IMG/VR virus record: IMGVR_UViG_3300013121_000023
Span: 1-64,000 of that record
Direction: 5' to 3' (one strand)
Origin: a virus
Taxonomy: Duplodnaviria > Caudoviricetes
DNA length: 64,000 nucleotides
Shown here: piece after piece, positions 1 to 64,000 of the stretch
Layout of the letters: each line of letters opens with the position of its first letter
Numbering within the stretch: the stretch's first letter is position 1
The notes under the pieces: generated by a model
Database searches by the model: none
Told to the model about the DNA's origin: nothing
What the model saw: only the letters and a program-made list of their open reading frames with translations
Program-made: the position numbers and the translations under genes

Positions 1-7
1 CGTGAGA

Positions 8-1021
8 TTATCCCTGCTTCGCACGGGAGATCTCTGCCCAGATTGCAGTGTCAATGTTTGGTATTGCTTTCAGTAGTTCACAAAATTTCCTGAACTCCCC
101 CTTTCTGGTATTAAGGTTTGACTGCAATGTGTTGATGAACAGCGCCAGCCATTCTTTGGCGGCTTTTTCGGCCACCCACTTGAATGCGGCTACCCCCTGC
201 TCGGGGCCCGAGGCCCGAATCCCCAGGCCTACTGCCACTGCATATTGTTTACTGGGTTCGTCGTCCTCGGGGAATTGGAGTCTCTCGCCGTTGCCTTGCA
301 GTACCGCATCCAGTGAGATCAATGTTTTGTGCATTTCGCAGAATGCTGAGAATTCTGCGCCGGCCCCTTCCCCTACCGCGTATTCTGGAGAAATGCCCGC
401 CCCCATCAGGGACGATGCCATTTCCCACGATCTCGGAGATGGCCACGCCGCACTGTCGTTTTGGAACGAGTGCAGCAGTGCTGGCTTCCACTTGAGAAAT
501 GGAACGATCATCTCGTTCAGCTTTCTGTTTATCGCATACTCTGCGAACGTGTCTAGATCTGCTTCCACGGCCAAGTGTATGAAGCGATTTGCGAGTGGTG
601 CCGGCATGTCGAACACCGATGCTCGGTCTTCTTTGCGGTTGCCGGCGGCCCAGATGTACCAGCCGTCTGGCACGGCGTAGGAGCCGACGCGGCGATCGAG
701 GATGAGCTGCTGCGCGATGCCCTGTATCGCGGGGGGCGCCATGTTGAGTTCGTCGAGGAAGAGCACGCCCTTGCCCTCGCGCGGCAAGAACTCGGGGGGA
801 TACCAGCGAGAAATGCCGTTTTCGGGTACGGGCAGACCGCGCAGATCGGTGGGAGCGAGCTGGCTGAGGCGCACGTCGATGAACGACAGGCTCGAGGCCT
901 GGGCGATCTGCGAGACGATGCTCGACTTGCCGATGCCGGGGGGGCCCCAAATCATCACCGAGTGCGATATGCGACCAGTCACCACTCGGTTGAGCACGTT
1001 GTAGAGATCCTTGGTATTCAT
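8..1021 (-). CDS. MoxR-like AAA+ ATPase
   Basis: Walker A GPPGIGKS, Walker B LFLDE, AAGN sensor, PLANRF arginine finger, PSPRSW motif; AGGAG RBS upstream. Confidence 0.85.
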   Translation of the reverse strand: MNTKDLYNVLNRVVTGRISHSVMIWGPPGIGKSSIVSQIAQASSLSFIDVRLSQLAPTDLRGLPVPENGISRWYPPEFLPREGKGVLFLDELNMAPPAIQGIAQQLILDRRVGSYAVPDGWYIWAAGNRKEDRASVFDMPAPLANRFIHLAVEADLDTFAEYAINRKLNEMIVPFLKWKPALLHSFQNDSAAWPSPRSWEMASSLMGAGISPEYAVGEGAGAEFSAFCEMHKTLISLDAVLQGNGERLQFPEDDEPSKQYAVAVGLGIRASGPEQGVAAFKWVAEKAAKEWLALFINTLQSNLNTRKGEFRKFCELLKAIPNIDTAIWAEISRAKQG

Positions 1022-1062
1022 AACCTTTCCTTCTCCTTTTTGAGAGACCGCTCTCTTGTTTC

Positions 1063-1263
1063 TTATGACTTTTCTACAGGCATAATGTCTAGGTTTGTTA
1101 CTACAATTTTTCCTGTTTTATTTCCTACGATCGTAAATGTGAGGATTCTGAAATCTAGCAATAGCTTTGTTTCTTTATGTACTATGGTACACACTTCGTT
1201 TGTCCTTGTATATACGACTTTGCTATTTATCTTCAACTTAGCTGCTTCTTGTTTTTCCATCAT
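1063..1263 (-). CDS. hypothetical protein
   Basis: ORF trimmed to the ATG just downstream of a TATAAGAA promoter-like motif. Confidence 0.45.
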   Translation of the reverse strand: MMEKQEAAKLKINSKVVYTRTNEVCTIVHKETKLLLDFRILTFTIVGNKTGKIVVTNLDIMPVEKS

Positions 1264-1311
1264 CAAGCTTCTTATAACAATTAGAATGATTATGTTGTGA
1301 TAAGAAAACAG

Positions 1312-1482
1312 ATGGAAGACATACAAGACAAGTTCGGGAGACTGAGTGAATCTATGCGAAATTCTTTTATGTGGAGGTATATAGAAGAAAGCGAATTGAC
1401 ATCTGATTTTTACGACTGGCTTAAACTACAGTATGGAGAAGGTGATGATACACATACAGATGATTATAATTCTGATACTTTA
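1312..1482 (+). CDS. hypothetical protein (TTA-terminated; standard-code ORF to 1506)
   Basis: ATG follows GATAAGAA motif; first in-frame TTA at 1480-1482. Confidence 0.45.
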
Positions 1483-1732
1483 CGTAATTATGTTTTTTGC
1501 TTATGACTCACTATACAAAGAGTTTAGATATGGCTACTTTTTCGGTTCTGTGCCAAAAATAGTAGTCCTCCCACTGTTTGAGATACCCGTATTTATCCTT
1601 ATGGGTGACGTATGGAACGATCTCTTTGCTGTCTACGTAATCACTCCATATACGCAGGTAGCCGGAATACTTACGTTCATGTTCGTGGCTAAGACCGTGA
1701 TATACAAAGTAGTAGGAAGAGAGGATGACTGA
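1445..1732 (+). CDS. small membrane protein
   Basis: About three hydrophobic segments; TGATG overlap with next gene. Confidence 0.55.
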   Translation: MIHIQMIIILILYVIMFFAYDSLYKEFRYGYFFGSVPKIVVLPLFEIPVFILMGDVWNDLFAVYVITPYTQVAGILTFMFVAKTVIYKVVGREDD

Positions 1733-2031
1733 TGACTAGGCGTCAAGAGATTGTGGCCCTGTTGGTGTATCTGGCGATATCTGCAATTTTTGTGGCTTGC
1801 ATCGTATTTTATGCGTTGTCTAGCAAGGAGGCTCTAGCTGCACCTAAAAAAGAGAACAAATGCAAACCAAGCATTCTCTACATAAATCCACAAATAGCAG
1901 CACCTATGGACTACGCTTGCCCAGATGTGGGACAGTGGACCATGACTGTTATACCCAGAATTGAATACGTAGTAATCGTTTGTGAGTGTCCAGGTACAGT
2001 ACACACCGTTAGTTACATGGGTATAGAATTA
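1732..2031 (+). CDS. membrane-anchored/secreted Cys-containing protein (TTA-terminated; standard ORF to 2085)
   Basis: N-terminal hydrophobic helix; GAA TTA TG overlaps the next ATG at 2031. Confidence 0.55.
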
Positions 2032-2240
2032 TGGCAAAACTACACAAGATTGTTTCCACTGATACTGAGTTTCTTCTGGAATTGACACCAGAAGAAGCTG
2101 CTAAAACAATTGGTCTTTTGGCCAAGCAGTTGGTTGATACAGACGGTGGGGAGTGCCCAACATTTTTGTCCCTACCGCCAGCAGACTCTTGCCAAACTTC
2201 TGTTGTTCGGTGCAGAATACATATAGTCATAGGCAAGTAG
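2031..2240 (+). CDS. hypothetical protein
   Basis: ATG coupled to the upstream TTA; 69 aa. Confidence 0.55.
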   Translation: MAKLHKIVSTDTEFLLELTPEEAAKTIGLLAKQLVDTDGGECPTFLSLPPADSCQTSVVRCRIHIVIGK

Positions 2241-2303
2241 GAGTCGAAATGGGTTGGTTTGTACTTTGTTTTCTGACAATACTAGCCGTAAGTGAGTACC
2301 TGT

Positions 2304-2720
2304 ATGACGAGTAATCTAAGAAGGAAACAAAGGGGCGCTAAGCAGAAGAACAAGAAACGAAGCGTAGTAGTTTCTGTTCGAGAATTGAAATCACAAGTTC
2401 TTTTGGAGTACAACACTGAATCCGGTATTGAGCCTATAAATAGGCCTAAAACTAGAGCTGATTGTGTGCGCGGTATCAGGCCGTGTCCTTATGTTTCTTG
2501 CAAGTACCATTTGTATTTGGAGGTGCGAAAAACCGGTAGTATAGAGTTTTTCTACCCAGACACAGACCTGGCAGAGATGAGCGCTCCTACCTGTGCTCTG
2601 GATGTGGCTGAAGGTGGAGCTAGGACGCTGCTAAAGATAGGTAAAATGTTCGGTGTATCCAGGGAGAGGATACGCCAAATAGAACAGAGAGTAGTGCGCA
2701 AGTTGAAGATGATAGAGTAG
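2304..2720 (+). CDS. sigma70 region-4-like HTH DNA-binding protein with Cys-rich N-terminal part
   Basis: TLLKIGKMFGVSRERIRQIE region-4 HTH signature; RPKTRADC..RPCPYVSCKYHL motif. Confidence 0.75.
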   Translation: MTSNLRRKQRGAKQKNKKRSVVVSVRELKSQVLLEYNTESGIEPINRPKTRADCVRGIRPCPYVSCKYHLYLEVRKTGSIEFFYPDTDLAEMSAPTCALDVAEGGARTLLKIGKMFGVSRERIRQIEQRVVRKLKMIE

Positions 2721-2726
2721 TGTAGG

Positions 2727-2760
2727 ATAGGGCGCCTATCGGCGCCTTATTCTTTAGCTA
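2727..2760 (+). terminator. hairpin terminator with TTTAGCTA tail
   Basis: ATAGGGCGCC-tatc-GGCGCCTTAT then TCTTTAGCTA. Confidence 0.7.
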
Positions 2761-2770
2761 AGGAGAGGTT

Positions 2771-3175
2771 ATGGGCGATTTTGATGGCTTTCATAAGGCT
2801 ACATTCGATCAGATACTAAATACAGAAGAATTGGCTTTGGTGTTTACTGACATAGACAGTTACACAAATTTCAGAGCTTCGTGGGCAGTCGACGGTGAGA
2901 ACAAGGAAGACCTAATAGTTCACTTCTTCCTGCCAGAAGAAGGCTCACCGGAAAAGCTATGGTTTAACTTGGGTGATACTCTTAAATTCGCAGCATCAGA
3001 AACATTCATGAACGCAAAGAATATACGAGTTGCTTATACAGATGAGATGAAGAGTTGGTGGGTTCGTATACATAAAGCAGCACACCCACTCTTTTCAACA
3101 TCTGATTTGGTCAATAAATACGTAGACCGCGTAGATACTATGTGCGATGCAATAAAAAGTACTTTGCTGGCATAA
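2771..3175 (+). CDS. hypothetical protein
   Basis: AGGAGAGG RBS, 134 aa. Confidence 0.7.
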   Translation: MGDFDGFHKATFDQILNTEELALVFTDIDSYTNFRASWAVDGENKEDLIVHFFLPEEGSPEKLWFNLGDTLKFAASETFMNAKNIRVAYTDEMKSWWVRIHKAAHPLFSTSDLVNKYVDRVDTMCDAIKSTLLA

Positions 3176-3177
3176 GA
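3169..3177 (+). promoter_or_regulatory. phage promoter-like motif GGCATAAGA
   Basis: Same motif recurs upstream of many early-region genes, followed here by ATATGAAAGGA. Confidence 0.55.
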
Positions 3178-3196
3178 AATATGAAAGGAAGGTACC

Positions 3197-3484
3197 ATGG
3201 CAGAGATGACAGATCTGACGGATCTGGTGGACCTGTGTGGGGTCCACCCGAAGTGGTCGATGTCACTGTCGATGTCATTGTCGATTTCATTGGTGGTCAA
3301 TAAACTCAATGCGCAAACCGACGAGTTCTGGACCCGCAAGGGTCCAGGCTTCAATTTTGTAAATAGGTATTTGTTTGTGAGGGGCGTGTCCGATTCTTCT
3401 AATGTCTATTTTTACGAGACGCCAGAGGGCAAGGTGGCAGTGTCCGATGTCATTCGGGCGTTGCTCTGGCTCAATAAGAAATAG
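3197..3484 (+). CDS. hypothetical protein
   Basis: AAGGAAGG RBS; contains three imperfect 12-bp repeats at 3256-3291. Confidence 0.55.
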   Translation: MAEMTDLTDLVDLCGVHPKWSMSLSMSLSISLVVNKLNAQTDEFWTRKGPGFNFVNRYLFVRGVSDSSNVYFYETPEGKVAVSDVIRALLWLNKK

Positions 3485-3495
3485 TTAGTTAGTTT

Positions 3496-3526
3496 GAAAA
3501 GGGTTCTGCACCCTTTTCTTTAGCTA
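3496..3526 (+). terminator. hairpin terminator (possibly bidirectional) with TTTAGCTA tail
   Basis: GAAAAGGGT-tctgc-ACCCTTTTC-TTTAGCTA between convergent genes. Confidence 0.65.
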
Positions 3527-3799
3527 CCTTGTTTCTATACATATCGTTAGCATGGTTCCTTTTATGCAAAATTCTTTTACAACAAAGCCGCTTTCTTTAG
3601 ATGCCTCAGTGAAATAATTTTTCATGTGCTTTTTTGATTCTTTACCTGGCTTACTGTTTAGAGCACAATAGCATTTGTATCCGTTTTTTGTTGGCAGGCC
3701 TGCGTATATGCCATTGAAGTGACCGCCAGCCCTTCTCAGGGCTTCATAAGCTTCCACAAACACGTCAGCTGGAGTCCTACATGTTTGAAGTTGATTCAT
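3524..3799 (-). CDS. hypothetical protein
   Basis: ORF ends at the terminator; start trimmed to MNQLQ. Confidence 0.5.
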   Translation of the reverse strand: MNQLQTCRTPADVFVEAYEALRRAGGHFNGIYAGLPTKNGYKCYCALNSKPGKESKKHMKNYFTEASKESGFVVKEFCIKGTMLTICIETR

Positions 3800-5622
3800 C
3801 TTACGACGCTCGTTTTTCGGCACTGTCTTACCTCACGGACGGAGCAGACGTACATACTGATGACGCTGACGATGATTCTCAGTGGAAAGAATTTACAGTA
3901 GAAACAACCGAAGACTGGTCTGTTCTACCTAAAAAAAGCAAGGTCATGGAGCTAGCTAGCTATGACCTTACTCCATCTGAATTTACAGAGGCGGCGTTTT
4001 ATTTCACCAGTCATGAGGACGGGTCTCCGGTACCTTTTTCTTTTGAAGGTAGGAAGTACCTAAGACGTGTTTATGACACACCGGCAAGAAAGGTGCTTCT
4101 GTGTTGTGCCCGTCAGGTAGAGAAATCTACAACGATAGGTAACAGGGCAATATCGTATGCGTGCCTTATACCGGGTTTCAAAATACTCTACGTATCTCCG
4201 TCTGCGCTACAAACCAAAACATTCTCTAATGATAGACTGAGAGAGCCCATCGATACCAGTGCGATACTGAAGCAGTATACGACTGGCATGTTGGCCAGAA
4301 ACATATTTGAGAAGCAGTTTGTAAATAGGTCTAAAATAACTCTTAGGTACTCATTTCTGACGGCTGACCGTGTTCGTGGTATACCGTCTTACGCTATTTT
4401 CATAGATGAGATACAGGACATCATATACGACAACATACCGGTTATAGAGCAGAGTGCTGCGCACGCTCCAGCTGAGTACAAGATGTTTCTGTACTCAGGT
4501 ACCCCAAAGACCTTGGACAACACTATAGAAGTGTTGCGCGCCAATCACTCCACCAAAGCGGAGTGGATGGTACCCTGTGATGCCTGCGGTTCTTCATCCG
4601 GTGCCGGTAGATATTGGAATGTTCTTGGGGAGAAGAACATACAGAAGAAAGGTCTTTCTTGTGAGCGCTGTGGGAAGCTCATAAGGGCCGACCATCCTGA
4701 CGCTGTTTGGGCAAATTCTGTAGCTCTGGATGGCAACGAAATACAGTTTGAGAGTTATCGAATACCTCAGCTGATGGTGCCTTGGCGCGCTTGGTCTGAA
4801 ATACTGGGCGATTACCACAGATATCCTAGAGCCCAGTTTTACAACGAGGTATTGGGAATATCATATGAAGACGGTATGAAGCCCATTACGGAGTCAGAGC
4901 TTCGTGAGCTTTGCATACCAACGTTGGAAATAGACGAAGAGAACCTGGACAACTTGCGTCGTAGATTGCTGGGCGGCACCCATGTCTACATGGGTATAGA
5001 CTGGGGCTACGGTCAGGGCTCTTTTACGGTTGTATCCCTTGGCGCTTACATGGAAAACAAGTTCACCGTTTTCTACATGAAGCGCTGCAATAACGAGCTT
5101 CTAGACCTAGAGCTACAGATGAAATTCATCATCGACCTGGCTAGAGCTTTCAATGTCAAATACATAGCGGCTGACTGGGGAGCCGGCTTCGGACAAAATG
5201 ATAAACTAACAAGAACTTTTGGGGCTGATAAGGTATTTAAGTTCCAATACGTAAACAAGCTCAGGAAAAAGCTAGCTGTTGATACTAAGATGGCCATCAT
5301 AAAGATGCATCGCTCTGAGATAATGAGCGACATATTTAGTGCCCTAAAGAGAGCGCAGCTAGCCTTCTTCAACTGGAATTCTTTTAGAACCTTTGCCAGT
5401 GACATACTGAATATATATTCCGAGTATTCGGAAACACAGAGGATGCTTCTGTACAACCACAACCCTAAAAGCCCTGATGATGCTTTTCATAGCATCTTGT
5501 ACTGCTTCATGGGGTCAATGATAGACAGACCTAGGCAGGACATCATAGTTCCGCATAAGGAAGACAAGACGAAAGGCCCAGTACACAATAACCTGTACTC
5601 AGGAAACGTGTACCAGGGCTTA
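3781..5622 (+). CDS. terL: terminase large subunit (TTA-terminated; standard ORF to 5730)
   Basis: Walker A ARQVEKST, Walker B IFIDE, SGTP coupling motif, two CxxC pairs (gpA-like), nuclease GIDWG and PDDAFHS; first TTA at 5620 removes a 105-nt overlap with the convergent gene. Confidence 0.9.
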
Positions 5623-5625
5623 TTT

Positions 5626-6318
5626 TTAGCTACTCAGCATAAGATTCTCTATGCGTCCGATGGCATCGGTACCGTTCTTTTTGTACTCTTTTATCGATGC
5701 CATTTCTTTCAAATAGCTATCTGTTGCTGAGTTTAGGTTTCTTTCGCTGACCTTTAGCAACCCATACGCTACGGCTAGGTGTGGATTTCTATTCAAATCC
5801 ACGTCTGCCTCGGTACCTTTGAGTACGCTTATTGTTTTTTTGAATAGTTCGGTTGCCGGCGTACCTAGCTTAGCCCTGTCTACTGCTAGTAGGTACCCTT
5901 CATCTATGGCTATAAAAAACTTTGCCCACTTCATAAGTTCTTGTTCGCTGTATGCAAGTTTTTCCCTTTTACACACCGCCAAACAAGCACCAACTACGTC
6001 TATAATGGCCTGCCTGTTGTCAGACAGTTTCTCATTTGCTCCCAATATGGTTTCGTATACATCGTTCATTTGGCGCTCAAGTTTGGCCAGTCTGAACATA
6101 ATGATACGGAGCATTTCTGTGTTTCTTTTGCTACTCCTTGACTCCAAACCAAGAAGGGTAAACTCTTTAAATGTTTCCAAGTCATACTTGGATACGTACT
6201 TCTTGGCTTGGTCCGCACCTTTAATAGGTATGGACCATCTCCTACACATTGTAATAAAATACTGGGTAGCAACACCCAACTCTTCTGCCGCCTGTGTTAC
6301 GCTGATCCATCCTTGCAT
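5626..6318 (-). CDS. HTH DNA-binding protein (excisionase/MerR-like N-terminus)
   Basis: WISVTQAAEELGV HTH followed by helical/coiled-coil region. Confidence 0.6.
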   Translation of the reverse strand: MQGWISVTQAAEELGVATQYFITMCRRWSIPIKGADQAKKYVSKYDLETFKEFTLLGLESRSSKRNTEMLRIIMFRLAKLERQMNDVYETILGANEKLSDNRQAIIDVVGACLAVCKREKLAYSEQELMKWAKFFIAIDEGYLLAVDRAKLGTPATELFKKTISVLKGTEADVDLNRNPHLAVAYGLLKVSERNLNSATDSYLKEMASIKEYKKNGTDAIGRIENLMLSS

Positions 6319-6368
6319 AGTCTTCAACCCGTATGTTTGCTAGATTCTTGGTAACGAGGTGTGTACCA

Positions 6369-7715
6369 ATGAGCGGTAACAACAACGATATCTACGACAG
6401 GCAGCAGCGTTTGGCACGCGCTATCAACCCATCTGAACTTGAAGTCATGGGTAAGGAGGCTGCTACGCGGTTCACCAACAAGAAGGCTGCCTCTCTAAAC
6501 GAGGCGGTTATATCAGTGGTGAAGACCGCTCACCTCTCCCCTGAGCAGGTGCGTAGGGTTGCTGAGTTCGCAAACCATAGCGCTTTCAGCACCGAGTTCA
6601 GGAAGATGGCTTCTCCGAAGGTAGTAAACTTTTCTGGAGGGCCAGCTGACCCAAATGTCATACTTCAGGAGCTTAACAGTGGCGGCGGCGGGAGTGTCAC
6701 CGACGACGGTAGCGGTGATTACGACTCTCCCCCCAAAACAGCGTCCACTGTACTTGATGCCGATGCTCTCACGAAGATGATGTTCGGCAAGACCGCAAGC
6801 GAGGTCACGACTACTGCCGGTGAGATGCCTCTCAGACCACTTTTCGAGTTGAAAGAGAAGTTGGCGCAAGCACAGCAAACTCTTTCTAACAGCTACACAT
6901 CGCATCGCATCGCACTAGACGACGCTCGTGAGCGTCTATATGCAAACGTGAAGATAGCTTCTTTGGAAAACGTACCTCTTGGCGATGTAGTAGCTGCTTG
7001 GTCTGTATTCGTTAAAGAACCCGAAGTAGTCAAGCTGGCCTTTGCTTCAATAGCTCCAAGACTTCTAAAAGACTTGGTTTTTAGAAGCGACGATCAGCTT
7101 AAGTCGTCCATGGAAAAAACGGCTGCTATAAAAGGCTCCGTGGTAAATACAGAACATCCTGTTGTAAAAGATTTTATATCTTTTCAGGATAGTCTGTACA
7201 AAGTGGCAGCTACCAAGGCAGCTATGGATGATGTAGATGACACGTTGTCGCGAACTGTAGCTGTTTTGCACAAACTGGCCTTTATTGATTCCATACCTAT
7301 GCCCAGGGTAGAGGCTTTTACTAAGGCCATGGGCGGCGCAGTTCCTAAGCTAGAACAAGTTACAGCCAGTAAGCAGGGACTTCTGCCTAAAGGTTGGGCT
7401 GCTGCCAAACATATAGGTAGCCATGTAGGTGCACACGTTGGCGATATAGTTGAGCACGGCTCTGAGCACCTACTAGGTAAAGGCGCTGTTCCTAAGTTCC
7501 TAGGAGACGCTGCCCATTTCGGCGTAAAGATATCTCCCGCAGTGGCTGCTATCCTAGCCGGTAATTACTTGTACGATCAAGCATCGGCTATGGGGAAAGC
7601 ACCTCTCGTACAAGATCTAGCCTCACTAGTACCAACCACTGACAGCCATACACTTGCTCAGATGCAGCGAGAAGGTTATTGGGCTGGTCCAACTGGTTTC
7701 TCACAGGGGTTTTGA
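6369..7715 (+). CDS. head morphogenesis/core protein rich in K-x-A motifs
   Basis: First gene of the head operon; KTAH, KTAS x2, KLAQ, KIAS, KTAA motifs. Confidence 0.6.
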   Translation: MSGNNNDIYDRQQRLARAINPSELEVMGKEAATRFTNKKAASLNEAVISVVKTAHLSPEQVRRVAEFANHSAFSTEFRKMASPKVVNFSGGPADPNVILQELNSGGGGSVTDDGSGDYDSPPKTASTVLDADALTKMMFGKTASEVTTTAGEMPLRPLFELKEKLAQAQQTLSNSYTSHRIALDDARERLYANVKIASLENVPLGDVVAAWSVFVKEPEVVKLAFASIAPRLLKDLVFRSDDQLKSSMEKTAAIKGSVVNTEHPVVKDFISFQDSLYKVAATKAAMDDVDDTLSRTVAVLHKLAFIDSIPMPRVEAFTKAMGGAVPKLEQVTASKQGLLPKGWAAAKHIGSHVGAHVGDIVEHGSEHLLGKGAVPKFLGDAAHFGVKISPAVAAILAGNYLYDQASAMGKAPLVQDLASLVPTTDSHTLAQMQREGYWAGPTGFSQGF

Positions 7716-7716
7716 T

Positions 7717-8604
7717 ATGCTGAATACAGACGCAATAGACGCCTTTCTGGAAGTTAGTGGTTTGGACAAAACCGCTAGTGCTCTAGATACGGCTAAACAA
7801 CTAGGACACGACGCCGTAGGCGCTATGCGTGCGGGAGTTATCGGCGGTGTTGGAGCCGCCGCCGCCGCAGGTATTCTTTCTGCCGGTGCTACTAGTGCAA
7901 GCGCTCTATACGATGCCGCCACAAAGCATAGAGACTATAAGAATATGATGCAGGCCTTTCCAGATCTGCAACATAGAAATCCAGATGACGTTCAGCGTGC
8001 TTTTACTACTGTCAGGTCTTTTGCTCCGAAGATCACGAAAGACCCTATGACAGCTGGGGCTGCTGTAAATGCTCTACTGCTAGACCCGCAGGCAGCGCAC
8101 GGTTTCGTCGGTGGCTTGACGGACATAGAACGCAAGATACAAAGCCCTGTGCATGAGATGCTTATGCAGGGAAGCTTGCAAGGTATGCGCTCAGGCATGG
8201 AGCATGATTTGTCGTCCAAGAGAGACGAAGCTAGAAGGAAGTTTGATACTTCCATGGCTGACAGGCAGGAAGCCTATCAAGGGTCTCGTGATATAGCTCA
8301 AGCCCTTCTTCAAAGAGAGCGTGACGATCTATCACGAACACACCAAATGGCTATGTCAAATGCACAGCTAGCTCAACAAAAGGAACTATCTCAAGCTCAG
8401 TCGCTTGGTAAGATGTGGTCTGATATAGCACAGATGCAGCATAGAGAGGATATGGCCAGAGACCAGAGGTCAGCGCAAGCAGACCAGCAGGAGGCCAACA
8501 CAAGACTCAGGGCTGCCTTGGATATGCTTTCTAAGCATACTCAAAGTACGGGCGGCAATCTGCACGACCTAGCGCGTAACATACATCGCGGACATGTGCC
8601 GTTA
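7717..8604 (+). CDS. virion (internal/ejection-type) protein (TTA-terminated; standard ORF to 8628)
   Basis: LDKTASA motif, Gly/Ala hydrophobic hairpin, coiled coil; CCG TTA TG overlap with protease ATG. Confidence 0.6.
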
Positions 8605-10286
8605 TGTTCAAATACAGTACATTCATAGGCACAGAAGAACAGCCCGCCTCTATCCCGATATTTGGTCCTAACGAAGACCATTTCGAGAAGACGGCTTCTC
8701 AGCTTGTTATTCTGCCAGCCGTAACTGACTTCATAAAGAAGCTAAAACCTCTTCCTGATTGTCAGTATGTACTGGTTTCGGCTCTGGGCGCGTCTGAGTA
8801 CTACTCGTCTAATGTGAACGGCGATGCCTTCAGTGAAGAGGCTCTTATACACTGCCCAGAAGGTTGGACAGGTAAGCCTCTTATAGACATCGATCTTGCT
8901 CGTGATTGGCCTTATGGGTTTCCTACGTTTTATGGCGGAAACCCATTTGGCTATCATAGGAACAAATCGTCAGACCTATCTTACGGTGGCGTAGAACTAG
9001 CTGTTTGGAACCCTCATATGAAGAGGGTTGAACTTGTGCTCCGCGTAGAGAAAGATAAATGTGTCGCTAGAGGCGGCTCGGGTATATGGGACAAGCTCCT
9101 ACAAGGAGTAGACGTACCTGTATCGATGGGGGCCAAAGTCCCGTGGGATAGGTGCTCCATATGTACAGATATGAAGCTGTACAAAGAAGCGCTCGCTACG
9201 TTTGATAAAAACAAGCACAAGCATCCAGGCATAGCTGTTCTAGAATTTCACAAAAAGCTAAAAGAAAAAAACGGTATCGGTATCAGAGGTATAGCTCCAA
9301 CAAGAAAAGACTACTGCGACCACGCACGCAGTCAGATGAATAAGATTCTGCCCAACGGTAAAAAGGTTTGGGTAGATAATGACTTTCCCAGATTCTTTGA
9401 TATAAGCTTTGTTATCATTCAGGCAGACAAAACAGCTTGGACTCTAGCGCATATAGCAAAAGGTGGAAACAAGACACACTTCTTTATGGGGCTATCAAGC
9501 GATGAGGCTGAAAAGAGAGGTTACGATCAAAGAGCTGATATGTTGCTCGATGTAGACTCTCTTGACAAAACAGCCGCAGATTTGTCTAAACAAGGCGCCA
9601 AGAACAAGTATGCTGAAATCACAAAGCGTGTGCTGCCGAATCCGTTGGCTGCCAAAGCAGCTCCTATCATGGGCAAATCGGAAAAAGATTTGCCGGATTC
9701 AATCATTCGAAAGATAGCCGAGCACAAAGACCTTGATAAAGCTCTGTCTACAGCTGGAAGTGCGGGCATTATATTGAAGCCAAAAGAGTTTCAGCGCGTC
9801 GTACTCATACGTATCGGCGCTGAACCATTGGCTGATGATATGCACAGGTGTTCATGCTGTTTTCATCACAACGATGCTAAGCACAAGATGGACATAGGGC
9901 CGCACAACATAGATGGTCTACTTCGCAGACTACTAGAACCACTCATGGGTATCAGGTCTGCACTAAATCCCCATGTAGATGGTAGGTCTGTAAACATCGT
10001 CCTAAAGGACAGTAGAGAAGTAGAAAAGAAAGCTAGCAGTGTACAAACACCGCTGTTTAACACCATTTCTGCTATGTATAACGGCTATAGAGAAGGTCTA
10101 TTGTCGTTTCTTGACAACGAAGAAAAGCTAGCAGAACATCACGAAACTGAAAAAAGTGCCGGTACCTACTTGTTTTCTCCACTATCTGAGGCGTACTATC
10201 AGTACACCTTCTGGGATGACATACCTGGGAGTGAGCTGGCAGCTATGCCACCGTGGAGAAGGCAACCCCTTCAGGGACCACGATAG
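8604..10286 (+). CDS. prohead (capsid maturation) protease
   Basis: NVNGDAF, GYH, VSMG(+CxxC), FFDISFV..AD motifs typical of phage assemblin-like proteases; lies upstream of scaffold and capsid genes. Confidence 0.7.
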   Translation: MFKYSTFIGTEEQPASIPIFGPNEDHFEKTASQLVILPAVTDFIKKLKPLPDCQYVLVSALGASEYYSSNVNGDAFSEEALIHCPEGWTGKPLIDIDLARDWPYGFPTFYGGNPFGYHRNKSSDLSYGGVELAVWNPHMKRVELVLRVEKDKCVARGGSGIWDKLLQGVDVPVSMGAKVPWDRCSICTDMKLYKEALATFDKNKHKHPGIAVLEFHKKLKEKNGIGIRGIAPTRKDYCDHARSQMNKILPNGKKVWVDNDFPRFFDISFVIIQADKTAWTLAHIAKGGNKTHFFMGLSSDEAEKRGYDQRADMLLDVDSLDKTAADLSKQGAKNKYAEITKRVLPNPLAAKAAPIMGKSEKDLPDSIIRKIAEHKDLDKALSTAGSAGIILKPKEFQRVVLIRIGAEPLADDMHRCSCCFHHNDAKHKMDIGPHNIDGLLRRLLEPLMGIRSALNPHVDGRSVNIVLKDSREVEKKASSVQTPLFNTISAMYNGYREGLLSFLDNEEKLAEHHETEKSAGTYLFSPLSEAYYQYTFWDDIPGSELAAMPPWRRQPLQGPR

Positions 10287-10325
10287 AAAAGAGACAGATC
10301 CGATAATCATCGGAAAGGATGCGTC

Positions 10326-11132
10326 ATGACCATGAACCCTTGGTTGGCCGAGTTGCTTGGGGATACAGAGAAGACCGCTCAGCAGGCGCAGGCGCCTGCT
10401 CCCACTCCCGAAGTGGAGAAGAACGCTGAAGCAGAGAAGGTGGCTATGTTCTTGGCCGCCGCTGAAGCCAATAACATCTCCAAAGACCAGATGTTGAAGT
10501 TGGCCCAGGAGAAGCCCGAGTTGGTCAACCAGCTGTGGGAGGCCACTTTTAGCAACGAAGAACAGAAGACTGCCTCGGCTGCTGAAGTAGAGTTGGGGCA
10601 GACCATCGGCAAGATAGCCGCTCAGACATTTGTGGCTGAGTTGCAGAAGACTGCTGCGAAAGACCCTGAGCAGCTAGAGCTGCCGTATTCAAAAGACCCT
10701 TCGGCCTTGAGCAAGGCGAAAGATAAGGCCAAAGAAGTAGGGTCTAAGGCTCTTAAGGCTATTACGGACCATCCCAAGGCTTCGGCTGGAGCTGGCCTTG
10801 CGGGTTTGGCTGCTGGCGGCGCCCTAGCTGCTAAGAGACACTACGATAAGAAGAAGAGCGAGGGCAGTGACGATAAGACAGCGCAGGATGCTGCCGCTGC
10901 TGTTGCTGACCTAAATGAAATCGCTGGCGGTGTTGCCGTAAAGATGGCCGCTGACGCCGGCTTTAACGTTGACGAGGCTATTCTCCGTATTAGCGGTGTT
11001 CTAGCCCTAGGTGGTGCAGCAGTAGACAGCTACGCAAAGACCGCATCTGCCACAGATGGCGACTCGGCTGTTTACATCCGTTCGCTAGAGCTTCTTGAGT
11101 CGGCAGGATATCCTGTTAAGTGGAACGGGTTA
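10326..11132 (+). CDS. scaffold/core-like head protein (TTA-terminated; standard ORF to 11141)
   Basis: About 10 K-x-A motifs, Ala-rich; GAAAGGA RBS. Confidence 0.6.
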
Positions 11133-11159
11133 GTTTCTTAGGTATCTGAGGAGCAGGGC

Positions 11160-12341
11160 ATGTCAAATATCCAGGGTTCTCAATTTTCGAGATATCCAGA
11201 TACTTCTGTAGTTCCTGCTCCTCAGATACCGACCACCCCTGCTACCGGTTTGACTGGTAAGGGGTCTAAATCGATGGGTCTTGCCCCCAGACAAGCAAAT
11301 GCACCTGTAAATACTGGTTTTGCTACCACTGGTACAACACCAGATCCTACAAATGCATTCAAATCTGTTACGGCAGCCATTGATACGGTTTCACCTTTTG
11401 CCAAGACAGGCTCTACGATGAACTTCGCTATGCGACCGTCACTGAACGATATTCTAACTCATGCACTAGCTGGGGCATCGGCGGGCATCAAGCTAGCTGC
11501 TGAGGAAGACAGAAAAGACAAAGACCGCCGAGGCGAGAAGGACAAGGACGATAAAGAGAAGGATGCCTGTGGTCCTGGTATGAAAACGGCTTCTGCCGAA
11601 GATACCCATCTCTTGATCGATGCTGGTCGTTCTTGTGCAGATGGTCTTAGAAAGATCGCTGCTTCGCTAGAAGTTGGTGAAGTCGGTACGGCTAAGAATG
11701 AAGCTGGTACTGTTACTACGCCATCAGCCAGCGGTCAGCAGCCGCAGCCTACTGGGCATAGTGCAGCACATGGTAAAGAGCCCATGTCGCGTACTATGGA
11801 TGCTGGTAAGCAGATGCAGAATACGGAAACAGACAGACCTGGTGGTAATGAGCCCGGTCAGCGCATTTCTGATACGCTGGCTAAGAAGGCGTCTGCTGCT
11901 CCTATTTCGATGATTGCAAAGATGGCCTCCATGAAGGCTCCTATAAGCACCATCTTGAAGATGGCGTCTGGTACAGAGCCTGTTGGTCCCGGTACTGGTG
12001 AACCTGTGAGAGACGGTTCTCAGCCTGCTGGGCCCCATCCTGGCGGAAAGCCTGCTGGAGCTACACATGTTGTAGCTAGCAATCAAGCGGCTGTTGACTA
12101 CACAAAGCGGGATGCGAAAGCACCTGAAAAGAGAGAAGCCGCAAAGACTGTAGATGAGGCTATGCAGAGCGCTTCTACAGACCCAGTTCTAAACCAGGCT
12201 TTTGCCCATACAGGTGAAGCTGGGGCTAAGATAGCGGCTGCTATCATGTCCGGTAAGTCTGTAGACACTGCTATCATGCAGGCAGCGGGCCGAGCTGTTC
12301 TTACCAAGATTGCTGCGGCTCAATCGGGTAGGAGGGCGTTA
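11160..12341 (+). CDS. low-complexity head core/scaffold protein (TTA-terminated; standard ORF to 12368)
   Basis: Repeated KLAA/KTAS/KIAA/KMAS; GGAGG RBS then GCG TTA TG coupling. Confidence 0.6.
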
Positions 12342-12688
12342 TGTCCGACAGCTCAAAGTACATGCTAAAGGTTGCCACTATTGTGGATGAGCTAACCAAC
12401 AGGTTGGAGTCCACAGTAAGCGAAAGAGATAAGCTGGCTGCTGAGTTGGCTTCCTATAAACATAGGGAGCGTATAGAGAAGCTAGCCACAGCTCTGATTG
12501 ATAGAGACATCACATCAGATGCGCGTGAGCAAGTTATTGCGCGGCTTAGCAACGAATCACCTGATAAGCTTGCTAGCATCGAGGCAGGCATAGACTACAT
12601 AAGTCCAAAAATGAATCTGGGTGAGTTGGGCAATCCAGATGCGGGTGCTCTACACCCATTCGAGGCCCAACTACTCGGTCGTCGTTTA
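12341..12688 (+). CDS. coiled-coil scaffolding-like protein (TTA then TAG)
   Basis: Heptad pattern; position just before capsid genes. Confidence 0.6.
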
Positions 12689-12708
12689 TAGGACTATAGG
12701 AGAATCAA

Positions 12709-13236
12709 ATGGCTCAAGTGACTTTCGATCTAGTAACTGACCACTTCCGTCAGTTCATGAAGCACATCCCTCTGGTAGACGGTACTCTGGTAGACCCTAC
12801 CAACGCCGCGTATCTAGAGGGCGGTGAGTGGGTTACACTGGCTAGCTCGGGCAAGGCCGAGAGAGCTTCTAACGTTGCCTCGACTGGCAACGCGGCTACT
12901 CTCAGAAGCTGGCCAGTCTTCCTAGAGCGTGGTCGTACAGACCTCCAGGCGAAGTCGTCGCGCGGTGTACCTGTTTTGTGGACAGGTGGCGAGTTTGAGG
13001 CTTGGACGCTTCTGTTCGACGCTGCTGTCACAGTGGGCAGCGGTGCTCCTATTACGACCATCTTGCAGCCTCTAAAGGTTGCCACAGTTGACCTGACTTC
13101 GACCCTTGGTCGTAAGTACACTGGTCTAGTTGGTCATGGTGGCGCGGCAGACTCGGCACCCATTGTTGGGTACGTGACAATGCTGCCCGCTAACAACAGC
13201 GGTAAACTTCAGTTCATTACTGGTGGCCGACGCTTA
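12709..13236 (+). CDS. capsid decoration/cement-like protein (TTA then TAG)
   Basis: AGGAGA RBS; beta/Gly-rich; directly upstream of the major capsid gene. Confidence 0.55.
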
Positions 13237-13272
13237 TAGCCCGTAGGCACCGAAAGAACAGGAGAAATAGAA

Positions 13273-14415
13273 ATGGCAAACGGGCTGACCCCTCAAGAGA
13301 TACAGCTAATGAACGATAGCTTTTCCGTTCAGGTTGAGACACCTGAAGGTAGAGCTAAATTCGCTGCCAGCGGTGGCGATTGGGTAAGAGACCGTCTTCG
13401 TGAAGACTCGTTTCTAGAGCAGATTGTGCCGATGGTCCCTGTGGTCAAGGCCGATTGTCAGCAGGCTCTAGATCACGACACGCTGGTGAAGATCATAGAG
13501 GTGGAGCCGAAGTCGAGAGCCCTGACTCTAGACTTCCGTTCGGGCCCCACAGTCAATTTCATCAGAGGCAAGCGTGTTGCTGCGGCCTTCTTCACTATCT
13601 CGTCCGAGATGATTCAGAAGACAGAGCAGGAGCTAGCTGCTTACAATATGCCCGTTACCAAGATCATCGAAGAGAACTCGGTGAAGGATATGGGCGAGAT
13701 TCAGGACCGTGAGTTCCTGATCAACTGTGAGGCAGCTGTGCAGGGTCTCCAGAAGGAGGCCAACGGCGGCACGATTACCACCCTAAACGCAACAGCTCTA
13801 CAGGGTGGTTCGCCTCCCGTTGAGTTCTCGGTTGTAAAGGGTGAGCTAGCCCGTGTTGCGTCTGTTGATAACGGGACCGTTTTGCCGATTCAGAGGCCTG
13901 ACTTCGTTAGGCTGATGAACCTGATCGACGGTAATCGTTTGCAGTCGAACATGGTGTTGATCACCACAGTTGACGCGAACAACACTCTTACATGGACCTT
14001 GGCCGACAACGGTGACCGTCTACAGTCGGAAACGGCTGTTGATGGGTATAAGTACAACACCTTCCTCGGCAAGCGCTTCATTAAGACCATCAAGACGGAT
14101 ATTCTCCGTCCTGGTAACGTGTATGCCTTTACGGATTCGTCCTTCTTTGCGAAGGCGTATCTGTTCAACAACACGAAGTTCTATGTTGATAAGCAGGCCA
14201 ACTGGATCACATTCCAGGCCTGGCGCGATGTGGCTATGAGCATCGTGAACGTTGCAGCTGTGCGCAAGCTAGAGCTGTACTCGGGCGATGCGACAACGAA
14301 CGATGCTGACAGCATCTTCTCGTCGATTTCGCCCAAGGAAGAGAAAGATCTGGGCGCGGTCAATAACCGCGTGGCTGAGGGTCTGCGTTATCCTCAGATC
14401 AACCCAGCCTACTTA
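13273..14415 (+). CDS. major capsid protein (TTA-terminated; standard ORF to 14427)
   Basis: About 380 aa, AGGAGA RBS, biased codon use, canonical position after protease/scaffold, followed by a terminator. Confidence 0.8.
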
Positions 14416-14435
14416 TCCTTCAAATAGAACCAACA

Positions 14436-14469
14436 AAGGGCGTCGGTGCCAGTGGCGCCGACGCTTTTT
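14436..14469 (+). terminator. intrinsic terminator after major capsid gene
   Basis: GCGTCGGTGCC-agt-GGCGCCGACGC-TTTTT. Confidence 0.8.
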
Positions 14470-14488
14470 GATTTTCACGGAGACAAAT

Positions 14489-15067
14489 ATGGCAGCAGAA
14501 GCACATGTTCTTGTTCATAATTCGTTTTACGATCCGCGTACAAAAGGTCTACGACTAAAGAACTGCGTACGTGATGAAGTTGTACTTCTAGCTGGTAGAC
14601 AGCTTCATATTGGTAGGCCCAGAATTCTTACGCTCTCAGAGCTAAAAAAGTCATTCACCGAAATATCACAGCTGCAAAGTAAGGGTCGTGTTGTCGTAAC
14701 GAACCTCACGAATCAGCCTGTTGATTTGAATACTTTGGTTGTTCCTACAGAAATGGTTTCAAAGGAACCAGAATTCCCTGCTGTTCATCCACAAGAACAG
14801 GGTTTGCTGATGGCAGCCGAACCGAATGGTATAGCCGTAAATCCATTTGGTCCTGATAAGGATTTGGGGGCTTTCAATGCCGTGCGTACGGCTGAATCTG
14901 AGTCAGCTACGCCTCTGGCTGCCGCTGTAGCTGCTTTCGGTGGCAAGGACGACGACAGCCCCGAGGAAGACAGTGAAGAGCCCGTAAAAGCTGATTCTGA
15001 TACCGGTTCAAAAACTGTGATGGTGCTGGGGCAGCCTGTGCCACAATCAAAGGGTAAGCGGAGGTAA
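14489..15067 (+). CDS. hypothetical virion-module protein
   Basis: GGAGA RBS; acidic disordered C-terminus. Confidence 0.6.
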   Translation: MAAEAHVLVHNSFYDPRTKGLRLKNCVRDEVVLLAGRQLHIGRPRILTLSELKKSFTEISQLQSKGRVVVTNLTNQPVDLNTLVVPTEMVSKEPEFPAVHPQEQGLLMAAEPNGIAVNPFGPDKDLGAFNAVRTAESESATPLAAAVAAFGGKDDDSPEEDSEEPVKADSDTGSKTVMVLGQPVPQSKGKRR

Positions 15068-15069
15068 AC

Positions 15070-15570
15070 ATGGCGGCGTACCTTGAAGGCGTACCTTTGA
15101 TGAGCGACACAGTTCGTGGGTTTATAACCTCTGTACGCATGTACATGAGAGATCATCCCGAATTGAACAGGCTTATAAAGGGACAAGAGACCAGCGACAG
15201 AATGATTGCCTTTGCGGCAATGATTGCCCTGTCTCACTTCAATGGTACGCCGCCTGTTTTGGGTGATTTTTCTTACGACTATCTTTTGCCAAGGTACTAC
15301 TACATCCTTCTGCCTCTGACAGTTACAAAGGTGATTGAGTCGGTTGGTCTATTGCAGACCAGAAATCACCTGAACTATTCAGATGGCGGCCAGTCTGTAG
15401 GTGTGAACGATAAAACACCTCTCTTGATGAACTGGCTAAATTACTTTCGTTCTTGGGTCATAGAGGAACTCGGGCGTGTGAAAGTGTCGATGAACATCGA
15501 GCAAGCGATGACTTCTTACGGTGTTCACACAGAACTCTGGTATATCAACGGCCTCTATTTTGGCTACTGA
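15070..15570 (+). CDS. putative head-tail adaptor (neck) protein
   Basis: GGAGG RBS; size, helical pattern and position. Confidence 0.55.
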   Translation: MAAYLEGVPLMSDTVRGFITSVRMYMRDHPELNRLIKGQETSDRMIAFAAMIALSHFNGTPPVLGDFSYDYLLPRYYYILLPLTVTKVIESVGLLQTRNHLNYSDGGQSVGVNDKTPLLMNWLNYFRSWVIEELGRVKVSMNIEQAMTSYGVHTELWYINGLYFGY

Positions 15571-15577
15571 GGTAGTT

Positions 15578-17788
15578 ATGGACCATCTACTAAGACCGCG
15601 TATCAATCCGCTAGCTGCCTTGGAAGCCTTGGTGTTTTTCAAGCAGGCTTCTATCAACGATCCTCCTGACACTACAGGTCGTCTAGAAGGTCAGTTTCTA
15701 GCACCTATCCCAGATGTGTTGGCAGTTATGGCAGAACTCGTGAAGAACGAGTTTATGACTATCTATGCGTACAAAACTTACGCAAACTCTCTGCGTGGCA
15801 TGGCTCACCATTCTTTGGCTGAAGAGTTTGAACAGCACGCAGATGAAGAATCGGACCACGCAGACTTTCTTCTCAGAAGAATGGCCGTTCTAGGTGGACC
15901 CGTAAACGTCCCAGAGATACCTGCCCCACCTCCCGCTACAAAACCAGAAGAGATAGTTCAGACTCTTATTAGAGTTGAACAAGAAGGTATCGCTGGTTGG
16001 CGCCAACTAAAAGAAATGGTTGGCGAAAATAATCCCATGTACGTCACCATAGAAGAGTACATGGCGAAAGAGCAGGAACATCTAGACGATCTATGGCAGC
16101 TCATGCCATATGAAGCTCAAACACAGCAGATATCGAAACAAGCGTCACCACAAACATCTTACGGTAAAAAACTGATAGATTTTTTGGGTGGTGCAGCTGC
16201 GGCCCCGATTGTGCCTGGTATAGTTGGCATGGCTGGCCTTCTTAATAAGATACCAGAGGGTTTGGATGTTCCGCGTCACGTTCTAACCGGCTACGCGGCT
16301 GGATCTCTCGGCATTCCAGCGCTTGGAATGCTTGGCGCCTATAGACACGGTAAGAGCAAGAGAGAAGATGAAGTAAAGGCTCTGCAACTAGAGCTAGACA
16401 ATATGAAGAGGATGCAGGAACAGAATGCACCTTCTTCTATGGCCACCAATGATCAAGGTGGGTTCGAGGGCCAAGGCAGTAACTTGAAGTTCGCTGAAGA
16501 ACAACCGCACGGGAATATCCTAAATAGGATAGGCGGGTTCTTTGGTAGAAATCCCACTGTACTAGGTGCTCTAGCTACAGCTGCTAGTGGCGCACAACTA
16601 GCCAATTCAGCTGTACCCAGAAGTGCCGATTGGCAAACAAAACTGATGGCTACCGTGGGAGGGGCTACGCTGGGAGCTATTACTGGCGCTGCCGCTGCCG
16701 AAGTTAGACAAGGTATGAATGCCACTCAGTTGGCTCGTACCGGATTGAAGGTGGAAACGCCTTTCGGTAGTACTAGCGAAACAGGTAAACATCTGCTTTT
16801 GCAGGGCGCTCGGTCTGCATTCGCAAAAACAGCGAATGAAGATCCTCAACAGTGGCTCCTAAATGAGCGTATGCAAAATGCTCTACAAGAAAGAAACGAA
16901 GTAGAGCTGTATAGAATTCAGAAAGAGCAAGCAGAGCAGCAGGCTGCGCAAGCATCTCAACAGGCGCAAGAGTCAGCTGCACAAGCACAGCAGCTACAGC
17001 AGCAAGTAGAGTCGCATACGCAGCAGATGCAAGGTGTTTTGCAGCAGGCACAGATGCAGCAGCAAATGGCCACACAGAACGTGCAGAGCGCCGTTCAAAT
17101 GGCCAACCAATCTGCCACTGACGCTATGCAAGCCAACCAAAAGGCTCTGCAAACACAGCAGATAGCTGTGAATGCCAGGTCCGCCGTACAAAACATGAGA
17201 CAGGCTCTCATGGATATGGCATCGCAAGATCCGATGGCGGGTATGGAGCAGCAACTACAGGCTGCCGGTCAGCCCGCGATAAGCCCGATGCCTACTGCTG
17301 GCGCAGGTAATCCAGCTGTAGACCCAGCGGCTCTTCAACAGCAACAAGCTCAGGAACAGCAGATGATGGCAGAGCAGCAGGCAGCTCCACAGCAAGGAGC
17401 CGCTAAGACTGCTTCTGTTGAAATTCCTGCTGAACTTAAGGATAAACTGAAAGAAGGACTAAAGGCCGTCATACCCCCTCTTGGTGGAGCTGCTTTTGGT
17501 TTCGCTTTGTCCAAGACTGCTCCCGTATCTCAGAAATTGAGAGAGATGGAAGCTAAATACCAAGAAGAAGGTAGCGGTACCTTGGCAAAGGCTATAGCTA
17601 ACATGGCCAGTGGCCTAGAGGCTATGCAAGCTAATCCCAAGGCAACTGTTATGAGTGGCGTGGGTCTAGGTACTGCTGTCGGTCAACTGCACCGCCAGTA
17701 CAAGGAACATAGGCACTTTGCCGATACGAGTGATAAGGCGTTCAACCTCGCAAATAACCCACCTACAGCCAGTTTCCAGATGAGGTAA
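15578..17788 (+). CDS. virion polyprotein with ferritin/bacterioferritin-like domain
   Basis: E..EESDH..EQEG..EQEH di-iron ligand pattern flanked by KQAS motifs; Gly-zipper segments; Gln-rich coiled coil. Confidence 0.7.
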   Translation: MDHLLRPRINPLAALEALVFFKQASINDPPDTTGRLEGQFLAPIPDVLAVMAELVKNEFMTIYAYKTYANSLRGMAHHSLAEEFEQHADEESDHADFLLRRMAVLGGPVNVPEIPAPPPATKPEEIVQTLIRVEQEGIAGWRQLKEMVGENNPMYVTIEEYMAKEQEHLDDLWQLMPYEAQTQQISKQASPQTSYGKKLIDFLGGAAAAPIVPGIVGMAGLLNKIPEGLDVPRHVLTGYAAGSLGIPALGMLGAYRHGKSKREDEVKALQLELDNMKRMQEQNAPSSMATNDQGGFEGQGSNLKFAEEQPHGNILNRIGGFFGRNPTVLGALATAASGAQLANSAVPRSADWQTKLMATVGGATLGAITGAAAAEVRQGMNATQLARTGLKVETPFGSTSETGKHLLLQGARSAFAKTANEDPQQWLLNERMQNALQERNEVELYRIQKEQAEQQAAQASQQAQESAAQAQQLQQQVESHTQQMQGVLQQAQMQQQMATQNVQSAVQMANQSATDAMQANQKALQTQQIAVNARSAVQNMRQALMDMASQDPMAGMEQQLQAAGQPAISPMPTAGAGNPAVDPAALQQQQAQEQQMMAEQQAAPQQGAAKTASVEIPAELKDKLKEGLKAVIPPLGGAAFGFALSKTAPVSQKLREMEAKYQEEGSGTLAKAIANMASGLEAMQANPKATVMSGVGLGTAVGQLHRQYKEHRHFADTSDKAFNLANNPPTASFQMR

Positions 17789-17790
17789 TC

Positions 17791-18252
17791 ATGCCGAAGG
17801 TAAACAAGCCCGAGGTGATTTATCCTTCACATGTGTATGCGATTACACCTAGTGGCTATCTTCTTATGAAGAAGGTAGCTGGTAGTACGAAGGTTCTTAC
17901 TACAGCGATGCTGAAGAACGCTTCTGGTAAAAGTAAAAGCATGAAAGTAAACGCAGCTATATCAGCTGTGTCAGAAGTATTGGGGGATGCACCTGATGAG
18001 CTTGTCTACGTAGGCAAAGAGACTGTATGTGTTGGCGAAATTCAGAAAGTGATAACTGGGTTTGTGCTGGGTCTGACGAAGCCGAATCCAGTTATTAACT
18101 GTGAGTGGGTTCCAATGCACTATCTGTACATGCCAGATAGTCCGTTTAAGGTCACCCCTACGTTCAGACAGACGTGGAGCACATTTGGGCCCAGCGTGAT
18201 GGAGCTTGCCCAAATTATACGTCTTAGAAGTGGGACGCACATTTTGGTTTGA
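17791..18252 (+). CDS. hypothetical protein (possibly a degenerate Nudix-like fold)
   Basis: GAGGT RBS; no intact Nudix box. Confidence 0.5.
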   Translation: MPKVNKPEVIYPSHVYAITPSGYLLMKKVAGSTKVLTTAMLKNASGKSKSMKVNAAISAVSEVLGDAPDELVYVGKETVCVGEIQKVITGFVLGLTKPNPVINCEWVPMHYLYMPDSPFKVTPTFRQTWSTFGPSVMELAQIIRLRSGTHILV

Positions 18253-18260
18253 GGTGCAAC

Positions 18261-19640
18261 ATGCTCGACTCATATATGTCTGTTCTTCTAGCTAACGCTA
18301 AGAGGGAACAAGAGCTTGATAAGCTGGCCGCAGAATTGTCCAAGTATCCGATGGACGTTCTGCAAAAGGTTGCAGATAGCAAGCTAGCCCTTTTTTGCGG
18401 TGACACGGATTGGCTAGAAAAGTACAAGAACACGCCTCTCTTGCAGAAAGCCATCGATTTGGCCAAAGCTGAAATCGAACAGGATATGCAAGATGAGAAC
18501 GCCTTTCAGGAAAGTAATCTACGTAGTAATGGCAGGCGACAGATAGAGCTTCAGAAAAGGATGCTGGATATTGAGCTAGCCTCCATGAATCTTCAGCATG
18601 ATGAAGTCCCTGTGTCGCCTGAACAGGTAGCTGGCGACATAAAGCAAGCTAGCGCCACAGCTGCTATCAGAACTGCGCTTCAAAATCCATGGGTTAGGCA
18701 AGCGGCTACAGGGGCACTAACAGGTGGTGTTGGTGCTCTAGCTACTGGTGGCTCCGTACTAGAAGGGGCTGGTATGGGAGCTGTAGGAGGATTGGTGTCT
18801 GGTGGCATAGACCATTTTACAGGTGGCAGCACACCAGCCGTTAAACCGACCCCACAGCCAGCCGGCGCAGCTAAGCCAGCAACAGGTGTTATGCCGGCAG
18901 CTAAACCTGCTACTGGCGCCATGCCTGCCGCGAGACCCCCGACTGGGGCCACGCCAGCTATAAAGAGTCCTACCGGTATGGTTCCAAGTGTAAAGGGCCC
19001 CACTTTGAATTCCGCAGGTATAGGGCCTACACCGCCACCTTCTGCGCCAGCTGTACCAAAAGTAGCTTCGATAGCTGAAAGAATGAAGGTAGCTCTACAT
19101 AAAATGGCAAATCAGCCCGTAGTAGCTGTACCGCCTAGCCAGATAGAGAGCTTTATAAGAAATAACGCAGGTGCTTTGGGAGTCGGTGCTTTGGGCGCTG
19201 GCGCTGGCCTTTACAGTTCTTTGCGTAGGAAAGAAAACCCAGAGGATGAAGACAGTCTTCTGTCTGGTGCTGCAAAGACATTGGGAGGCGGTGCTATCGG
19301 TGCGGCTCTTGGCTACGGTGGACACAAGTATTACAGCGGTATCAAAGAGCTTATGGACAAAGGTATGTCCCCTGGTGAAGCTTTTGATACACATAACAAG
19401 AACCTCTGGGAAGCTGGGTTGAGCAAGGTTACGGACCACGCTTTTGGTCTGAACAACCCCCTACCAAGTCAAGAGCACACATCAGTTGTTAAGCAGCAGG
19501 CACCGCTGCCGTCACAACCTCATCTACCATTTTCTGCTCCGCAGCCATCTGTACATAAGATGCCTGCACAACACGCAGTAGCACCTACTGTTAAGTCTAA
19601 CGTTCTTCAATCTGGTACGAGACATCTGAATATTTGGTTA
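18261..19640 (+). CDS. virion protein with Gly-zippers and Pro-rich repeats (TTA-terminated; fused to next gene in ORF track)
   Basis: K-x-A motifs, ~10-aa AAKPATG(V/A)MP repeats; first TTA at 19638, then ATG at 19653. Confidence 0.65.
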
Positions 19641-19652
19641 GGCGGAACCAAC

Positions 19653-20534
19653 ATGCTTTCTGTCTATGATTTGAAAGTACGTTCAATGAACGTGGACCTC
19701 CAAGAGGTATCTTGGTGCGTCAAAGAGACTCAGTTGGATGTGCTGGATTACAGCTTCCAGATCTATAGGTCTGAATCTGTAGAGGGCCCATTTGACGCAA
19801 TCTCTGTTCCGTTCAAGGATAAGTACCTGTTCATAGACAGAAACATATTTACTGGCAATAGGTGGAGACAGTACTACTACAAACTAGTAGTAACTAAAGA
19901 GTCCGACTCTACTTCTGTAGAGTTTGGCCCTGTTTCTAGTGAGCCAGACCCAGACCTGTATGCCATGGAAGTTCGCAGTCATGCTCAGCTTCTACTTCAC
20001 GAATTTGCTGGGCGAATCTGCTGGATACTCCCTGTCAGAACATTTGGTCAGCGGTGTTCTTGCTACGACAGGCAAATGAAGGCCAAGAAAAGATCTGGCT
20101 GCATAACCTGTTACGACACAACCTTTGTACGAGGCTATTTGCAACCTATTCAAGTAGCCATACAAATAGACCCATCTGCTAAAAGCGAACAAAAGATGGG
20201 TACTGGTTCTTCTCAGCAGTCGAACACTACCGGTAGAATCGGGTTCTATCCAGCCATAAAACCGGATGATTTGATAGTAGAGAAAGAAAACAGACGTTGG
20301 AAAGTTGTATCGGTGTCACAGACCGAGAAGGCACGCGCCAGAATACGCCAGGAATTTCAGCTACACGAGCTAGTTATGACTGACGTAGAGTTCAAGGCTC
20401 CCCTTGTTCTTGAAGACGCGATAACGGATTTGTTCGTCAGCCCAGAGAGAAACTTCATAAACCCTCACACACTTGAGAGTTTTGAAGAGTCAAACATAGA
20501 GACTGTTATGTCTCTGTTTACAGGTAAAAGATGA
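19653..20534 (+). CDS. neck/head-closure-like protein
   Basis: FN3-like N-terminus, CSC..CxxC, PAIKPDDLIVE..RWKV motif; composition differs from upstream part. Confidence 0.6.
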   Translation: MLSVYDLKVRSMNVDLQEVSWCVKETQLDVLDYSFQIYRSESVEGPFDAISVPFKDKYLFIDRNIFTGNRWRQYYYKLVVTKESDSTSVEFGPVSSEPDPDLYAMEVRSHAQLLLHEFAGRICWILPVRTFGQRCSCYDRQMKAKKRSGCITCYDTTFVRGYLQPIQVAIQIDPSAKSEQKMGTGSSQQSNTTGRIGFYPAIKPDDLIVEKENRRWKVVSVSQTEKARARIRQEFQLHELVMTDVEFKAPLVLEDAITDLFVSPERNFINPHTLESFEESNIETVMSLFTGKR

Positions 20535-20974
20535 ATACAAACGCTTTTGCTACTGGGTTTAAATCGGAATTGCTCAAAATGGCTTCCGATAGACCAAACA
20601 ACTTCTACGAATCTCTTTCTTCGCATCTTCCGGCGCACATAAAGGAAGATCTTGAAAGAGCTAGTGTAGACACGGAAAAGCCAGATTCGTTCAAGAACAA
20701 AGTCAAGGACGTATGGAATAGAATAGGCCCTACAAAGGCGACCCTTGTTTCTTTGGGTGGTTTGGGTCTTGGGGCTGGTATAGGCACCATGCTTGCCAGG
20801 TACGCTGAAATAAAGGGTCTGGACAAAAAATACGTGCCTAGAGACTGGCTAGGTCCGGGGCTAACTGCGGCTGGTTTGCTCAGTCTGGCGCTTTCTGAGA
20901 CTATAGAGTCAGACAAGGAGAAGTACCGTAATGAGCGGAATCAACACGCAAACAACAGACCCGGCGCCAAATGA
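20531..20974 (+). CDS. small virion membrane-type protein
   Basis: GFKSELLKMAS N-terminal motif; two hydrophobic helices. Confidence 0.55.
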   Translation: MNTNAFATGFKSELLKMASDRPNNFYESLSSHLPAHIKEDLERASVDTEKPDSFKNKVKDVWNRIGPTKATLVSLGGLGLGAGIGTMLARYAEIKGLDKKYVPRDWLGPGLTAAGLLSLALSETIESDKEKYRNERNQHANNRPGAK

Positions 20975-21830
20975 GCAGCTGGACTATGCGCGTTCTGCTC
21001 TGGTAGCTATACGCGGTATATACACAACGTTTGTACAGAATCTTTTTTACCTTAGAAGACCTGGGGACTATCACTGGAATCCAGATGATAGATTGACAGA
21101 CATATACATAACAAATGAAGTGCCTATAAAAGAGATATCTATACAGGTACGTCCTGGTATTACGTTTACTAGGACGCCTGTATTTTTTTATAGCCTTGGG
21201 TTCAATGACGACCTATTGGGCTACGAATTTCGCACGGGTCAAAAGAGAAAGAGCCTTTTGATCATAGGTGCGATGGTAGTGAATGTCGTTTCTAAAGCCG
21301 CTATGGAGAGCGAAGCTTTGGCTAATGACGTTGCACATCAGCTTTGGGCCAGGCGAGAAGACCTTATTAAACAGGGTTTGTTTGAGGTTGGTAGACAAGT
21401 CTCTGTGGGTTCTCCCTCCCCAGCGGGTAGTATTGTTGCTGGAGATAAACACGATGAGTATGTGGTTACGTCGTTTACCAGCCCGTTTCAGTACGTGCAA
21501 ACGACGTACACAACCCCAGTGAACGTACCAATGCTTTCCGGTATCAACGTGGACCTAGAACATGGACAAAAGCCTCGGGTTAACCCTCGTGGTTATTTGG
21601 ACATGAATTCAAAAGGTGGCGAGTTGCCGTTCGGGGTAAAGAGAACGCGACTTACCGGGGGCGATGGCTTGCCTAAAACAACACACCCTCTAAATCCAAA
21701 TGTGAAGGTTGTTGTTACGCCAATAAGAACTGGTGAGGCAAAGCTCAGACCTATTGCTGGGCGTGAACTACTCATCCCAATAGACGGCGCCCCGGAAGAC
21801 CCATCTTCCAAACAAAGCTTTAAGGTTTTA
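20931..21830 (+). CDS. tail completion/terminator-like protein (TTA-terminated; standard ORF to 21839)
   Basis: Position immediately before the sheath gene. Confidence 0.55.
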
Positions 21831-21849
21831 GGTAGCTAAGGAGATAACA

Positions 21850-24800
21850 ATGGCAGACGCTCAGATTGCGCGCCCAGGTGTAGAGGTAGTGCAGGTTTTC
21901 GAGGCCGCTTCACCAACGGTCATCGTTCCTACACTACCGGCCTGCATAGTTGGTGTAGCGCGCCAGGTTGTTGATGTAACCAAGCAGTCGGACAGTGGCT
22001 CTACGGAGCTAAATCCAGATGCTTTGGTTTCTATGGTCGCTGAGGCTGTAACAACGTCTAACAGCCCATATCCGTTTGGTGGCAGAACAATGGTTCTGTC
22101 AATCAATAACGGTTCAGATGTTTCTATCACCTTCAGCGGTTCTGGTGGTAGCAACATGACTGCCGCCAAGATTGCCGAGGAAATAAATGCGGCGCTAGCA
22201 GACCTAGAAATAGGTGATGCTGTAGCAGCCTCGTTTGATTACGGCACGTCTAATACGCGCCTGAGAATAAGGACCACGAACACAGGCGACTATGCGTCGT
22301 TGATGTTCAAGACTGGTACGCACTCGTCGATCACCACTGCTTTTGGTGTTCCGATTGATTACGAGTACACAGGGTTCTCGAACTATTCTCAGTACAAGAG
22401 AACTGTCCCTCAGAGTGACTTCCCAGATCCTAGGGGCAATCTGGACCAGCTAGTTATGGAAGCAGACAAGATAAGGGTCTTCCTTTATCTTGGTTCTGGG
22501 GCGACGTTGACAGAGCTAAAGAGAAATGAAGCTCTGTTGATGCGCGGCACGTATGCCAATGTTGTCGGCACCGTAGACATGACTACTGTCGGTCTATACG
22601 GTGGTGGCGGTACGCTGGATACGAAGGTCATCACGTTGAGCGTGAATGGCAGCGCTTCAGTATCCATCACTTTCTCGGCACCTGCGAACTCCGCTGCTGT
22701 ACTGGCTGCCTTTAACTCGCAGCAGGTTCTAGCAGACGCCGGCTTGGTAGCTTCGCTAGAGGCCACCACCAACTACCTAGTATTGTCGGCTACCAAGGCT
22801 TTTGGTGCTGATGCTACTATCAACATTACTGCCGGTAACGCAGTAACAGTGCTTGGTCTGACAGTAGCCAACAACACTGGCGATAATGCTGTGGTGGCTA
22901 GCGATGATAATAGCGGTGATAACCTAACACCCTATCTACAGTTCCTAGGCCACGACTTCACAGCGGCTGCTGGTTCTGCGATTGTTCGCGGAACAGTAGA
23001 CATGACGGGTCTCACCTTTGGTGATGTGGACGGCACTACACTTACGCTGAGCGTGAATGGTGCTCCCCCACAAACGTTGACCTTCCCGGTTGTTGCTAAC
23101 GCTGCGGCGATCAATACTGCCATCAACAACTTCTTTACCGGTGTTACTGCCTCGCTAGATGGCAACAACTACCTGCTTCTAACTTCGTCTGATTCTGGTA
23201 TTGAGAGCCAGATAGAAGTGCTGAGCGGTACTGCTGTCACCATGTTCGGTCTAACAGCAGGTACCGTCGCTTACGGAGACCCTTATCTACCTGCTTCTGG
23301 TGATGAGGTTTACGTAGGTGGTTCTTTGGTAGGCACTGTTACCCAGGTAGCTCCTGGCGGTAACGTAAACATCCTGAGAATCAACAAGCAGGTAGCTCTT
23401 ACTTACACTGGTAAGAACTTCTACATAAAGGCTAAGAACCTAGTTTCGCCGTTCACCAGCCGTCCTACACCAAACCTTCAGCTAGATGGGGCCAATAACC
23501 CCATTTTGAAGCATGATGTGGTTCAGGATGTATACGGCAATATCGTATCCACACCTGTAAAGGCTCCTGTTTACGTGTCATACAGGGCTGTCAGGCAGGA
23601 TGTGAGCCCACTAGCTAACAATCCTGGGTTGTTGGCGGTGGACAGCACGACACAACTAGGTTCGTTGCTAGACCCGATCACAACCGAGAACCCGCTAGCT
23701 CTTGGTTTGTACATGGCGCTTGTGAATGCCCCTGGCGTAACTGTGTATGGCGTTGGTGTTGATGCCATATCGGCTGATTCGCCTTATGGCACAGTTGAGG
23801 CTTATTCACGCGCTGCTGAACTTCTAGAGACAGAAGATGTTTATGCTCTGTGTCCTCTTACACATGAAGAGGATGTTGGGCTACTGTTCTTGTCTCATGT
23901 TGTTTCGCTGAGCGAACCAGAAAACAAGAGTGAGAGAATCGTTCTGTTTAACCCGGAACGGCCTACTCATAGACTGGATACTCTGGTTGCGTCCAGCGAG
24001 ACTGGTAACAGCACTGGTACAGCAGACGAGTTTGATACTGGTGTTCTAAATCTGGCTGCTCTTCTACAGGCTCTTGATATAGACCCGACCGGCGTTATTC
24101 CGGTGTCTGATGGTTTGTATCTAGACGTAGGTAGCGACGCCAAGAAGTACTCTGTGTCGGCTATAAGCGGCTCAGTTGTTACTCTTCGTACGTCGTTCTT
24201 GGCTGGGGAGAATGACGATAGCTACTATACGACAGACGCTATACCGGTGACGCTAATCAACGAAGCGTTTTCGTTGAAGGTGCGCGGCGCCGAGCTAGTA
24301 GATGTCAATGACCTCCCTGATAAGGCGGCTATGGCTTCTACTTATCAGGAGATGGCGCAGGGCTACAAGAATCGTAGGTTCTGGCACACGATGCCAGACA
24401 AGGGTTCTGCTGTTCTGTCTGGTCTAGAGCAGGAAGTAGAAGGCTTTTACACAAATGCCTGCACAGCCGGCTTGATAAGCGCGCTAGCTCCTTCGCAGTC
24501 GTTCACAAACTATCCTATCTCTGGCGTAACAAAGGTATCCGGTTCGAGAAAGTATTTCTCGGAGAAGCAGCTAAACATCATAGCTGCTGGTGGTAACTGG
24601 ATATACACGCAGGATTCGGATACTGGTCCTGTTTTCAGTCGCATGGCGCTAACTAGCGACATGACCTCGATTGAGACAAGAACAGACTCAATCACGAAGG
24701 TTGTCGACTACACGGCTAAGTTTATCAGGCTCGGTCTGAAGAACTTTATCGGCAGGTACAACATAACTGAGGCTCTAGTAGATTCTATGAGCCAGGTCTT

Positions 24801-24960
24801 GCAGGGCCTTGTCACCTTCTTGATAGACAATGCAATCTTGCTGGGCGCCAGTGTTGAGCAGATCATTCAGGATGAGGATGTTCCTGATACCGTTCTAGTA
24901 ACGGTTCGTTTGGATGTCCCCTACCCCTGCAACTACATCCGTGTAACGTTGCTGATTTTA
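21850..24960 (+). CDS. tail sheath protein (TTA-terminated; 1036 aa)
   Basis: N-terminal RPGVEV, C-terminal PYPCNYIRVTLLI typical of sheath ends; first in-frame TTA at 24958. Confidence 0.85.
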
Positions 24961-24996
24961 CAAAACCCACGGAAGTTACCTAACATAAGAGGAAAC

Positions 24997-25764
24997 ATGG
25001 CAACATCTCCAGGTGGTACGGTTTCTACGTGGGCTCCATATTACCGCTATGTTCAGGGTGGTATGGTTGACGGCAACTATGTAAACGGTGCGTTTACACT
25101 GATTGCTGCTGGCCCTCCCAGAGTGGCTAATATAGGCGGTTCAGCAGCTCTTGGTAGTCGAATATCGAATTCGAATCCATCAGCCGACCAGCTTGTATAC
25201 CCTCTGGGTATCATCCAGAACATCGGTCTTTCGCAAAATAAAAACTTCGCTCGTATCTTTGAAATAGGTAGTGAGCGAAGCTATTTCATCGGTGGCCGTA
25301 CTGTAGGCCAGCTACAGATGGGGCGCGTGCATTATCACGGGCCTTCGTTCTTGAGAGTGTTGTATGCGTATTACGCAGACAGCCTGTCGCCTACTACGTT
25401 TGAGGCTCTGTTCAATACAGATGGTGGGAAGGCTATGTCCAACCCACACAATGTTTACATACCTCCTGGGTATGAAAACATCTTCTTGAACCTAGCCTCT
25501 GACTTGTTTGGCCAGCCGATTGGTCTTCTGATTTACATCAGAGACATAAGCTTGCAAACACTCGGGGCTATATACGCTGAAGCGTGTGTTGTACCGCAGC
25601 ATAACTGGGGCACAGATAGCCAGGGCGTTCTCATTCAAGAGCAGGTAGGCATTCAGTATGAACGCCTAGTACCTGTCAAGATGAGCGCAGTTTCGCTCAT
25701 AAAGGGCGGTAATGCTGGCGGTGCATCTGTAAGCGGTACGGTCTTCCCAGGCCTCATAGAGTTA
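24997..25764 (+). CDS. tail tube protein (TTA-terminated)
   Basis: AAGAGGA RBS before ATG 24997; IFEIGSERSYF tube-type motif; follows sheath. Confidence 0.7.
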
Positions 25765-25768
25765 GCCT

Positions 25769-26155
25769 ATGGCCGTAACAACACCTACCCAAGTTGAGTG
25801 TTTGCTGAAGCTACCTGGAGATACGGGTCTTGCTCTAGACTCTATCCCTTTCAGCTTCAGCAGCACTTACACTCAGAAATCTGAGTTCGATTCGCAGCTC
25901 ACTGGTTCCGGTACATTCGCAGTTCCTTTTGGTACTGTTGTTTCTCCCGGTGCAAAGGTGGTTGCTATCAAGGTAGATGCTGGTGCTACAGCGCCAGTAA
26001 ATGCCAGATTCAACGGTGGTGGTGCTTCTGGTCAAGTTGAGATAGCCGCTGGTGGTTTTATCATCTTGACCGCACCGTCTCCTACTGCTGGAATCACCTC
26101 TATAGACATCGTTTACACAGCCGATGTAAGACTCAGGGGTTGGATTCTTGGCTAA
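25769..26155 (+). CDS. structural protein, beta-rich
   Basis: Starts 4 nt after the tube TTA. Confidence 0.6.
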   Translation: MAVTTPTQVECLLKLPGDTGLALDSIPFSFSSTYTQKSEFDSQLTGSGTFAVPFGTVVSPGAKVVAIKVDAGATAPVNARFNGGGASGQVEIAAGGFIILTAPSPTAGITSIDIVYTADVRLRGWILG

Positions 26156-27224
26156 CAAACACGCACCTCCAGTAGTCATGGTCAAAAGCGCTGAAAACGC
26201 TGCGGCTAAACTGATTTACGGGATCTTGATGGCCAGAGCTGCGCAAGATGAAGCTCGTGCAGCTGCGGCTAGAAAGGTTCAAGCAGAAGCTCTGAATCAT
26301 TATTTGCGAGAGCTAGAAGCAGAACGTATTTCACCGGCTGCTAGAGGTGCGTATCACACCAGACCACCTGCCATTGTTTTGCCTGGTACTGCAATGGCAG
26401 GTGTTCCTGCTGGTTGGGATGGTGGTGCGGTTAGGATGGATGGCGGCGCGCTGACCGGTGATGAAGAGGTATTTAAGGGAGCCTCTCAGGTGGGCAGCAT
26501 ATTGGCTAAATTGGCCGCCGCTCCACCAGCGATAGTATCTGCGCCTGCGGTGAGCGTGGCTAGGCCCGTTTCTGTACATCCTGCGACTACACAGGCACCG
26601 CAGGTACAGGGTAGACCAGCTGCACCACAAAGACAGGTGACGCAGCACGAAATAACTCAGCGTAGCCCTGCGTCTGTTTCTCCGCAGCCGTCTCAAATAG
26701 GTCTCGACTATCCAGCTTCAAGACCAGCTGCACCTACTATGTCTTCTCCCGGTGTTCAGCCACCGCCGCCTAAGAGCGCACCAGCTGCACCGCAGCCGTC
26801 TAATAATACGCCGGTTGTACCTCAACAAGATTTGAGAGCAGCAGCAATGCGTGGTGCGAACGCAGCTGAGGCAAATAACGTGGCTCACGTAAATCATGTG
26901 AGTGCGCCTTTGCTAAACGACCCGCATTTTCAACATAACGAAAACGTGGTTGTAGAGAATCAAGGCCCTGTTAGTAGACTTATGGGGCCACCTGAAGCGA
27001 CCGCCGCTGACAACAAGCCAGCGCCTCCTACATCCGGTAACTTCTGGGATCGAGTACAGGGTCAAAACGACCTCGGTAAGCAACTTTTGAATACCGCTTT
27101 GATAGGTGGCGGTATGTATTTGGGAGCCAAAACACTTCAAAAAGGTTTGGATGTTTTGGGCGGTGAGTCGAAGGAACCGGTCTACGGACCATATCAAATG
27201 ACCCCTAGTCCGTATGGATATTTA
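26148..27224 (+). CDS. Pro/Ala-rich virion protein (TTA-terminated; standard ORF to 27245)
   Basis: K-x-A motifs; C-terminal Gly-rich hydrophobic helix. Confidence 0.55.
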
Positions 27225-27257
27225 CATACGGCTGCTAAAATCTAAGAAGAGGTAATC

Positions 27258-27956
27258 ATGTCCACAGGTTCAAAAATCTTTGTTCGTCAGCAGCCGTTCA
27301 GAGGTAGAGCGGTACGCCCCAGCATGGACGTTGCTGGTGAAGTACAAGATCTCCGAAACGACATAAAGGACGAGTTCAAGCACTCTCCTCTTATGATCGT
27401 AGAAGAGTTCACAAACCTCCCAGCTAGCGATGACGACGCTATTAAGGCTTCTGTGGCTTCTGTAGCTACAGCCACAACCTATAGCGGAGCTGCACTAGAC
27501 GGCGTTATTGGTGGAGGCACCATTAGCCCTCCTAGAAACATACTCATTACCACAGCTGGTGTTACGCCTGCTGATGCTCCTGCCACAGCGGTCATCACAG
27601 GTCTTGATGTGAATGGTGACGTTCTTACCGAGAGCATCGCTGTTGCACAGACCGCTACCACTGCTGCCGGTACCAAGTGCTTCGCTAAGGTGACCAGCAT
27701 CGCTCTTACTGCGGGCGACGGTACGGCCGCTACGTTGAAGTTTGGTACAGGTGCCGTGGTCGGCTTGGCTAGAAAGGTAAAGAGCCGCACAGGGGCTGCT
27801 GCTGTCATTACAGAGTGGATGGACGGCGCTGCTGTCGGTACCGCTGGTGTTTTTGGTCTACCAGCTACAAACCTGCCAAATGGCGGCTACACCCCCAACA
27901 CCGCTCCAAACGGCACCCATGATTACTGCCTCTACTACGAGGAAGATCTAGGGTTA
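27258..27956 (+). CDS. structural/decoration-like protein (TTA-terminated; standard ORF to 27971)
   Basis: GAGGT RBS; Thr/Ala/Gly-rich beta protein. Confidence 0.6.
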
Positions 27957-27968
27957 AATACAACACAG

Positions 27969-28006
27969 TAGCTAAATGAAAAGGGCCACCGTTTTGGTGG
28001 CCCTTC
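27969..28006 (-). terminator. terminator between convergent operons, TTTAGCTA tail on minus strand
   Basis: AAGGGCCACC-gtttt-GGTGGCCCTT; lies inside the standard-code ORF 27972-28637. Confidence 0.75.
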
Positions 28007-28013
28007 TCTTTTT

Positions 28014-28637
28014 TAAGTTGCCGTCACCAGCAATCATTGCCTCGCCATCTTTTATTGGTGGTTTACTCATACTGAAAGCTTTGAGCATCCTGCTCTCGGC
28101 TTTCGCTTCTTTCTGGCACTTGCCAGTCGTATAAGCACTGAGTTTGTATCTCAGCGGCAAACTTGCACATGCCGCCATTGAACGGCGCATTATGTGCAAA
28201 CCAGCTGTAAAGCATTTGTATCTGTCTGATACAAGATCTTTACCAGTCCAGGTACTCACGATGGGGTCACTGTCTGGTACGGTGCCGGTGCCGATGTTTA
28301 TCTGCATCATGCACCACGACCTGCCTCCATCACCACGACCTAGACGGCCTATACCGAAGTCTACGTCTCTTCTGTAGCCGCTTTCAAATAGCGCTACAGA
28401 AGCTAGTAGACTAGCTGTCCTGCCTCTACCGTACTCACCGGAGAATACGGGTTTTTCTTTCTCGTTATAGGCAACATCTACGATAGCTGATGCTATCGCC
28501 ATGTACCTGCTCTCTGCTTCTTCAAGTGTTTCTTTAGCTTCTGGTACATGACTACGGGTAACCCTGCTAACAGGGTTCCATGTATTCATGTACGTAAACA
28601 GCCAAAGAACCAACTTTGCCTTTACGGCTGCGTTCAT
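28014..28637 (-). CDS. lysozyme/lytic-transglycosylase-like protein, candidate endolysin (TTA-terminated)
   Basis: ALFESG catalytic-Glu-like motif, SWCMMQI, LSAYTTG; GAGGAG RBS. Confidence 0.55.
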
Positions 28638-28736
28638 GGTGACTCCTCGTTTATGTTCTTAAGTTAAGAAACCCATTGTGTTGTCTTTTTCGCGTTTATC
28701 AAATAGATAAAAGCGAAGCAACACAAAAAATCGTAT

Positions 28737-29195
28737 CTACTTACGAAGTTTTTTGTTTTTCACCATTTTTGCCCAGCTGTTTTTACTTTGTGTTTCTACC
28801 CATTCTATATGAGCGTCATATTCTGTACACACACCATCTACAAACTTTATCATCCACATTTCACTGTCTTCACCTACAAGTGTTAGATAAGAATCTGTTT
28901 CTACGTACGGTGCCAAAAAATGCATAGTATTGATAAATGAACAAACACTTTTCCTTGAGTAGTCAGTGAATGCTGTACACTGTAGGCACTCATTTTCTTC
29001 ATCTACTTGAAAGCCAATTTCTTCTAGCACTTCTTTAAGTGACTCTACATCGCTATTTTCTGCGAAGTCAAAGTCTAGTTTTCGTTTGTTGTGCCATTTA
29101 GCGCATTCTCTAATCTTTCCTATTATTTGTATTTCTTCTGCACCGCCTTTAGGTATACGTATATAACCATCTTTTATATGGAATCCGTAACCCAT
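28737..29195 (-). CDS. hypothetical protein
   Basis: 152-aa ORF, TAATG coupling. Confidence 0.65.
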   Translation of the reverse strand: MGYGFHIKDGYIRIPKGGAEEIQIIGKIRECAKWHNKRKLDFDFAENSDVESLKEVLEEIGFQVDEENECLQCTAFTDYSRKSVCSFINTMHFLAPYVETDSYLTLVGEDSEMWMIKFVDGVCTEYDAHIEWVETQSKNSWAKMVKNKKLRK

Positions 29196-29350
29196 TATTT
29201 TACCTCTTCAATATATCCACAATCTACGCATACTTTGACTTGAGTCATTTTAGTAGGTCTACCGCTTTCTGGAGACGATATAGTTACGTTGTTGTGCCCT
29301 TTCATGGAACACACGAATCTAGCTAGCACTATCTTCAGAAATCTAATCAT
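29195..29350 (-). CDS. small Zn-ribbon-like protein (51 aa, below ORF-track cutoff)
   Basis: MIRFLKIVLARFVCSMKGH...VCVDCG; resembles 51304 and 51564 genes. Confidence 0.5.
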   Translation of the reverse strand: MIRFLKIVLARFVCSMKGHNNVTISSPESGRPTKMTQVKVCVDCGYIEEVK

Positions 29351-29366
29351 GTTGGTTCCCGGTATC

Positions 29367-29660
29367 TTATACCCACCAAAACGGCTTAATTTCTGTTGTG
29401 GGTATAGGATCTACTGACTTTTGTTTTTGTACCGTTGTCGGTACCTGTTTAATGGGCTTCTTGTTGGTAACTACCCTAGGTGCCTCCATATACGTGTACA
29501 CAGCGGAGGTAAGCAGTTGCTTCTTGGTGCTATCGAGTTCCTCAAAAGGCTTTCTGTTCCTAGGATTGACCATACTGAGCACCAGCTCTTTGGTGGGCTC
29601 ATCGTACTTGGAACCGTTAGCTATAACATCTTGTATAAGCAGATCGTATTTACCGCCCAT
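29367..29660 (-). CDS. hypothetical protein
   Basis: Start trimmed to MGGKY to avoid overlap. Confidence 0.5.
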   Translation of the reverse strand: MGGKYDLLIQDVIANGSKYDEPTKELVLSMVNPRNRKPFEELDSTKKQLLTSAVYTYMEAPRVVTNKKPIKQVPTTVQKQKSVDPIPTTEIKPFWWV

Positions 29661-29682
29661 GTAAGCATCGAATACCGATGAC

Positions 29683-29988
29683 TTACTGTTTATTGTTTTT
29701 ATTTCTGGAGACTTTTCTAGTTCTTTCTCCAGGCTCAGGTACGGCAGCGATGGCACTTTCAGATACGCCAACTCTACGGGCGAGATCTTTGGCAGCTGAT
29801 ACCCTACGCTTTTCTTCGGCATGTTTTAGCTGCTCCGCATTCTGAACTAGAAAATCAGTAACAATAGCACCCAGGAGCGATTTCAGAGTCGCCCTGGGTA
29901 TTCGTTTGTTCATGACGGCTCGGTACACATTTAGTAGCTCCCAAGCCTCTTCATGCATTTCTATGTCTAGGTGTTTAGACACTTTCAT
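29683..29988 (-). CDS. putative small DNA-binding protein
   Basis: Ribbon-helix-helix-like N-terminus, basic tail. Confidence 0.45.
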   Translation of the reverse strand: MKVSKHLDIEMHEEAWELLNVYRAVMNKRIPRATLKSLLGAIVTDFLVQNAEQLKHAEEKRRVSAAKDLARRVGVSESAIAAVPEPGERTRKVSRNKNNKQ

Positions 29989-30025
29989 GCGTTGAATATA
30001 CACGCATGAAATAGCATCTCAACCA

Positions 30026-30667
30026 TAAAGAGCCGGCTACGTACAAAGATGCCTGGGCCGTAAACGGGTAGTCTAGGAGAGACCTAGTACCGATTATTTT
30101 TCTACCACCCAGTATGTCGCCAGACACTATTCTTCTTACTATACGAGCACACTCTTTACCGTCGTCGTTCTTCTGCCCAGAATCGGCAGTGACCCAGTAG
30201 TACTTACCGTTTTCGTATTCTTGCCTTATGAACAGACATACGTGCTCTGTGTTTGTATTGTGGTCTTTGCCCCACAAACCATCAGATATGAAAACGGTAT
30301 CATACCTTTCTGGCAGCACTCCTACAGCGTACAGCTTGAATGGTGCCTTACCACCATTGAATACGAAGGACATGTTTTGGCCGGTCTTGTACGACAAACC
30401 GTACTTCTCGTCCGTTCTGTTGACGTACTCTTTCTTCCTACAACCCAGTCTCCAGTGTAGCCATGACGGTAGAAAACCACAGGTAGTCCCCTTGCCACCG
30501 TAGTCTATCGTTATCTCGGCAAACCTGGCATCGCCAGTATTTGATGGTACGTAGGCAGATATAAGTCTGTGCGCGAACTCACGAACCTTATCTGGGTTAG
30601 TATTGCCCAAAACGATCCCCTCATCTGGAACCGTAGGGAACTCCTCTGACCAAGTTTCCTCAGACAT
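30026..30667 (-). CDS. putative NlpC/P60/CHAP-like amidase (TTA-terminated; standard ORF to 29975)
   Basis: TTCGFL Cys motif and TEHVCLF His motif. Confidence 0.5.
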
Positions 30668-31466
30668 GATTGTTCCTATCTATGTTTGGGTCTGTTCTGG
30701 TAGCCACCCAGAAATCGTTACTGTATCTAGACTTGATGTAGCTTTCGTGCATCCAGCAATAACCAGAATCGCCCCAATTTCTACCCCAAGAGTTTCTTAC
30801 CAGGAACGACCTTTCATGGCCGTCTTTCACGCCCACAATAGCCATGGCGTGCTGACCTACTATCTCGCTCTCTACAGGAGACATCCATAGTAGGTCTTTT
30901 GTGCCGCCATACTCAGTAAAAGACTTGCTGACCGCGGTACCAAAAACTACCGGATGATTTGCTTTTATGGCTGTAGCTATGTCATCTATCAACGAATCGT
31001 CTTCGTCTATACGGTAGAACCCGTTTATGGTGTTGCCGTCTGCATTTGTATAGCAAATAAGCTCGGGCCTCTTATTGACCTTGGCTACATCGTAAACCCA
31101 GTCTGTTTCAGCACACACACCATGGTCTCTAATAGACAGAAAGGCGTAGTGTATGTATGTACCTTCGTCTAGCTCCGTACCAGCGTGATAGGCCCTGGCG
31201 TTGTAGTACGTAAACAACCTGGATAGCTGAACTACTACATCGTTCTGTATGCCCAACAACAGCTCGAAGCTGTCGCAAGTAGCATTGGCTACACACGAAC
31301 TAAGCGGTCCTTGGTCTGATATAGGAGTCGCTTCAGGAAGTATGTGTACTGAGTTAGAAGTAACGGCAGCTAGGTTGGCTCTGATAGCAGAGAACTTCCT
31401 TCTACCTGTTATCCTTGGATGCTTTTCATCACCCGGTGTCGGGTCTTTTTTCCATCCGAACTTCAT
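30660..31466 (-). CDS. papain-family (C1) cysteine peptidase
   Basis: DQGPLSSCVA, GQHAM, RNSWG..WGDSGY motifs. Confidence 0.9.
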   Translation of the reverse strand: MKFGWKKDPTPGDEKHPRITGRRKFSAIRANLAAVTSNSVHILPEATPISDQGPLSSCVANATCDSFELLLGIQNDVVVQLSRLFTYYNARAYHAGTELDEGTYIHYAFLSIRDHGVCAETDWVYDVAKVNKRPELICYTNADGNTINGFYRIDEDDSLIDDIATAIKANHPVVFGTAVSKSFTEYGGTKDLLWMSPVESEIVGQHAMAIVGVKDGHERSFLVRNSWGRNWGDSGYCWMHESYIKSRYSNDFWVATRTDPNIDRNNHV

Positions 31467-31798
31467 TTGTTGCACTCCTTTTCTATATCTTCGCAGCTGA
31501 CCCTACTAAGGCATTCTGGATTTATATTGACACCGGCTTTTAGCTTACGAACACAAAAATCCTTGAAACTACCGCCGCCTTTTGGGTGAGCTTCCTTACA
31601 ATTCTTGGCCGTCAGGTTGGCCTCTGCTTTAGCGCAAGCGTCTTCTGGGTTATCTGGCATAGGTACAGTAGGAGCAGGTTTAGGCGACGGCTCCAGTACC
31701 GATGAACAGCTAGAAGCTGCATGCGTAAACAGCTGCGTTACAAAGCCTATTACAGCTGTAGCAGCGACAACCTTCAGGTTACCAGTATGCTCGCTCAT
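31463..31798 (-). CDS. Cys-rich exported protein/lipoprotein
   Basis: Hydrophobic N-terminus, ASSC, Pro linker, six further Cys. Confidence 0.55.
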   Translation of the reverse strand: MSEHTGNLKVVAATAVIGFVTQLFTHAASSCSSVLEPSPKPAPTVPMPDNPEDACAKAEANLTAKNCKEAHPKGGGSFKDFCVRKLKAGVNINPECLSRVSCEDIEKECNK

Positions 31799-32214
31799 TT
31801 CCACCACTCCTTAAGGGCGTTCACAGCAGCGGTACCTACCGCTGCTCCGATAGCCACAAAAGCAGACTTTGAGTTGTTTGCCCTCTTGAACTCTTTTTTG
31901 TGCTTCTCGAAGTCTTCCTTGTGTTCACTGATGGTCTCACCGTGTTCCTTGGATTTGGCCTCAGCACGCTCAGCCATTTCCACTGCCCTCTCAACTAGCT
32001 TACTAATAACTGTGAGTATCTCCGATACATTCTTTAGAGACTCGTTTACACCGTGTATTTCCCCTCCCATTCTGTCTAGTCTCACCTGCGTATCCACGAA
32101 ATGTTCATTTTGTCGGGCATGAACATACTTCATACGCTTTTCCAAAACGGAAAGGCGAGTCTCTACATCAAGCCCATCTACTGACTCGGGGTATACATCC
32201 GGTTCATCGGTCAT
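31795..32214 (-). CDS. coiled-coil protein with C-terminal TM helix (holin/XhlA-like)
   Basis: GGAGG RBS; architecture and lysis-like context. Confidence 0.5.
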   Translation of the reverse strand: MTDEPDVYPESVDGLDVETRLSVLEKRMKYVHARQNEHFVDTQVRLDRMGGEIHGVNESLKNVSEILTVISKLVERAVEMAERAEAKSKEHGETISEHKEDFEKHKKEFKRANNSKSAFVAIGAAVGTAAVNALKEWWK

Positions 32215-32301
32215 AAAAATCCTCCAGGCTTCATTTTACCTGGGTATAGATCTTTACGGGAGCTAAAGAAGAGGTAGCGTTTCCGCTTCCTCTTCTAACG
32301 T

Positions 32302-33495
32302 TAACGCAGCCAAGTCCTCATCCACCAAGTCTGCGCCGCGCATGATAGCGCCAGCGTAATCTTGGTAGGTGAGTCTCTTGTCCAAATCCGGGGCTGACTT
32401 AGCTAGAAAAGACAAAATGTTCGACAGAGCATACCTATTGTTGCCCGAAGGTACGCTCTCCATGTCTCGCATCGGTGAATCCCAAATGTCTTTTACTCTG
32501 GCTACCTCCCCCTTGCTCATCTTGGCGCTGAGCTTCTTGCTCACTGCATTCCATGTGAGCTTTTCTTCCGCCGCTTCTCTTATTGTGCTGAGCGTTTTCT
32601 CTATGCTGGCTTCCCCCAACACATCTCGAACTACGTCACCAGCTGTGAGCAGTATCGTTTTTGTGTCTGATTGATACGTCTCTGGTGAGAGCCTGATGCC
32701 TGATGGCAGCCTCTTACCAAGATGTACTTCCTTCATGGCTGTTTCACCAATAGCCAAGTTCGTACACCAGCACCTGATGAAGAAACCCCTTATCGAGAAG
32801 GCTCCAACGCCGTAATCAGAGTGTCGCATCTCCAGCCCAAACAGCATGGGCTCCCCAGGTATTGGTGTGAAGATCTTAGGCACAATGACCCTCGCAGAAA
32901 ATCGGAGGTCCGAGAACAGAGCTTCTGAAGCCACTGCTCCGATCTTCCCTATCTCGGAGACAATGCCGGCCAGTAGCTCATCGCTATTGAACGGCTTGTA
33001 GTGGTTGGACAGGAACGCCTTTATCTCAGGATGCCCGGCGCCTGCTGACATGCGAACCAACCAGTCTTTATTCAATCCGGGGTTTTTATCGAAGTATTTA
33101 TTGAGCGTGTGACTAAGCAACTCTTTTTTCGCTGTAGTCCACTCGTCTTCCTTGTCACCCTGAAGAAGACTGTTGATGTATACCTTTGGGATTCCCGCGA
33201 CAGATGCTATCTGTTGGATAGCGTTTCTGTGCATAGGATACTCATTTGTTGAGTTTCTCTTGCTGGCCAGTATAGACTGTCCACTCACCCCAAACTGAAG
33301 TTCTGACCCCTTAACAACATGATCTCTTGGTACGTCTTTCTTAAGTTGCTCCACAAGTGAAGCAAATTGCGCTTTCCCAGTGTCGATCTGCATCTGCATC
33401 TTTGCGATGGCGTAATCCTCTGCTTTTTTGTTAGCCTGCGCATAATCTTCTGTTCCATGATGAAAACGGTTTCCAACAACGTCGTTGTTCAACAT
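32302..33495 (-). CDS. DUF932/DUF945-like phage protein (TTA-terminated; standard ORF to 32263)
   Basis: AFLSNHYK, HSDYGVGA, RCWCTNL motifs; terminator GAAGAGG..CCTCTTC-TTTAG lies after the TTA. Confidence 0.7.
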
Positions 33496-33634
33496 TTGAT
33501 CTTAGTCCTTTTTTAGCGAAGACTTCTTCGCACGGCTCTCATGCCAGTGCTGGGTGGTTTTTTGTCTTTAGAAAACTTTTGTATAAACGTGTCATGAGAG
33601 GCCCGAAGTATTTTTCAATTCTCAAAAAATAATC

Positions 33635-33662
33635 TTGACACAACCAACACGGGCTTTATAAA
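33635..33662 (+). promoter_or_regulatory. sigma70-type promoter
   Basis: TTGACA-16 nt-TATAAA in a divergent intergenic gap. Confidence 0.6.
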
Positions 33663-33680
33663 GTCCAAGGAAGATGAGAC

Positions 33681-33956
33681 GTGAGCGACGGATCATCTAA
33701 GAGACAAGTGGCTGTCACGACCAAGAGCGGTCGTGCCATAGGTGAAATACTGCTAGAAATAGTAGCGATTCGCCGAAATGATCGTACGTTTAAAGAAGTG
33801 AACGTACACCTGAACGTTGGTACAAAAAGATTGACTATCTTCAGAAGTAATCTAAGTGCTGTCATAGAAGCCCTTAAGAAAGCGTCTGAGGTAGCTGACA
33901 ATATGTACGTAGAAGCGTACACAGAGGAACTAGGAGACCAAAATGAACATCGATGA
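33681..33956 (+). CDS. hypothetical protein
   Basis: First ORF after the promoter. Confidence 0.55.
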   Translation: MSDGSSKRQVAVTTKSGRAIGEILLEIVAIRRNDRTFKEVNVHLNVGTKRLTIFRSNLSAVIEALKKASEVADNMYVEAYTEELGDQNEHR

Positions 33957-34419
33957 CTTCAAGAAGTTGCTCAAGGACGGTAGGTATCAGAATGCGGCGT
34001 CGGCTAGTAAGGCCCTTGGTCGCTCTTCTATGACAGAAGAAGACAAGACGGCTGCGAAGGCCGCGATTGCTCGCAAGTTCAAGGTCGAGAAGACGGCCGA
34101 GAAGGCTCCAGCTGCTAAGGCGGCTACCAAGACGGCTGCTAAGGCTGGTGCGAAGACTGGTGCGAAGGCTGGTATTAATCTCCCAGTTGCTAAGGCGGCT
34201 GCCAAGGTAGAGAAGGTGGTGAAGCGCGGTCCTGGCAGGCCTCCCAAGACTGATAAGAAGGCGGTAGCCCCTGCGGCACCTGTTAAGAGAGGCCCGGGGA
34301 GGCCCAAGAAGACAGTAGAGGCTGCTACCAAAAGCGCCCCCACTGCGAGCGCTCCTGCGAAGCGTCGTGGCCGCCCACCGAAGCAGAAGTCTGCCTCGTC
34401 TGAAGCTACCGCAGTCTGA
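33943..34419 (+). CDS. histone-like AT-hook protein
   Basis: AGGAGA RBS; Lys/Ala repeats; three GRP AT-hook-like motifs. Confidence 0.75.
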   Translation: MNIDDFKKLLKDGRYQNAASASKALGRSSMTEEDKTAAKAAIARKFKVEKTAEKAPAAKAATKTAAKAGAKTGAKAGINLPVAKAAAKVEKVVKRGPGRPPKTDKKAVAPAAPVKRGPGRPKKTVEAATKSAPTASAPAKRRGRPPKQKSASSEATAV

Positions 34420-34448
34420 TTTCAACACCTAGAAAGAAGGAAAAGAAC

Positions 34449-35171
34449 ATGGCAACTGTTTCTGAATGGATTGCTCTTCTGCAAAGCGGTAAGTACCAAG
34501 GCGTCGGCGGCGCCAGCAAGTCTCTCGGGAAGACAGCTAGCAGCAGCGGCTGGTCGGATAAGGAGCGGGCCAAGGCAAAGACTGCTCTTGACACCTACTT
34601 TGGCGGTGATGCCAAGGAGGCAACAGCTGTTGAAGCTGAGCCTGCCCCCGTGAAGATCATTCACGCCAAGACTTCTGAAGGTAAGGCGGTACCTGTTAAC
34701 AAGACTCTTGCCGCACCAAAGGCAAAGAGGGGCAGCTCAGGTACTATGCTAGAGCAGCAGGCTGCTAATGCCGGTGCCAATATGGTACCTGGTATCAAGG
34801 CGCTTACAGATGCAGACATGGTTGCTCGACTGAATGCGTTTTCGAGCGATCACAACCTGCATCAGACCTTGGCCGTTTTGAATATGGCCATTTCGCCAGT
34901 TGGTGCTGGTGGGAAGTCTCTGGCCGACATGTACCCGGCAATAATGGACAAGGTTAGAGAACTGGCGCACAAGGTACTGGACAGGCAGCTGTCTGTTGGC
35001 AGTACTTCTATTCCTGCGGCTTCTAGCGCAGAAGCCAGCACAGCTTCAGTAGTCGAGGCAGCTGAAGTAGAGATAGACGAGGATGCCGTGCCTGCCGTGC
35101 CTGCTACCGCTTTTAGGCGTCAGCCTAAAGAAGAGGTAGTAGACGCTGAGGACGCTGCTGGTGACCTGTTA
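34449..35171 (+). CDS. protein with N-terminal domain paralogous to 33943 (TTA-terminated; standard ORF to 35180)
   Basis: Shared LL..G.YQ....ASK.LG motif; acidic tail. Confidence 0.65.
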
Positions 35172-35178
35172 TTTAGAT

Positions 35179-35211
35179 AAAGGAGGGGCTTAGGCCCCTC
35201 CTTTTTAGCTA
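35179..35211 (+). terminator. hairpin terminator with TTTAGCTA tail
   Basis: AAGGAGGGGC-ttag-GCCCCTCCTT-TTTAGCTA. Confidence 0.8.
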
Positions 35212-35588
35212 GCCCGAATCTTCAAAAGGTTCGGGCTTTCTTCATTTATGGCTACCAAGGCTTCTCCCAAAGAAACCTCATCGCCCATGTCCACTGGTTG
35301 CATGAACCATGACACAGATGCGGTTTCGGTTTCATATGTACACTTGAGATAGTCTTTTGTTTTTTCACAAAACATAACGCTATGAGGGTTTATTTCTGCC
35401 ACCATTTCTTTAGCTTCTCTCAAGCTACGCACCTCAGATATAAGCCTCTTATAGCTAGTCACTGATCCGTCTGATGAAAGTACTTGATTCTTTGGCCAAA
35501 GGATCAATAGTAGGCCTTCTTTAGGTTCTTCAAGCCATTTTGCCTTTAGTAGTTGCACTATGTTTATAGCTTCCTTCATTATAGACAT
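35205..35588 (-). CDS. hypothetical protein
   Basis: 127-aa ORF. Confidence 0.55.
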   Translation of the reverse strand: MSIMKEAINIVQLLKAKWLEEPKEGLLLILWPKNQVLSSDGSVTSYKRLISEVRSLREAKEMVAEINPHSVMFCEKTKDYLKCTYETETASVSWFMQPVDMGDEVSLGEALVAINEESPNLLKIRAS

Positions 35589-35903
35589 ATGAACGGTGTA
35601 GCCTCCGAAATGGTCAAGGATCTCTTGGCCAAGTTTTCTTTTTATCTACCACAACTAGCCAATAACTGTAATGCTGAAGTAAAGATACGTCGAGGAGTAC
35701 CAGATGGGTCTTTTACCGTGGTCGTTACTTGGGCTAAACCAGATGGAAGCACATCAACGTTTACTCAGCCGTTTACAGCTGAGTATGTTTTTGGCGATAC
35801 TTACGATGACGACAAGCCTACTAAAGTAGGTTGTGTTAGACACTTCTGTATGGACATATACAAGAGTGTCACCATGATGAAAGCTAAGGAGTCCAAGCCA
35901 TGA
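35589..35903 (+). CDS. hypothetical protein
   Basis: First gene of a tightly coupled + strand operon. Confidence 0.55.
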   Translation: MNGVASEMVKDLLAKFSFYLPQLANNCNAEVKIRRGVPDGSFTVVVTWAKPDGSTSTFTQPFTAEYVFGDTYDDDKPTKVGCVRHFCMDIYKSVTMMKAKESKP

Positions 35904-36283
35904 GCTACACACTAACGGACGATGAGTTTGAGGCGTTTAAAGCGCTGGCCACGAAGTACGTAACAGACCAAGCAGAACTTAGAAATATAACGTCTTTTAT
36001 AGAGCACGTAGAGAAGAATAACGGCAGAGTTTCTTACTTTGCGGTTATCTTGTGGACAGAGGCTGGTACTGCATTGCCAGCCGGCGCTGTGTACCCTACC
36101 AACTGGCCTGAGTCGCTTAAAACCACAATAAAGCTAGCTAGACCTATTACTAAGAGCGACGTGGACAATACACTCAGATCCGTGGCTATAAAACCGGTTG
36201 GTATACAAATAACGACTACAGACCCAGCCGGTGTCCTAGGTCTTGTTACATATCCAGTAAAGTACGGAGTTGAATATGCATGA
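35900..36283 (+). CDS. hypothetical protein
   Basis: AAGGAG RBS, ATGA overlap. Confidence 0.65.
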   Translation: MSYTLTDDEFEAFKALATKYVTDQAELRNITSFIEHVEKNNGRVSYFAVILWTEAGTALPAGAVYPTNWPESLKTTIKLARPITKSDVDNTLRSVAIKPVGIQITTTDPAGVLGLVTYPVKYGVEYA

Positions 36284-36545
36284 TAGGCGCATAGACACTC
36301 TCCTTACTGTTCGCATCACTAGTCCTTTGGGCAGTGAGTACATACTACCTAATGTACGCGCGTTGGAACTTGATCAAACTGTTTCATTCATGAATGACCA
36401 AGCTTCTAAAATGAGCACTCTTTTGTTGGTAAATTACCAGCAAGCCACACTTTCAGTGCCCATGCGGTTGGTCATAAAAGTGGAAGAAAAAGAAGAAACG
36501 GGTGATTGGGTAGTTAGATGGAGTAGAGATGTCAAAGTGCGTTAA
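36276..36545 (+). CDS. hypothetical protein
   Basis: GGAG RBS, overlapping neighbours. Confidence 0.55.
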   Translation: MHDRRIDTLLTVRITSPLGSEYILPNVRALELDQTVSFMNDQASKMSTLLLVNYQQATLSVPMRLVIKVEEKEETGDWVVRWSRDVKVR

Positions 36546-36825
36546 TTGCGGTAATGACGGGGTTACGAAATCGTTTGTTGGCGCTATTGTATGTGAGCCA
36601 TGCTTTGCCCTGGCTTCTTCTAAATTGGAGCAGATACACAGACAACTAGAACAAATGAAGAACATGGCTATTGAGGCAATACGTGTCGGCCTAATAGAAA
36701 GCAGAATCCATGTACAAGACGCTGGTGCAAGTATGCCGGCTATAGACAAGAAAGGAGTGCTGAAAGAAATTGTCAAACAAGCAACCAGAAAGCAAAATAA
36801 TTGTGAGCCATCAAGGGGTAGATAA
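36529..36825 (+). CDS. Zn-finger protein
   Basis: CVNC..CEPC followed by coiled coil. Confidence 0.55.
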   Translation: MSKCVNCGNDGVTKSFVGAIVCEPCFALASSKLEQIHRQLEQMKNMAIEAIRVGLIESRIHVQDAGASMPAIDKKGVLKEIVKQATRKQNNCEPSRGR

Positions 36826-37195
36826 CATAGGTGAATTTACTGAGTTTGCCGGCCCAGACATACTAAAAGTGGGCCCGTCAGAACTGTTTAGTTTTTCCGG
36901 TGTGCTGTCACTTAACAATGTGGGGCACAACATATATGCCTCGCACTGCAATCTTTCTTTCTTGAGAAAATGCTCGATAAAGAGAGATTCAGTTATTGTT
37001 GACGTTGGACATATATACGTGTGTACTGTTACTAAGCTATCTCTTGATTTTGAATACGATAGATTTTTTACCAGATTTATTGCAACAAATCTGTTTCCAA
37101 ACCATAGTTCAGAAAACGACTCTGCTGTTCCACAGGCCATAGCCATGGTCTTGACCGAGTTTGGAGGCTACGTTGGCAAAGAGAGATGTCGCTAA
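36770..37195 (+). CDS. hypothetical protein (start uncertain)
   Basis: Fills the operon gap. Confidence 0.5.
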   Translation: MSNKQPESKIIVSHQGVDNIGEFTEFAGPDILKVGPSELFSFSGVLSLNNVGHNIYASHCNLSFLRKCSIKRDSVIVDVGHIYVCTVTKLSLDFEYDRFFTRFIATNLFPNHSSENDSAVPQAIAMVLTEFGGYVGKERCR

Positions 37196-38303
37196 GCAGT
37201 ATCAAGACGAGCTTGCTGCTAGGCTGCGAACACAGACCATAGCGCCTCAGAGAAGCGTTCCACCTATACCCAGGTTGAACAGCGAAGTGGTGCCAGGTAC
37301 AACCATGTCAGAACAGGCCATGATGGCGGCTGCTTCTGGCGGTGTACCTAGTAGCTCTATCTTTGATGTAAAACCTCAAGCTGGTCTTCTCCCAAACGAT
37401 GTTCTTGTTCCAGAAGCCAAGAACGATCCAGCTTACAGGCAGGGGGCTGGGGCTGATATAGCCATAAACCAACCAGACCTAGCTCGTAAGCACGGTGTTA
37501 TCAGGGGCGGCAAGAGGTTGGCCCCAGACATGCTTTTTGACAGGTCTGGTCCCCTAGATGGCCCAGTGGGAACAAGAAAGCTTAGCCAAGAGACACAAGA
37601 CAGTCTGCGGGCTTTGGCTGAGTTTAATGAGGCCGCAAAGAAAGCCAACGGACCCACTGAACTTACTGAAGTAAGTGCTAGTAACGATGGCGGCCTTAGC
37701 TCGGCGGCTACAGCTGCTAACACATCTGGTAACAACATAAAGCCTGCTGAAAAAGCACCGACTCTAGAAGAGTTGAAATCGAAGCTAGATGACTTCGATA
37801 TGGACACTCTTCGTACTGCTATGTTGAGAGATATCCTCAACAACGAAGAGCAGCGGTCAATAGTAGAGAAGCGTCTAAAGCCATTGAGCTTGGACAGCAT
37901 TATTATGACTGGGTACGTAGAGCAAGATGTACCTATCATACTCCCAAAAGAGGGAGTCACTGCTGGCTTTATACCTAGATTTAGAAGCGTAGACCCCATA
38001 AGCGACCTCACTATAAAGAGGTGGCTCATGGAAGAAATTTACGGATTGAATGTGTCAGAGCGTTACTACCTGGATAAGTACGCTTTGATGAACATTACCC
38101 TGTCAGTGGTAGCTATAAACGGGAAACATCTTCCAGATCCATACGACGCGGACAAAAAACTAGACCAAAAGCTTTTCTTCACCAAGTTCAATTTCTTGAT
38201 GAAGTACCCAATACACATGATTGCTTCTCTGGGAGTTCATATTTTCTACTTCGATATAAGGTGTAGAAAGCTCTTCGTCGCCGAAGAAATAAAAAATGGC
38301 TAG
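37173..38303 (+). CDS. putative tail assembly chaperone
   Basis: GGAGG RBS before TTG 37173; ends at slippery A AAA AAT. Confidence 0.5.
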   Translation: MAKRDVAKQYQDELAARLRTQTIAPQRSVPPIPRLNSEVVPGTTMSEQAMMAAASGGVPSSSIFDVKPQAGLLPNDVLVPEAKNDPAYRQGAGADIAINQPDLARKHGVIRGGKRLAPDMLFDRSGPLDGPVGTRKLSQETQDSLRALAEFNEAAKKANGPTELTEVSASNDGGLSSAATAANTSGNNIKPAEKAPTLEELKSKLDDFDMDTLRTAMLRDILNNEEQRSIVEKRLKPLSLDSIIMTGYVEQDVPIILPKEGVTAGFIPRFRSVDPISDLTIKRWLMEEIYGLNVSERYYLDKYALMNITLSVVAINGKHLPDPYDADKKLDQKLFFTKFNFLMKYPIHMIASLGVHIFYFDIRCRKLFVAEEIKNG

Positions 38304-38731
38304 CAACTCCTGAAGGGTGGGCTAGAGCATCCTTGCTTCTGCACACCCTGCGTGAGCCACCCCAAAGGGGGTCAGTTCAGGAGTTTGCGCTCACGCTTTT
38401 CATGTTTATGAAAGAACAGATAGAGCATGAAAAGCTGAGGGCTATCGCGCAAATCCTTCTAGATAAGGAATCAGGCGTAAAGGCCTTTGACGAGTACATC
38501 AAGACGGCATTCCCGTGGCACAAGACGGCTCAAGAGAGACACGACAGGGCGATAAAAGAGATGATGGAAAAAGAATTCTCTCGTGGCCCTATCGTCGTTA
38601 CGCCGCAGATAGTTGGGTCTCCTACCAGCAAGCTGTACAACAAAATGGTCAGTAGAGATCCACTAAAAGCACCTGTTGGTAATCCAGAAGTCTATAAGCG
38701 TATAGATAGGGTAGGGTCAAAGTTCCGATGA
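38291..38731 (+). CDS. -1 frame extension of upstream gene (G-T-like frameshift product)
   Basis: No convincing RBS/start of its own; -1 frame open from 38267 across the slippery heptamer at 38291-38297. Confidence 0.55.
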   Translation, partial: KKWLATPEGWARASLLLHTLREPPQRGSVQEFALTLFMFMKEQIEHEKLRAIAQILLDKESGVKAFDEYIKTAFPWHKTAQERHDRAIKEMMEKEFSRGPIVVTPQIVGSPTSKLYNKMVSRDPLKAPVGNPEVYKRIDRVGSKFR

Positions 38732-39150
38732 CTAACGTTATCTACATGTGTCCCAAGTGCAATAGTTCAATGGTTGAGGTATCTCCATTGATAGGCGCTA
38801 ATTCCACATGCAAAGGATGTGGTTTCGAAAGTTCGGCTTCTTCTTTTGTAGCTGTTCCAGTAGATGAAAGAACGCATGCCGAAGCTACTGAATTTTATAA
38901 AAAGGAGCTGAGGAGAAAGTTCCTTCTTTTGTTTTCAGCTAGCTGCGCTGTTCCTGTAGCCAGATTTCTTAGAGAGATAGGGCTGCTTAAAAACGGTACT
39001 AAAGAAGAGATGACGAACCAACTAGCTGGATATATTAAAGCTATGGGCGAGGCCATGTTTGTTGCCATGTTTAAACACATGGAAGAAGAAGAACGGCTAA
39101 AGTCTGAAGCAAGGGTAAAAGGTATCGACAATAAAAGAAAGGCAAACTTA
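38728..39150 (+). CDS. Zn-ribbon protein (TTA-terminated; standard ORF to 39159)
   Basis: CPKC..CKGC; AAC TTA TG coupling. Confidence 0.6.
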
Positions 39151-39824
39151 TGGAACTAAGTCTAAAGTTGATCAGCGTAGACGAGTCCTTTGTACTTAGT
39201 GAAGGGAAAGTATTGCCTGTTATAACACTGGAGTTGCCAGGCGGCATACTGATTAGGTCTTACGTATCTAAAGAAACCCAGGGCATTTTGACTGAGTTGA
39301 TACGTACGGTCTACAGTATACAAAGAGAAGAAGAAGTAGCGCATAGACAAGAAGAGCTAGATCAATATTCAGCACCACCAGAACCAAATGCGTTTTGGGG
39401 CGAGGTACAAGCTCGCAGGGCAGCCCAGGAACAACCATCCAGAAGACCAGCTCCAGCTCCGCCCCCAGTACCTGAGCAAGACACCTCGTATATGACAGCC
39501 CCTATGCCCATATCAGAGCTTATGGCTAGCAAACATAGGGAACGTCAGCAGCAAGCCGAGATGGCCCCGCCTATGGTCTTTGTACCAGGGCAATCACCAT
39601 CTGAGCCGTATTCGTACGTACCTGATGAAGAGGCCAATCAGCCTCCGCAGCCAATGGCTAGAGCCAGGGTTATACCTCAGCCAGAGAAAGCAAGAGGTCC
39701 GGGCCCTAGACCGTTTATGCCGCCCATGTCTGGAACCAGACAAATCATGACTGACGAAAAAGGTAACCCCATATTGCAGCACACTGCCGACGTAGCCAGT
39801 GTGCTGGGGGATTCAGACCTATTA
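39150..39824 (+). CDS. Pro-rich protein (TTA-terminated; standard ORF to 39869)
   Basis: CTA TTA TG coupling. Confidence 0.6.
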
Positions 39825-40297
39825 TGTATGTGTTTCCGTGTAGAGCATGTGGTGTGTGTACGCGAGTAGCTTCTGGAAGCGCTGATACTGCTTCTATTGA
39901 CTACTTGGTTGGTGAACATAGTCCATTTGCCGGTAACTATAAATGCTGCAAATGTGATTCACCGGTACATATACACAAAGAAATAGCTACTGCTGGGTCA
40001 GATCTATTGACAGGTCTTTCTTTTGTAGATCTGACGCCACAAGAGTTCTTTCAAGCGCAGCACGGTATAGGAGTACCGGCAGAGAGGGTTGTGACCAAAG
40101 AAGCCGTCGTGTCCCTCTTGACGCAAAATAAAGTCGTAGATGTAGTGGTAACGGTAGAGCAGGGCGACGTAGCTGTACACGAACTTCGACTGTCTAACGG
40201 ATACAGGTTGTATCTAGCCTCTACCATGGCCGGTCCAACTGTTTACAGAATAAGACCCCCACACAATAGGTCAGAACATGTTGCTACTCAGATATAG
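39824..40297 (+). CDS. Zn-ribbon protein
   Basis: CRAC..CCKC. Confidence 0.6.
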   Translation: MYVFPCRACGVCTRVASGSADTASIDYLVGEHSPFAGNYKCCKCDSPVHIHKEIATAGSDLLTGLSFVDLTPQEFFQAQHGIGVPAERVVTKEAVVSLLTQNKVVDVVVTVEQGDVAVHELRLSNGYRLYLASTMAGPTVYRIRPPHNRSEHVATQI

Positions 40298-40967
40298 AAG
40301 AGTAGACGGTTTTAAATGTGAAGGCGACCTGTTGTCGTCCGAAGACGGTAGCAACTTCACCACTGCCTTCGTATTTACGCATACTACGTACGAAGATATG
40401 ATCAGGTCTATCGCCAAGTACATACCTGCTGGCGGTACACCTATATTCTTCCAGAGAACAGATAAGCAGGGACTCAACCCCTACGCTCTGCCACCTGTTA
40501 TAGCTAACTACATCAAAACCGATGTGGAAAAAGCTATAAAGATGCTTTCGTTTGACAGTCCGACAGCATCTGAAATACTGGCTAAACTAAAACAAAATGG
40601 CGTAAAGCAATCGGCTCCCAAACCAAACCGTACCCGGTCACTACCTTCCGGCTACCCCAAAGAAGTAGATACCATAGGTAAAGAAGTGTACGTAAGGGTC
40701 ACTTACGATCACAGCGTAGAGTGCCCCGGTTGCGGGCATCTTATCTCTGACAGCTATAAAACTGATATTTGTTGTCCCCACTGCAACATGTCAGTTCAGG
40801 CTACCTTGCCGCCATTCATAGGGTGGCTAAAAGTTCTTGTGAAGGACTTGCTTTCTTCTGGTAGAAATGTGTTCTACCTTCCTAGAAGATGGAACCCTCA
40901 CAGAGGATTCTTGGATAGACATCAACTACTAGGCCTACTAGGCTCGTCAAAAAGGAAACAGAAATGA
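40278..40967 (+). CDS. Zn-ribbon-containing protein
   Basis: CPGC..CPHC. Confidence 0.6.
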   Translation: MLLLRYRRVDGFKCEGDLLSSEDGSNFTTAFVFTHTTYEDMIRSIAKYIPAGGTPIFFQRTDKQGLNPYALPPVIANYIKTDVEKAIKMLSFDSPTASEILAKLKQNGVKQSAPKPNRTRSLPSGYPKEVDTIGKEVYVRVTYDHSVECPGCGHLISDSYKTDICCPHCNMSVQATLPPFIGWLKVLVKDLLSSGRNVFYLPRRWNPHRGFLDRHQLLGLLGSSKRKQK

Positions 40968-41293
40968 ACCCTACTGAAGCTACAAAAGGTGTACTTGGTT
41001 CTCAGTCCGTACGGGATAGAACAGACAAGCCAGCACCCAAGAATACAGTTCTATACGCAACCCCTATCAAGTTGTATGCAGTCGTATACGGCGATTCTGA
41101 GGGTATCGAACGAAAAGGTCTGGCGGTGGTGGACGGAGAAGGTGTCGTCTACCTGGCCCCAAATGGCTCAGATTGGGTAGACAGACTAGGGTCTGTGTTT
41201 GATTGGTTCAAGCGCCAGTTCTTGACCAAGATCCCCTCTTCAATTGAAGACAAGAAGCAGTCAGCTCCACCCAAAACCGATGTTCCGCTCTGA
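40964..41293 (+). CDS. hypothetical protein
   Basis: ATGA coupling. Confidence 0.6.
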   Translation: MNPTEATKGVLGSQSVRDRTDKPAPKNTVLYATPIKLYAVVYGDSEGIERKGLAVVDGEGVVYLAPNGSDWVDRLGSVFDWFKRQFLTKIPSSIEDKKQSAPPKTDVPL

Positions 41294-41615
41294 ACAACTG
41301 AGACCGCACAATGACTCCGTTATTGTGCGGTTTATGCCGTTGGTTATGAAACGCGGGGCTATTCACCTTGTTAAAGGTGAAGACGTGTACAAAGCGACTG
41401 TACTAGCCGTTGGTCCAGGCAAGTACTACGGCGACAAAAGAGTGAAACCAGATGTGAAACCAGGTGACATAGTTGTCTTTCACAAAGACAACATGGCACA
41501 TAAATCTGGTAAGGCTCTTGTAAACGCTCTCTCTGACTTTGGTGAGGACATAATCCTTATCAAGGCCGGGGATATACTGTGCGTAGTAGACCCAGATACG
41601 GAGATAACTCTGTGA
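41280..41615 (+). CDS. groES: GroES-like co-chaperonin
   Basis: LRPHNDSVIV, VLAVGPG, VKPGDIV, DILCVV Cpn10 signature. Confidence 0.85.
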   Translation: MFRSEQLRPHNDSVIVRFMPLVMKRGAIHLVKGEDVYKATVLAVGPGKYYGDKRVKPDVKPGDIVVFHKDNMAHKSGKALVNALSDFGEDIILIKAGDILCVVDPDTEITL

Positions 41616-41866
41616 GGCTTGTAGAAAGAACGCAAGAGGGTCGTATAGAACTATGCTGGATGTGGCTACCTCATTGGTTGGCTACAAACAGAAACGCTCT
41701 GACTCAACTAGAGCAGGCTGTAGCAGCCAAGCTAGTTGGTCTAGAAATGACCGACGCTACTCTAGATCTAGCGCATGATCTAGTTGCTGACTCTCTACAA
41801 CGTCAGTACCCAGATGTAAAAGGTCTTCGTAACTATCTGGATTCTCTAAAATTTGTGAGCCTATTA
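41612..41866 (+). CDS. hypothetical protein (TTA-terminated; standard ORF to 41890)
   Basis: GTGA start overlap; CTA TTA TG coupling to next gene. Confidence 0.6.
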
Positions 41867-42414
41867 TGGAACAGCGTAGCGGTAGCCTAACTATTCCTAA
41901 AGGCGTTGGACCCAAAGGCGTTGGTGAAATAATAGCCAACCTCCTACTGTCCAACCCGTTCATATATACTTTCGATGTGAACGCTAGAGGTGTCCTTAGC
42001 TACCGCTACACTGTTAAGCCGGGTAGTGAGGAGCCTAGACCAGCTCTTAATATCGAAGGTTATACACCACAGGCAGTTGTAGCCAATGCGGATATGCGAG
42101 ATGTTCCTTATGACGAAAACGTAAGTGCCCACATAGTTCTGAAAAATGTATTTGATGCTATGAGCAGGGACAGGCTGTATGTAACTTGTTTCATAGCTGC
42201 CAGAAACTCGCCGTTCATGCTCTGGCTGTACCCTGAAGAGAAGACGCAAATACGTCCAAGTACTCTACTAGGGTACCCAGTGTATGAAGATCCCACTCTG
42301 CCCAAAGAGCGAATACTCCTGTGCGCCTCTGAGATACCTATGGGGTATATGCCTGATACGAGCGTCATCTACAACATATTCATGAATGGAGTAAGTGATG
42401 CATCGGTCTTGTAA
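41866..42414 (+). CDS. hypothetical protein
   Basis: Coupled start. Confidence 0.6.
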   Translation: MEQRSGSLTIPKGVGPKGVGEIIANLLLSNPFIYTFDVNARGVLSYRYTVKPGSEEPRPALNIEGYTPQAVVANADMRDVPYDENVSAHIVLKNVFDAMSRDRLYVTCFIAARNSPFMLWLYPEEKTQIRPSTLLGYPVYEDPTLPKERILLCASEIPMGYMPDTSVIYNIFMNGVSDASVL

Positions 42415-42895
42415 GATACTAATAGATTCTGGGGTAATTCCATCTAGTGTCGTAAGTGAGTTTACACGCTGGAAGACGCCTGGCGTCATGGTTTTCGATA
42501 CAGCAGAAGAAGTTGGGTCTGATAAAGTAGAAGACCCAGCTCTTCTCGTAGAAAAACTAAAAAGAGAAAATGAAGTAACGCCGGATATCATAGTCATGGA
42601 CTTTGATATCATGAGTCAGTTTTTCAGAACTAGAAGTTATGGAAAGCTGTTCATAGCCGGTACAGCGCCAGCTATACCTATAGAATTTGGATTGATAGCT
42701 GTAGGTAAAAAGCGTCTCTATATACTACCTAGTCCTAACCTTAGCCCAGATAACGTGGACTTTTTGGTAGAGGATATACTTGCCGACGGTCTTACTTATC
42801 TTGAGTATGGCAACGTCAAAGTGTACTTCACTGAGGTTAGTGAAGTCATGTCCGATGACAAAAAAGTGCTTGTGATATGCAAGCCATCGGAGTGA
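42395..42895 (+). CDS. hypothetical protein
   Basis: Operon ORF. Confidence 0.6.
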   Translation: MMHRSCKILIDSGVIPSSVVSEFTRWKTPGVMVFDTAEEVGSDKVEDPALLVEKLKRENEVTPDIIVMDFDIMSQFFRTRSYGKLFIAGTAPAIPIEFGLIAVGKKRLYILPSPNLSPDNVDFLVEDILADGLTYLEYGNVKVYFTEVSEVMSDDKKVLVICKPSE

Positions 42896-42898
42896 CAA

Positions 42899-43375
42899 AT
42901 GAGTCTTATACGTCAGCTGACCACAATGGGTGGGTTTGAACTAATACGCGATGACTCATCCGGCCCCGTAGCTAAGTATGTTGGTAGAGTTCTGAATAAA
43001 AAAGGAACTCCCGAATACGACAAATGGCTTTTCTGCGTTCACGCTGTGCTAAATACCTGCAACAACGTAGGTAGGGCAAACAACGTGGATATCTCTCAGC
43101 AAATATACCTAGATGACGATAACAAGCTCAGGTATGTTTGGCGGATAGTTTTGAAGGCCGACAGCGAAGAAGATCTGAGAGCGGTTCTAAATAGTTTGTC
43201 TGAGGCGGTAAAGAACATACCTATACCTAAGTCCGCTATAGAGACTACTACTGTGGCTACCGGTAGAAGAACTATGCAGGGTCAAAACGATCGCGGTAAA
43301 GGTGTCGCACTTACTGGTCAGGCTAGAGTCGGTCCCTTGCTTCAGGGACAGCTAGCAGCTTCTAGGAGAATGTTA
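42899..43375 (+). CDS. hypothetical protein (TTA then TGA)
   Basis: ATG TTA TGA with next ATG at 43375 and AGGAGA RBS. Confidence 0.6.
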
Positions 43376-44049
43376 TGAGTGGTCATATAAATGGTGCTCT
43401 AACTGTCAAAAGGGCCACGGAGGAAGAGAATTATCTCTTTGGTGAAATACTCTCACCGGAAGAGCGAGAGCGTCTAAATGGAAAGATAGAGGCTCTTCAA
43501 AAGCTGTTCTCCCTCGGTGACAAGACCAAGGTTCTGGGTACGTATAGGATTCATCTTATATTTGATGAAGAGCGCTCTATGCATCGCCCATACAGGGGTC
43601 TTGTGACCTTTTGGGTGAGCATGCGTAAGATGGATTCTGGTAGTGCCATGAGCATGTCTATTTGTCCTACAGAAGGTTGTGACAGACCATTTTTTGAGGG
43701 TCCACAAAACGGCGTATATGGATGCCCTAAATGCGGTAAGTCGTACAAGGGTACGCAGGTAAAGGACACCATATTTGCTAGGCTAACTACGCAGAACTGG
43801 GCAGATTTGGTGCTCAAGTGGTTTCTGGCTTTCAATAGCGACGCAGACGTGCAGATTACCTATTCTCCCAAAGATATTAGGGCAGCCACACAGCTAGAGA
43901 TTGCTAAAGACAGAAGGGGAGAAGAGATAAGGAAGGTTCAGAAAGAGATGACTACGCGCGAGTCTATCTTTCCGTTTGGCAGCATAGTCAAGGCTGCTTC
44001 TAATGGGGCGCCTCTACATAGACTCTTTATGAACTACATAAACGCATGA
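43375..44049 (+). CDS. Zn-ribbon-containing protein
   Basis: CPTEGC..CPKC. Confidence 0.6.
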   Translation: MSGHINGALTVKRATEEENYLFGEILSPEERERLNGKIEALQKLFSLGDKTKVLGTYRIHLIFDEERSMHRPYRGLVTFWVSMRKMDSGSAMSMSICPTEGCDRPFFEGPQNGVYGCPKCGKSYKGTQVKDTIFARLTTQNWADLVLKWFLAFNSDADVQITYSPKDIRAATQLEIAKDRRGEEIRKVQKEMTTRESIFPFGSIVKAASNGAPLHRLFMNYINA

Positions 44050-44288
44050 ACGAAGACAAAAAGAAAGCCGCGTATAAGGTTGCTGTGTACGAGGCCGTAA
44101 TGAAGTATCTAGCCAGCAACTACGTAAAGCGCGATGTAACGGCCCCGTTCACACTTATATGTGAAGATGTCATTTACAAAGATCGCGTTGTACCGCAGGA
44201 TACGTTCTTGGAAGTGTTGGCTGTGATTTCTTCGTTGAAAGACCAGTCCAAAAAAGAATACGAAGCGTATGTGGAGATAAAGGAGTAA
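44046..44288 (+). CDS. hypothetical protein
   Basis: ATGA coupling. Confidence 0.55.
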   Translation: MNEDKKKAAYKVAVYEAVMKYLASNYVKRDVTAPFTLICEDVIYKDRVVPQDTFLEVLAVISSLKDQSKKEYEAYVEIKE

Positions 44289-44290
44289 TC

Positions 44291-44812
44291 ATGGCTAACA
44301 GACATGAGAGGCGTAAGCAGGAAGCTGTGGGTAGGAAGTCTCAGGCAGACAAGGATGGTCTGTCGGCTGACGTTAAGATGAGCATGATAGCTGCTCGTCT
44401 GAAATCGTTTGAAGCAGCGCTGGTGGAATCAAATAGGTCGGTAGTCAGTATGTTTCAGCGTATTGACTCATCGCTTATTGTTCACGCAAAGATGCTGGGA
44501 GACCTCAGCCTTGGTGTTGTGGGGGCACATACATCCAAGAAGCCGTGGAACCCTAGCGATGTATCTGGTCCCATGGCTCAGTATTTGCCGTATCATCACG
44601 ATGAATCCGGCCGCATAGACATGTTTGCCTATTTCAAAGAAATCCAGCTGGTGCTTGCTTATTTGGATTTCTTTGTAGTGCTAAAAGAAGAGTTGGCAAA
44701 AGACAGTAAGTCTCTGGAAACAGAGAAAAAGGCCGTAGAGGAAGAGTTGAGTTCTTTCGATATGGTTTATGATGGAGGTGACCATGGAGCCGTCAACGAA
44801 GCGTCGCCCTAA
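44291..44812 (+). CDS. hypothetical protein
   Basis: AAGGAG RBS. Confidence 0.6.
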   Translation: MANRHERRKQEAVGRKSQADKDGLSADVKMSMIAARLKSFEAALVESNRSVVSMFQRIDSSLIVHAKMLGDLSLGVVGAHTSKKPWNPSDVSGPMAQYLPYHHDESGRIDMFAYFKEIQLVLAYLDFFVVLKEELAKDSKSLETEKKAVEEELSSFDMVYDGGDHGAVNEASP

Positions 44813-44978
44813 GCGCATCACCTCAACAGGTGTAAAGGTTCTCAAGGAGCCAGACAGCGGTATGGACACTTTCACCTGTGAATGTGGTGCTGCTGCCCTA
44901 CCGTTTTATGATTCAACCGGCAAGAAGATGTATCATTGCGGCAGGTGTCAGAAGAAGTACAAACCTCTAAACTTCTGA
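44784..44978 (+). CDS. small Zn-ribbon protein
   Basis: GGAGGT RBS; CECG..CGRC. Confidence 0.55.
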   Translation: MEPSTKRRPKRITSTGVKVLKEPDSGMDTFTCECGAAALPFYDSTGKKMYHCGRCQKKYKPLNF

Positions 44979-44988
44979 GGGTTTTGTT

Positions 44989-47166
44989 ATGCCGAACGTA
45001 CCTGTTGATTCGTTTCTAGATGGATTTGAGTCCGAGTTGCTCGGCATAACTAAAGCAGCTTCAGGAGAAGACTCGACTGACGCTGCTCCAAAAGTAAGTC
45101 CTTATCTAGAAGACTATGGTGGGTCTAAACCTACTTCTTCTAGAGTGGATATACCTGATATATACGGTGTGCCAGGCAGGAAGAATACTCGTCTGAGAAA
45201 ACATACAATAAATAAAAGCATCATAAGTGACATACTTGAAAACAAAAGAGAAGAATTGTCTGGTAGAGAAGATCAGGAAAGAATAAATAAACTAAAGAAG
45301 GGTGCTTATCATGCGGCGCTAGCTTCTCCTTTTGCAAGTCTTCCAAAAGGGGTTATTGACTGGCTGGATAAAACTCCAGAAGGAGTAGACCCTCTTGAGT
45401 TGACCGGTATAGATAAGCTAAAGGCTTTGCATGGCGGTAAGTATCACGAGGCATTGATAAAAAAGATAAATGAAACTGCTGACCATGCAGAAAAAGTTAA
45501 GCTGTTTCAAGAGCTAGGTAGAGCAGAAGAAAAAGCACATAATCTTCAAAAGATAACAGCTCTTACGGGGCACCTAGCAACAAAAATACCGGGTAAAGTT
45601 ATTCCGTATGCACTTGCTAGTGCCGGTATAGGAGCCTTGGGTAAAGGTGGGGCTGGTGCGCAAAAACAAGCTCTCAGAGATAAATATCTTAAGTCTTTTG
45701 AAAAAGACAACCTGAGTGAAGAAGATCAGGATAAGCTGCTAGCCAGCCGGTCTAATGTAGCCGCTAGACTACATGTAGACAGCGGTTTGACGGACAAAGT
45801 AACGGCTGGTGACGCTACAAAGGCTTTGTTGGGTGGTGGTGCCTTGGCTGGTGCTACGGCTGGATCTGCTAAGGGTACGCTAGAGAGGTTGCTAGGCGCT
45901 CAACGCTTTTGGCACGGCACAACTAGCGAATCTGGCAAGAACATACTGGAGACAGGTCTAGATCCTGGTTACGGCGGTCGTGTTGGAGGCGCTGCCTGGA
46001 GAGAAACAGCCAGACACAACTTCGCTAATGATCTAGAAAAGCTAATGAATATTGATGTAGCTAAAGATTATTATGGAGAGGGTGCTAAGTACAAACAAAT
46101 AACTGAAAAGAAAATGGATCTCTTGTCTAAACTACAGTCTCTAGGTCTACCGGCTGACCAAGAGAGTGCGCTTATTGGTCATCTAGATCCGACGACGCCA
46201 CATCTCGGACACCTAGACGGTCTAGCTGAGGTAATAAAAAAAGTACGTCCAGGCGTTCGCTCTGATGCTGCTACTCAAGCTGCCCTAAGAAAGGGCAGCT
46301 CTGGGTCAGTTCTTAAGTACCTTGCGAATATGCCAAGTATGCTAGCGAATTTGAACGACCCTGAAAAAATGGACGAGGCAGTTCGCAGGGTATTTGACGC
46401 AGATAAAATGAGAGAAGCTATTGCTTTTCTAGATGATACTCCACTTGCAAACATAGACGCCTCTAATTTCCAAAGAGATGCAGAAGGAAGGGCTTACGTA
46501 GGTATATCTAAATCCGGGCCTAAAGCGTACGCTCGAATGCAAGATCCAGAGGCGTATGCGCGTATGGCCGACAAAGCTCTGAAACCAGATGAGAACGCAT
46601 CTTTGCTGGATAGGCTCAAGGCTGGCCTGAACTATTTTACAGGCTCTACAGAAGAGCCTACACTCATCGGCGGCGTCATGCCGCATGACAAGTTCAGAGC
46701 CACGTTTGAGTCTGATAAAGACGATACCCGGCAGCTAGGCACTGCGTGGCGTACCAACGACGCTAACAGGGTTATTCCTTACCCAGAGGGAAGACCTACA
46801 GCGTATCACACACCTACGGGCGTTATCGGTCCTGAGAACCTAGCTAAAGAGGATGTATCTCTAGCGCAGATACTAAAGAACCGCGCTACCAATATGGGTG
46901 ACTATATAAGAGGTTCTTACCTACCGGCAGAGGAGAGGATGCTTGGTCTCAACAAACGATTCCTATCTGGTCTTGGTAGGGTTGGTGCTCTTGCTGGTAC
47001 TGGCGCAGCGGCTTATCAGTTCGGCGCTAAACCGATGCTAGACAAGCTGAGAGGTAAGCATGTTGTGACTCCAGTCGCAGATACTTCTGCGATGGCGGCA
47101 GAGCAGCTTCGCAAATATCAAGAGGAAGAAGCTGCTAGAAAAGCAGCACAGCCTCAGCCAGCTTGA
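44989..47166 (+). CDS. putative virion protein with ADP-ribosyltransferase-like domain
   Basis: FWHGT..NILETGL and AYVG....PKAYA motifs; N-terminal GFESEL..KAAS; Gly-zipper helices. Confidence 0.6.
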   Translation: MPNVPVDSFLDGFESELLGITKAASGEDSTDAAPKVSPYLEDYGGSKPTSSRVDIPDIYGVPGRKNTRLRKHTINKSIISDILENKREELSGREDQERINKLKKGAYHAALASPFASLPKGVIDWLDKTPEGVDPLELTGIDKLKALHGGKYHEALIKKINETADHAEKVKLFQELGRAEEKAHNLQKITALTGHLATKIPGKVIPYALASAGIGALGKGGAGAQKQALRDKYLKSFEKDNLSEEDQDKLLASRSNVAARLHVDSGLTDKVTAGDATKALLGGGALAGATAGSAKGTLERLLGAQRFWHGTTSESGKNILETGLDPGYGGRVGGAAWRETARHNFANDLEKLMNIDVAKDYYGEGAKYKQITEKKMDLLSKLQSLGLPADQESALIGHLDPTTPHLGHLDGLAEVIKKVRPGVRSDAATQAALRKGSSGSVLKYLANMPSMLANLNDPEKMDEAVRRVFDADKMREAIAFLDDTPLANIDASNFQRDAEGRAYVGISKSGPKAYARMQDPEAYARMADKALKPDENASLLDRLKAGLNYFTGSTEEPTLIGGVMPHDKFRATFESDKDDTRQLGTAWRTNDANRVIPYPEGRPTAYHTPTGVIGPENLAKEDVSLAQILKNRATNMGDYIRGSYLPAEERMLGLNKRFLSGLGRVGALAGTGAAAYQFGAKPMLDKLRGKHVVTPVADTSAMAAEQLRKYQEEEAARKAAQPQPA

Positions 47167-47167
47167 G

Positions 47168-47220
47168 TAGCTAAAGAAGAACACTAAATGGCAGGCTCTC
47201 TCAGCCTGCCATTTTGTTTT
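47168..47220. terminator. bidirectional terminator
   Basis: AAATGGCAGGCT-ctctc-AGCCTGCCATTT between convergent genes; TAGCTAAA at 47168. Confidence 0.8.
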
Positions 47221-48111
47221 TCACGTTAGCTTCTTAACTATCAATTCATTGTTTATGAAATCCTGTATATACGCAGGGTATTTCACTAGTGTGTACTTCA
47301 GGTCTCTAACAATTGATTGCCTATCGGCATATTTATGACTACAGATATAGCGTATTTTGTATATACAGATAAGAACCTCTATGTTGTCGTCCATCCACAT
47401 GATTGGAAGTACCGGGTTTCTGAACAGTGCCATTAGCATACTGCCCCAATATATTTTATAATTGTTAATGCTAACAGTACTGTCTACTTTACGGGTACAT
47501 ATGCTTTTAAGATCTTCCAAGGTTGAAACATTTTCAAGATCGTTGATTACACTCAGTATTGTTGAATCATTGGGTTGTACGTACCACCAAGGTTCACTTA
47601 CGCCACTCAGTGCGTAGGTGCCTCTTATGTACGATCTGTACGCTTCTATCGTTGAAGCATCTGTTTTCTCTTTGGAAGAAAACCTCTTCGGAACACAGGC
47701 TACAAAGGTAGTTCTACTACCAAAAGGTGGCTTAGTACCGTGTTTCATAACATGCCTTAGCATGCGCAGCCGACTCGAAAGATGCGCACTATCCAAAACG
47801 TCTCTGTGTATCGGTACTTTTCCGCCTACAATCTCTGTTATGTAGGACACAAACCAATCCCAATTACCACTGCTACGACCCAGCCACCGAACACATGGAT
47901 GGTTAGGTATCGATGTTATAAATGGTTTCTTTGTTGTCTGGCTTATTGGAGTGATTCCTCCGTTTTCCTTTGATATTTCTCCAAACATACCGATTGCGTC
48001 TTTGATTATGTCGCTCCTTTTATTCATTGGTACACAACGAGCTGACAGTATCGGGTCTTCGTCTGAAACAAGTATGTTCATACTCAACACCTGCCTAGGT
48101 CGGTACTTCAT
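47221..48111 (-). CDS. pyrimidine-dimer glycosylase-like domain fused to NPxLP-family domain
   Basis: MNILVSDEDP, NHPCVRW..SGNWDW, EAYRSY pattern; C-terminal RNPVLPIMW. Confidence 0.6.
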   Translation of the reverse strand: MKYRPRQVLSMNILVSDEDPILSARCVPMNKRSDIIKDAIGMFGEISKENGGITPISQTTKKPFITSIPNHPCVRWLGRSSGNWDWFVSYITEIVGGKVPIHRDVLDSAHLSSRLRMLRHVMKHGTKPPFGSRTTFVACVPKRFSSKEKTDASTIEAYRSYIRGTYALSGVSEPWWYVQPNDSTILSVINDLENVSTLEDLKSICTRKVDSTVSINNYKIYWGSMLMALFRNPVLPIMWMDDNIEVLICIYKIRYICSHKYADRQSIVRDLKYTLVKYPAYIQDFINNELIVKKLT

Positions 48112-48515
48112 CTTTTTGCTCTTTTTCTGAGATGGTCTTTTACGTAGTTAGGTATCACTTCGCTATAGTTGCTATCCAGCCAAGCTACTACATCTTTCAA
48201 TACCAATTCTATTCCATGATCTACATCATGATCCAAGTTATCTATCAGTGTTTTTATAGCACCCACCATACACGATGCGATAATGTCGGCTTCCTTTTCA
48301 TTTGTAAATAGTACCGGTAGCACAGGATTACTTAGTAGGGCGTTCATGTACTCAGACAAAACTTCCTGGCTGGAAAACGCATTGATAATAAACATATCGT
48401 TAAACAACCGGCTTATGCTTTCCGCACTATCAGCTTCGTTTGTTCTCTGTATATACCTCCTTATTACTATTTTTCTCATTACGTGGTTTATTTTACTGTT
48501 TTCTATCACTATCAT
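48108..48515 (-). CDS. NPxLP-family protein
   Basis: SNPVLPVLF. Confidence 0.65.
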   Translation of the reverse strand: MIVIENSKINHVMRKIVIRRYIQRTNEADSAESISRLFNDMFIINAFSSQEVLSEYMNALLSNPVLPVLFTNEKEADIIASCMVGAIKTLIDNLDHDVDHGIELVLKDVVAWLDSNYSEVIPNYVKDHLRKRAKR

Positions 48516-48910
48516 GGGCTTATCCAAGTCATTGGAAACCTATCTTGCCTAGCCCTAGCGTAATCAACTATATATTGCGGTGCTCCTATAGATTTAAGGC
48601 AGTCAGCATCCATATAGTACCTTTTTTTAGCATCGGTATAGTACGTACCGGGTATTTCCGTTTTTTTCACGTAATTGTCGACCAAGGCATATCTAGTGCG
48701 TTTCACTATAGCTATCAGCGCCCTAAAGGTTTCATCCTCTCCCAGAAACCAGGCGATATGCAGCATCGGCATATTCATAATCCTTTTTAGTAGTTCTACT
48801 ATTTCTTCGCAGCTTAGCTTTGTGCTGATTGTTCTAGCGGTCAGTAGAAACCATTTTGGATTTTCTTCCTCAGCTAGTTTGTCTATTGCTTCCGCAAAAT
48901 AACTTGTCAT
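48512..48910 (-). CDS. NPxLP-family protein (divergent)
   Basis: NMPMLHIAW. Confidence 0.6.
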   Translation of the reverse strand: MTSYFAEAIDKLAEEENPKWFLLTARTISTKLSCEEIVELLKRIMNMPMLHIAWFLGEDETFRALIAIVKRTRYALVDNYVKKTEIPGTYYTDAKKRYYMDADCLKSIGAPQYIVDYARARQDRFPMTWISP

Positions 48911-49403
48911 AGCTGGCACTGTATGCGTCTAGCACTTCTTTGTATAGATTGATCGAGGCTTTAAACACCTTTTTGTTTACCTCTTCAAATGTTTTCTTCA
49001 TGTACATAGGTATGTTGATATGCGGACTACTTCTGTTTGTATCGCACAGTCGTATCCTTTGACTACTGGTATGTTCATACGTAAGTACTTTGACTTCAAT
49101 GAGTATGTACAATGCAGATGAGATCATATCCATGACCATACTGTGATGTTTTTGCATGCATATTCGTTCATAACCGATTGTTACGTAGGTACACTCCTCT
49201 GTGTATTCCATCCATATGACTGGTAGTACTGGGTTGTGGAGTAGCGCCACTACGTAGTCCCGGGAATATGTGTAATCCTGGGAATCATGAACTGTGTACG
49301 AGCGGCCACCGCCCTTCCCAAGTATCGATTCTATGGCATCGATAAGCTCCAGTGCTGTGTGGGCGTTATGTAGTGCATTTATATTGTCTTTTCTGTGCGT
49401 CAT
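48900..49403 (-). CDS. NPxLP-family protein (TTA-terminated; standard ORF to 48870)
   Basis: HNPVLPVIW; TTA at 48902-48900. Confidence 0.6.
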
Positions 49404-50128
49404 ATCAACGTATCCTCCAGATCGTCCAACATTTCTTTCAGGTTTTTTATTTCGTCTTTATTGATCTGAACGAAATGGTCTATTATGTACTTGGGAGCAC
49501 CTACTTCATGCAGTATTCTAACTGCGTAAAATTTGTGTACACTAACATTATTCATGTGTATTTTGATGCAGTCTATAAAAGAGGTGTCCAGTATGTCACT
49601 TATAATTGACTCCATTGAGTCCATATGATCGTGCCAAATAATGGGTAGGCACGGATTTTCTATTATTGCTCGCAGTAGCAGTATTAGTCGCAGTGAGGTT
49701 CCTCTCTGAACAGCTTTATTTATATTGATTTGTTTTTTGGCATTTTGTACCGCTATATTTATGCTAGGCGCTGAATCGGCTTCTACTATGGCTTGTAGTG
49801 CATCTGCTTCTTGTTCCGATTTAACTAGCTCTTTTATCGCTACTACCGGTATTGGTGTACTCGATTTATCCCAAGGTATGCTCCAGTGTACATTCAGATT
49901 TCTGTTCGTATTGTGAGCCTTTATACATCTTTCGCAAGTCACTACCCGTATGTCATTAGCGTACCTAAGTCCGTTTTGATTAATGTATATAGGAGGTTCT
50001 TCTATTGAATCGTTACACGGAGTACCTTTTCTTATAGTGGAAATGTCTTTCATGTTTGTGCAAGCCAGGTATATATCGTCATCCATAGCATTTACGCACA
50101 GATGTATGTATTCCGGTTGTTTCGTCAT
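49400..50128 (-). CDS. NPxLP-family protein with N-terminal H/C Zn-like module
   Basis: H..C..VTCERC; ENPCLPIIW. Confidence 0.65.
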   Translation of the reverse strand: MTKQPEYIHLCVNAMDDDIYLACTNMKDISTIRKGTPCNDSIEEPPIYINQNGLRYANDIRVVTCERCIKAHNTNRNLNVHWSIPWDKSSTPIPVVAIKELVKSEQEADALQAIVEADSAPSINIAVQNAKKQININKAVQRGTSLRLILLLRAIIENPCLPIIWHDHMDSMESIISDILDTSFIDCIKIHMNNVSVHKFYAVRILHEVGAPKYIIDHFVQINKDEIKNLKEMLDDLEDTLI

Positions 50129-50901
50129 TTATTCATATATTTTGTCAGCGCCTTTATGGCAGTTGTTATTTTAGCTTCCGTTGATTCGTTAAACTTAATG
50201 AAATTGTGTTTTAGTTGCGGTGGAATACCCAACTTGTCCAATGTGTACATATTATACAAATAGAAGCAGTCTCTTATGGACTTGCTACAGCCCCAACGTG
50301 TGCCAGTTCTTAGTAGTGCTTCCTCTATATATGATAGTAGACACATTATGCTGTAATTGCCTGGATTGATGTACGCATCTCCAGTAACAGCTACTATTGG
50401 ATGTGTAAAAACTACCTTCATTACGTAAATAGCCACTGCCCTAGCTATTCTAGCCGCTGTATCTATATCTTTGATGTACTCGTTTGTGTATTCCAGTTCA
50501 CCGGCTACAGTCGATATAAGTACTATAATATCGTTTATGCTATCGGCCTCGGATAGTCCTCGGTCAAAAGAACTAATAGCGAAATTAAGCCGTTTCCCGA
50601 AATTATGACTATCGATAGTTCTAAATACAAGATAGTCCAACTCTTTTTTTACGTGGACAACATCAAACTCGTCGTAATTTTTTGGTGTGTTTACCCAGAC
50701 ATCGTTAGTAAAAGAGAATCCATCTACAAGCTCTATGCATTCTTCACATGTTACTTCTAGTTTGTTAACCGTCGCCAATACGTCTCTTTTATCTATACTA
50801 TATACGTATTTACCTGACACAAGCCTTATTGCAAGTGTTTCATTTGTACAAGGTATACGTGCTATCGACCCAGCGACGACGAACAAATGGATAGGTTCCA
50901 C
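50125..50901 (-). CDS. NPxLP-family protein with N-terminal H/C Zn-like module
   Basis: VTCEEC; THPIV; start GTG 50901 after GAGGAAAGG. Confidence 0.6.
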   Translation of the reverse strand: MEPIHLFVVAGSIARIPCTNETLAIRLVSGKYVYSIDKRDVLATVNKLEVTCEECIELVDGFSFTNDVWVNTPKNYDEFDVVHVKKELDYLVFRTIDSHNFGKRLNFAISSFDRGLSEADSINDIIVLISTVAGELEYTNEYIKDIDTAARIARAVAIYVMKVVFTHPIVAVTGDAYINPGNYSIMCLLSYIEEALLRTGTRWGCSKSIRDCFYLYNMYTLDKLGIPPQLKHNFIKFNESTEAKITTAIKALTKYMNK

Positions 50902-50903
50902 GA

Positions 50904-51320
50904 TTAAAACCTTTCCTCGTAGAAACGAGACCACTCTTTCAGACTTCTGTCTTCCCGTATGTAATCATGGGTACCCAAATATATTAGGTAATCAGTGTCT
51001 TTGTCCAAAATAATCAAGTAATGCAGAATGTACTGTATGGTGTGAAGCACTATTCTCTTATCTTGTAGCCAGAGTATAGGTAGCACAGGTAGACGTATTA
51101 CGTGCTGCAACGCTTCTGTTGCTGATTTGATGACGTTACGCCTATCATCCTCTGTTAGTTTACTTATGTTACTGTCTACCCAAAGCCTATGCTGAAATCT
51201 ATTGGATCTGTCTTGTGTCGTCCACATTTTCAATTCTTGTATACTAGCAACATCATCCAGTATTTTTAGGTCTCCAAACATGTTTACAGTAGACCAATCA
51301 GTACTAACCGTCCTGCTCAT
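50904..51320 (-). CDS. NPxLP-family protein
   Basis: RLPVLPILW. Confidence 0.6.
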   Translation of the reverse strand: MSRTVSTDWSTVNMFGDLKILDDVASIQELKMWTTQDRSNRFQHRLWVDSNISKLTEDDRRNVIKSATEALQHVIRLPVLPILWLQDKRIVLHTIQYILHYLIILDKDTDYLIYLGTHDYIREDRSLKEWSRFYEERF

Positions 51321-51567
51321 AGTTTTCAATCCAGTTCCACAAACATACTTCTGCGTTTACAGGTTTTGTTTTATGCTTACCGCAGTGAATACACTCATAT
51401 ATAAATAGATAATAGTGTTGTTCTTTTTTGCATATCGAACATGGTCTTATCTGTATTTCTACACGCTCCTTGAAATGAAATACGTGCCTTGAGAAGAAGC
51501 ATTTGATCTTGTCCATGTAGGTGCTTTTGTGCTTTTCTTCTTCATGATGCTCTCTATATGGGTTCAT
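51304..51567 (-). CDS. small Zn-ribbon protein (MNPYR paralogue)
   Basis: CSIC..CIHCG. Confidence 0.6.
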   Translation of the reverse strand: MNPYREHHEEEKHKSTYMDKIKCFFSRHVFHFKERVEIQIRPCSICKKEQHYYLFIYECIHCGKHKTKPVNAEVCLWNWIENYEQDG

Positions 51568-51845
51568 AAGTCCAGCATACCTCCTGGCATGTGCTCCCAG
51601 CATTTGTCATGCGAATATGGTTGAAGTGTTACTACGATTCCGCATCTGCTACATATTCGCGCAGTACGTGTATGCGTCTGTTGTGCTCCGCATACGTAAC
51701 AGCTAGCATCCTTGAACACTATCAGTTTTATCTTTTCGTGGTTGTGGCCAATCAGATTACATACCAGTTTTCGTATCCAGTCTACGGTAGTAGGTTTTTT
51801 CTCAGTAACATCCTCGTCTTTGTGTGCTTTTCTGTATGGGTTCAT
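51564..51845 (-). CDS. small Zn-ribbon protein (MNPYR paralogue)
   Basis: CNLIGH, CYVC..CSRCG. Confidence 0.6.
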   Translation of the reverse strand: MNPYRKAHKDEDVTEKKPTTVDWIRKLVCNLIGHNHEKIKLIVFKDASCYVCGAQQTHTRTARICSRCGIVVTLQPYSHDKCWEHMPGGMLDL

Positions 51846-52684
51846 ATGACGCCAGCCAACTTAAACACATCAAGCACTGAATCTTTGCATTGTTGATAGT
51901 CTTTTAGGTGAGACTTAAGTAGCTCTTCTTTTATGTATGACGGTATTTCCAATTTTTCCAACATCTTTATGTTGTACAGTGTCGCTACATCTTCATCTAT
52001 TTCTTTTGCCGTACTTGTTTTTCCTACTGCTATGTGAAATACACAGTCTGGTATCATTTCTATGATAATGCTCATTTTTCTAATCATTATTTCTTCTGGG
52101 TTGCTCACCCATATGATGGGTAGCATCGGGTTTCGGAATATACTGATAAGTGCTGTGGTGGCTATCCTAGATATGACGAAATACACATCTGCGTGTTTGT
52201 TATTTTCTTTCGTTATTTCTTTGAATTCTGCCACCTCTTTTCTAAGAAGATTTATGAGTGATTCTAGCTCAGGCAGTGTAGCTGCCGTACACATGCACTC
52301 TTGCAAATTGTGCATTGCTTGTATTTTGAGCTTAATGCGGTCTTTATTATCAGGACCAAATACGTTCCGCATTTCTATTTGTTCCATAAACACTTCTCTA
52401 GGGTATGTAGTTTGTATGTTTCTAGAAGCGCAAGTAAATAGTTTAGCTACATTTACACCACGATTGTTTAGCCTGGCAGCAGATTGGCAGTATGTACATG
52501 TCACTTCGCTGTACAGGTAAGAATGCATCTGTACTATCAGTTTTTCACCCTGTGGAGATGTAGCCTCCTTCGGTTTTACAGAGAAGAAGTTTTCTTTTCG
52601 GTCGTATTCGTATTGGTACTCTTTACACCATATGGCTATTTTTTCGCCCACCACAAACCCGTAATGAACCATCTCGTCGCTCAT
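51842..52684 (-). CDS. NPxLP-family protein with N-terminal H/C Zn-like module
   Basis: VTCTYC; RNPMLPIIW; GGCATAAGA motif and AGAGG RBS upstream. Confidence 0.65.
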   Translation of the reverse strand: MSDEMVHYGFVVGEKIAIWCKEYQYEYDRKENFFSVKPKEATSPQGEKLIVQMHSYLYSEVTCTYCQSAARLNNRGVNVAKLFTCASRNIQTTYPREVFMEQIEMRNVFGPDNKDRIKLKIQAMHNLQECMCTAATLPELESLINLLRKEVAEFKEITKENNKHADVYFVISRIATTALISIFRNPMLPIIWVSNPEEIMIRKMSIIIEMIPDCVFHIAVGKTSTAKEIDEDVATLYNIKMLEKLEIPSYIKEELLKSHLKDYQQCKDSVLDVFKLAGVI

Positions 52685-52716
52685 GGTACCTCTTGGTTCT
52701 TATGCCAGCTATCCAA

Positions 52717-52753
52717 AGCAAAAAGCCCAAGCATCTTGAAGATGCCTGGGCTT
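52717..52753 (-). terminator. intrinsic terminator
   Basis: Minus strand AAGCCCAGGCATC-ttcaa-GATGCTTGGGCTT-TTT, with one G.U pair. Confidence 0.7.
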
Positions 52754-52771
52754 CGTGCTTACCTCTTGCCT

Positions 52772-52966
52772 ATGCAACTGAAGGTAACACTGGTCGATGG
52801 GTGTACGATCCTTGACTCTGCCAAGCCGGCTGACGTAAAGACAGCCGTTGAGCAGAAGCTAAGGGAGTTCGACGAGAAGATGCAGCAAACTGGATGGGAA
52901 CCATTGATTCCATCCGAGCAGGCTCTTCTCCGAACCTTCTTGCTGTGGTCTCTAAACGAGCACTGA
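52772..52966 (+). CDS. small hypothetical protein
   Basis: 64-aa tail of the tracked ORF with protein-like composition. Confidence 0.5.
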   Translation: MQLKVTLVDGCTILDSAKPADVKTAVEQKLREFDEKMQQTGWEPLIPSEQALLRTFLLWSLNEH

Positions 52967-53174
52967 GCAGCTTGTTCTGGGAGTGAGCAAAGGCATGGGC
53001 TTCGTCCTCTTCAGAGAAGAGAAGCACCAGGATGCCGCCGCAGTCAGCAGCGTCTTCCTTTTCTCTGCCTACTCGCACCCTTATTACTTCGTACTCAGCG
53101 ATCCCTAGCGGCTCTATAACAGCGAACATCGCGCACCTCTCTGTTTCTGGCTCCCTCCTGCGGTAGCCGTACAT
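52953..53174 (-). CDS. hypothetical protein (TTA-terminated; standard ORF to 52770)
   Basis: TTA shrinks a ~195-nt antisense overlap to 14 nt. Confidence 0.5.
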
Positions 53175-53214
53175 ATGTACGTAAGAATATAAGCTATTTG
53201 GACATAAGCAAGAG

Positions 53215-53652
53215 TCATCCGTACGTTTTTAGTATCGCTTTCTTAATTTTCTCAAAAGCTCTGGCAAACCATTGATCGTCCATAGCCCGGTTTACGATCG
53301 ATATGTCTGGGTAGGGAGTTACGTACATCTCAGATGCCCTGTCCTTTCGTTGCCCTATGAACAAGATGTAGGGTGCTGTGTACAAAAACGACTCACCTGA
53401 TGGCTTATCGGGCGACGGCATACCCCTTACGTAAGTGGTACGTACGTCTTCGGAACGAAGATCGTACAGTTCGACCAACTTATCGAAGGAATGCCTTTTC
53501 AGCAGGCCTTTGTAACTTCTGTGCTTTTGAAAGCCCTCGGGTGCTTGTTCGTCCCCAGCTATTTTTTTTAGATAGGAGGACAAGCTTTTTGGAAGGCCTA
53601 TGATTCTACCGCCTCTTGGTACATCTTCGGTCAAAAGAACCCCAAATTTCAT
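53215..53652 (-). CDS. hypothetical protein
   Basis: GAGGTG RBS. Confidence 0.65.
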   Translation of the reverse strand: MKFGVLLTEDVPRGGRIIGLPKSLSSYLKKIAGDEQAPEGFQKHRSYKGLLKRHSFDKLVELYDLRSEDVRTTYVRGMPSPDKPSGESFLYTAPYILFIGQRKDRASEMYVTPYPDISIVNRAMDDQWFARAFEKIKKAILKTYG

Positions 53653-53699
53653 GGGTACACCTCTCTATATATCTAATGACATATTGTTCTGTTTTTGAG

Positions 53700-53737
53700 T
53701 AGCTAAAAATGAAAGAAGCCCCGGATGACGGGGCTTC
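53700..53737 (-). terminator. hairpin terminator with TTTAGCTA tail
   Basis: GAAGCCCCG..CGGGGCTTC inside the standard-code ORF 53665-54138. Confidence 0.75.
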
Positions 53738-53742
53738 AAAAA

Positions 53743-54138
53743 TAAAATGTATTTCTCTGCTTTCTTTGTGAATTTTTCCCAGAACTCGTCAATGTAGTTT
53801 TGTGTGCCCTCTATATCGTACCACATGGAGTAATCATATTCATCCGAATTAATGCCTGCCAGATTGACGAATGCAATGATGTCTGCGAGAATGCTCAACT
53901 CTAGATTGAACTGTTTACCAATGTTGAGTTCCAACAGGTCATTGCACAATGTCAACTCACGCTCATCCTCAATGTAGTGCAGCAGTGCCTCCTTGTAGTT
54001 CCCCGCGCAGGCGGACAACATTATCACATCTCCGAAATCTTCAATGTTCACATCGCTCTCAAAGCCCTCTTTGGGCAGAGTTGCCCAGACTCTCTTGGCC
54101 ACACTGTGCAGTACCCCGTTAACTTCTTCTGCTTTCAT
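53743..54138 (-). CDS. acidic hypothetical protein (TTA-terminated; standard ORF to 53665)
   Basis: Own promoter motif and AAGGAG RBS; TTA 5 nt before the terminator stem. Confidence 0.65.
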
Positions 54139-54230
54139 GGAAGAAAACTCCTTTCATATTTCTTATGTCGTTAAATATTGAGTATTTGCTGGTAGCTAAA
54201 ATAGAGGCGGCTGCGCCTCTAAAGACTAGA

Positions 54231-54581
54231 TTAGAGATTAAAGATTAGACAGTAAATTGCAAACACTGGTGTGCCTTTAATGAAATGCCTAGTCCGCCCC
54301 CGCCTCCCCCGCCTCAAATTTTCCTGAAACTCATTGTTTTTCTTTGAAGAAAAGTGTCTGTATACCGATTGTTCCTGCCCATCTTCATCATATGAGGTTA
54401 CTGTGAGTCGTCTCCCCCATAGAGAGGGACCGTATGATACGACAGTGCCGTCATTGAAAATGATTTCTGTCGATTGTGAGTGCCACAACTGTTTAATGAC
54501 GTAGCACCTAGCATCAATGCACAATTTCTGTTTAATGCCTTCCACCATCTCAAACACCTTACCATTTTCGGTATAATTCAT
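54231..54581 (-). CDS. hypothetical protein
   Basis: GGCATAAGA motif, AAGGAG RBS, terminator near 54193-54221. Confidence 0.6.
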   Translation of the reverse strand: MNYTENGKVFEMVEGIKQKLCIDARCYVIKQLWHSQSTEIIFNDGTVVSYGPSLWGRRLTVTSYDEDGQEQSVYRHFSSKKNNEFQENLRRGRRGRTRHFIKGTPVFAIYCLIFNL

Positions 54582-54678
54582 AACGAACTCTCCTTTCATA
54601 TATCTTATGCCACTTTTTTATTGTATTTGTTTATTTCCGGTAGCTAAAAAGAAAGATTGGTTTGTTCTATGCGGTGAC

Positions 54679-54965
54679 AAAAAAAAACGCTTGCATGACT
54701 GGTAGTGGTTCGCGCGCACCACCACCAGCCTCTCAATCACACTGTACTAGCTGTGACTGATTCGAACGGCCGCAAGCATTTGCCGTCCTACACCTGCTAC
54801 TAACGAACGGACCTACAGGTATTGGTCCGTTCCCGACTTAGCTCGTCAGTCTCGTCGGGTAGACTGACTGTCCTGATGACTTTTACAGTCATCTGCAATC
54901 TCGGTCAGATAAAATTGACCTTTTCAGGCTCGGACATGCCCTAGGATGGAACTTCCTTCCACCAT
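54679..54965 (-). ncRNA. candidate multi-pseudoknot ncRNA 1
   Basis: No long ORF; about 7 stems with three loop-to-downstream pairings; G.U pairs favour minus strand; promoter motif upstream and T9 run downstream. Confidence 0.65.
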
Positions 54966-55008
54966 TATTCTTATAGCACCAATTACTGTATTTTTTCCTT
55001 ACCTCAAG

Positions 55009-55044
55009 TAGCTAAAAAGAAAGCACCGTATGTGGTGCTTTCTT
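55009..55044 (-). terminator. hairpin terminator with TTTAGCTA tail
   Basis: AAGAAAGCACC..GGTGCTTTCTT-TTTAGCTA. Confidence 0.75.
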
Positions 55045-55350
55045 ATTGCCTCAGCATGTCTGCGCACGTACGCATAAACGCTGTCTGTGAGAGGGCAACG
55101 CTCTCATTCATTGCAGCCCATTCTGCAATACTCGCCTCACCCAAGACTTATACGTGCGTCTTGGTTAATTCGTCGCTACCGGCGCTCAGCGACGCGATGT
55201 GGCGGTCAAACACCACCATCCGTGGCATCGAGCCACGGTTTTCCCTTTACAAGGTTGGCTGGTACAACCTTGTACACGTGACCCCTTGCCTGGTTTTGCC
55301 CAGGCTTTGGGAATTAGACGTTTCGGCCGGTCGGGCATTCCGGCCTAGGT
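55045..55350 (-). ncRNA. candidate multi-hairpin kissing-loop ncRNA 2
   Basis: About 10 consecutive hairpins; complementary loops CACGTA/TACGTG; GC-rich island in an AT-rich region. Confidence 0.6.
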
Positions 55351-55848
55351 ATGTTTTCTTTTCATACCTTTTTTCTTATTACGTTTTATGTTCATGAATT
55401 TCTTTCTTGATTTATTCTTTCTTTTTGCCGTTACTGCTTTGGCCAACCATGGTGGCAAAAGTGTGTCGTCTGATTTGGCCATTCTTGCAAGCCACTGTGG
55501 ACTGTCTTTTATCATTGTAAGTACTGAACTTACTTTTTGTATAATTGTAGATGAGAAAAGCACCACCTTTGTTATTGGGTGGTCCAAAAACAACTTCAAT
55601 GCCATCTTTTTCATAGGTCGAGTGACCCTTACTATGTCATATATGTGAGGATGGTATCTGTTGTTTTTAAAATGCGCCCGCGTTATTACGTGACACGATT
55701 TGCCATACGCTATCTCCAATATTATTGAGCTTATTGCTATTCCCGGGTTGCATTCGTTACATGCGTAAGTGTAGTCTATAAATTCTTTCATGTATTTTTC
55801 ATATGCGTGCATCTCGTATCGTTTGTTACATTCCTTCATATGCCACAC
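55345..55848 (-). CDS. NPxLP-family protein (divergent)
   Basis: DHPITKVV; Lys-rich tail. Confidence 0.55.
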   Translation of the reverse strand: MWHMKECNKRYEMHAYEKYMKEFIDYTYACNECNPGIAISSIILEIAYGKSCHVITRAHFKNNRYHPHIYDIVRVTRPMKKMALKLFLDHPITKVVLFSSTIIQKVSSVLTMIKDSPQWLARMAKSDDTLLPPWLAKAVTAKRKNKSRKKFMNIKRNKKKGMKRKHT

Positions 55849-56359
55849 TCCTCAAATATCTGCACATCGTGCTTGTGAACGACTCGCTGACATTAAACTT
55901 TGTGAATGTGGATTCTATTAGGTCTACTTCTTTTTTGGCTACTGTTACACCAGCCATTACTGTTCTTGGAGTTGCGTATTTATCTGCTAGAAATAGGTAT
56001 ACACAGGCCGATATGACTCTACTAAGATGGCCGTCCTGCATCAATACTGTCAATGCTGGGTTTGCCTTCACTGCTCTTGCAATGCGCCTCTGCCTTATCT
56101 TAATGATTTCCTTTTTGTACTCTACGTCGTCTATCGCCCCAGTTGTAAAGCATTTACTATCCATCAGATATTCTATTTGATGGACATGTTCAGGCGATTC
56201 CGCTATGAGAATAAGGGCCAGTAGATAGTCAGAAATGTATTCCATTTCTTCTATATTCACTACTACGTATTCTTGGCTCAATTCAAGTGGCGTATCAGTT
56301 ACATTGTTTGCCCATTTTATTGAATATTTACCCTTTTCATATTTTGATTTTTTCGCCAT
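55826..56359 (-). CDS. NPxLP-family protein
   Basis: ANPALTVLM. Confidence 0.6.
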   Translation of the reverse strand: MAKKSKYEKGKYSIKWANNVTDTPLELSQEYVVVNIEEMEYISDYLLALILIAESPEHVHQIEYLMDSKCFTTGAIDDVEYKKEIIKIRQRRIARAVKANPALTVLMQDGHLSRVISACVYLFLADKYATPRTVMAGVTVAKKEVDLIESTFTKFNVSESFTSTMCRYLRSVAYEGM

Positions 56360-56865
56360 ATATCTCCATCTCCCTACTATCCAATGCAAAACACAAACCC
56401 TGCATCTTTTTCACGTCTTTGTATGCGTATTTCTTTATTTGCCTATATATGTACTTTGGAAACCTACCTGCTACTACCAAGTAAGCTGCATCCATAGCAT
56501 TAAATTCGTAAGTGCTGCCTATTTGAGGCTGCTCGAAGTCCTGGTTCTGATAGTAGTGCAGCGGTCTCGTCCTGTCACAAAAATGAAGTGCAAAGACGGT
56601 TATCAGGTGGGAACTACCTGTTTCCCACAATACTGGAATACATGGGTTTGTTCCCATGTTCTTGAATATCTCTGCGTAGTACCCAGATTCTGATGTTGAT
56701 GCATCTGGGATTCTATATTTTGTCAGTAGTGTGGCCGCTTTGTACAGTTCCTCTCGCGTACTCCATTTGTGCATAAGTGCGTATAGAAACTGTATCTGAG
56801 CCCCCTCTACTTCTATACCGGCACACGCCTCTTCAAACGAGTATGTCAACGAGTATGTCATCATA
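56337..56865 (-). CDS. NPxLP-family protein
   Basis: TNPCIPVLW; ATG directly after GGCATAAGA. Confidence 0.6.
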
Positions 56866-56934
56866 TATCTTATGCCTACTTTTAATTCCGAGTAGCTAAA
56901 GAAAGGAGACCCGCGGGGGTCTCCTTTCAAGCGC

Positions 56935-57177
56935 TAACTTTCCGGTGCCGGTGCCGGTGGCGGCGTTGGGGGCGGCGTTGTGGGCGGCGTGGTGGAGCAC
57001 CACCACATCCGGGGCGATGCCAAGTCTCCTAGCCACCGCTATCACCGCCAGGGCACCCGCTGCCGCGAGAGCACCCTTCGCCAGGGATGCCGCCCCGGCC
57101 GCCGCCCCGGCCTTTGCCAGGGCGCCGTAGTCGATACCACCGTTGTTGTTGTTGGCGTTGCCGTTGTTTTCGGACAT
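56935..57177 (-). CDS. small Ala-rich membrane protein (TTA-terminated; standard ORF to 56896)
   Basis: GC-rich codons; terminator GAAAGGAGACCC..GGGTCTCCTTTC-TTTAGCTA follows the TTA. Confidence 0.65.
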
Positions 57178-57258
57178 GATATGATACCTTCCTTTCATTA
57201 TTCTTATGACAGGAACATACATATTTTTTCCATATGTATGCCTGTCAAAATAATTAAC

Positions 57259-57663
57259 TTAGTCAACAGTATAGTTAGTCAACAGTATAGTGCGTTTATA
57301 TGCAATGTGTGCCTCGATTGCCAGTTCCTCGTCATCGAGGCCATTGATCATTGCCATAAACTGGTAATGCGACTTTGCTACGAAGTACAATGTGAAATAA
57401 CTGTCACTAACAGGGGCCATTGTTATCGCCCCCCTAATAGATTTGCCGACTAGATTGCGTACATGCTTATCCAATGACTGTACGTTGTTCAATGTCTCAA
57501 TGAAGTCCTTGTCCAGTACACATTTCACTGGAATGATGACTGCTGCGCCCTCGTCCAGCAGCCTGTGTTCATTGAGGAACCTCCTCGCCATTGCGGTCTC
57601 ATTCGCATTTACCGCAATGGTATTTTTTACGACGGTTACCGCCAGTGATAGCCACTCTAGCAT
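57259..57663 (-). CDS. hypothetical protein
   Basis: AAGGAGGT RBS plus promoter motif. Confidence 0.7.
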   Translation of the reverse strand: MLEWLSLAVTVVKNTIAVNANETAMARRFLNEHRLLDEGAAVIIPVKCVLDKDFIETLNNVQSLDKHVRNLVGKSIRGAITMAPVSDSYFTLYFVAKSHYQFMAMINGLDDEELAIEAHIAYKRTILLTNYTVD

Positions 57664-57731
57664 GGGAACCTCCTTTCTTTTCGATGATTCCCATATTCTT
57701 ATGCCAGAAAAAGGCTTATTTTTGCCTGTAT

Positions 57732-58214
57732 TTACACTACTACAGTTACCCCTTCTGATAGGCTATTAGCCGCCTCTATCCCCATGTCATAGGCTGTCTT
57801 ACTACGTTTGTTATCACCTTTTGTTACAAACTCCGCACCTTTGTCCAATGACTGTACATCTTCTACGGAAGCGACGAAGAACAGAGTTCTTCGCACATCA
57901 AAGATAATTGTACTTATAGACGTATTTCCCCTGTCTATGTACATATATAGTACATTGCCCCATATGGAGCTGTTTGACTCCTCTGACAATATGGCTTGTA
58001 CCGAACCGTCCAATAGTTCAGCAATGGCCATCATTATGATGGACCATGTTTTAGGTTCTGCCGAACAGTTGTTTATCCTCTCGTATGTTTTTGGGAATAC
58101 ACTGGGCTCCTCGCTCGGGTCTATTGTTTCCTTTATCAACTCTCTGACCAAAATTGTCTGCGCAGGTGTAATGTTAAGCTTGAACAACCAGAATTTCTTG
58201 TCGTCGATATTCAT
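57732..58214 (-). CDS. hypothetical protein
   Basis: AAGGAG RBS. Confidence 0.65.
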   Translation of the reverse strand: MNIDDKKFWLFKLNITPAQTILVRELIKETIDPSEEPSVFPKTYERINNCSAEPKTWSIIMMAIAELLDGSVQAILSEESNSSIWGNVLYMYIDRGNTSISTIIFDVRRTLFFVASVEDVQSLDKGAEFVTKGDNKRSKTAYDMGIEAANSLSEGVTVVV

Positions 58215-58216
58215 GA

Positions 58217-58657
58217 TCAGCTCCTTTTGAATCGCAGCAATTCTTCGGCCAGCATCAACAATACGTTTTCTTCTTTTGTGTTCAGTGCCATCCTTCTTAT
58301 TACTTCTTTTATGGCAGTTACGTCTCTCTCTAGATTTTCTGTTTTTACTTTATCTAGGTATCTAGCTATCTCATTATATGTGTACACACCCTTTAGGCAC
58401 GCTATCATTAGTATGATACTTATTTGTCTTGGAGATGACATATTGAGTATGCTGAAACATGGGTTTCCTATCAGGTTTTTAAGTATGACTGTTCTATTAA
58501 GTGTTATAGTGTCCGGGCTAGCATAATCTAGCATCATGCAAATATTATCTAGGTCTTCTACGCATTCCGCATTACTTACTTTCATTTTTATTTCATTGGA
58601 CAGATTTTCTTGTGTTAGGCGTGAATAGCTATTAGTAGTCATAGGAAGTTTCATCAT
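58217..58657 (-). CDS. NPxLP-family protein
   Basis: AECVEDL..GNPCFSIL. Confidence 0.6.
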   Translation of the reverse strand: MMKLPMTTNSYSRLTQENLSNEIKMKVSNAECVEDLDNICMMLDYASPDTITLNRTVILKNLIGNPCFSILNMSSPRQISIILMIACLKGVYTYNEIARYLDKVKTENLERDVTAIKEVIRRMALNTKEENVLLMLAEELLRFKRS

Positions 58658-59114
58658 TATCGTCATTATTTGTCGTATGACTCTCAAGTTGAGCCACACA
58701 TAGCAAGAACTTGTTTGTTATTTTACCTAGCTGTGCTTCTTTTATTATTCTTATAGCCATCTGTAGCCTACCTATTGATAGTGTTTTCCCTTCGTAGCTA
58801 TCGTATACGTCTCTAACCGAGAGATGTGGATACGCTGTAACTATTAGTAGTAGACTTTTTATGTGCCCTTCGTTAGTGAAAAGTAGCATGTCTATACAAG
58901 GGTTTTTTGCCAAGGCTTTCAGATAGTATCTCGCGTTGTCGCGTATAGATTCAGACGGCTGGTAGTCAAATACCCTCAGTATCATATCCATATCTCTAGT
59001 ACATTCCATATTTTCTATTGCATAAACTATATTTTCTACATTACTATGGGTTTGGTCATCAAAAATTTTCAAGGCCTCTTCGCGCGTTATATCGTAGTTT
59101 TTTGGTGCGCACAT
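58632..59114 (-). CDS. NPxLP-family protein
   Basis: KALAKNPCI. Confidence 0.6.
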   Translation of the reverse strand: MCAPKNYDITREEALKIFDDQTHSNVENIVYAIENMECTRDMDMILRVFDYQPSESIRDNARYYLKALAKNPCIDMLLFTNEGHIKSLLLIVTAYPHLSVRDVYDSYEGKTLSIGRLQMAIRIIKEAQLGKITNKFLLCVAQLESHTTNNDDNDETSYDY

Positions 59115-59116
59115 TT

Positions 59117-59539
59117 TTACACCTTTCTTATCAATGGGTCTGACAGCAGCTCGTATACGCAATCGGTAAGCATCCTAATAGCTACTCCGTCTTCGTTTTT
59201 AAGCTCCCATTCTACCATTTCCACAGCTTCGTGTACGCTAACAGATCTAACACGTCCGTTTGTATATTCGTAGTGTTGCCCCGTTAGACTTATAGTAGGG
59301 TTGGCTAGCAACATAACTATTGTCTGAATATGTTTGAGGTAGTTCAGTATGAGCACGGGCAAACACGGATTTCTTACAAGTGCTACCAGAATACTGTGTT
59401 TATTATCGGTTATGACCGATGATGGTAGGTAATCTATGCGGTCTATGATTTGTTCCAGACCTTCTCTGTCTTCGACGTTGCTTACAGAGTAAATGATATC
59501 TATGTTTGGATTAAGTCTATGATTAGGAACTATAATCAT
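59117..59539 (-). CDS. NPxLP-family protein
   Basis: ALVRNPCLPVL. Confidence 0.65.
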   Translation of the reverse strand: MIIVPNHRLNPNIDIIYSVSNVEDREGLEQIIDRIDYLPSSVITDNKHSILVALVRNPCLPVLILNYLKHIQTIVMLLANPTISLTGQHYEYTNGRVRSVSVHEAVEMVEWELKNEDGVAIRMLTDCVYELLSDPLIRKV

Positions 59540-59939
59540 TCAGTACTTCTCGCAATAGATTTGCTACTGTATTCATTAGGTACTTATCCATTTTTATGTT
59601 CGTAGCAATCATATCGAACGTAGTGATTGTTTTAATCACTTCACTTCTAGCAACTCCGAGTTTATTGTTAATAGTGTCTTCAATGTCTGCTGATGTGTTA
59701 TCGACGAAATTTAGAATTATCAACAGTATTGTTTGTATAACTTTTCTATCATTTAGAATGAATATGTGTATGCACGGGTTACTTGCTAGCGCTTTTATAT
59801 ATAGCGTTCTGTAGTTTTCTATTTTCCACCCCTCCATCCCGTCCAACTCCCAGATGATATTAGCCAGATCTTCCCTGCTACTGGCTTCTGATATGAGTTT
59901 TAGCATGTACTCTGCGTTATCAACTTTGTTATCTACCAT
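59523..59939 (-). CDS. NPxLP-family protein
   Basis: ASSREDL..KALASNPCI; AAGGAGG RBS. Confidence 0.65.
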   Translation of the reverse strand: MVDNKVDNAEYMLKLISEASSREDLANIIWELDGMEGWKIENYRTLYIKALASNPCIHIFILNDRKVIQTILLIILNFVDNTSADIEDTINNKLGVARSEVIKTITTFDMIATNIKMDKYLMNTVANLLREVLNDYSS

Positions 59940-59981
59940 TTAGCCCTCCTTGCGTATCACATACCATCAAGTACGCAGAAG

Positions 59982-60788
59982 TTAGGATTGTGGATCATAA
60001 AACAACTCCCTTATGCACGCTTCCATCAGGGCTTCTTCTTTTGTTTCTAGTGTGCTACTTTCAAAATGATATCTGAGATTATTGATAGCTTCGTCTATCT
60101 CCGACTCAGAAAAGTCTTTATGATCACATCTACTAAACATTGAATTGCTGTAGAATGTGAGCAGTATCATCATCAGTAGCTCTTGAACGTAAGTTGTATT
60201 TGTAGTAATTAGCTTAGGCAAACATGGATTAGATGACAGTGCCCTTATGTAGTGACCCCTATTAAGTACAGTAAGTTCAATATCCATGCGATTCATACTG
60301 TATAGTATTTCTCGTATTCCGTCTATTCTATTTACACTTCGTAGCATTTCTACTACATCTTGTGCATGTACTTCTGTAATTGAATCGTTTGAGTTGTCGG
60401 TGTGGTTCACATAGTTTTCTATTTCACTAAGGCATTCTATGACCGCATTTGATACAGCACAATCAACACTTACTTTTCTACTAATGGCCCTAAGTAGGCT
60501 AATTGCCTGTTTTACCTTCAGCTTATTAAGCTCACGACGTTCTATCATGGCATGGATATCTACTGAGTGTGTGTCTTGGTATCTTGTTATTATCAGCAGT
60601 ATTTTCTGTATGTATAGTCTATTGAGTACCATAAATACGGGTGTACATGGATTTTTAAGAAGCGCCTGTACATACTTAAATCTGTTCCTTAGTATTATTA
60701 CTTCATTAGTAACATTCAGTATTCCCAGCACGTTCTTTAGTTCATCCTCGCAGCTAGCTTCGAGTAGCGCTGTTTCTACCTTGTCCAT
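59982..60788 (-). CDS. NPxLP-family protein with two tandem domains
   Basis: ALLKNPCTP and ALSSNPCLP; AGGAG RBS. Confidence 0.7.
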   Translation of the reverse strand: MDKVETALLEASCEDELKNVLGILNVTNEVIILRNRFKYVQALLKNPCTPVFMVLNRLYIQKILLIITRYQDTHSVDIHAMIERRELNKLKVKQAISLLRAISRKVSVDCAVSNAVIECLSEIENYVNHTDNSNDSITEVHAQDVVEMLRSVNRIDGIREILYSMNRMDIELTVLNRGHYIRALSSNPCLPKLITTNTTYVQELLMMILLTFYSNSMFSRCDHKDFSESEIDEAINNLRYHFESSTLETKEEALMEACIRELFYDPQS

Positions 60789-60861
60789 AAATACACTCCT
60801 GCGAACATATCACTTGTTAAAGGCTCATAGCTCTTATGTCAAAAAGTGGTAGTATTTGGGC

Positions 60862-63800
60862 ATGTTGGGACCGAATAATGCTGCCGGTATGATCTCATCC
60901 ATGAGCCCTTTGCGCGGTGCTCCCATGGACACTTCGCAGTCGGCTCAAGGCCTCGTAAATGCCGGTATGAGCGGTTTGGCTGCATTTGGCGGACCTGCTT
61001 TGCAGGGAGGTATGGCCCTCATGGGGTTTGACCCACTTACAATGGGTGTAAACGCGGCCATGAGTTCATTTATGGGAGGCGCATCCATATCCAGAGCAGC
61101 TATGGCAGGTATGGGCGCTGGTGCCCTTCCAGGTATGGCCGTGATGGGCGCAACATACGTAGGCGAGAAGATGTATTCAGGTATGCAGCAACAAAACTCC
61201 CTGAATAACACACTTCGAGCAAACTATACCTTTCCAACATCTCGTGGATACGGATTCAGTAGCCAGGATATGTCCCAAATAGGCTCCGATATGAGAGCCA
61301 TGACACATCAATTCGGCCCTCAAGGAGAAATGACCTCCATGAGAGAGCTTACAGCTATAGCCGGTAAGATGGGTCAAATGGGTATGACGACTGGTGTGCG
61401 AGACGCACAGCAGTTCTCGGACAAGCTGAAGAAAACGGTAGACACGCTGAAGCAAGTAGCCACAACACTAAACACTTCACTAGAAGGTGCGCTCGACTTC
61501 GTAAATTCGACCAAATCTTCGGGTATGTTTAGAGCTGCGGACCAAGCAAAGTTCGCATCTACAGCTAGAAACACAGCCGTAGGAGCCGGTGTTGCCATGA
61601 GCGAAGTCACCGCTATGGCAAATATAGGGTCTCAGATATCTAGGTCTGTTGGCGGCTTGGGTAGACAGGGCGCATTCGGCGGAATGCAGGCCATGAACCA
61701 AGTAGGTTCTTCACTTCAATCAGGTGCCATATCTGAAGAGGACGTATACAACGCCACAGGCCTTACAGGCGCAGAAGGTAGACAGGCTCTTGCTACAGGC
61801 ATGATGCAACAGTCGGCAAGATTCTATTCTTCTGGTAGAGGTAGAAGATTCCTCGCCTCCATAGCCGGTAAAGACGGTTCTCTAAATGAACAGGCTGTGG
61901 CTGAGTACATGACTGGCGGCGTAACTACCGGACGTACCATGGAATTGGCACACCAAAACCTAGGTAAGGTAGGTAGAGCTAACTTCATCAGAAACGAAGG
62001 CAGACTTCGTGGCGCTGCCCTTGAGAAATTCGGCGCTCTAGGCCAAACGATGGCTTACAAAGAATGGCTGGAATCAAGGGGATATGACCCAAATGACATG
62101 GATGACAAAGCTATGTTGGCGTTCCAGCGCTTTAGCGGAATGAGCCGAGACGAAGCCGATGTTGCGGTGAAGATGGTCAGCAACCTCCCCCAAACAATGA
62201 GGGAGGAAAGAGAGCGTACACGTAACGATCAGTATCTTCAGAAACAGGCCGCCTATCGTAAAACTCAGGGTATAGAAGGCGCAAAGCTACGATTTCAACA
62301 TGCCAGAGAAAAGATAAACTCCAAGATAGAGTCTGTTGGCCAAGAGGTTTATAACGATCTCACTGGCTACGCAGAGACCCTCATCAATAAGCTCTTGGAC
62401 CAAACCGTTAGCAGAGCCACTGAAGACGTAGATAAGACTTTCAAAGCCGCTTCTATGGGCGGCGCTGGTGGTAAACAACTCTACCAAGCACATTTCGGTG
62501 GCAAGAAGCTAATAGGGGACACAACCACTGCAAAGGGCGGTGTGGGTAGTATGTCCTTTGGCGGCTATGGCAGCACAACTAACCAGATGGAAGGCGGAAG
62601 TATGGGCGCCACGGTTGGTAAGTTTGCTGCGGCTGGAGCTGCCTTCGGTATAGGAGGCATGGCATTGGCTGGAGCCGCTAAGTGGGCTCTTGGCCCTAGT
62701 GGCGCCGATAAATACAAAGAAGCCGGATTTGACCTCAGTGGTGCTACTGGCACTGCTGAGCAGCGTGGCCTGTACTACGAGAAGAGAATGGGCGAGGTTC
62801 AGAAGTTTATAGAATCTGCCCAAAAAGGTGATGATAGACAGTCCATGCAATTCGGTACTCGTGCTGCCGATATGCTCAGGACCGCTTATTCTCAAGGCGG
62901 TACTATAAGCGGTAGTGGTGAGAATAGAGTCGCTGCTTATCAGAAGATGCTTGAGTCCGAAGCTAAAAAGGGAAACAAAGAAGCAGCTGCTGAACTAGAG
63001 AGATTCTCTAAAGCAGATATGGCTGGTCGAGCTGGAATGATGTCAGCTGCCGAGGCTGGTGCCGGTATCAATGAAAAGGCCAGGCTCGCTAATTTTGCAA
63101 AGGCTCCCTCGGCATTTAACGTTGATAGAGGTAAATATTCTAGTCTTGCTGAGGGCGATGAAGCTGTAGGTGAAGCTCTCGGTGTTGGTAGTGCTTCAAG
63201 AGCCAAATATATAGGCGCAGCTGTTGGTGGTGTGGCTGCCGGTATATTCACTCTCGGTGCTGGCTCAGTAATGGGGGCAGCAGCTGGCAGCGCTATAGCT
63301 GAAAAGTACTTTGGCGGTGATGGAGGCAGTACGGCTAGAAGATCAGCCGGTGCATATATGCGTTCTAAGGAAGGCATTTCCATGGCATCCGGTCTCTTTG
63401 CTGCTGACGATAAAGAAAGAATGTCTGCCAGAAAGAGGGCCGAAGAACAAATGGCTGGCTTCGTTGCTGACGAAGAGAAGCACAAGCTATCTGATTCAGA
63501 CCGTGGTCGCATGGAAGCCATGAGATCTATGATGATAGGTAGCTCTTATGCTGAAGCTGTCCGATTGGGTAGGTCTGGAGACATAGATAAGTATGTCGAA
63601 AGCGTAAAGAAGATGGGCGGCAAGTACAAGGATATGTCTCGGGAAGACATAATGGCTCTCGGCCAGAAGTCTTACGAAGCAGGTACTAGTGAGTTGGCGG
63701 CCCAGCAGCGAGAAGAACATGCTGCTATGATAGGCCGTGTAAAGTCAGATGCCGCTGGTGATATAAAGAGCCTCACTGGTACCGGACTACTTACTAGAGA

Positions 63801-64000
63801 TGAAAAGACAGGCAGACTCAGCGTTTCTGCCGCCAGAATGAAGGGAGCTAGTGCAGGCACAGCTTATTTGGCATCTTATTTGGCTGAGGGACTTGAAGCA
63901 GGTGAACGCGGCGATTTGGAAGGTGTCTACAAGACTGGTGGTAGAGAGTACAAACAGCTAATGAAGATGTCTGCCGCCGATAAAAGAGATGCCGCTAGAA
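60862..64000 (+). CDS. tape-measure-like protein (partial, runs off window; absent from ORF track)
   Basis: Stop-free frame of more than 1040 codons from ATG 60862; Gly/Ala/Met-rich helical repeats; no in-frame TTA found. Confidence 0.75.
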   Translation, partial: MLGPNNAAGMISSMSPLRGAPMDTSQSAQGLVNAGMSGLAAFGGPALQGGMALMGFDPLTMGVNAAMSSFMGGASISRAAMAGMGAGALPGMAVMGATYVGEKMYSGMQQQNSLNNTLRANYTFPTSRGYGFSSQDMSQIGSDMRAMTHQFGPQGEMTSMRELTAIAGKMGQMGMTTGVRDAQQFSDKLKKTVDTLKQVATTLNTSLEGALDFVNSTKSSGMFRAADQAKFASTARNTAVGAGVAMSEVTAMANIGSQISRSVGGLGRQGAFGGMQAMNQVGSSLQSGAISEEDVYNATGLTGAEGRQALATGMMQQSARFYSSGRGRRFLASIAGKDGSLNEQAVAEYMTGGVTTGRTMELAHQNLGKVGRANFIRNEGRLRGAALEKFGALGQTMAYKEWLESRGYDPNDMDDKAMLAFQRFSGMSRDEADVAVKMVSNLPQTMREERERTRNDQYLQKQAAYRKTQGIEGAKLRFQHAREKINSKIESVGQEVYNDLTGYAETLINKLLDQTVSRATEDVDKTFKAASMGGAGGKQLYQAHFGGKKLIGDTTTAKGGVGSMSFGGYGSTTNQMEGGSMGATVGKFAAAGAAFGIGGMALAGAAKWALGPSGADKYKEAGFDLSGATGTAEQRGLYYEKRMGEVQKFIESAQKGDDRQSMQFGTRAADMLRTAYSQGGTISGSGENRVAAYQKMLESEAKKGNKEAAAELERFSKADMAGRAGMMSAAEAGAGINEKARLANFAKAPSAFNVDRGKYSSLAEGDEAVGEALGVGSASRAKYIGAAVGGVAAGIFTLGAGSVMGAAAGSAIAEKYFGGDGGSTARRSAGAYMRSKEGISMASGLFAADDKERMSARKRAEEQMAGFVADEEKHKLSDSDRGRMEAMRSMMIGSSYAEAVRLGRSGDIDKYVESVKKMGGKYKDMSREDIMALGQKSYEAGTSELAAQQREEHAAMIGRVKSDAAGDIKSLTGTGLLTRDEKTGRLSVSAARMKGASAGTAYLASYLAEGLEAGERGDLEGVYKTGGREYKQLMKMSAADKRDAAR

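Follow-up and report, generated by a model that had tools for sequence, protein, structure and literature searches.

Which product, if any, is encoded in the largest stretch without open reading frames (ORFs) in a tailed phage whose genome is 92.6% covered by standard-code ORFs? The IMG/VR record of this phage comprises 177,132 bp, with 141-bp direct terminal repeats, a GC content of 46% and a gene for the large terminase; its bases 1–64000 constitute the window, the 64,000-nt stretch analyzed here. With the exception of the tRNA cluster, the gap at window positions 54600–55345 is the largest ORF-free gap in the genome. It holds a minus-strand element, ncRNA1, for which a first-pass annotation made from the sequence alone (54679–54977) had proposed a novel non-coding RNA with three stacked pseudoknots, its own promoter-like motif and a U9 end. 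Judged from its sequence, we hold with moderate confidence that ncRNA1 is a real structured non-coding RNA gene, one that is probably specific to a single phage lineage. If real, it would represent a family not described before, extending the expanding catalog of stand-alone structured RNAs from large phages, and its two-pseudoknot core is compact enough to be approached directly by structural methods and pull-downs, its weight being limited by its occurrence in one phage lineage only.

The gap and its predicted transcription signals

The gap is embedded in a block of small minus-strand orphan genes (~47–61 kb) that belong to no Pfam or PHROG family. This block is missing from the complete genomes of two phages in its group, which share ~50–56% terminase identity and genome-wide synteny with the phage studied here. 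A 17-kb stretch of such small orphan genes (window 44000–60800), containing both of the structured RNAs described below, corresponds to only ~3.8 kb in relatives (G001 174848–178615). The 17-kb block is a hypervariable accessory region. Within it, ncRNA1 has a GC content of 51%, against ~39–44% in its neighborhood.

Protein coding does not account for the gap. No ORF located wholly inside 54600–55345 exceeds 64 aa, and exact look-ups of the small ORFs returned no match. One longer plus-strand ORF of 121 aa (55032–55397) overlaps the upstream end of the gap; used as bait, it retrieved zero relatives among 1.84 billion representative proteins and is regarded as spurious. The only plausible mini-ORF within ncRNA1 is preceded by a Shine-Dalgarno-like AGGA that is lost in the strain-level relative L039. 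With the ORFs short, the 121-aa exception lacking relatives and the mini-ORF signal not conserved, a protein-coding origin of ncRNA1 was rejected. A TAG- or TGA-recoded ORF across the gap was also rejected, as recoding did not improve coding density and no recoded ORF filled the ncRNA1 stretch.

The gap carries putative signals for both ends of a transcript, as follows.

54989–54995, minus strand: upstream promoter element AAAAATA at a -35-like position, common to other copies of the phage motif
54963–54977, minus strand: promoter core GCTATAAGA-ATA-ATG, of the form YATAAGA-NNN-ATG that is repeated genome-wide
54679–54687, minus strand: U9 run immediately past helix H6 (U8 in L041), a probable intrinsic terminator tail
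54640–54648, minus strand: TTTAGCTAC, a terminator-linked 9-mer marking a possible second 3' end ~40 nt beyond U9

The promoter-like motif reported at 54969–54977 proved to be one copy of a recurrent signal, AAAAATA-N-(G)GYATAAGA-NNN-ATG, of which the genome contains at least 11 copies, all upstream of gene starts and one directly before a CUA tRNA, and which has no TTGACA-type -35 element. Example sites include window positions 54603–54609, 54969–54975, 57202 and 3177. The motif is a predicted promoter that would drive protein genes, ncRNA1 and a tRNA. The copy at 54969–54977 would place the 5' end of ncRNA1 at ~54965–54963, at the foot of hairpin H1.

At the other end, the U9 run was located at 54687–54679, in agreement with the first-pass annotation, and lacks the local GC hairpin usual for terminators in this phage. 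The 9-mer TTTAGCTAC is present in 21 genome copies against 1.35 expected, mostly just after a GC-rich hairpin and a T-run (for example, at window 54640–54648, 55008–55016 and 54192–54200), and is a putative phage-specific signal linked to terminators or processing. Transcription would start at this promoter-like copy of the phage motif and yield a separate RNA of ~290 nt extending from H1 to U9, or of up to ~325 nt with read-through to the TTTAGCTAC signal. Helix H6, which closes the 3' domain, would double as the terminator together with U9.

Directly upstream of ncRNA1 lies a second structured unit, ncRNA2 (window 55008–55372, minus strand), with ~ten hairpins and a folding z score of -7.3. 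Its frame, of the same promoter-terminator type as that of ncRNA1, consists of a separate TAATAAGA motif and a canonical terminator made up of a hairpin and TTTTTAGCTAC; the unit is 98.8% identical in L039.

Predicted tandem pseudoknots and the 3' domain

The minimum free energy (MFE) of the minus strand is -118.4 kcal/mol (z = -5.7 relative to dinucleotide shuffles), and that of the plus strand is -98 kcal/mol. This asymmetry of ~20 kcal/mol is attributable to ~nine minus-strand G.U pairs, which appear as C.A mismatches on the plus strand, as had been claimed. The energy is low without being extreme, falling within the top ~2% of GC-corrected 290-nt windows covering ~161 kb of the 177-kb genome, and the four minus-strand windows that cover the gap occupy ranks 26–53 among 2222 over the same ~161 kb. 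Within the scanned windows, hairpins are densest at G000:C1:136560–136900 (GC-corrected MFE of -4.9 sd), where several perfect 13–14-bp hairpins are located between convergent ORFs.

All helices listed in the first-pass annotation were found on the minus strand, including the hairpins at 54893–54875, 54920–54903 and 54730–54697, and two further hairpins, H1 (54963–54945) and H7 (54760–54733), were added. The resulting architecture comprises the following elements.

54945–54963, minus strand: H1, 5'-terminal hairpin GGUGGAA/UUCCAUC with loop GGAAG (pair probability 0.90; invariant in relatives)
54903–54920, minus strand: H2, hairpin GGUCA/UGACC (pair probability 0.99)
54875–54893, minus strand: H3, 7-bp hairpin with a GUAAA pentaloop (pair probability 0.99)
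54832–54868, minus strand: PK-A, H-type pseudoknot with S1 of 8 bp, L1 of 1 nt, S2 of 6 bp (CCCGAC/GUCGGG), L2 of 1 nt and L3 of 7 nt
54790–54832, minus strand: PK-B, H-type pseudoknot with S1 of 9 bp, L1 of 1 nt, S2 of 8 bp, L2 of 1 nt and L3 of 7 nt
54685–54788, minus strand: 3' domain, in which the 11-bp H6 closes a three-way junction with H7 (54760–54733) and H8 (54730–54697)
54788–54782/54770–54764, minus strand: local stem competing with H6

The PK-A stem (54868–54861/54852–54845) consists of 8 Watson-Crick pairs, and its loop CCCGAC (54859–54854) is exactly complementary to GUCGGG (54837–54832). The PK-B stem (54832–54824/54813–54805) consists of 9 Watson-Crick pairs, with its loop UACCUGU pairing with GCAGGUG (54797–54791); this loop pairing extends to 8 bp, AUACCUGU/GCAGGUGU (54822–54815/54797–54790), including two G.U pairs. 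PK-B begins at the final base of PK-A, such that the two units abut, and the lengths of all three loops are identical in both. As predicted from sequence, each unit displays the classical H-type geometry, in which the loop pairs downstream, an L1 of 1–2 nt crosses an S2 of 6–8 bp and an L3 of at least 6 nt crosses an S1 of 8–9 bp. The S2 duplex energy is -9.5 kcal/mol for each pseudoknot. In nested folding, S1 of PK-A competes with S2 and reaches a pair probability of 0.46, which is how a nested algorithm would see a real pseudoknot.

A strict H-type descriptor (S1 with at least 8 Watson-Crick pairs, S2 with at least 6 pairs) matched 10 sites in 1.11 Mb, a total that counts both strands in each of three related phage genomes. 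PK-A and PK-B account for two of these 10 matches and form the sole tandem; the corresponding probability (p ~1e-3) is indicative only, since the descriptor was written after the site had been seen. The descriptor scan found no tandem pseudoknots in G001 and G002. Overall, the RNA would fold into three 5' hairpins followed by the two abutting pseudoknots and the 3' three-way domain, and the pseudoknots could stack as one quasi-continuous rod of ~30 bp.

The proposal of three stacked pseudoknots is only partly supported: two predicted units have textbook H-type geometry and are statistically unusual, but the third is sterically impossible in full. Its 7-bp stem (54788–54782/54770–54764) is present, and the 11-nt loop is complementary to 54695–54685 (11 bp, two G.U); however, the two pairings cannot fully coexist, because pairing all 11 loop nucleotides would leave zero-length linkers across a 7-bp closing stem, making them two competing structures. 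The nested ensemble assigns a probability of 0.92 to the long-range helix H6 (54781–54771/54695–54685) and of 0.00 to the local stem. We therefore favor a model in which the element is a long-range helix of 11 bp that would close a three-way 3' domain adjoining the U-run.

These two mutually exclusive structures share the terminator strand, a feature that would fit a cis-acting role for ncRNA1, either as a structured leader or attenuator of the downstream 122-aa gene, with read-through depending on whether the local stem (54788–54764) or the terminator helix H6 forms, or as a stabilizing or insulating module between cassettes. The atypical terminator, the second terminator-linked motif 40 nt downstream and the shared orientation of ncRNA1 and the next gene point the same way. 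That gene, however, has a complete promoter copy of its own (54609–54603) between U9 and its ribosome-binding site, an attenuator needs far less than 290 nt, two pseudoknots and five hairpins, and no riboswitch or leader family matched the locus. We consider a cis-acting role unlikely.

Relatives and substitutions

Beyond the window, ncRNA1 was found in strain-level relatives only, carried by the short metagenome contigs L039 (Logan, 8 kb), L041 (ENA) and L042 (Logan), which were reached via cluster members and exact look-ups of neighboring proteins and in which it is 98–100% identical. Wider searches returned no match; these comprised blastn in distant mode of ncRNA1 against 50,697 phage records, both flanking proteins against viral contigs, an alignment of the upstream protein and its relative against metagenome contigs, and structure-tolerant DNA patterns for PK-A and PK-B in viral contigs and genome contigs. 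The exact PK-B 20-mer was absent from the metagenome contigs searched. Against the relatives with ~50% terminase identity, namely G001 and G002 (both complete) and G003–G005, blastn and a 290-position covariance model (R1) recovered self-hits only.

L039 differs from the window by five substitutions in ncRNA1. The 54915 A>G change, shared by L039 and L041, converts A.C into a sixth G-C pair atop H2, and 54787 G>A (L039) converts G.U into A-U. Two L039 changes, 54752 A>G and 54741 U>C, are compensatory and convert A-U into G-C in H7, while 54742 G>A (L039) opens a two-pair apical extension. By a hand calculation, a second substitution among five would fall on the partner position and introduce the correct base with a probability of ~1–2%. 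PK-A and PK-B are invariant across all relatives available. L041 lacks one C from the PK-A loop and one U from the U-run, both of which may be assembly errors.

Across the four sequences (three distinct), the 92 proposed pairs are 99.3% paired. The covariation count in these near-identical sequences, a single compensatory pair plus a single change from G.U to A-U, is not statistically significant, being equaled by 159 of 500 shuffles. Divergence between L039 and the window is 1.7 per 100 nt in ncRNA1 and 1.2 in ncRNA2, compared with 3.8 (54231–54599), 9.1 (55345–55848) and 11.6 (53665–54138) in adjacent genes, and is ~0 in several other neighboring genes. Because strain divergence in this region is mosaic, ranging from 0 to 11.6 per 100 nt with some neighboring genes 0% diverged, the low divergence of ncRNA1 lends it mild support only.

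The compensatory and pair-improving substitutions argue against the possibility that the locus has no RNA function and that an RNA fold is mimicked by the inverted repeats of a decayed cassette, a terminator-type hairpin cluster or a DNA element such as an origin or a recombination site. So do the ~20 kcal/mol strand asymmetry carried by G.U pairs and the complete promoter and terminator frame. A replication origin was rejected, as GC skew tracks transcription direction only, with no turning point at ncRNA1, and the locus contains no iterons or tandem repeats. An absence of RNA function would nevertheless fit an orphan that is missing from the ~50%-terminase relatives and sits in a hypervariable block, in a genome with other hairpin-rich spots; we judge it improbable.

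Known RNA classes and possible roles

The first-pass annotation had assigned ncRNA1 to no family, and the Rfam scan gave the same outcome, with 0 matches at gathering thresholds in the 64-kb window. A search of 1.1 kb around ncRNA1 with Rfam 15 at E <= 10 yielded nothing relevant and no tmRNA-clan match, the best sub-threshold match being GcvB on the opposite strand (18 bits versus the 42 needed). For a functional ncRNA1, protein binding is the most plausible mechanism, given that nearly all nucleotides are paired and no target is evident. Acting in trans, the RNA could serve as a stable decoy or scaffold to which a protein of the host or of the phage binds, a mechanism that we put forward tentatively and regard as possible rather than probable. 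The fast evolution of the orphan genes around it hints at an accessory role in interaction with the host.

Pseudoknots of the T2/T4 gene 32 leader type are single cis-regulatory mRNA sites bound by gp32. The ncRNA1 units resemble them in having a 1-nt loop 1, a 7-nt loop 3 and coaxially stackable stems of 6–9 bp, and differ in that two of them abut within one stand-alone RNA, each with one extra nucleotide at the stem junction.

GOLLD and ROOL are large orphan structured RNAs of 580–800 nt found in phages and prophages (Rfam; PMC12286853). Like them, ncRNA1 is phage-borne, heavily structured and predicted to be independently transcribed; in contrast, it measures 290 nt, has no covariance-model match, occurs in one lineage only and displays no sign of self-assembly. 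Contacts between RNAs, in which ncRNA1 would pair with the neighboring ncRNA2 or with copies of itself in the manner of the large "ornate" phage RNAs that form RNA-only assemblies, are suggested by the side-by-side arrangement of two structured units and by an ncRNA2 hairpin loop that contains CCCGAC, identical to the PK-A loop hexamer complementary to GUCGGG. However, 42 of 200 shuffles equal the best duplex energy between ncRNA1 and ncRNA2, there are no conspicuous palindromic kissing loops and neither GOLLD nor ROOL matches, leaving such contacts very unlikely.

Type III antitoxin RNAs (ToxI and the pseudo-ToxI of phage PhiTE) consist of pseudoknot units in tandem repeats (PMC3475682). ncRNA1 shares with them pseudoknot-forming units of ~37–42 nt, with a terminator and then a small gene downstream, but its two units have unrelated sequences and do not form a tandem repeat, and the downstream protein has no ToxN/AbiQ-like match. 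A type III antitoxin is defined by near-identical 34–45-nt tandem repeats adjoining a gene for a ToxN/AbiQ-type endoribonuclease; TRF detected zero repeats, and the flanking proteins belong to no ToxN/AbiQ-type Pfam or PHROG family, so this class was rejected. VIPR vrRNAs carry 9–16 tandem YNNGG (GGY/NN) repeats followed by a structured tail (bioRxiv 10.64898/2026.04.26.720920). ncRNA1 is likewise a small phage-encoded RNA with a structured, pseudoknotted part, yet GGYNN units never occur three or more in a row within 54600–55400, and assignment to this class was rejected. An antisense regulator was rejected because no complementarity of at least 14 nt exists within the phage genome, and a CsrA-type GGA sponge because the ~six GGA triplets, counted by eye, are near chance expectation.

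The serial pseudoknot layout recalls PK2–PK4 of tmRNA (SsrA), an RNA of ~300 nt with serial H-type pseudoknots that some phages carry. The two abutting H-type units do form a consecutive pseudoknot string, a tmRNA feature that does not alone define tmRNA. ncRNA1 differs from tmRNA in the absence of a tRNA-like domain, a tag frame, any ARAGORN or Rfam match and sequence similarity. Consistent with the earlier remark that no tRNA-like domain is visible, ARAGORN was silent in 54500–55500 at the 95% and 85% thresholds and returned mismatched junk calls only at 70%; at default thresholds, it found no tmRNA in the window or the genome. The T-loop-like GUUCGAAUC at 54767–54759 is buried within helices, and the sole GCA-starting frame of ncRNA1 encodes ADDCKSHQDSQSTRRD before a stop, without degradation-tag character by eye. 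With ARAGORN and the Rfam models silent and no CCA end context, a tmRNA, a permuted tmRNA and a tRNA-like RNA were all rejected.

The distant relative G001 (IMGVR_UViG_3300037851_000572; 190 kb, 64% GC) encodes a canonical one-piece tmRNA (117402–117751, minus strand) with the tag ANDNATAALPIAA. This tmRNA has zero similarity to ncRNA1, and the phage studied here has no tmRNA.

The codon usage of the phage gives these comparisons a wider context. TTA occurs 135 times in frame genome-wide versus 923 times in the +1 frame, and at 2.55 per 1000 codons versus 17–20 for other Leu codons, making it ~sevenfold rarer. On these counts, UUA appears strongly avoided in frame and may be used as a stop. 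Such usage suggests an altered reading of UUA, which makes any RNA-based accessory function in this phage of interest; no tie between ncRNA1 and the TTA depletion was found.

One conceivable tie is a headless pseudoknot-string RNA that would bind or block the host tmRNA-SmpB system or act itself at stalled ribosomes, to which we give very little credence. In both versions, the products of UUA-terminated genes would evade tagging and subsequent breakdown. The link to UUA rescue that had been floated for ncRNA1, here as a tmRNA-like rescue RNA or host tmRNA-SmpB decoy tied to UUA avoidance or to UUA as a stop, is barely tenable: the likeness to PK2–PK4, the strong depletion of in-frame TTA and the true tmRNA of G001 would favor it, against a missing acceptor/T-arm domain, CCA end context and plausible tag reading frame, the silence of ARAGORN and the Rfam tmRNA models, the dissimilarity to the tmRNA of the relative and the burial of GUUCGAAUC. 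Both the tmRNA analogy and the UUA-rescue link are unsupported.

Three further observations concern decoding in this phage. The gene at 53665–54138 contains TTA only at codons 131, 144 and 154 of 158, near its apparent end. TAG recoding does not improve coding density, and nine tRNAs, none with anticodon UAA, are clustered at 123.4–126.3 kb. A further, lone tRNA with a CUA anticodon (amber-suppressor type) is encoded at G000:C1:135413–135485 on the minus strand, behind the same promoter motif that precedes ncRNA1.
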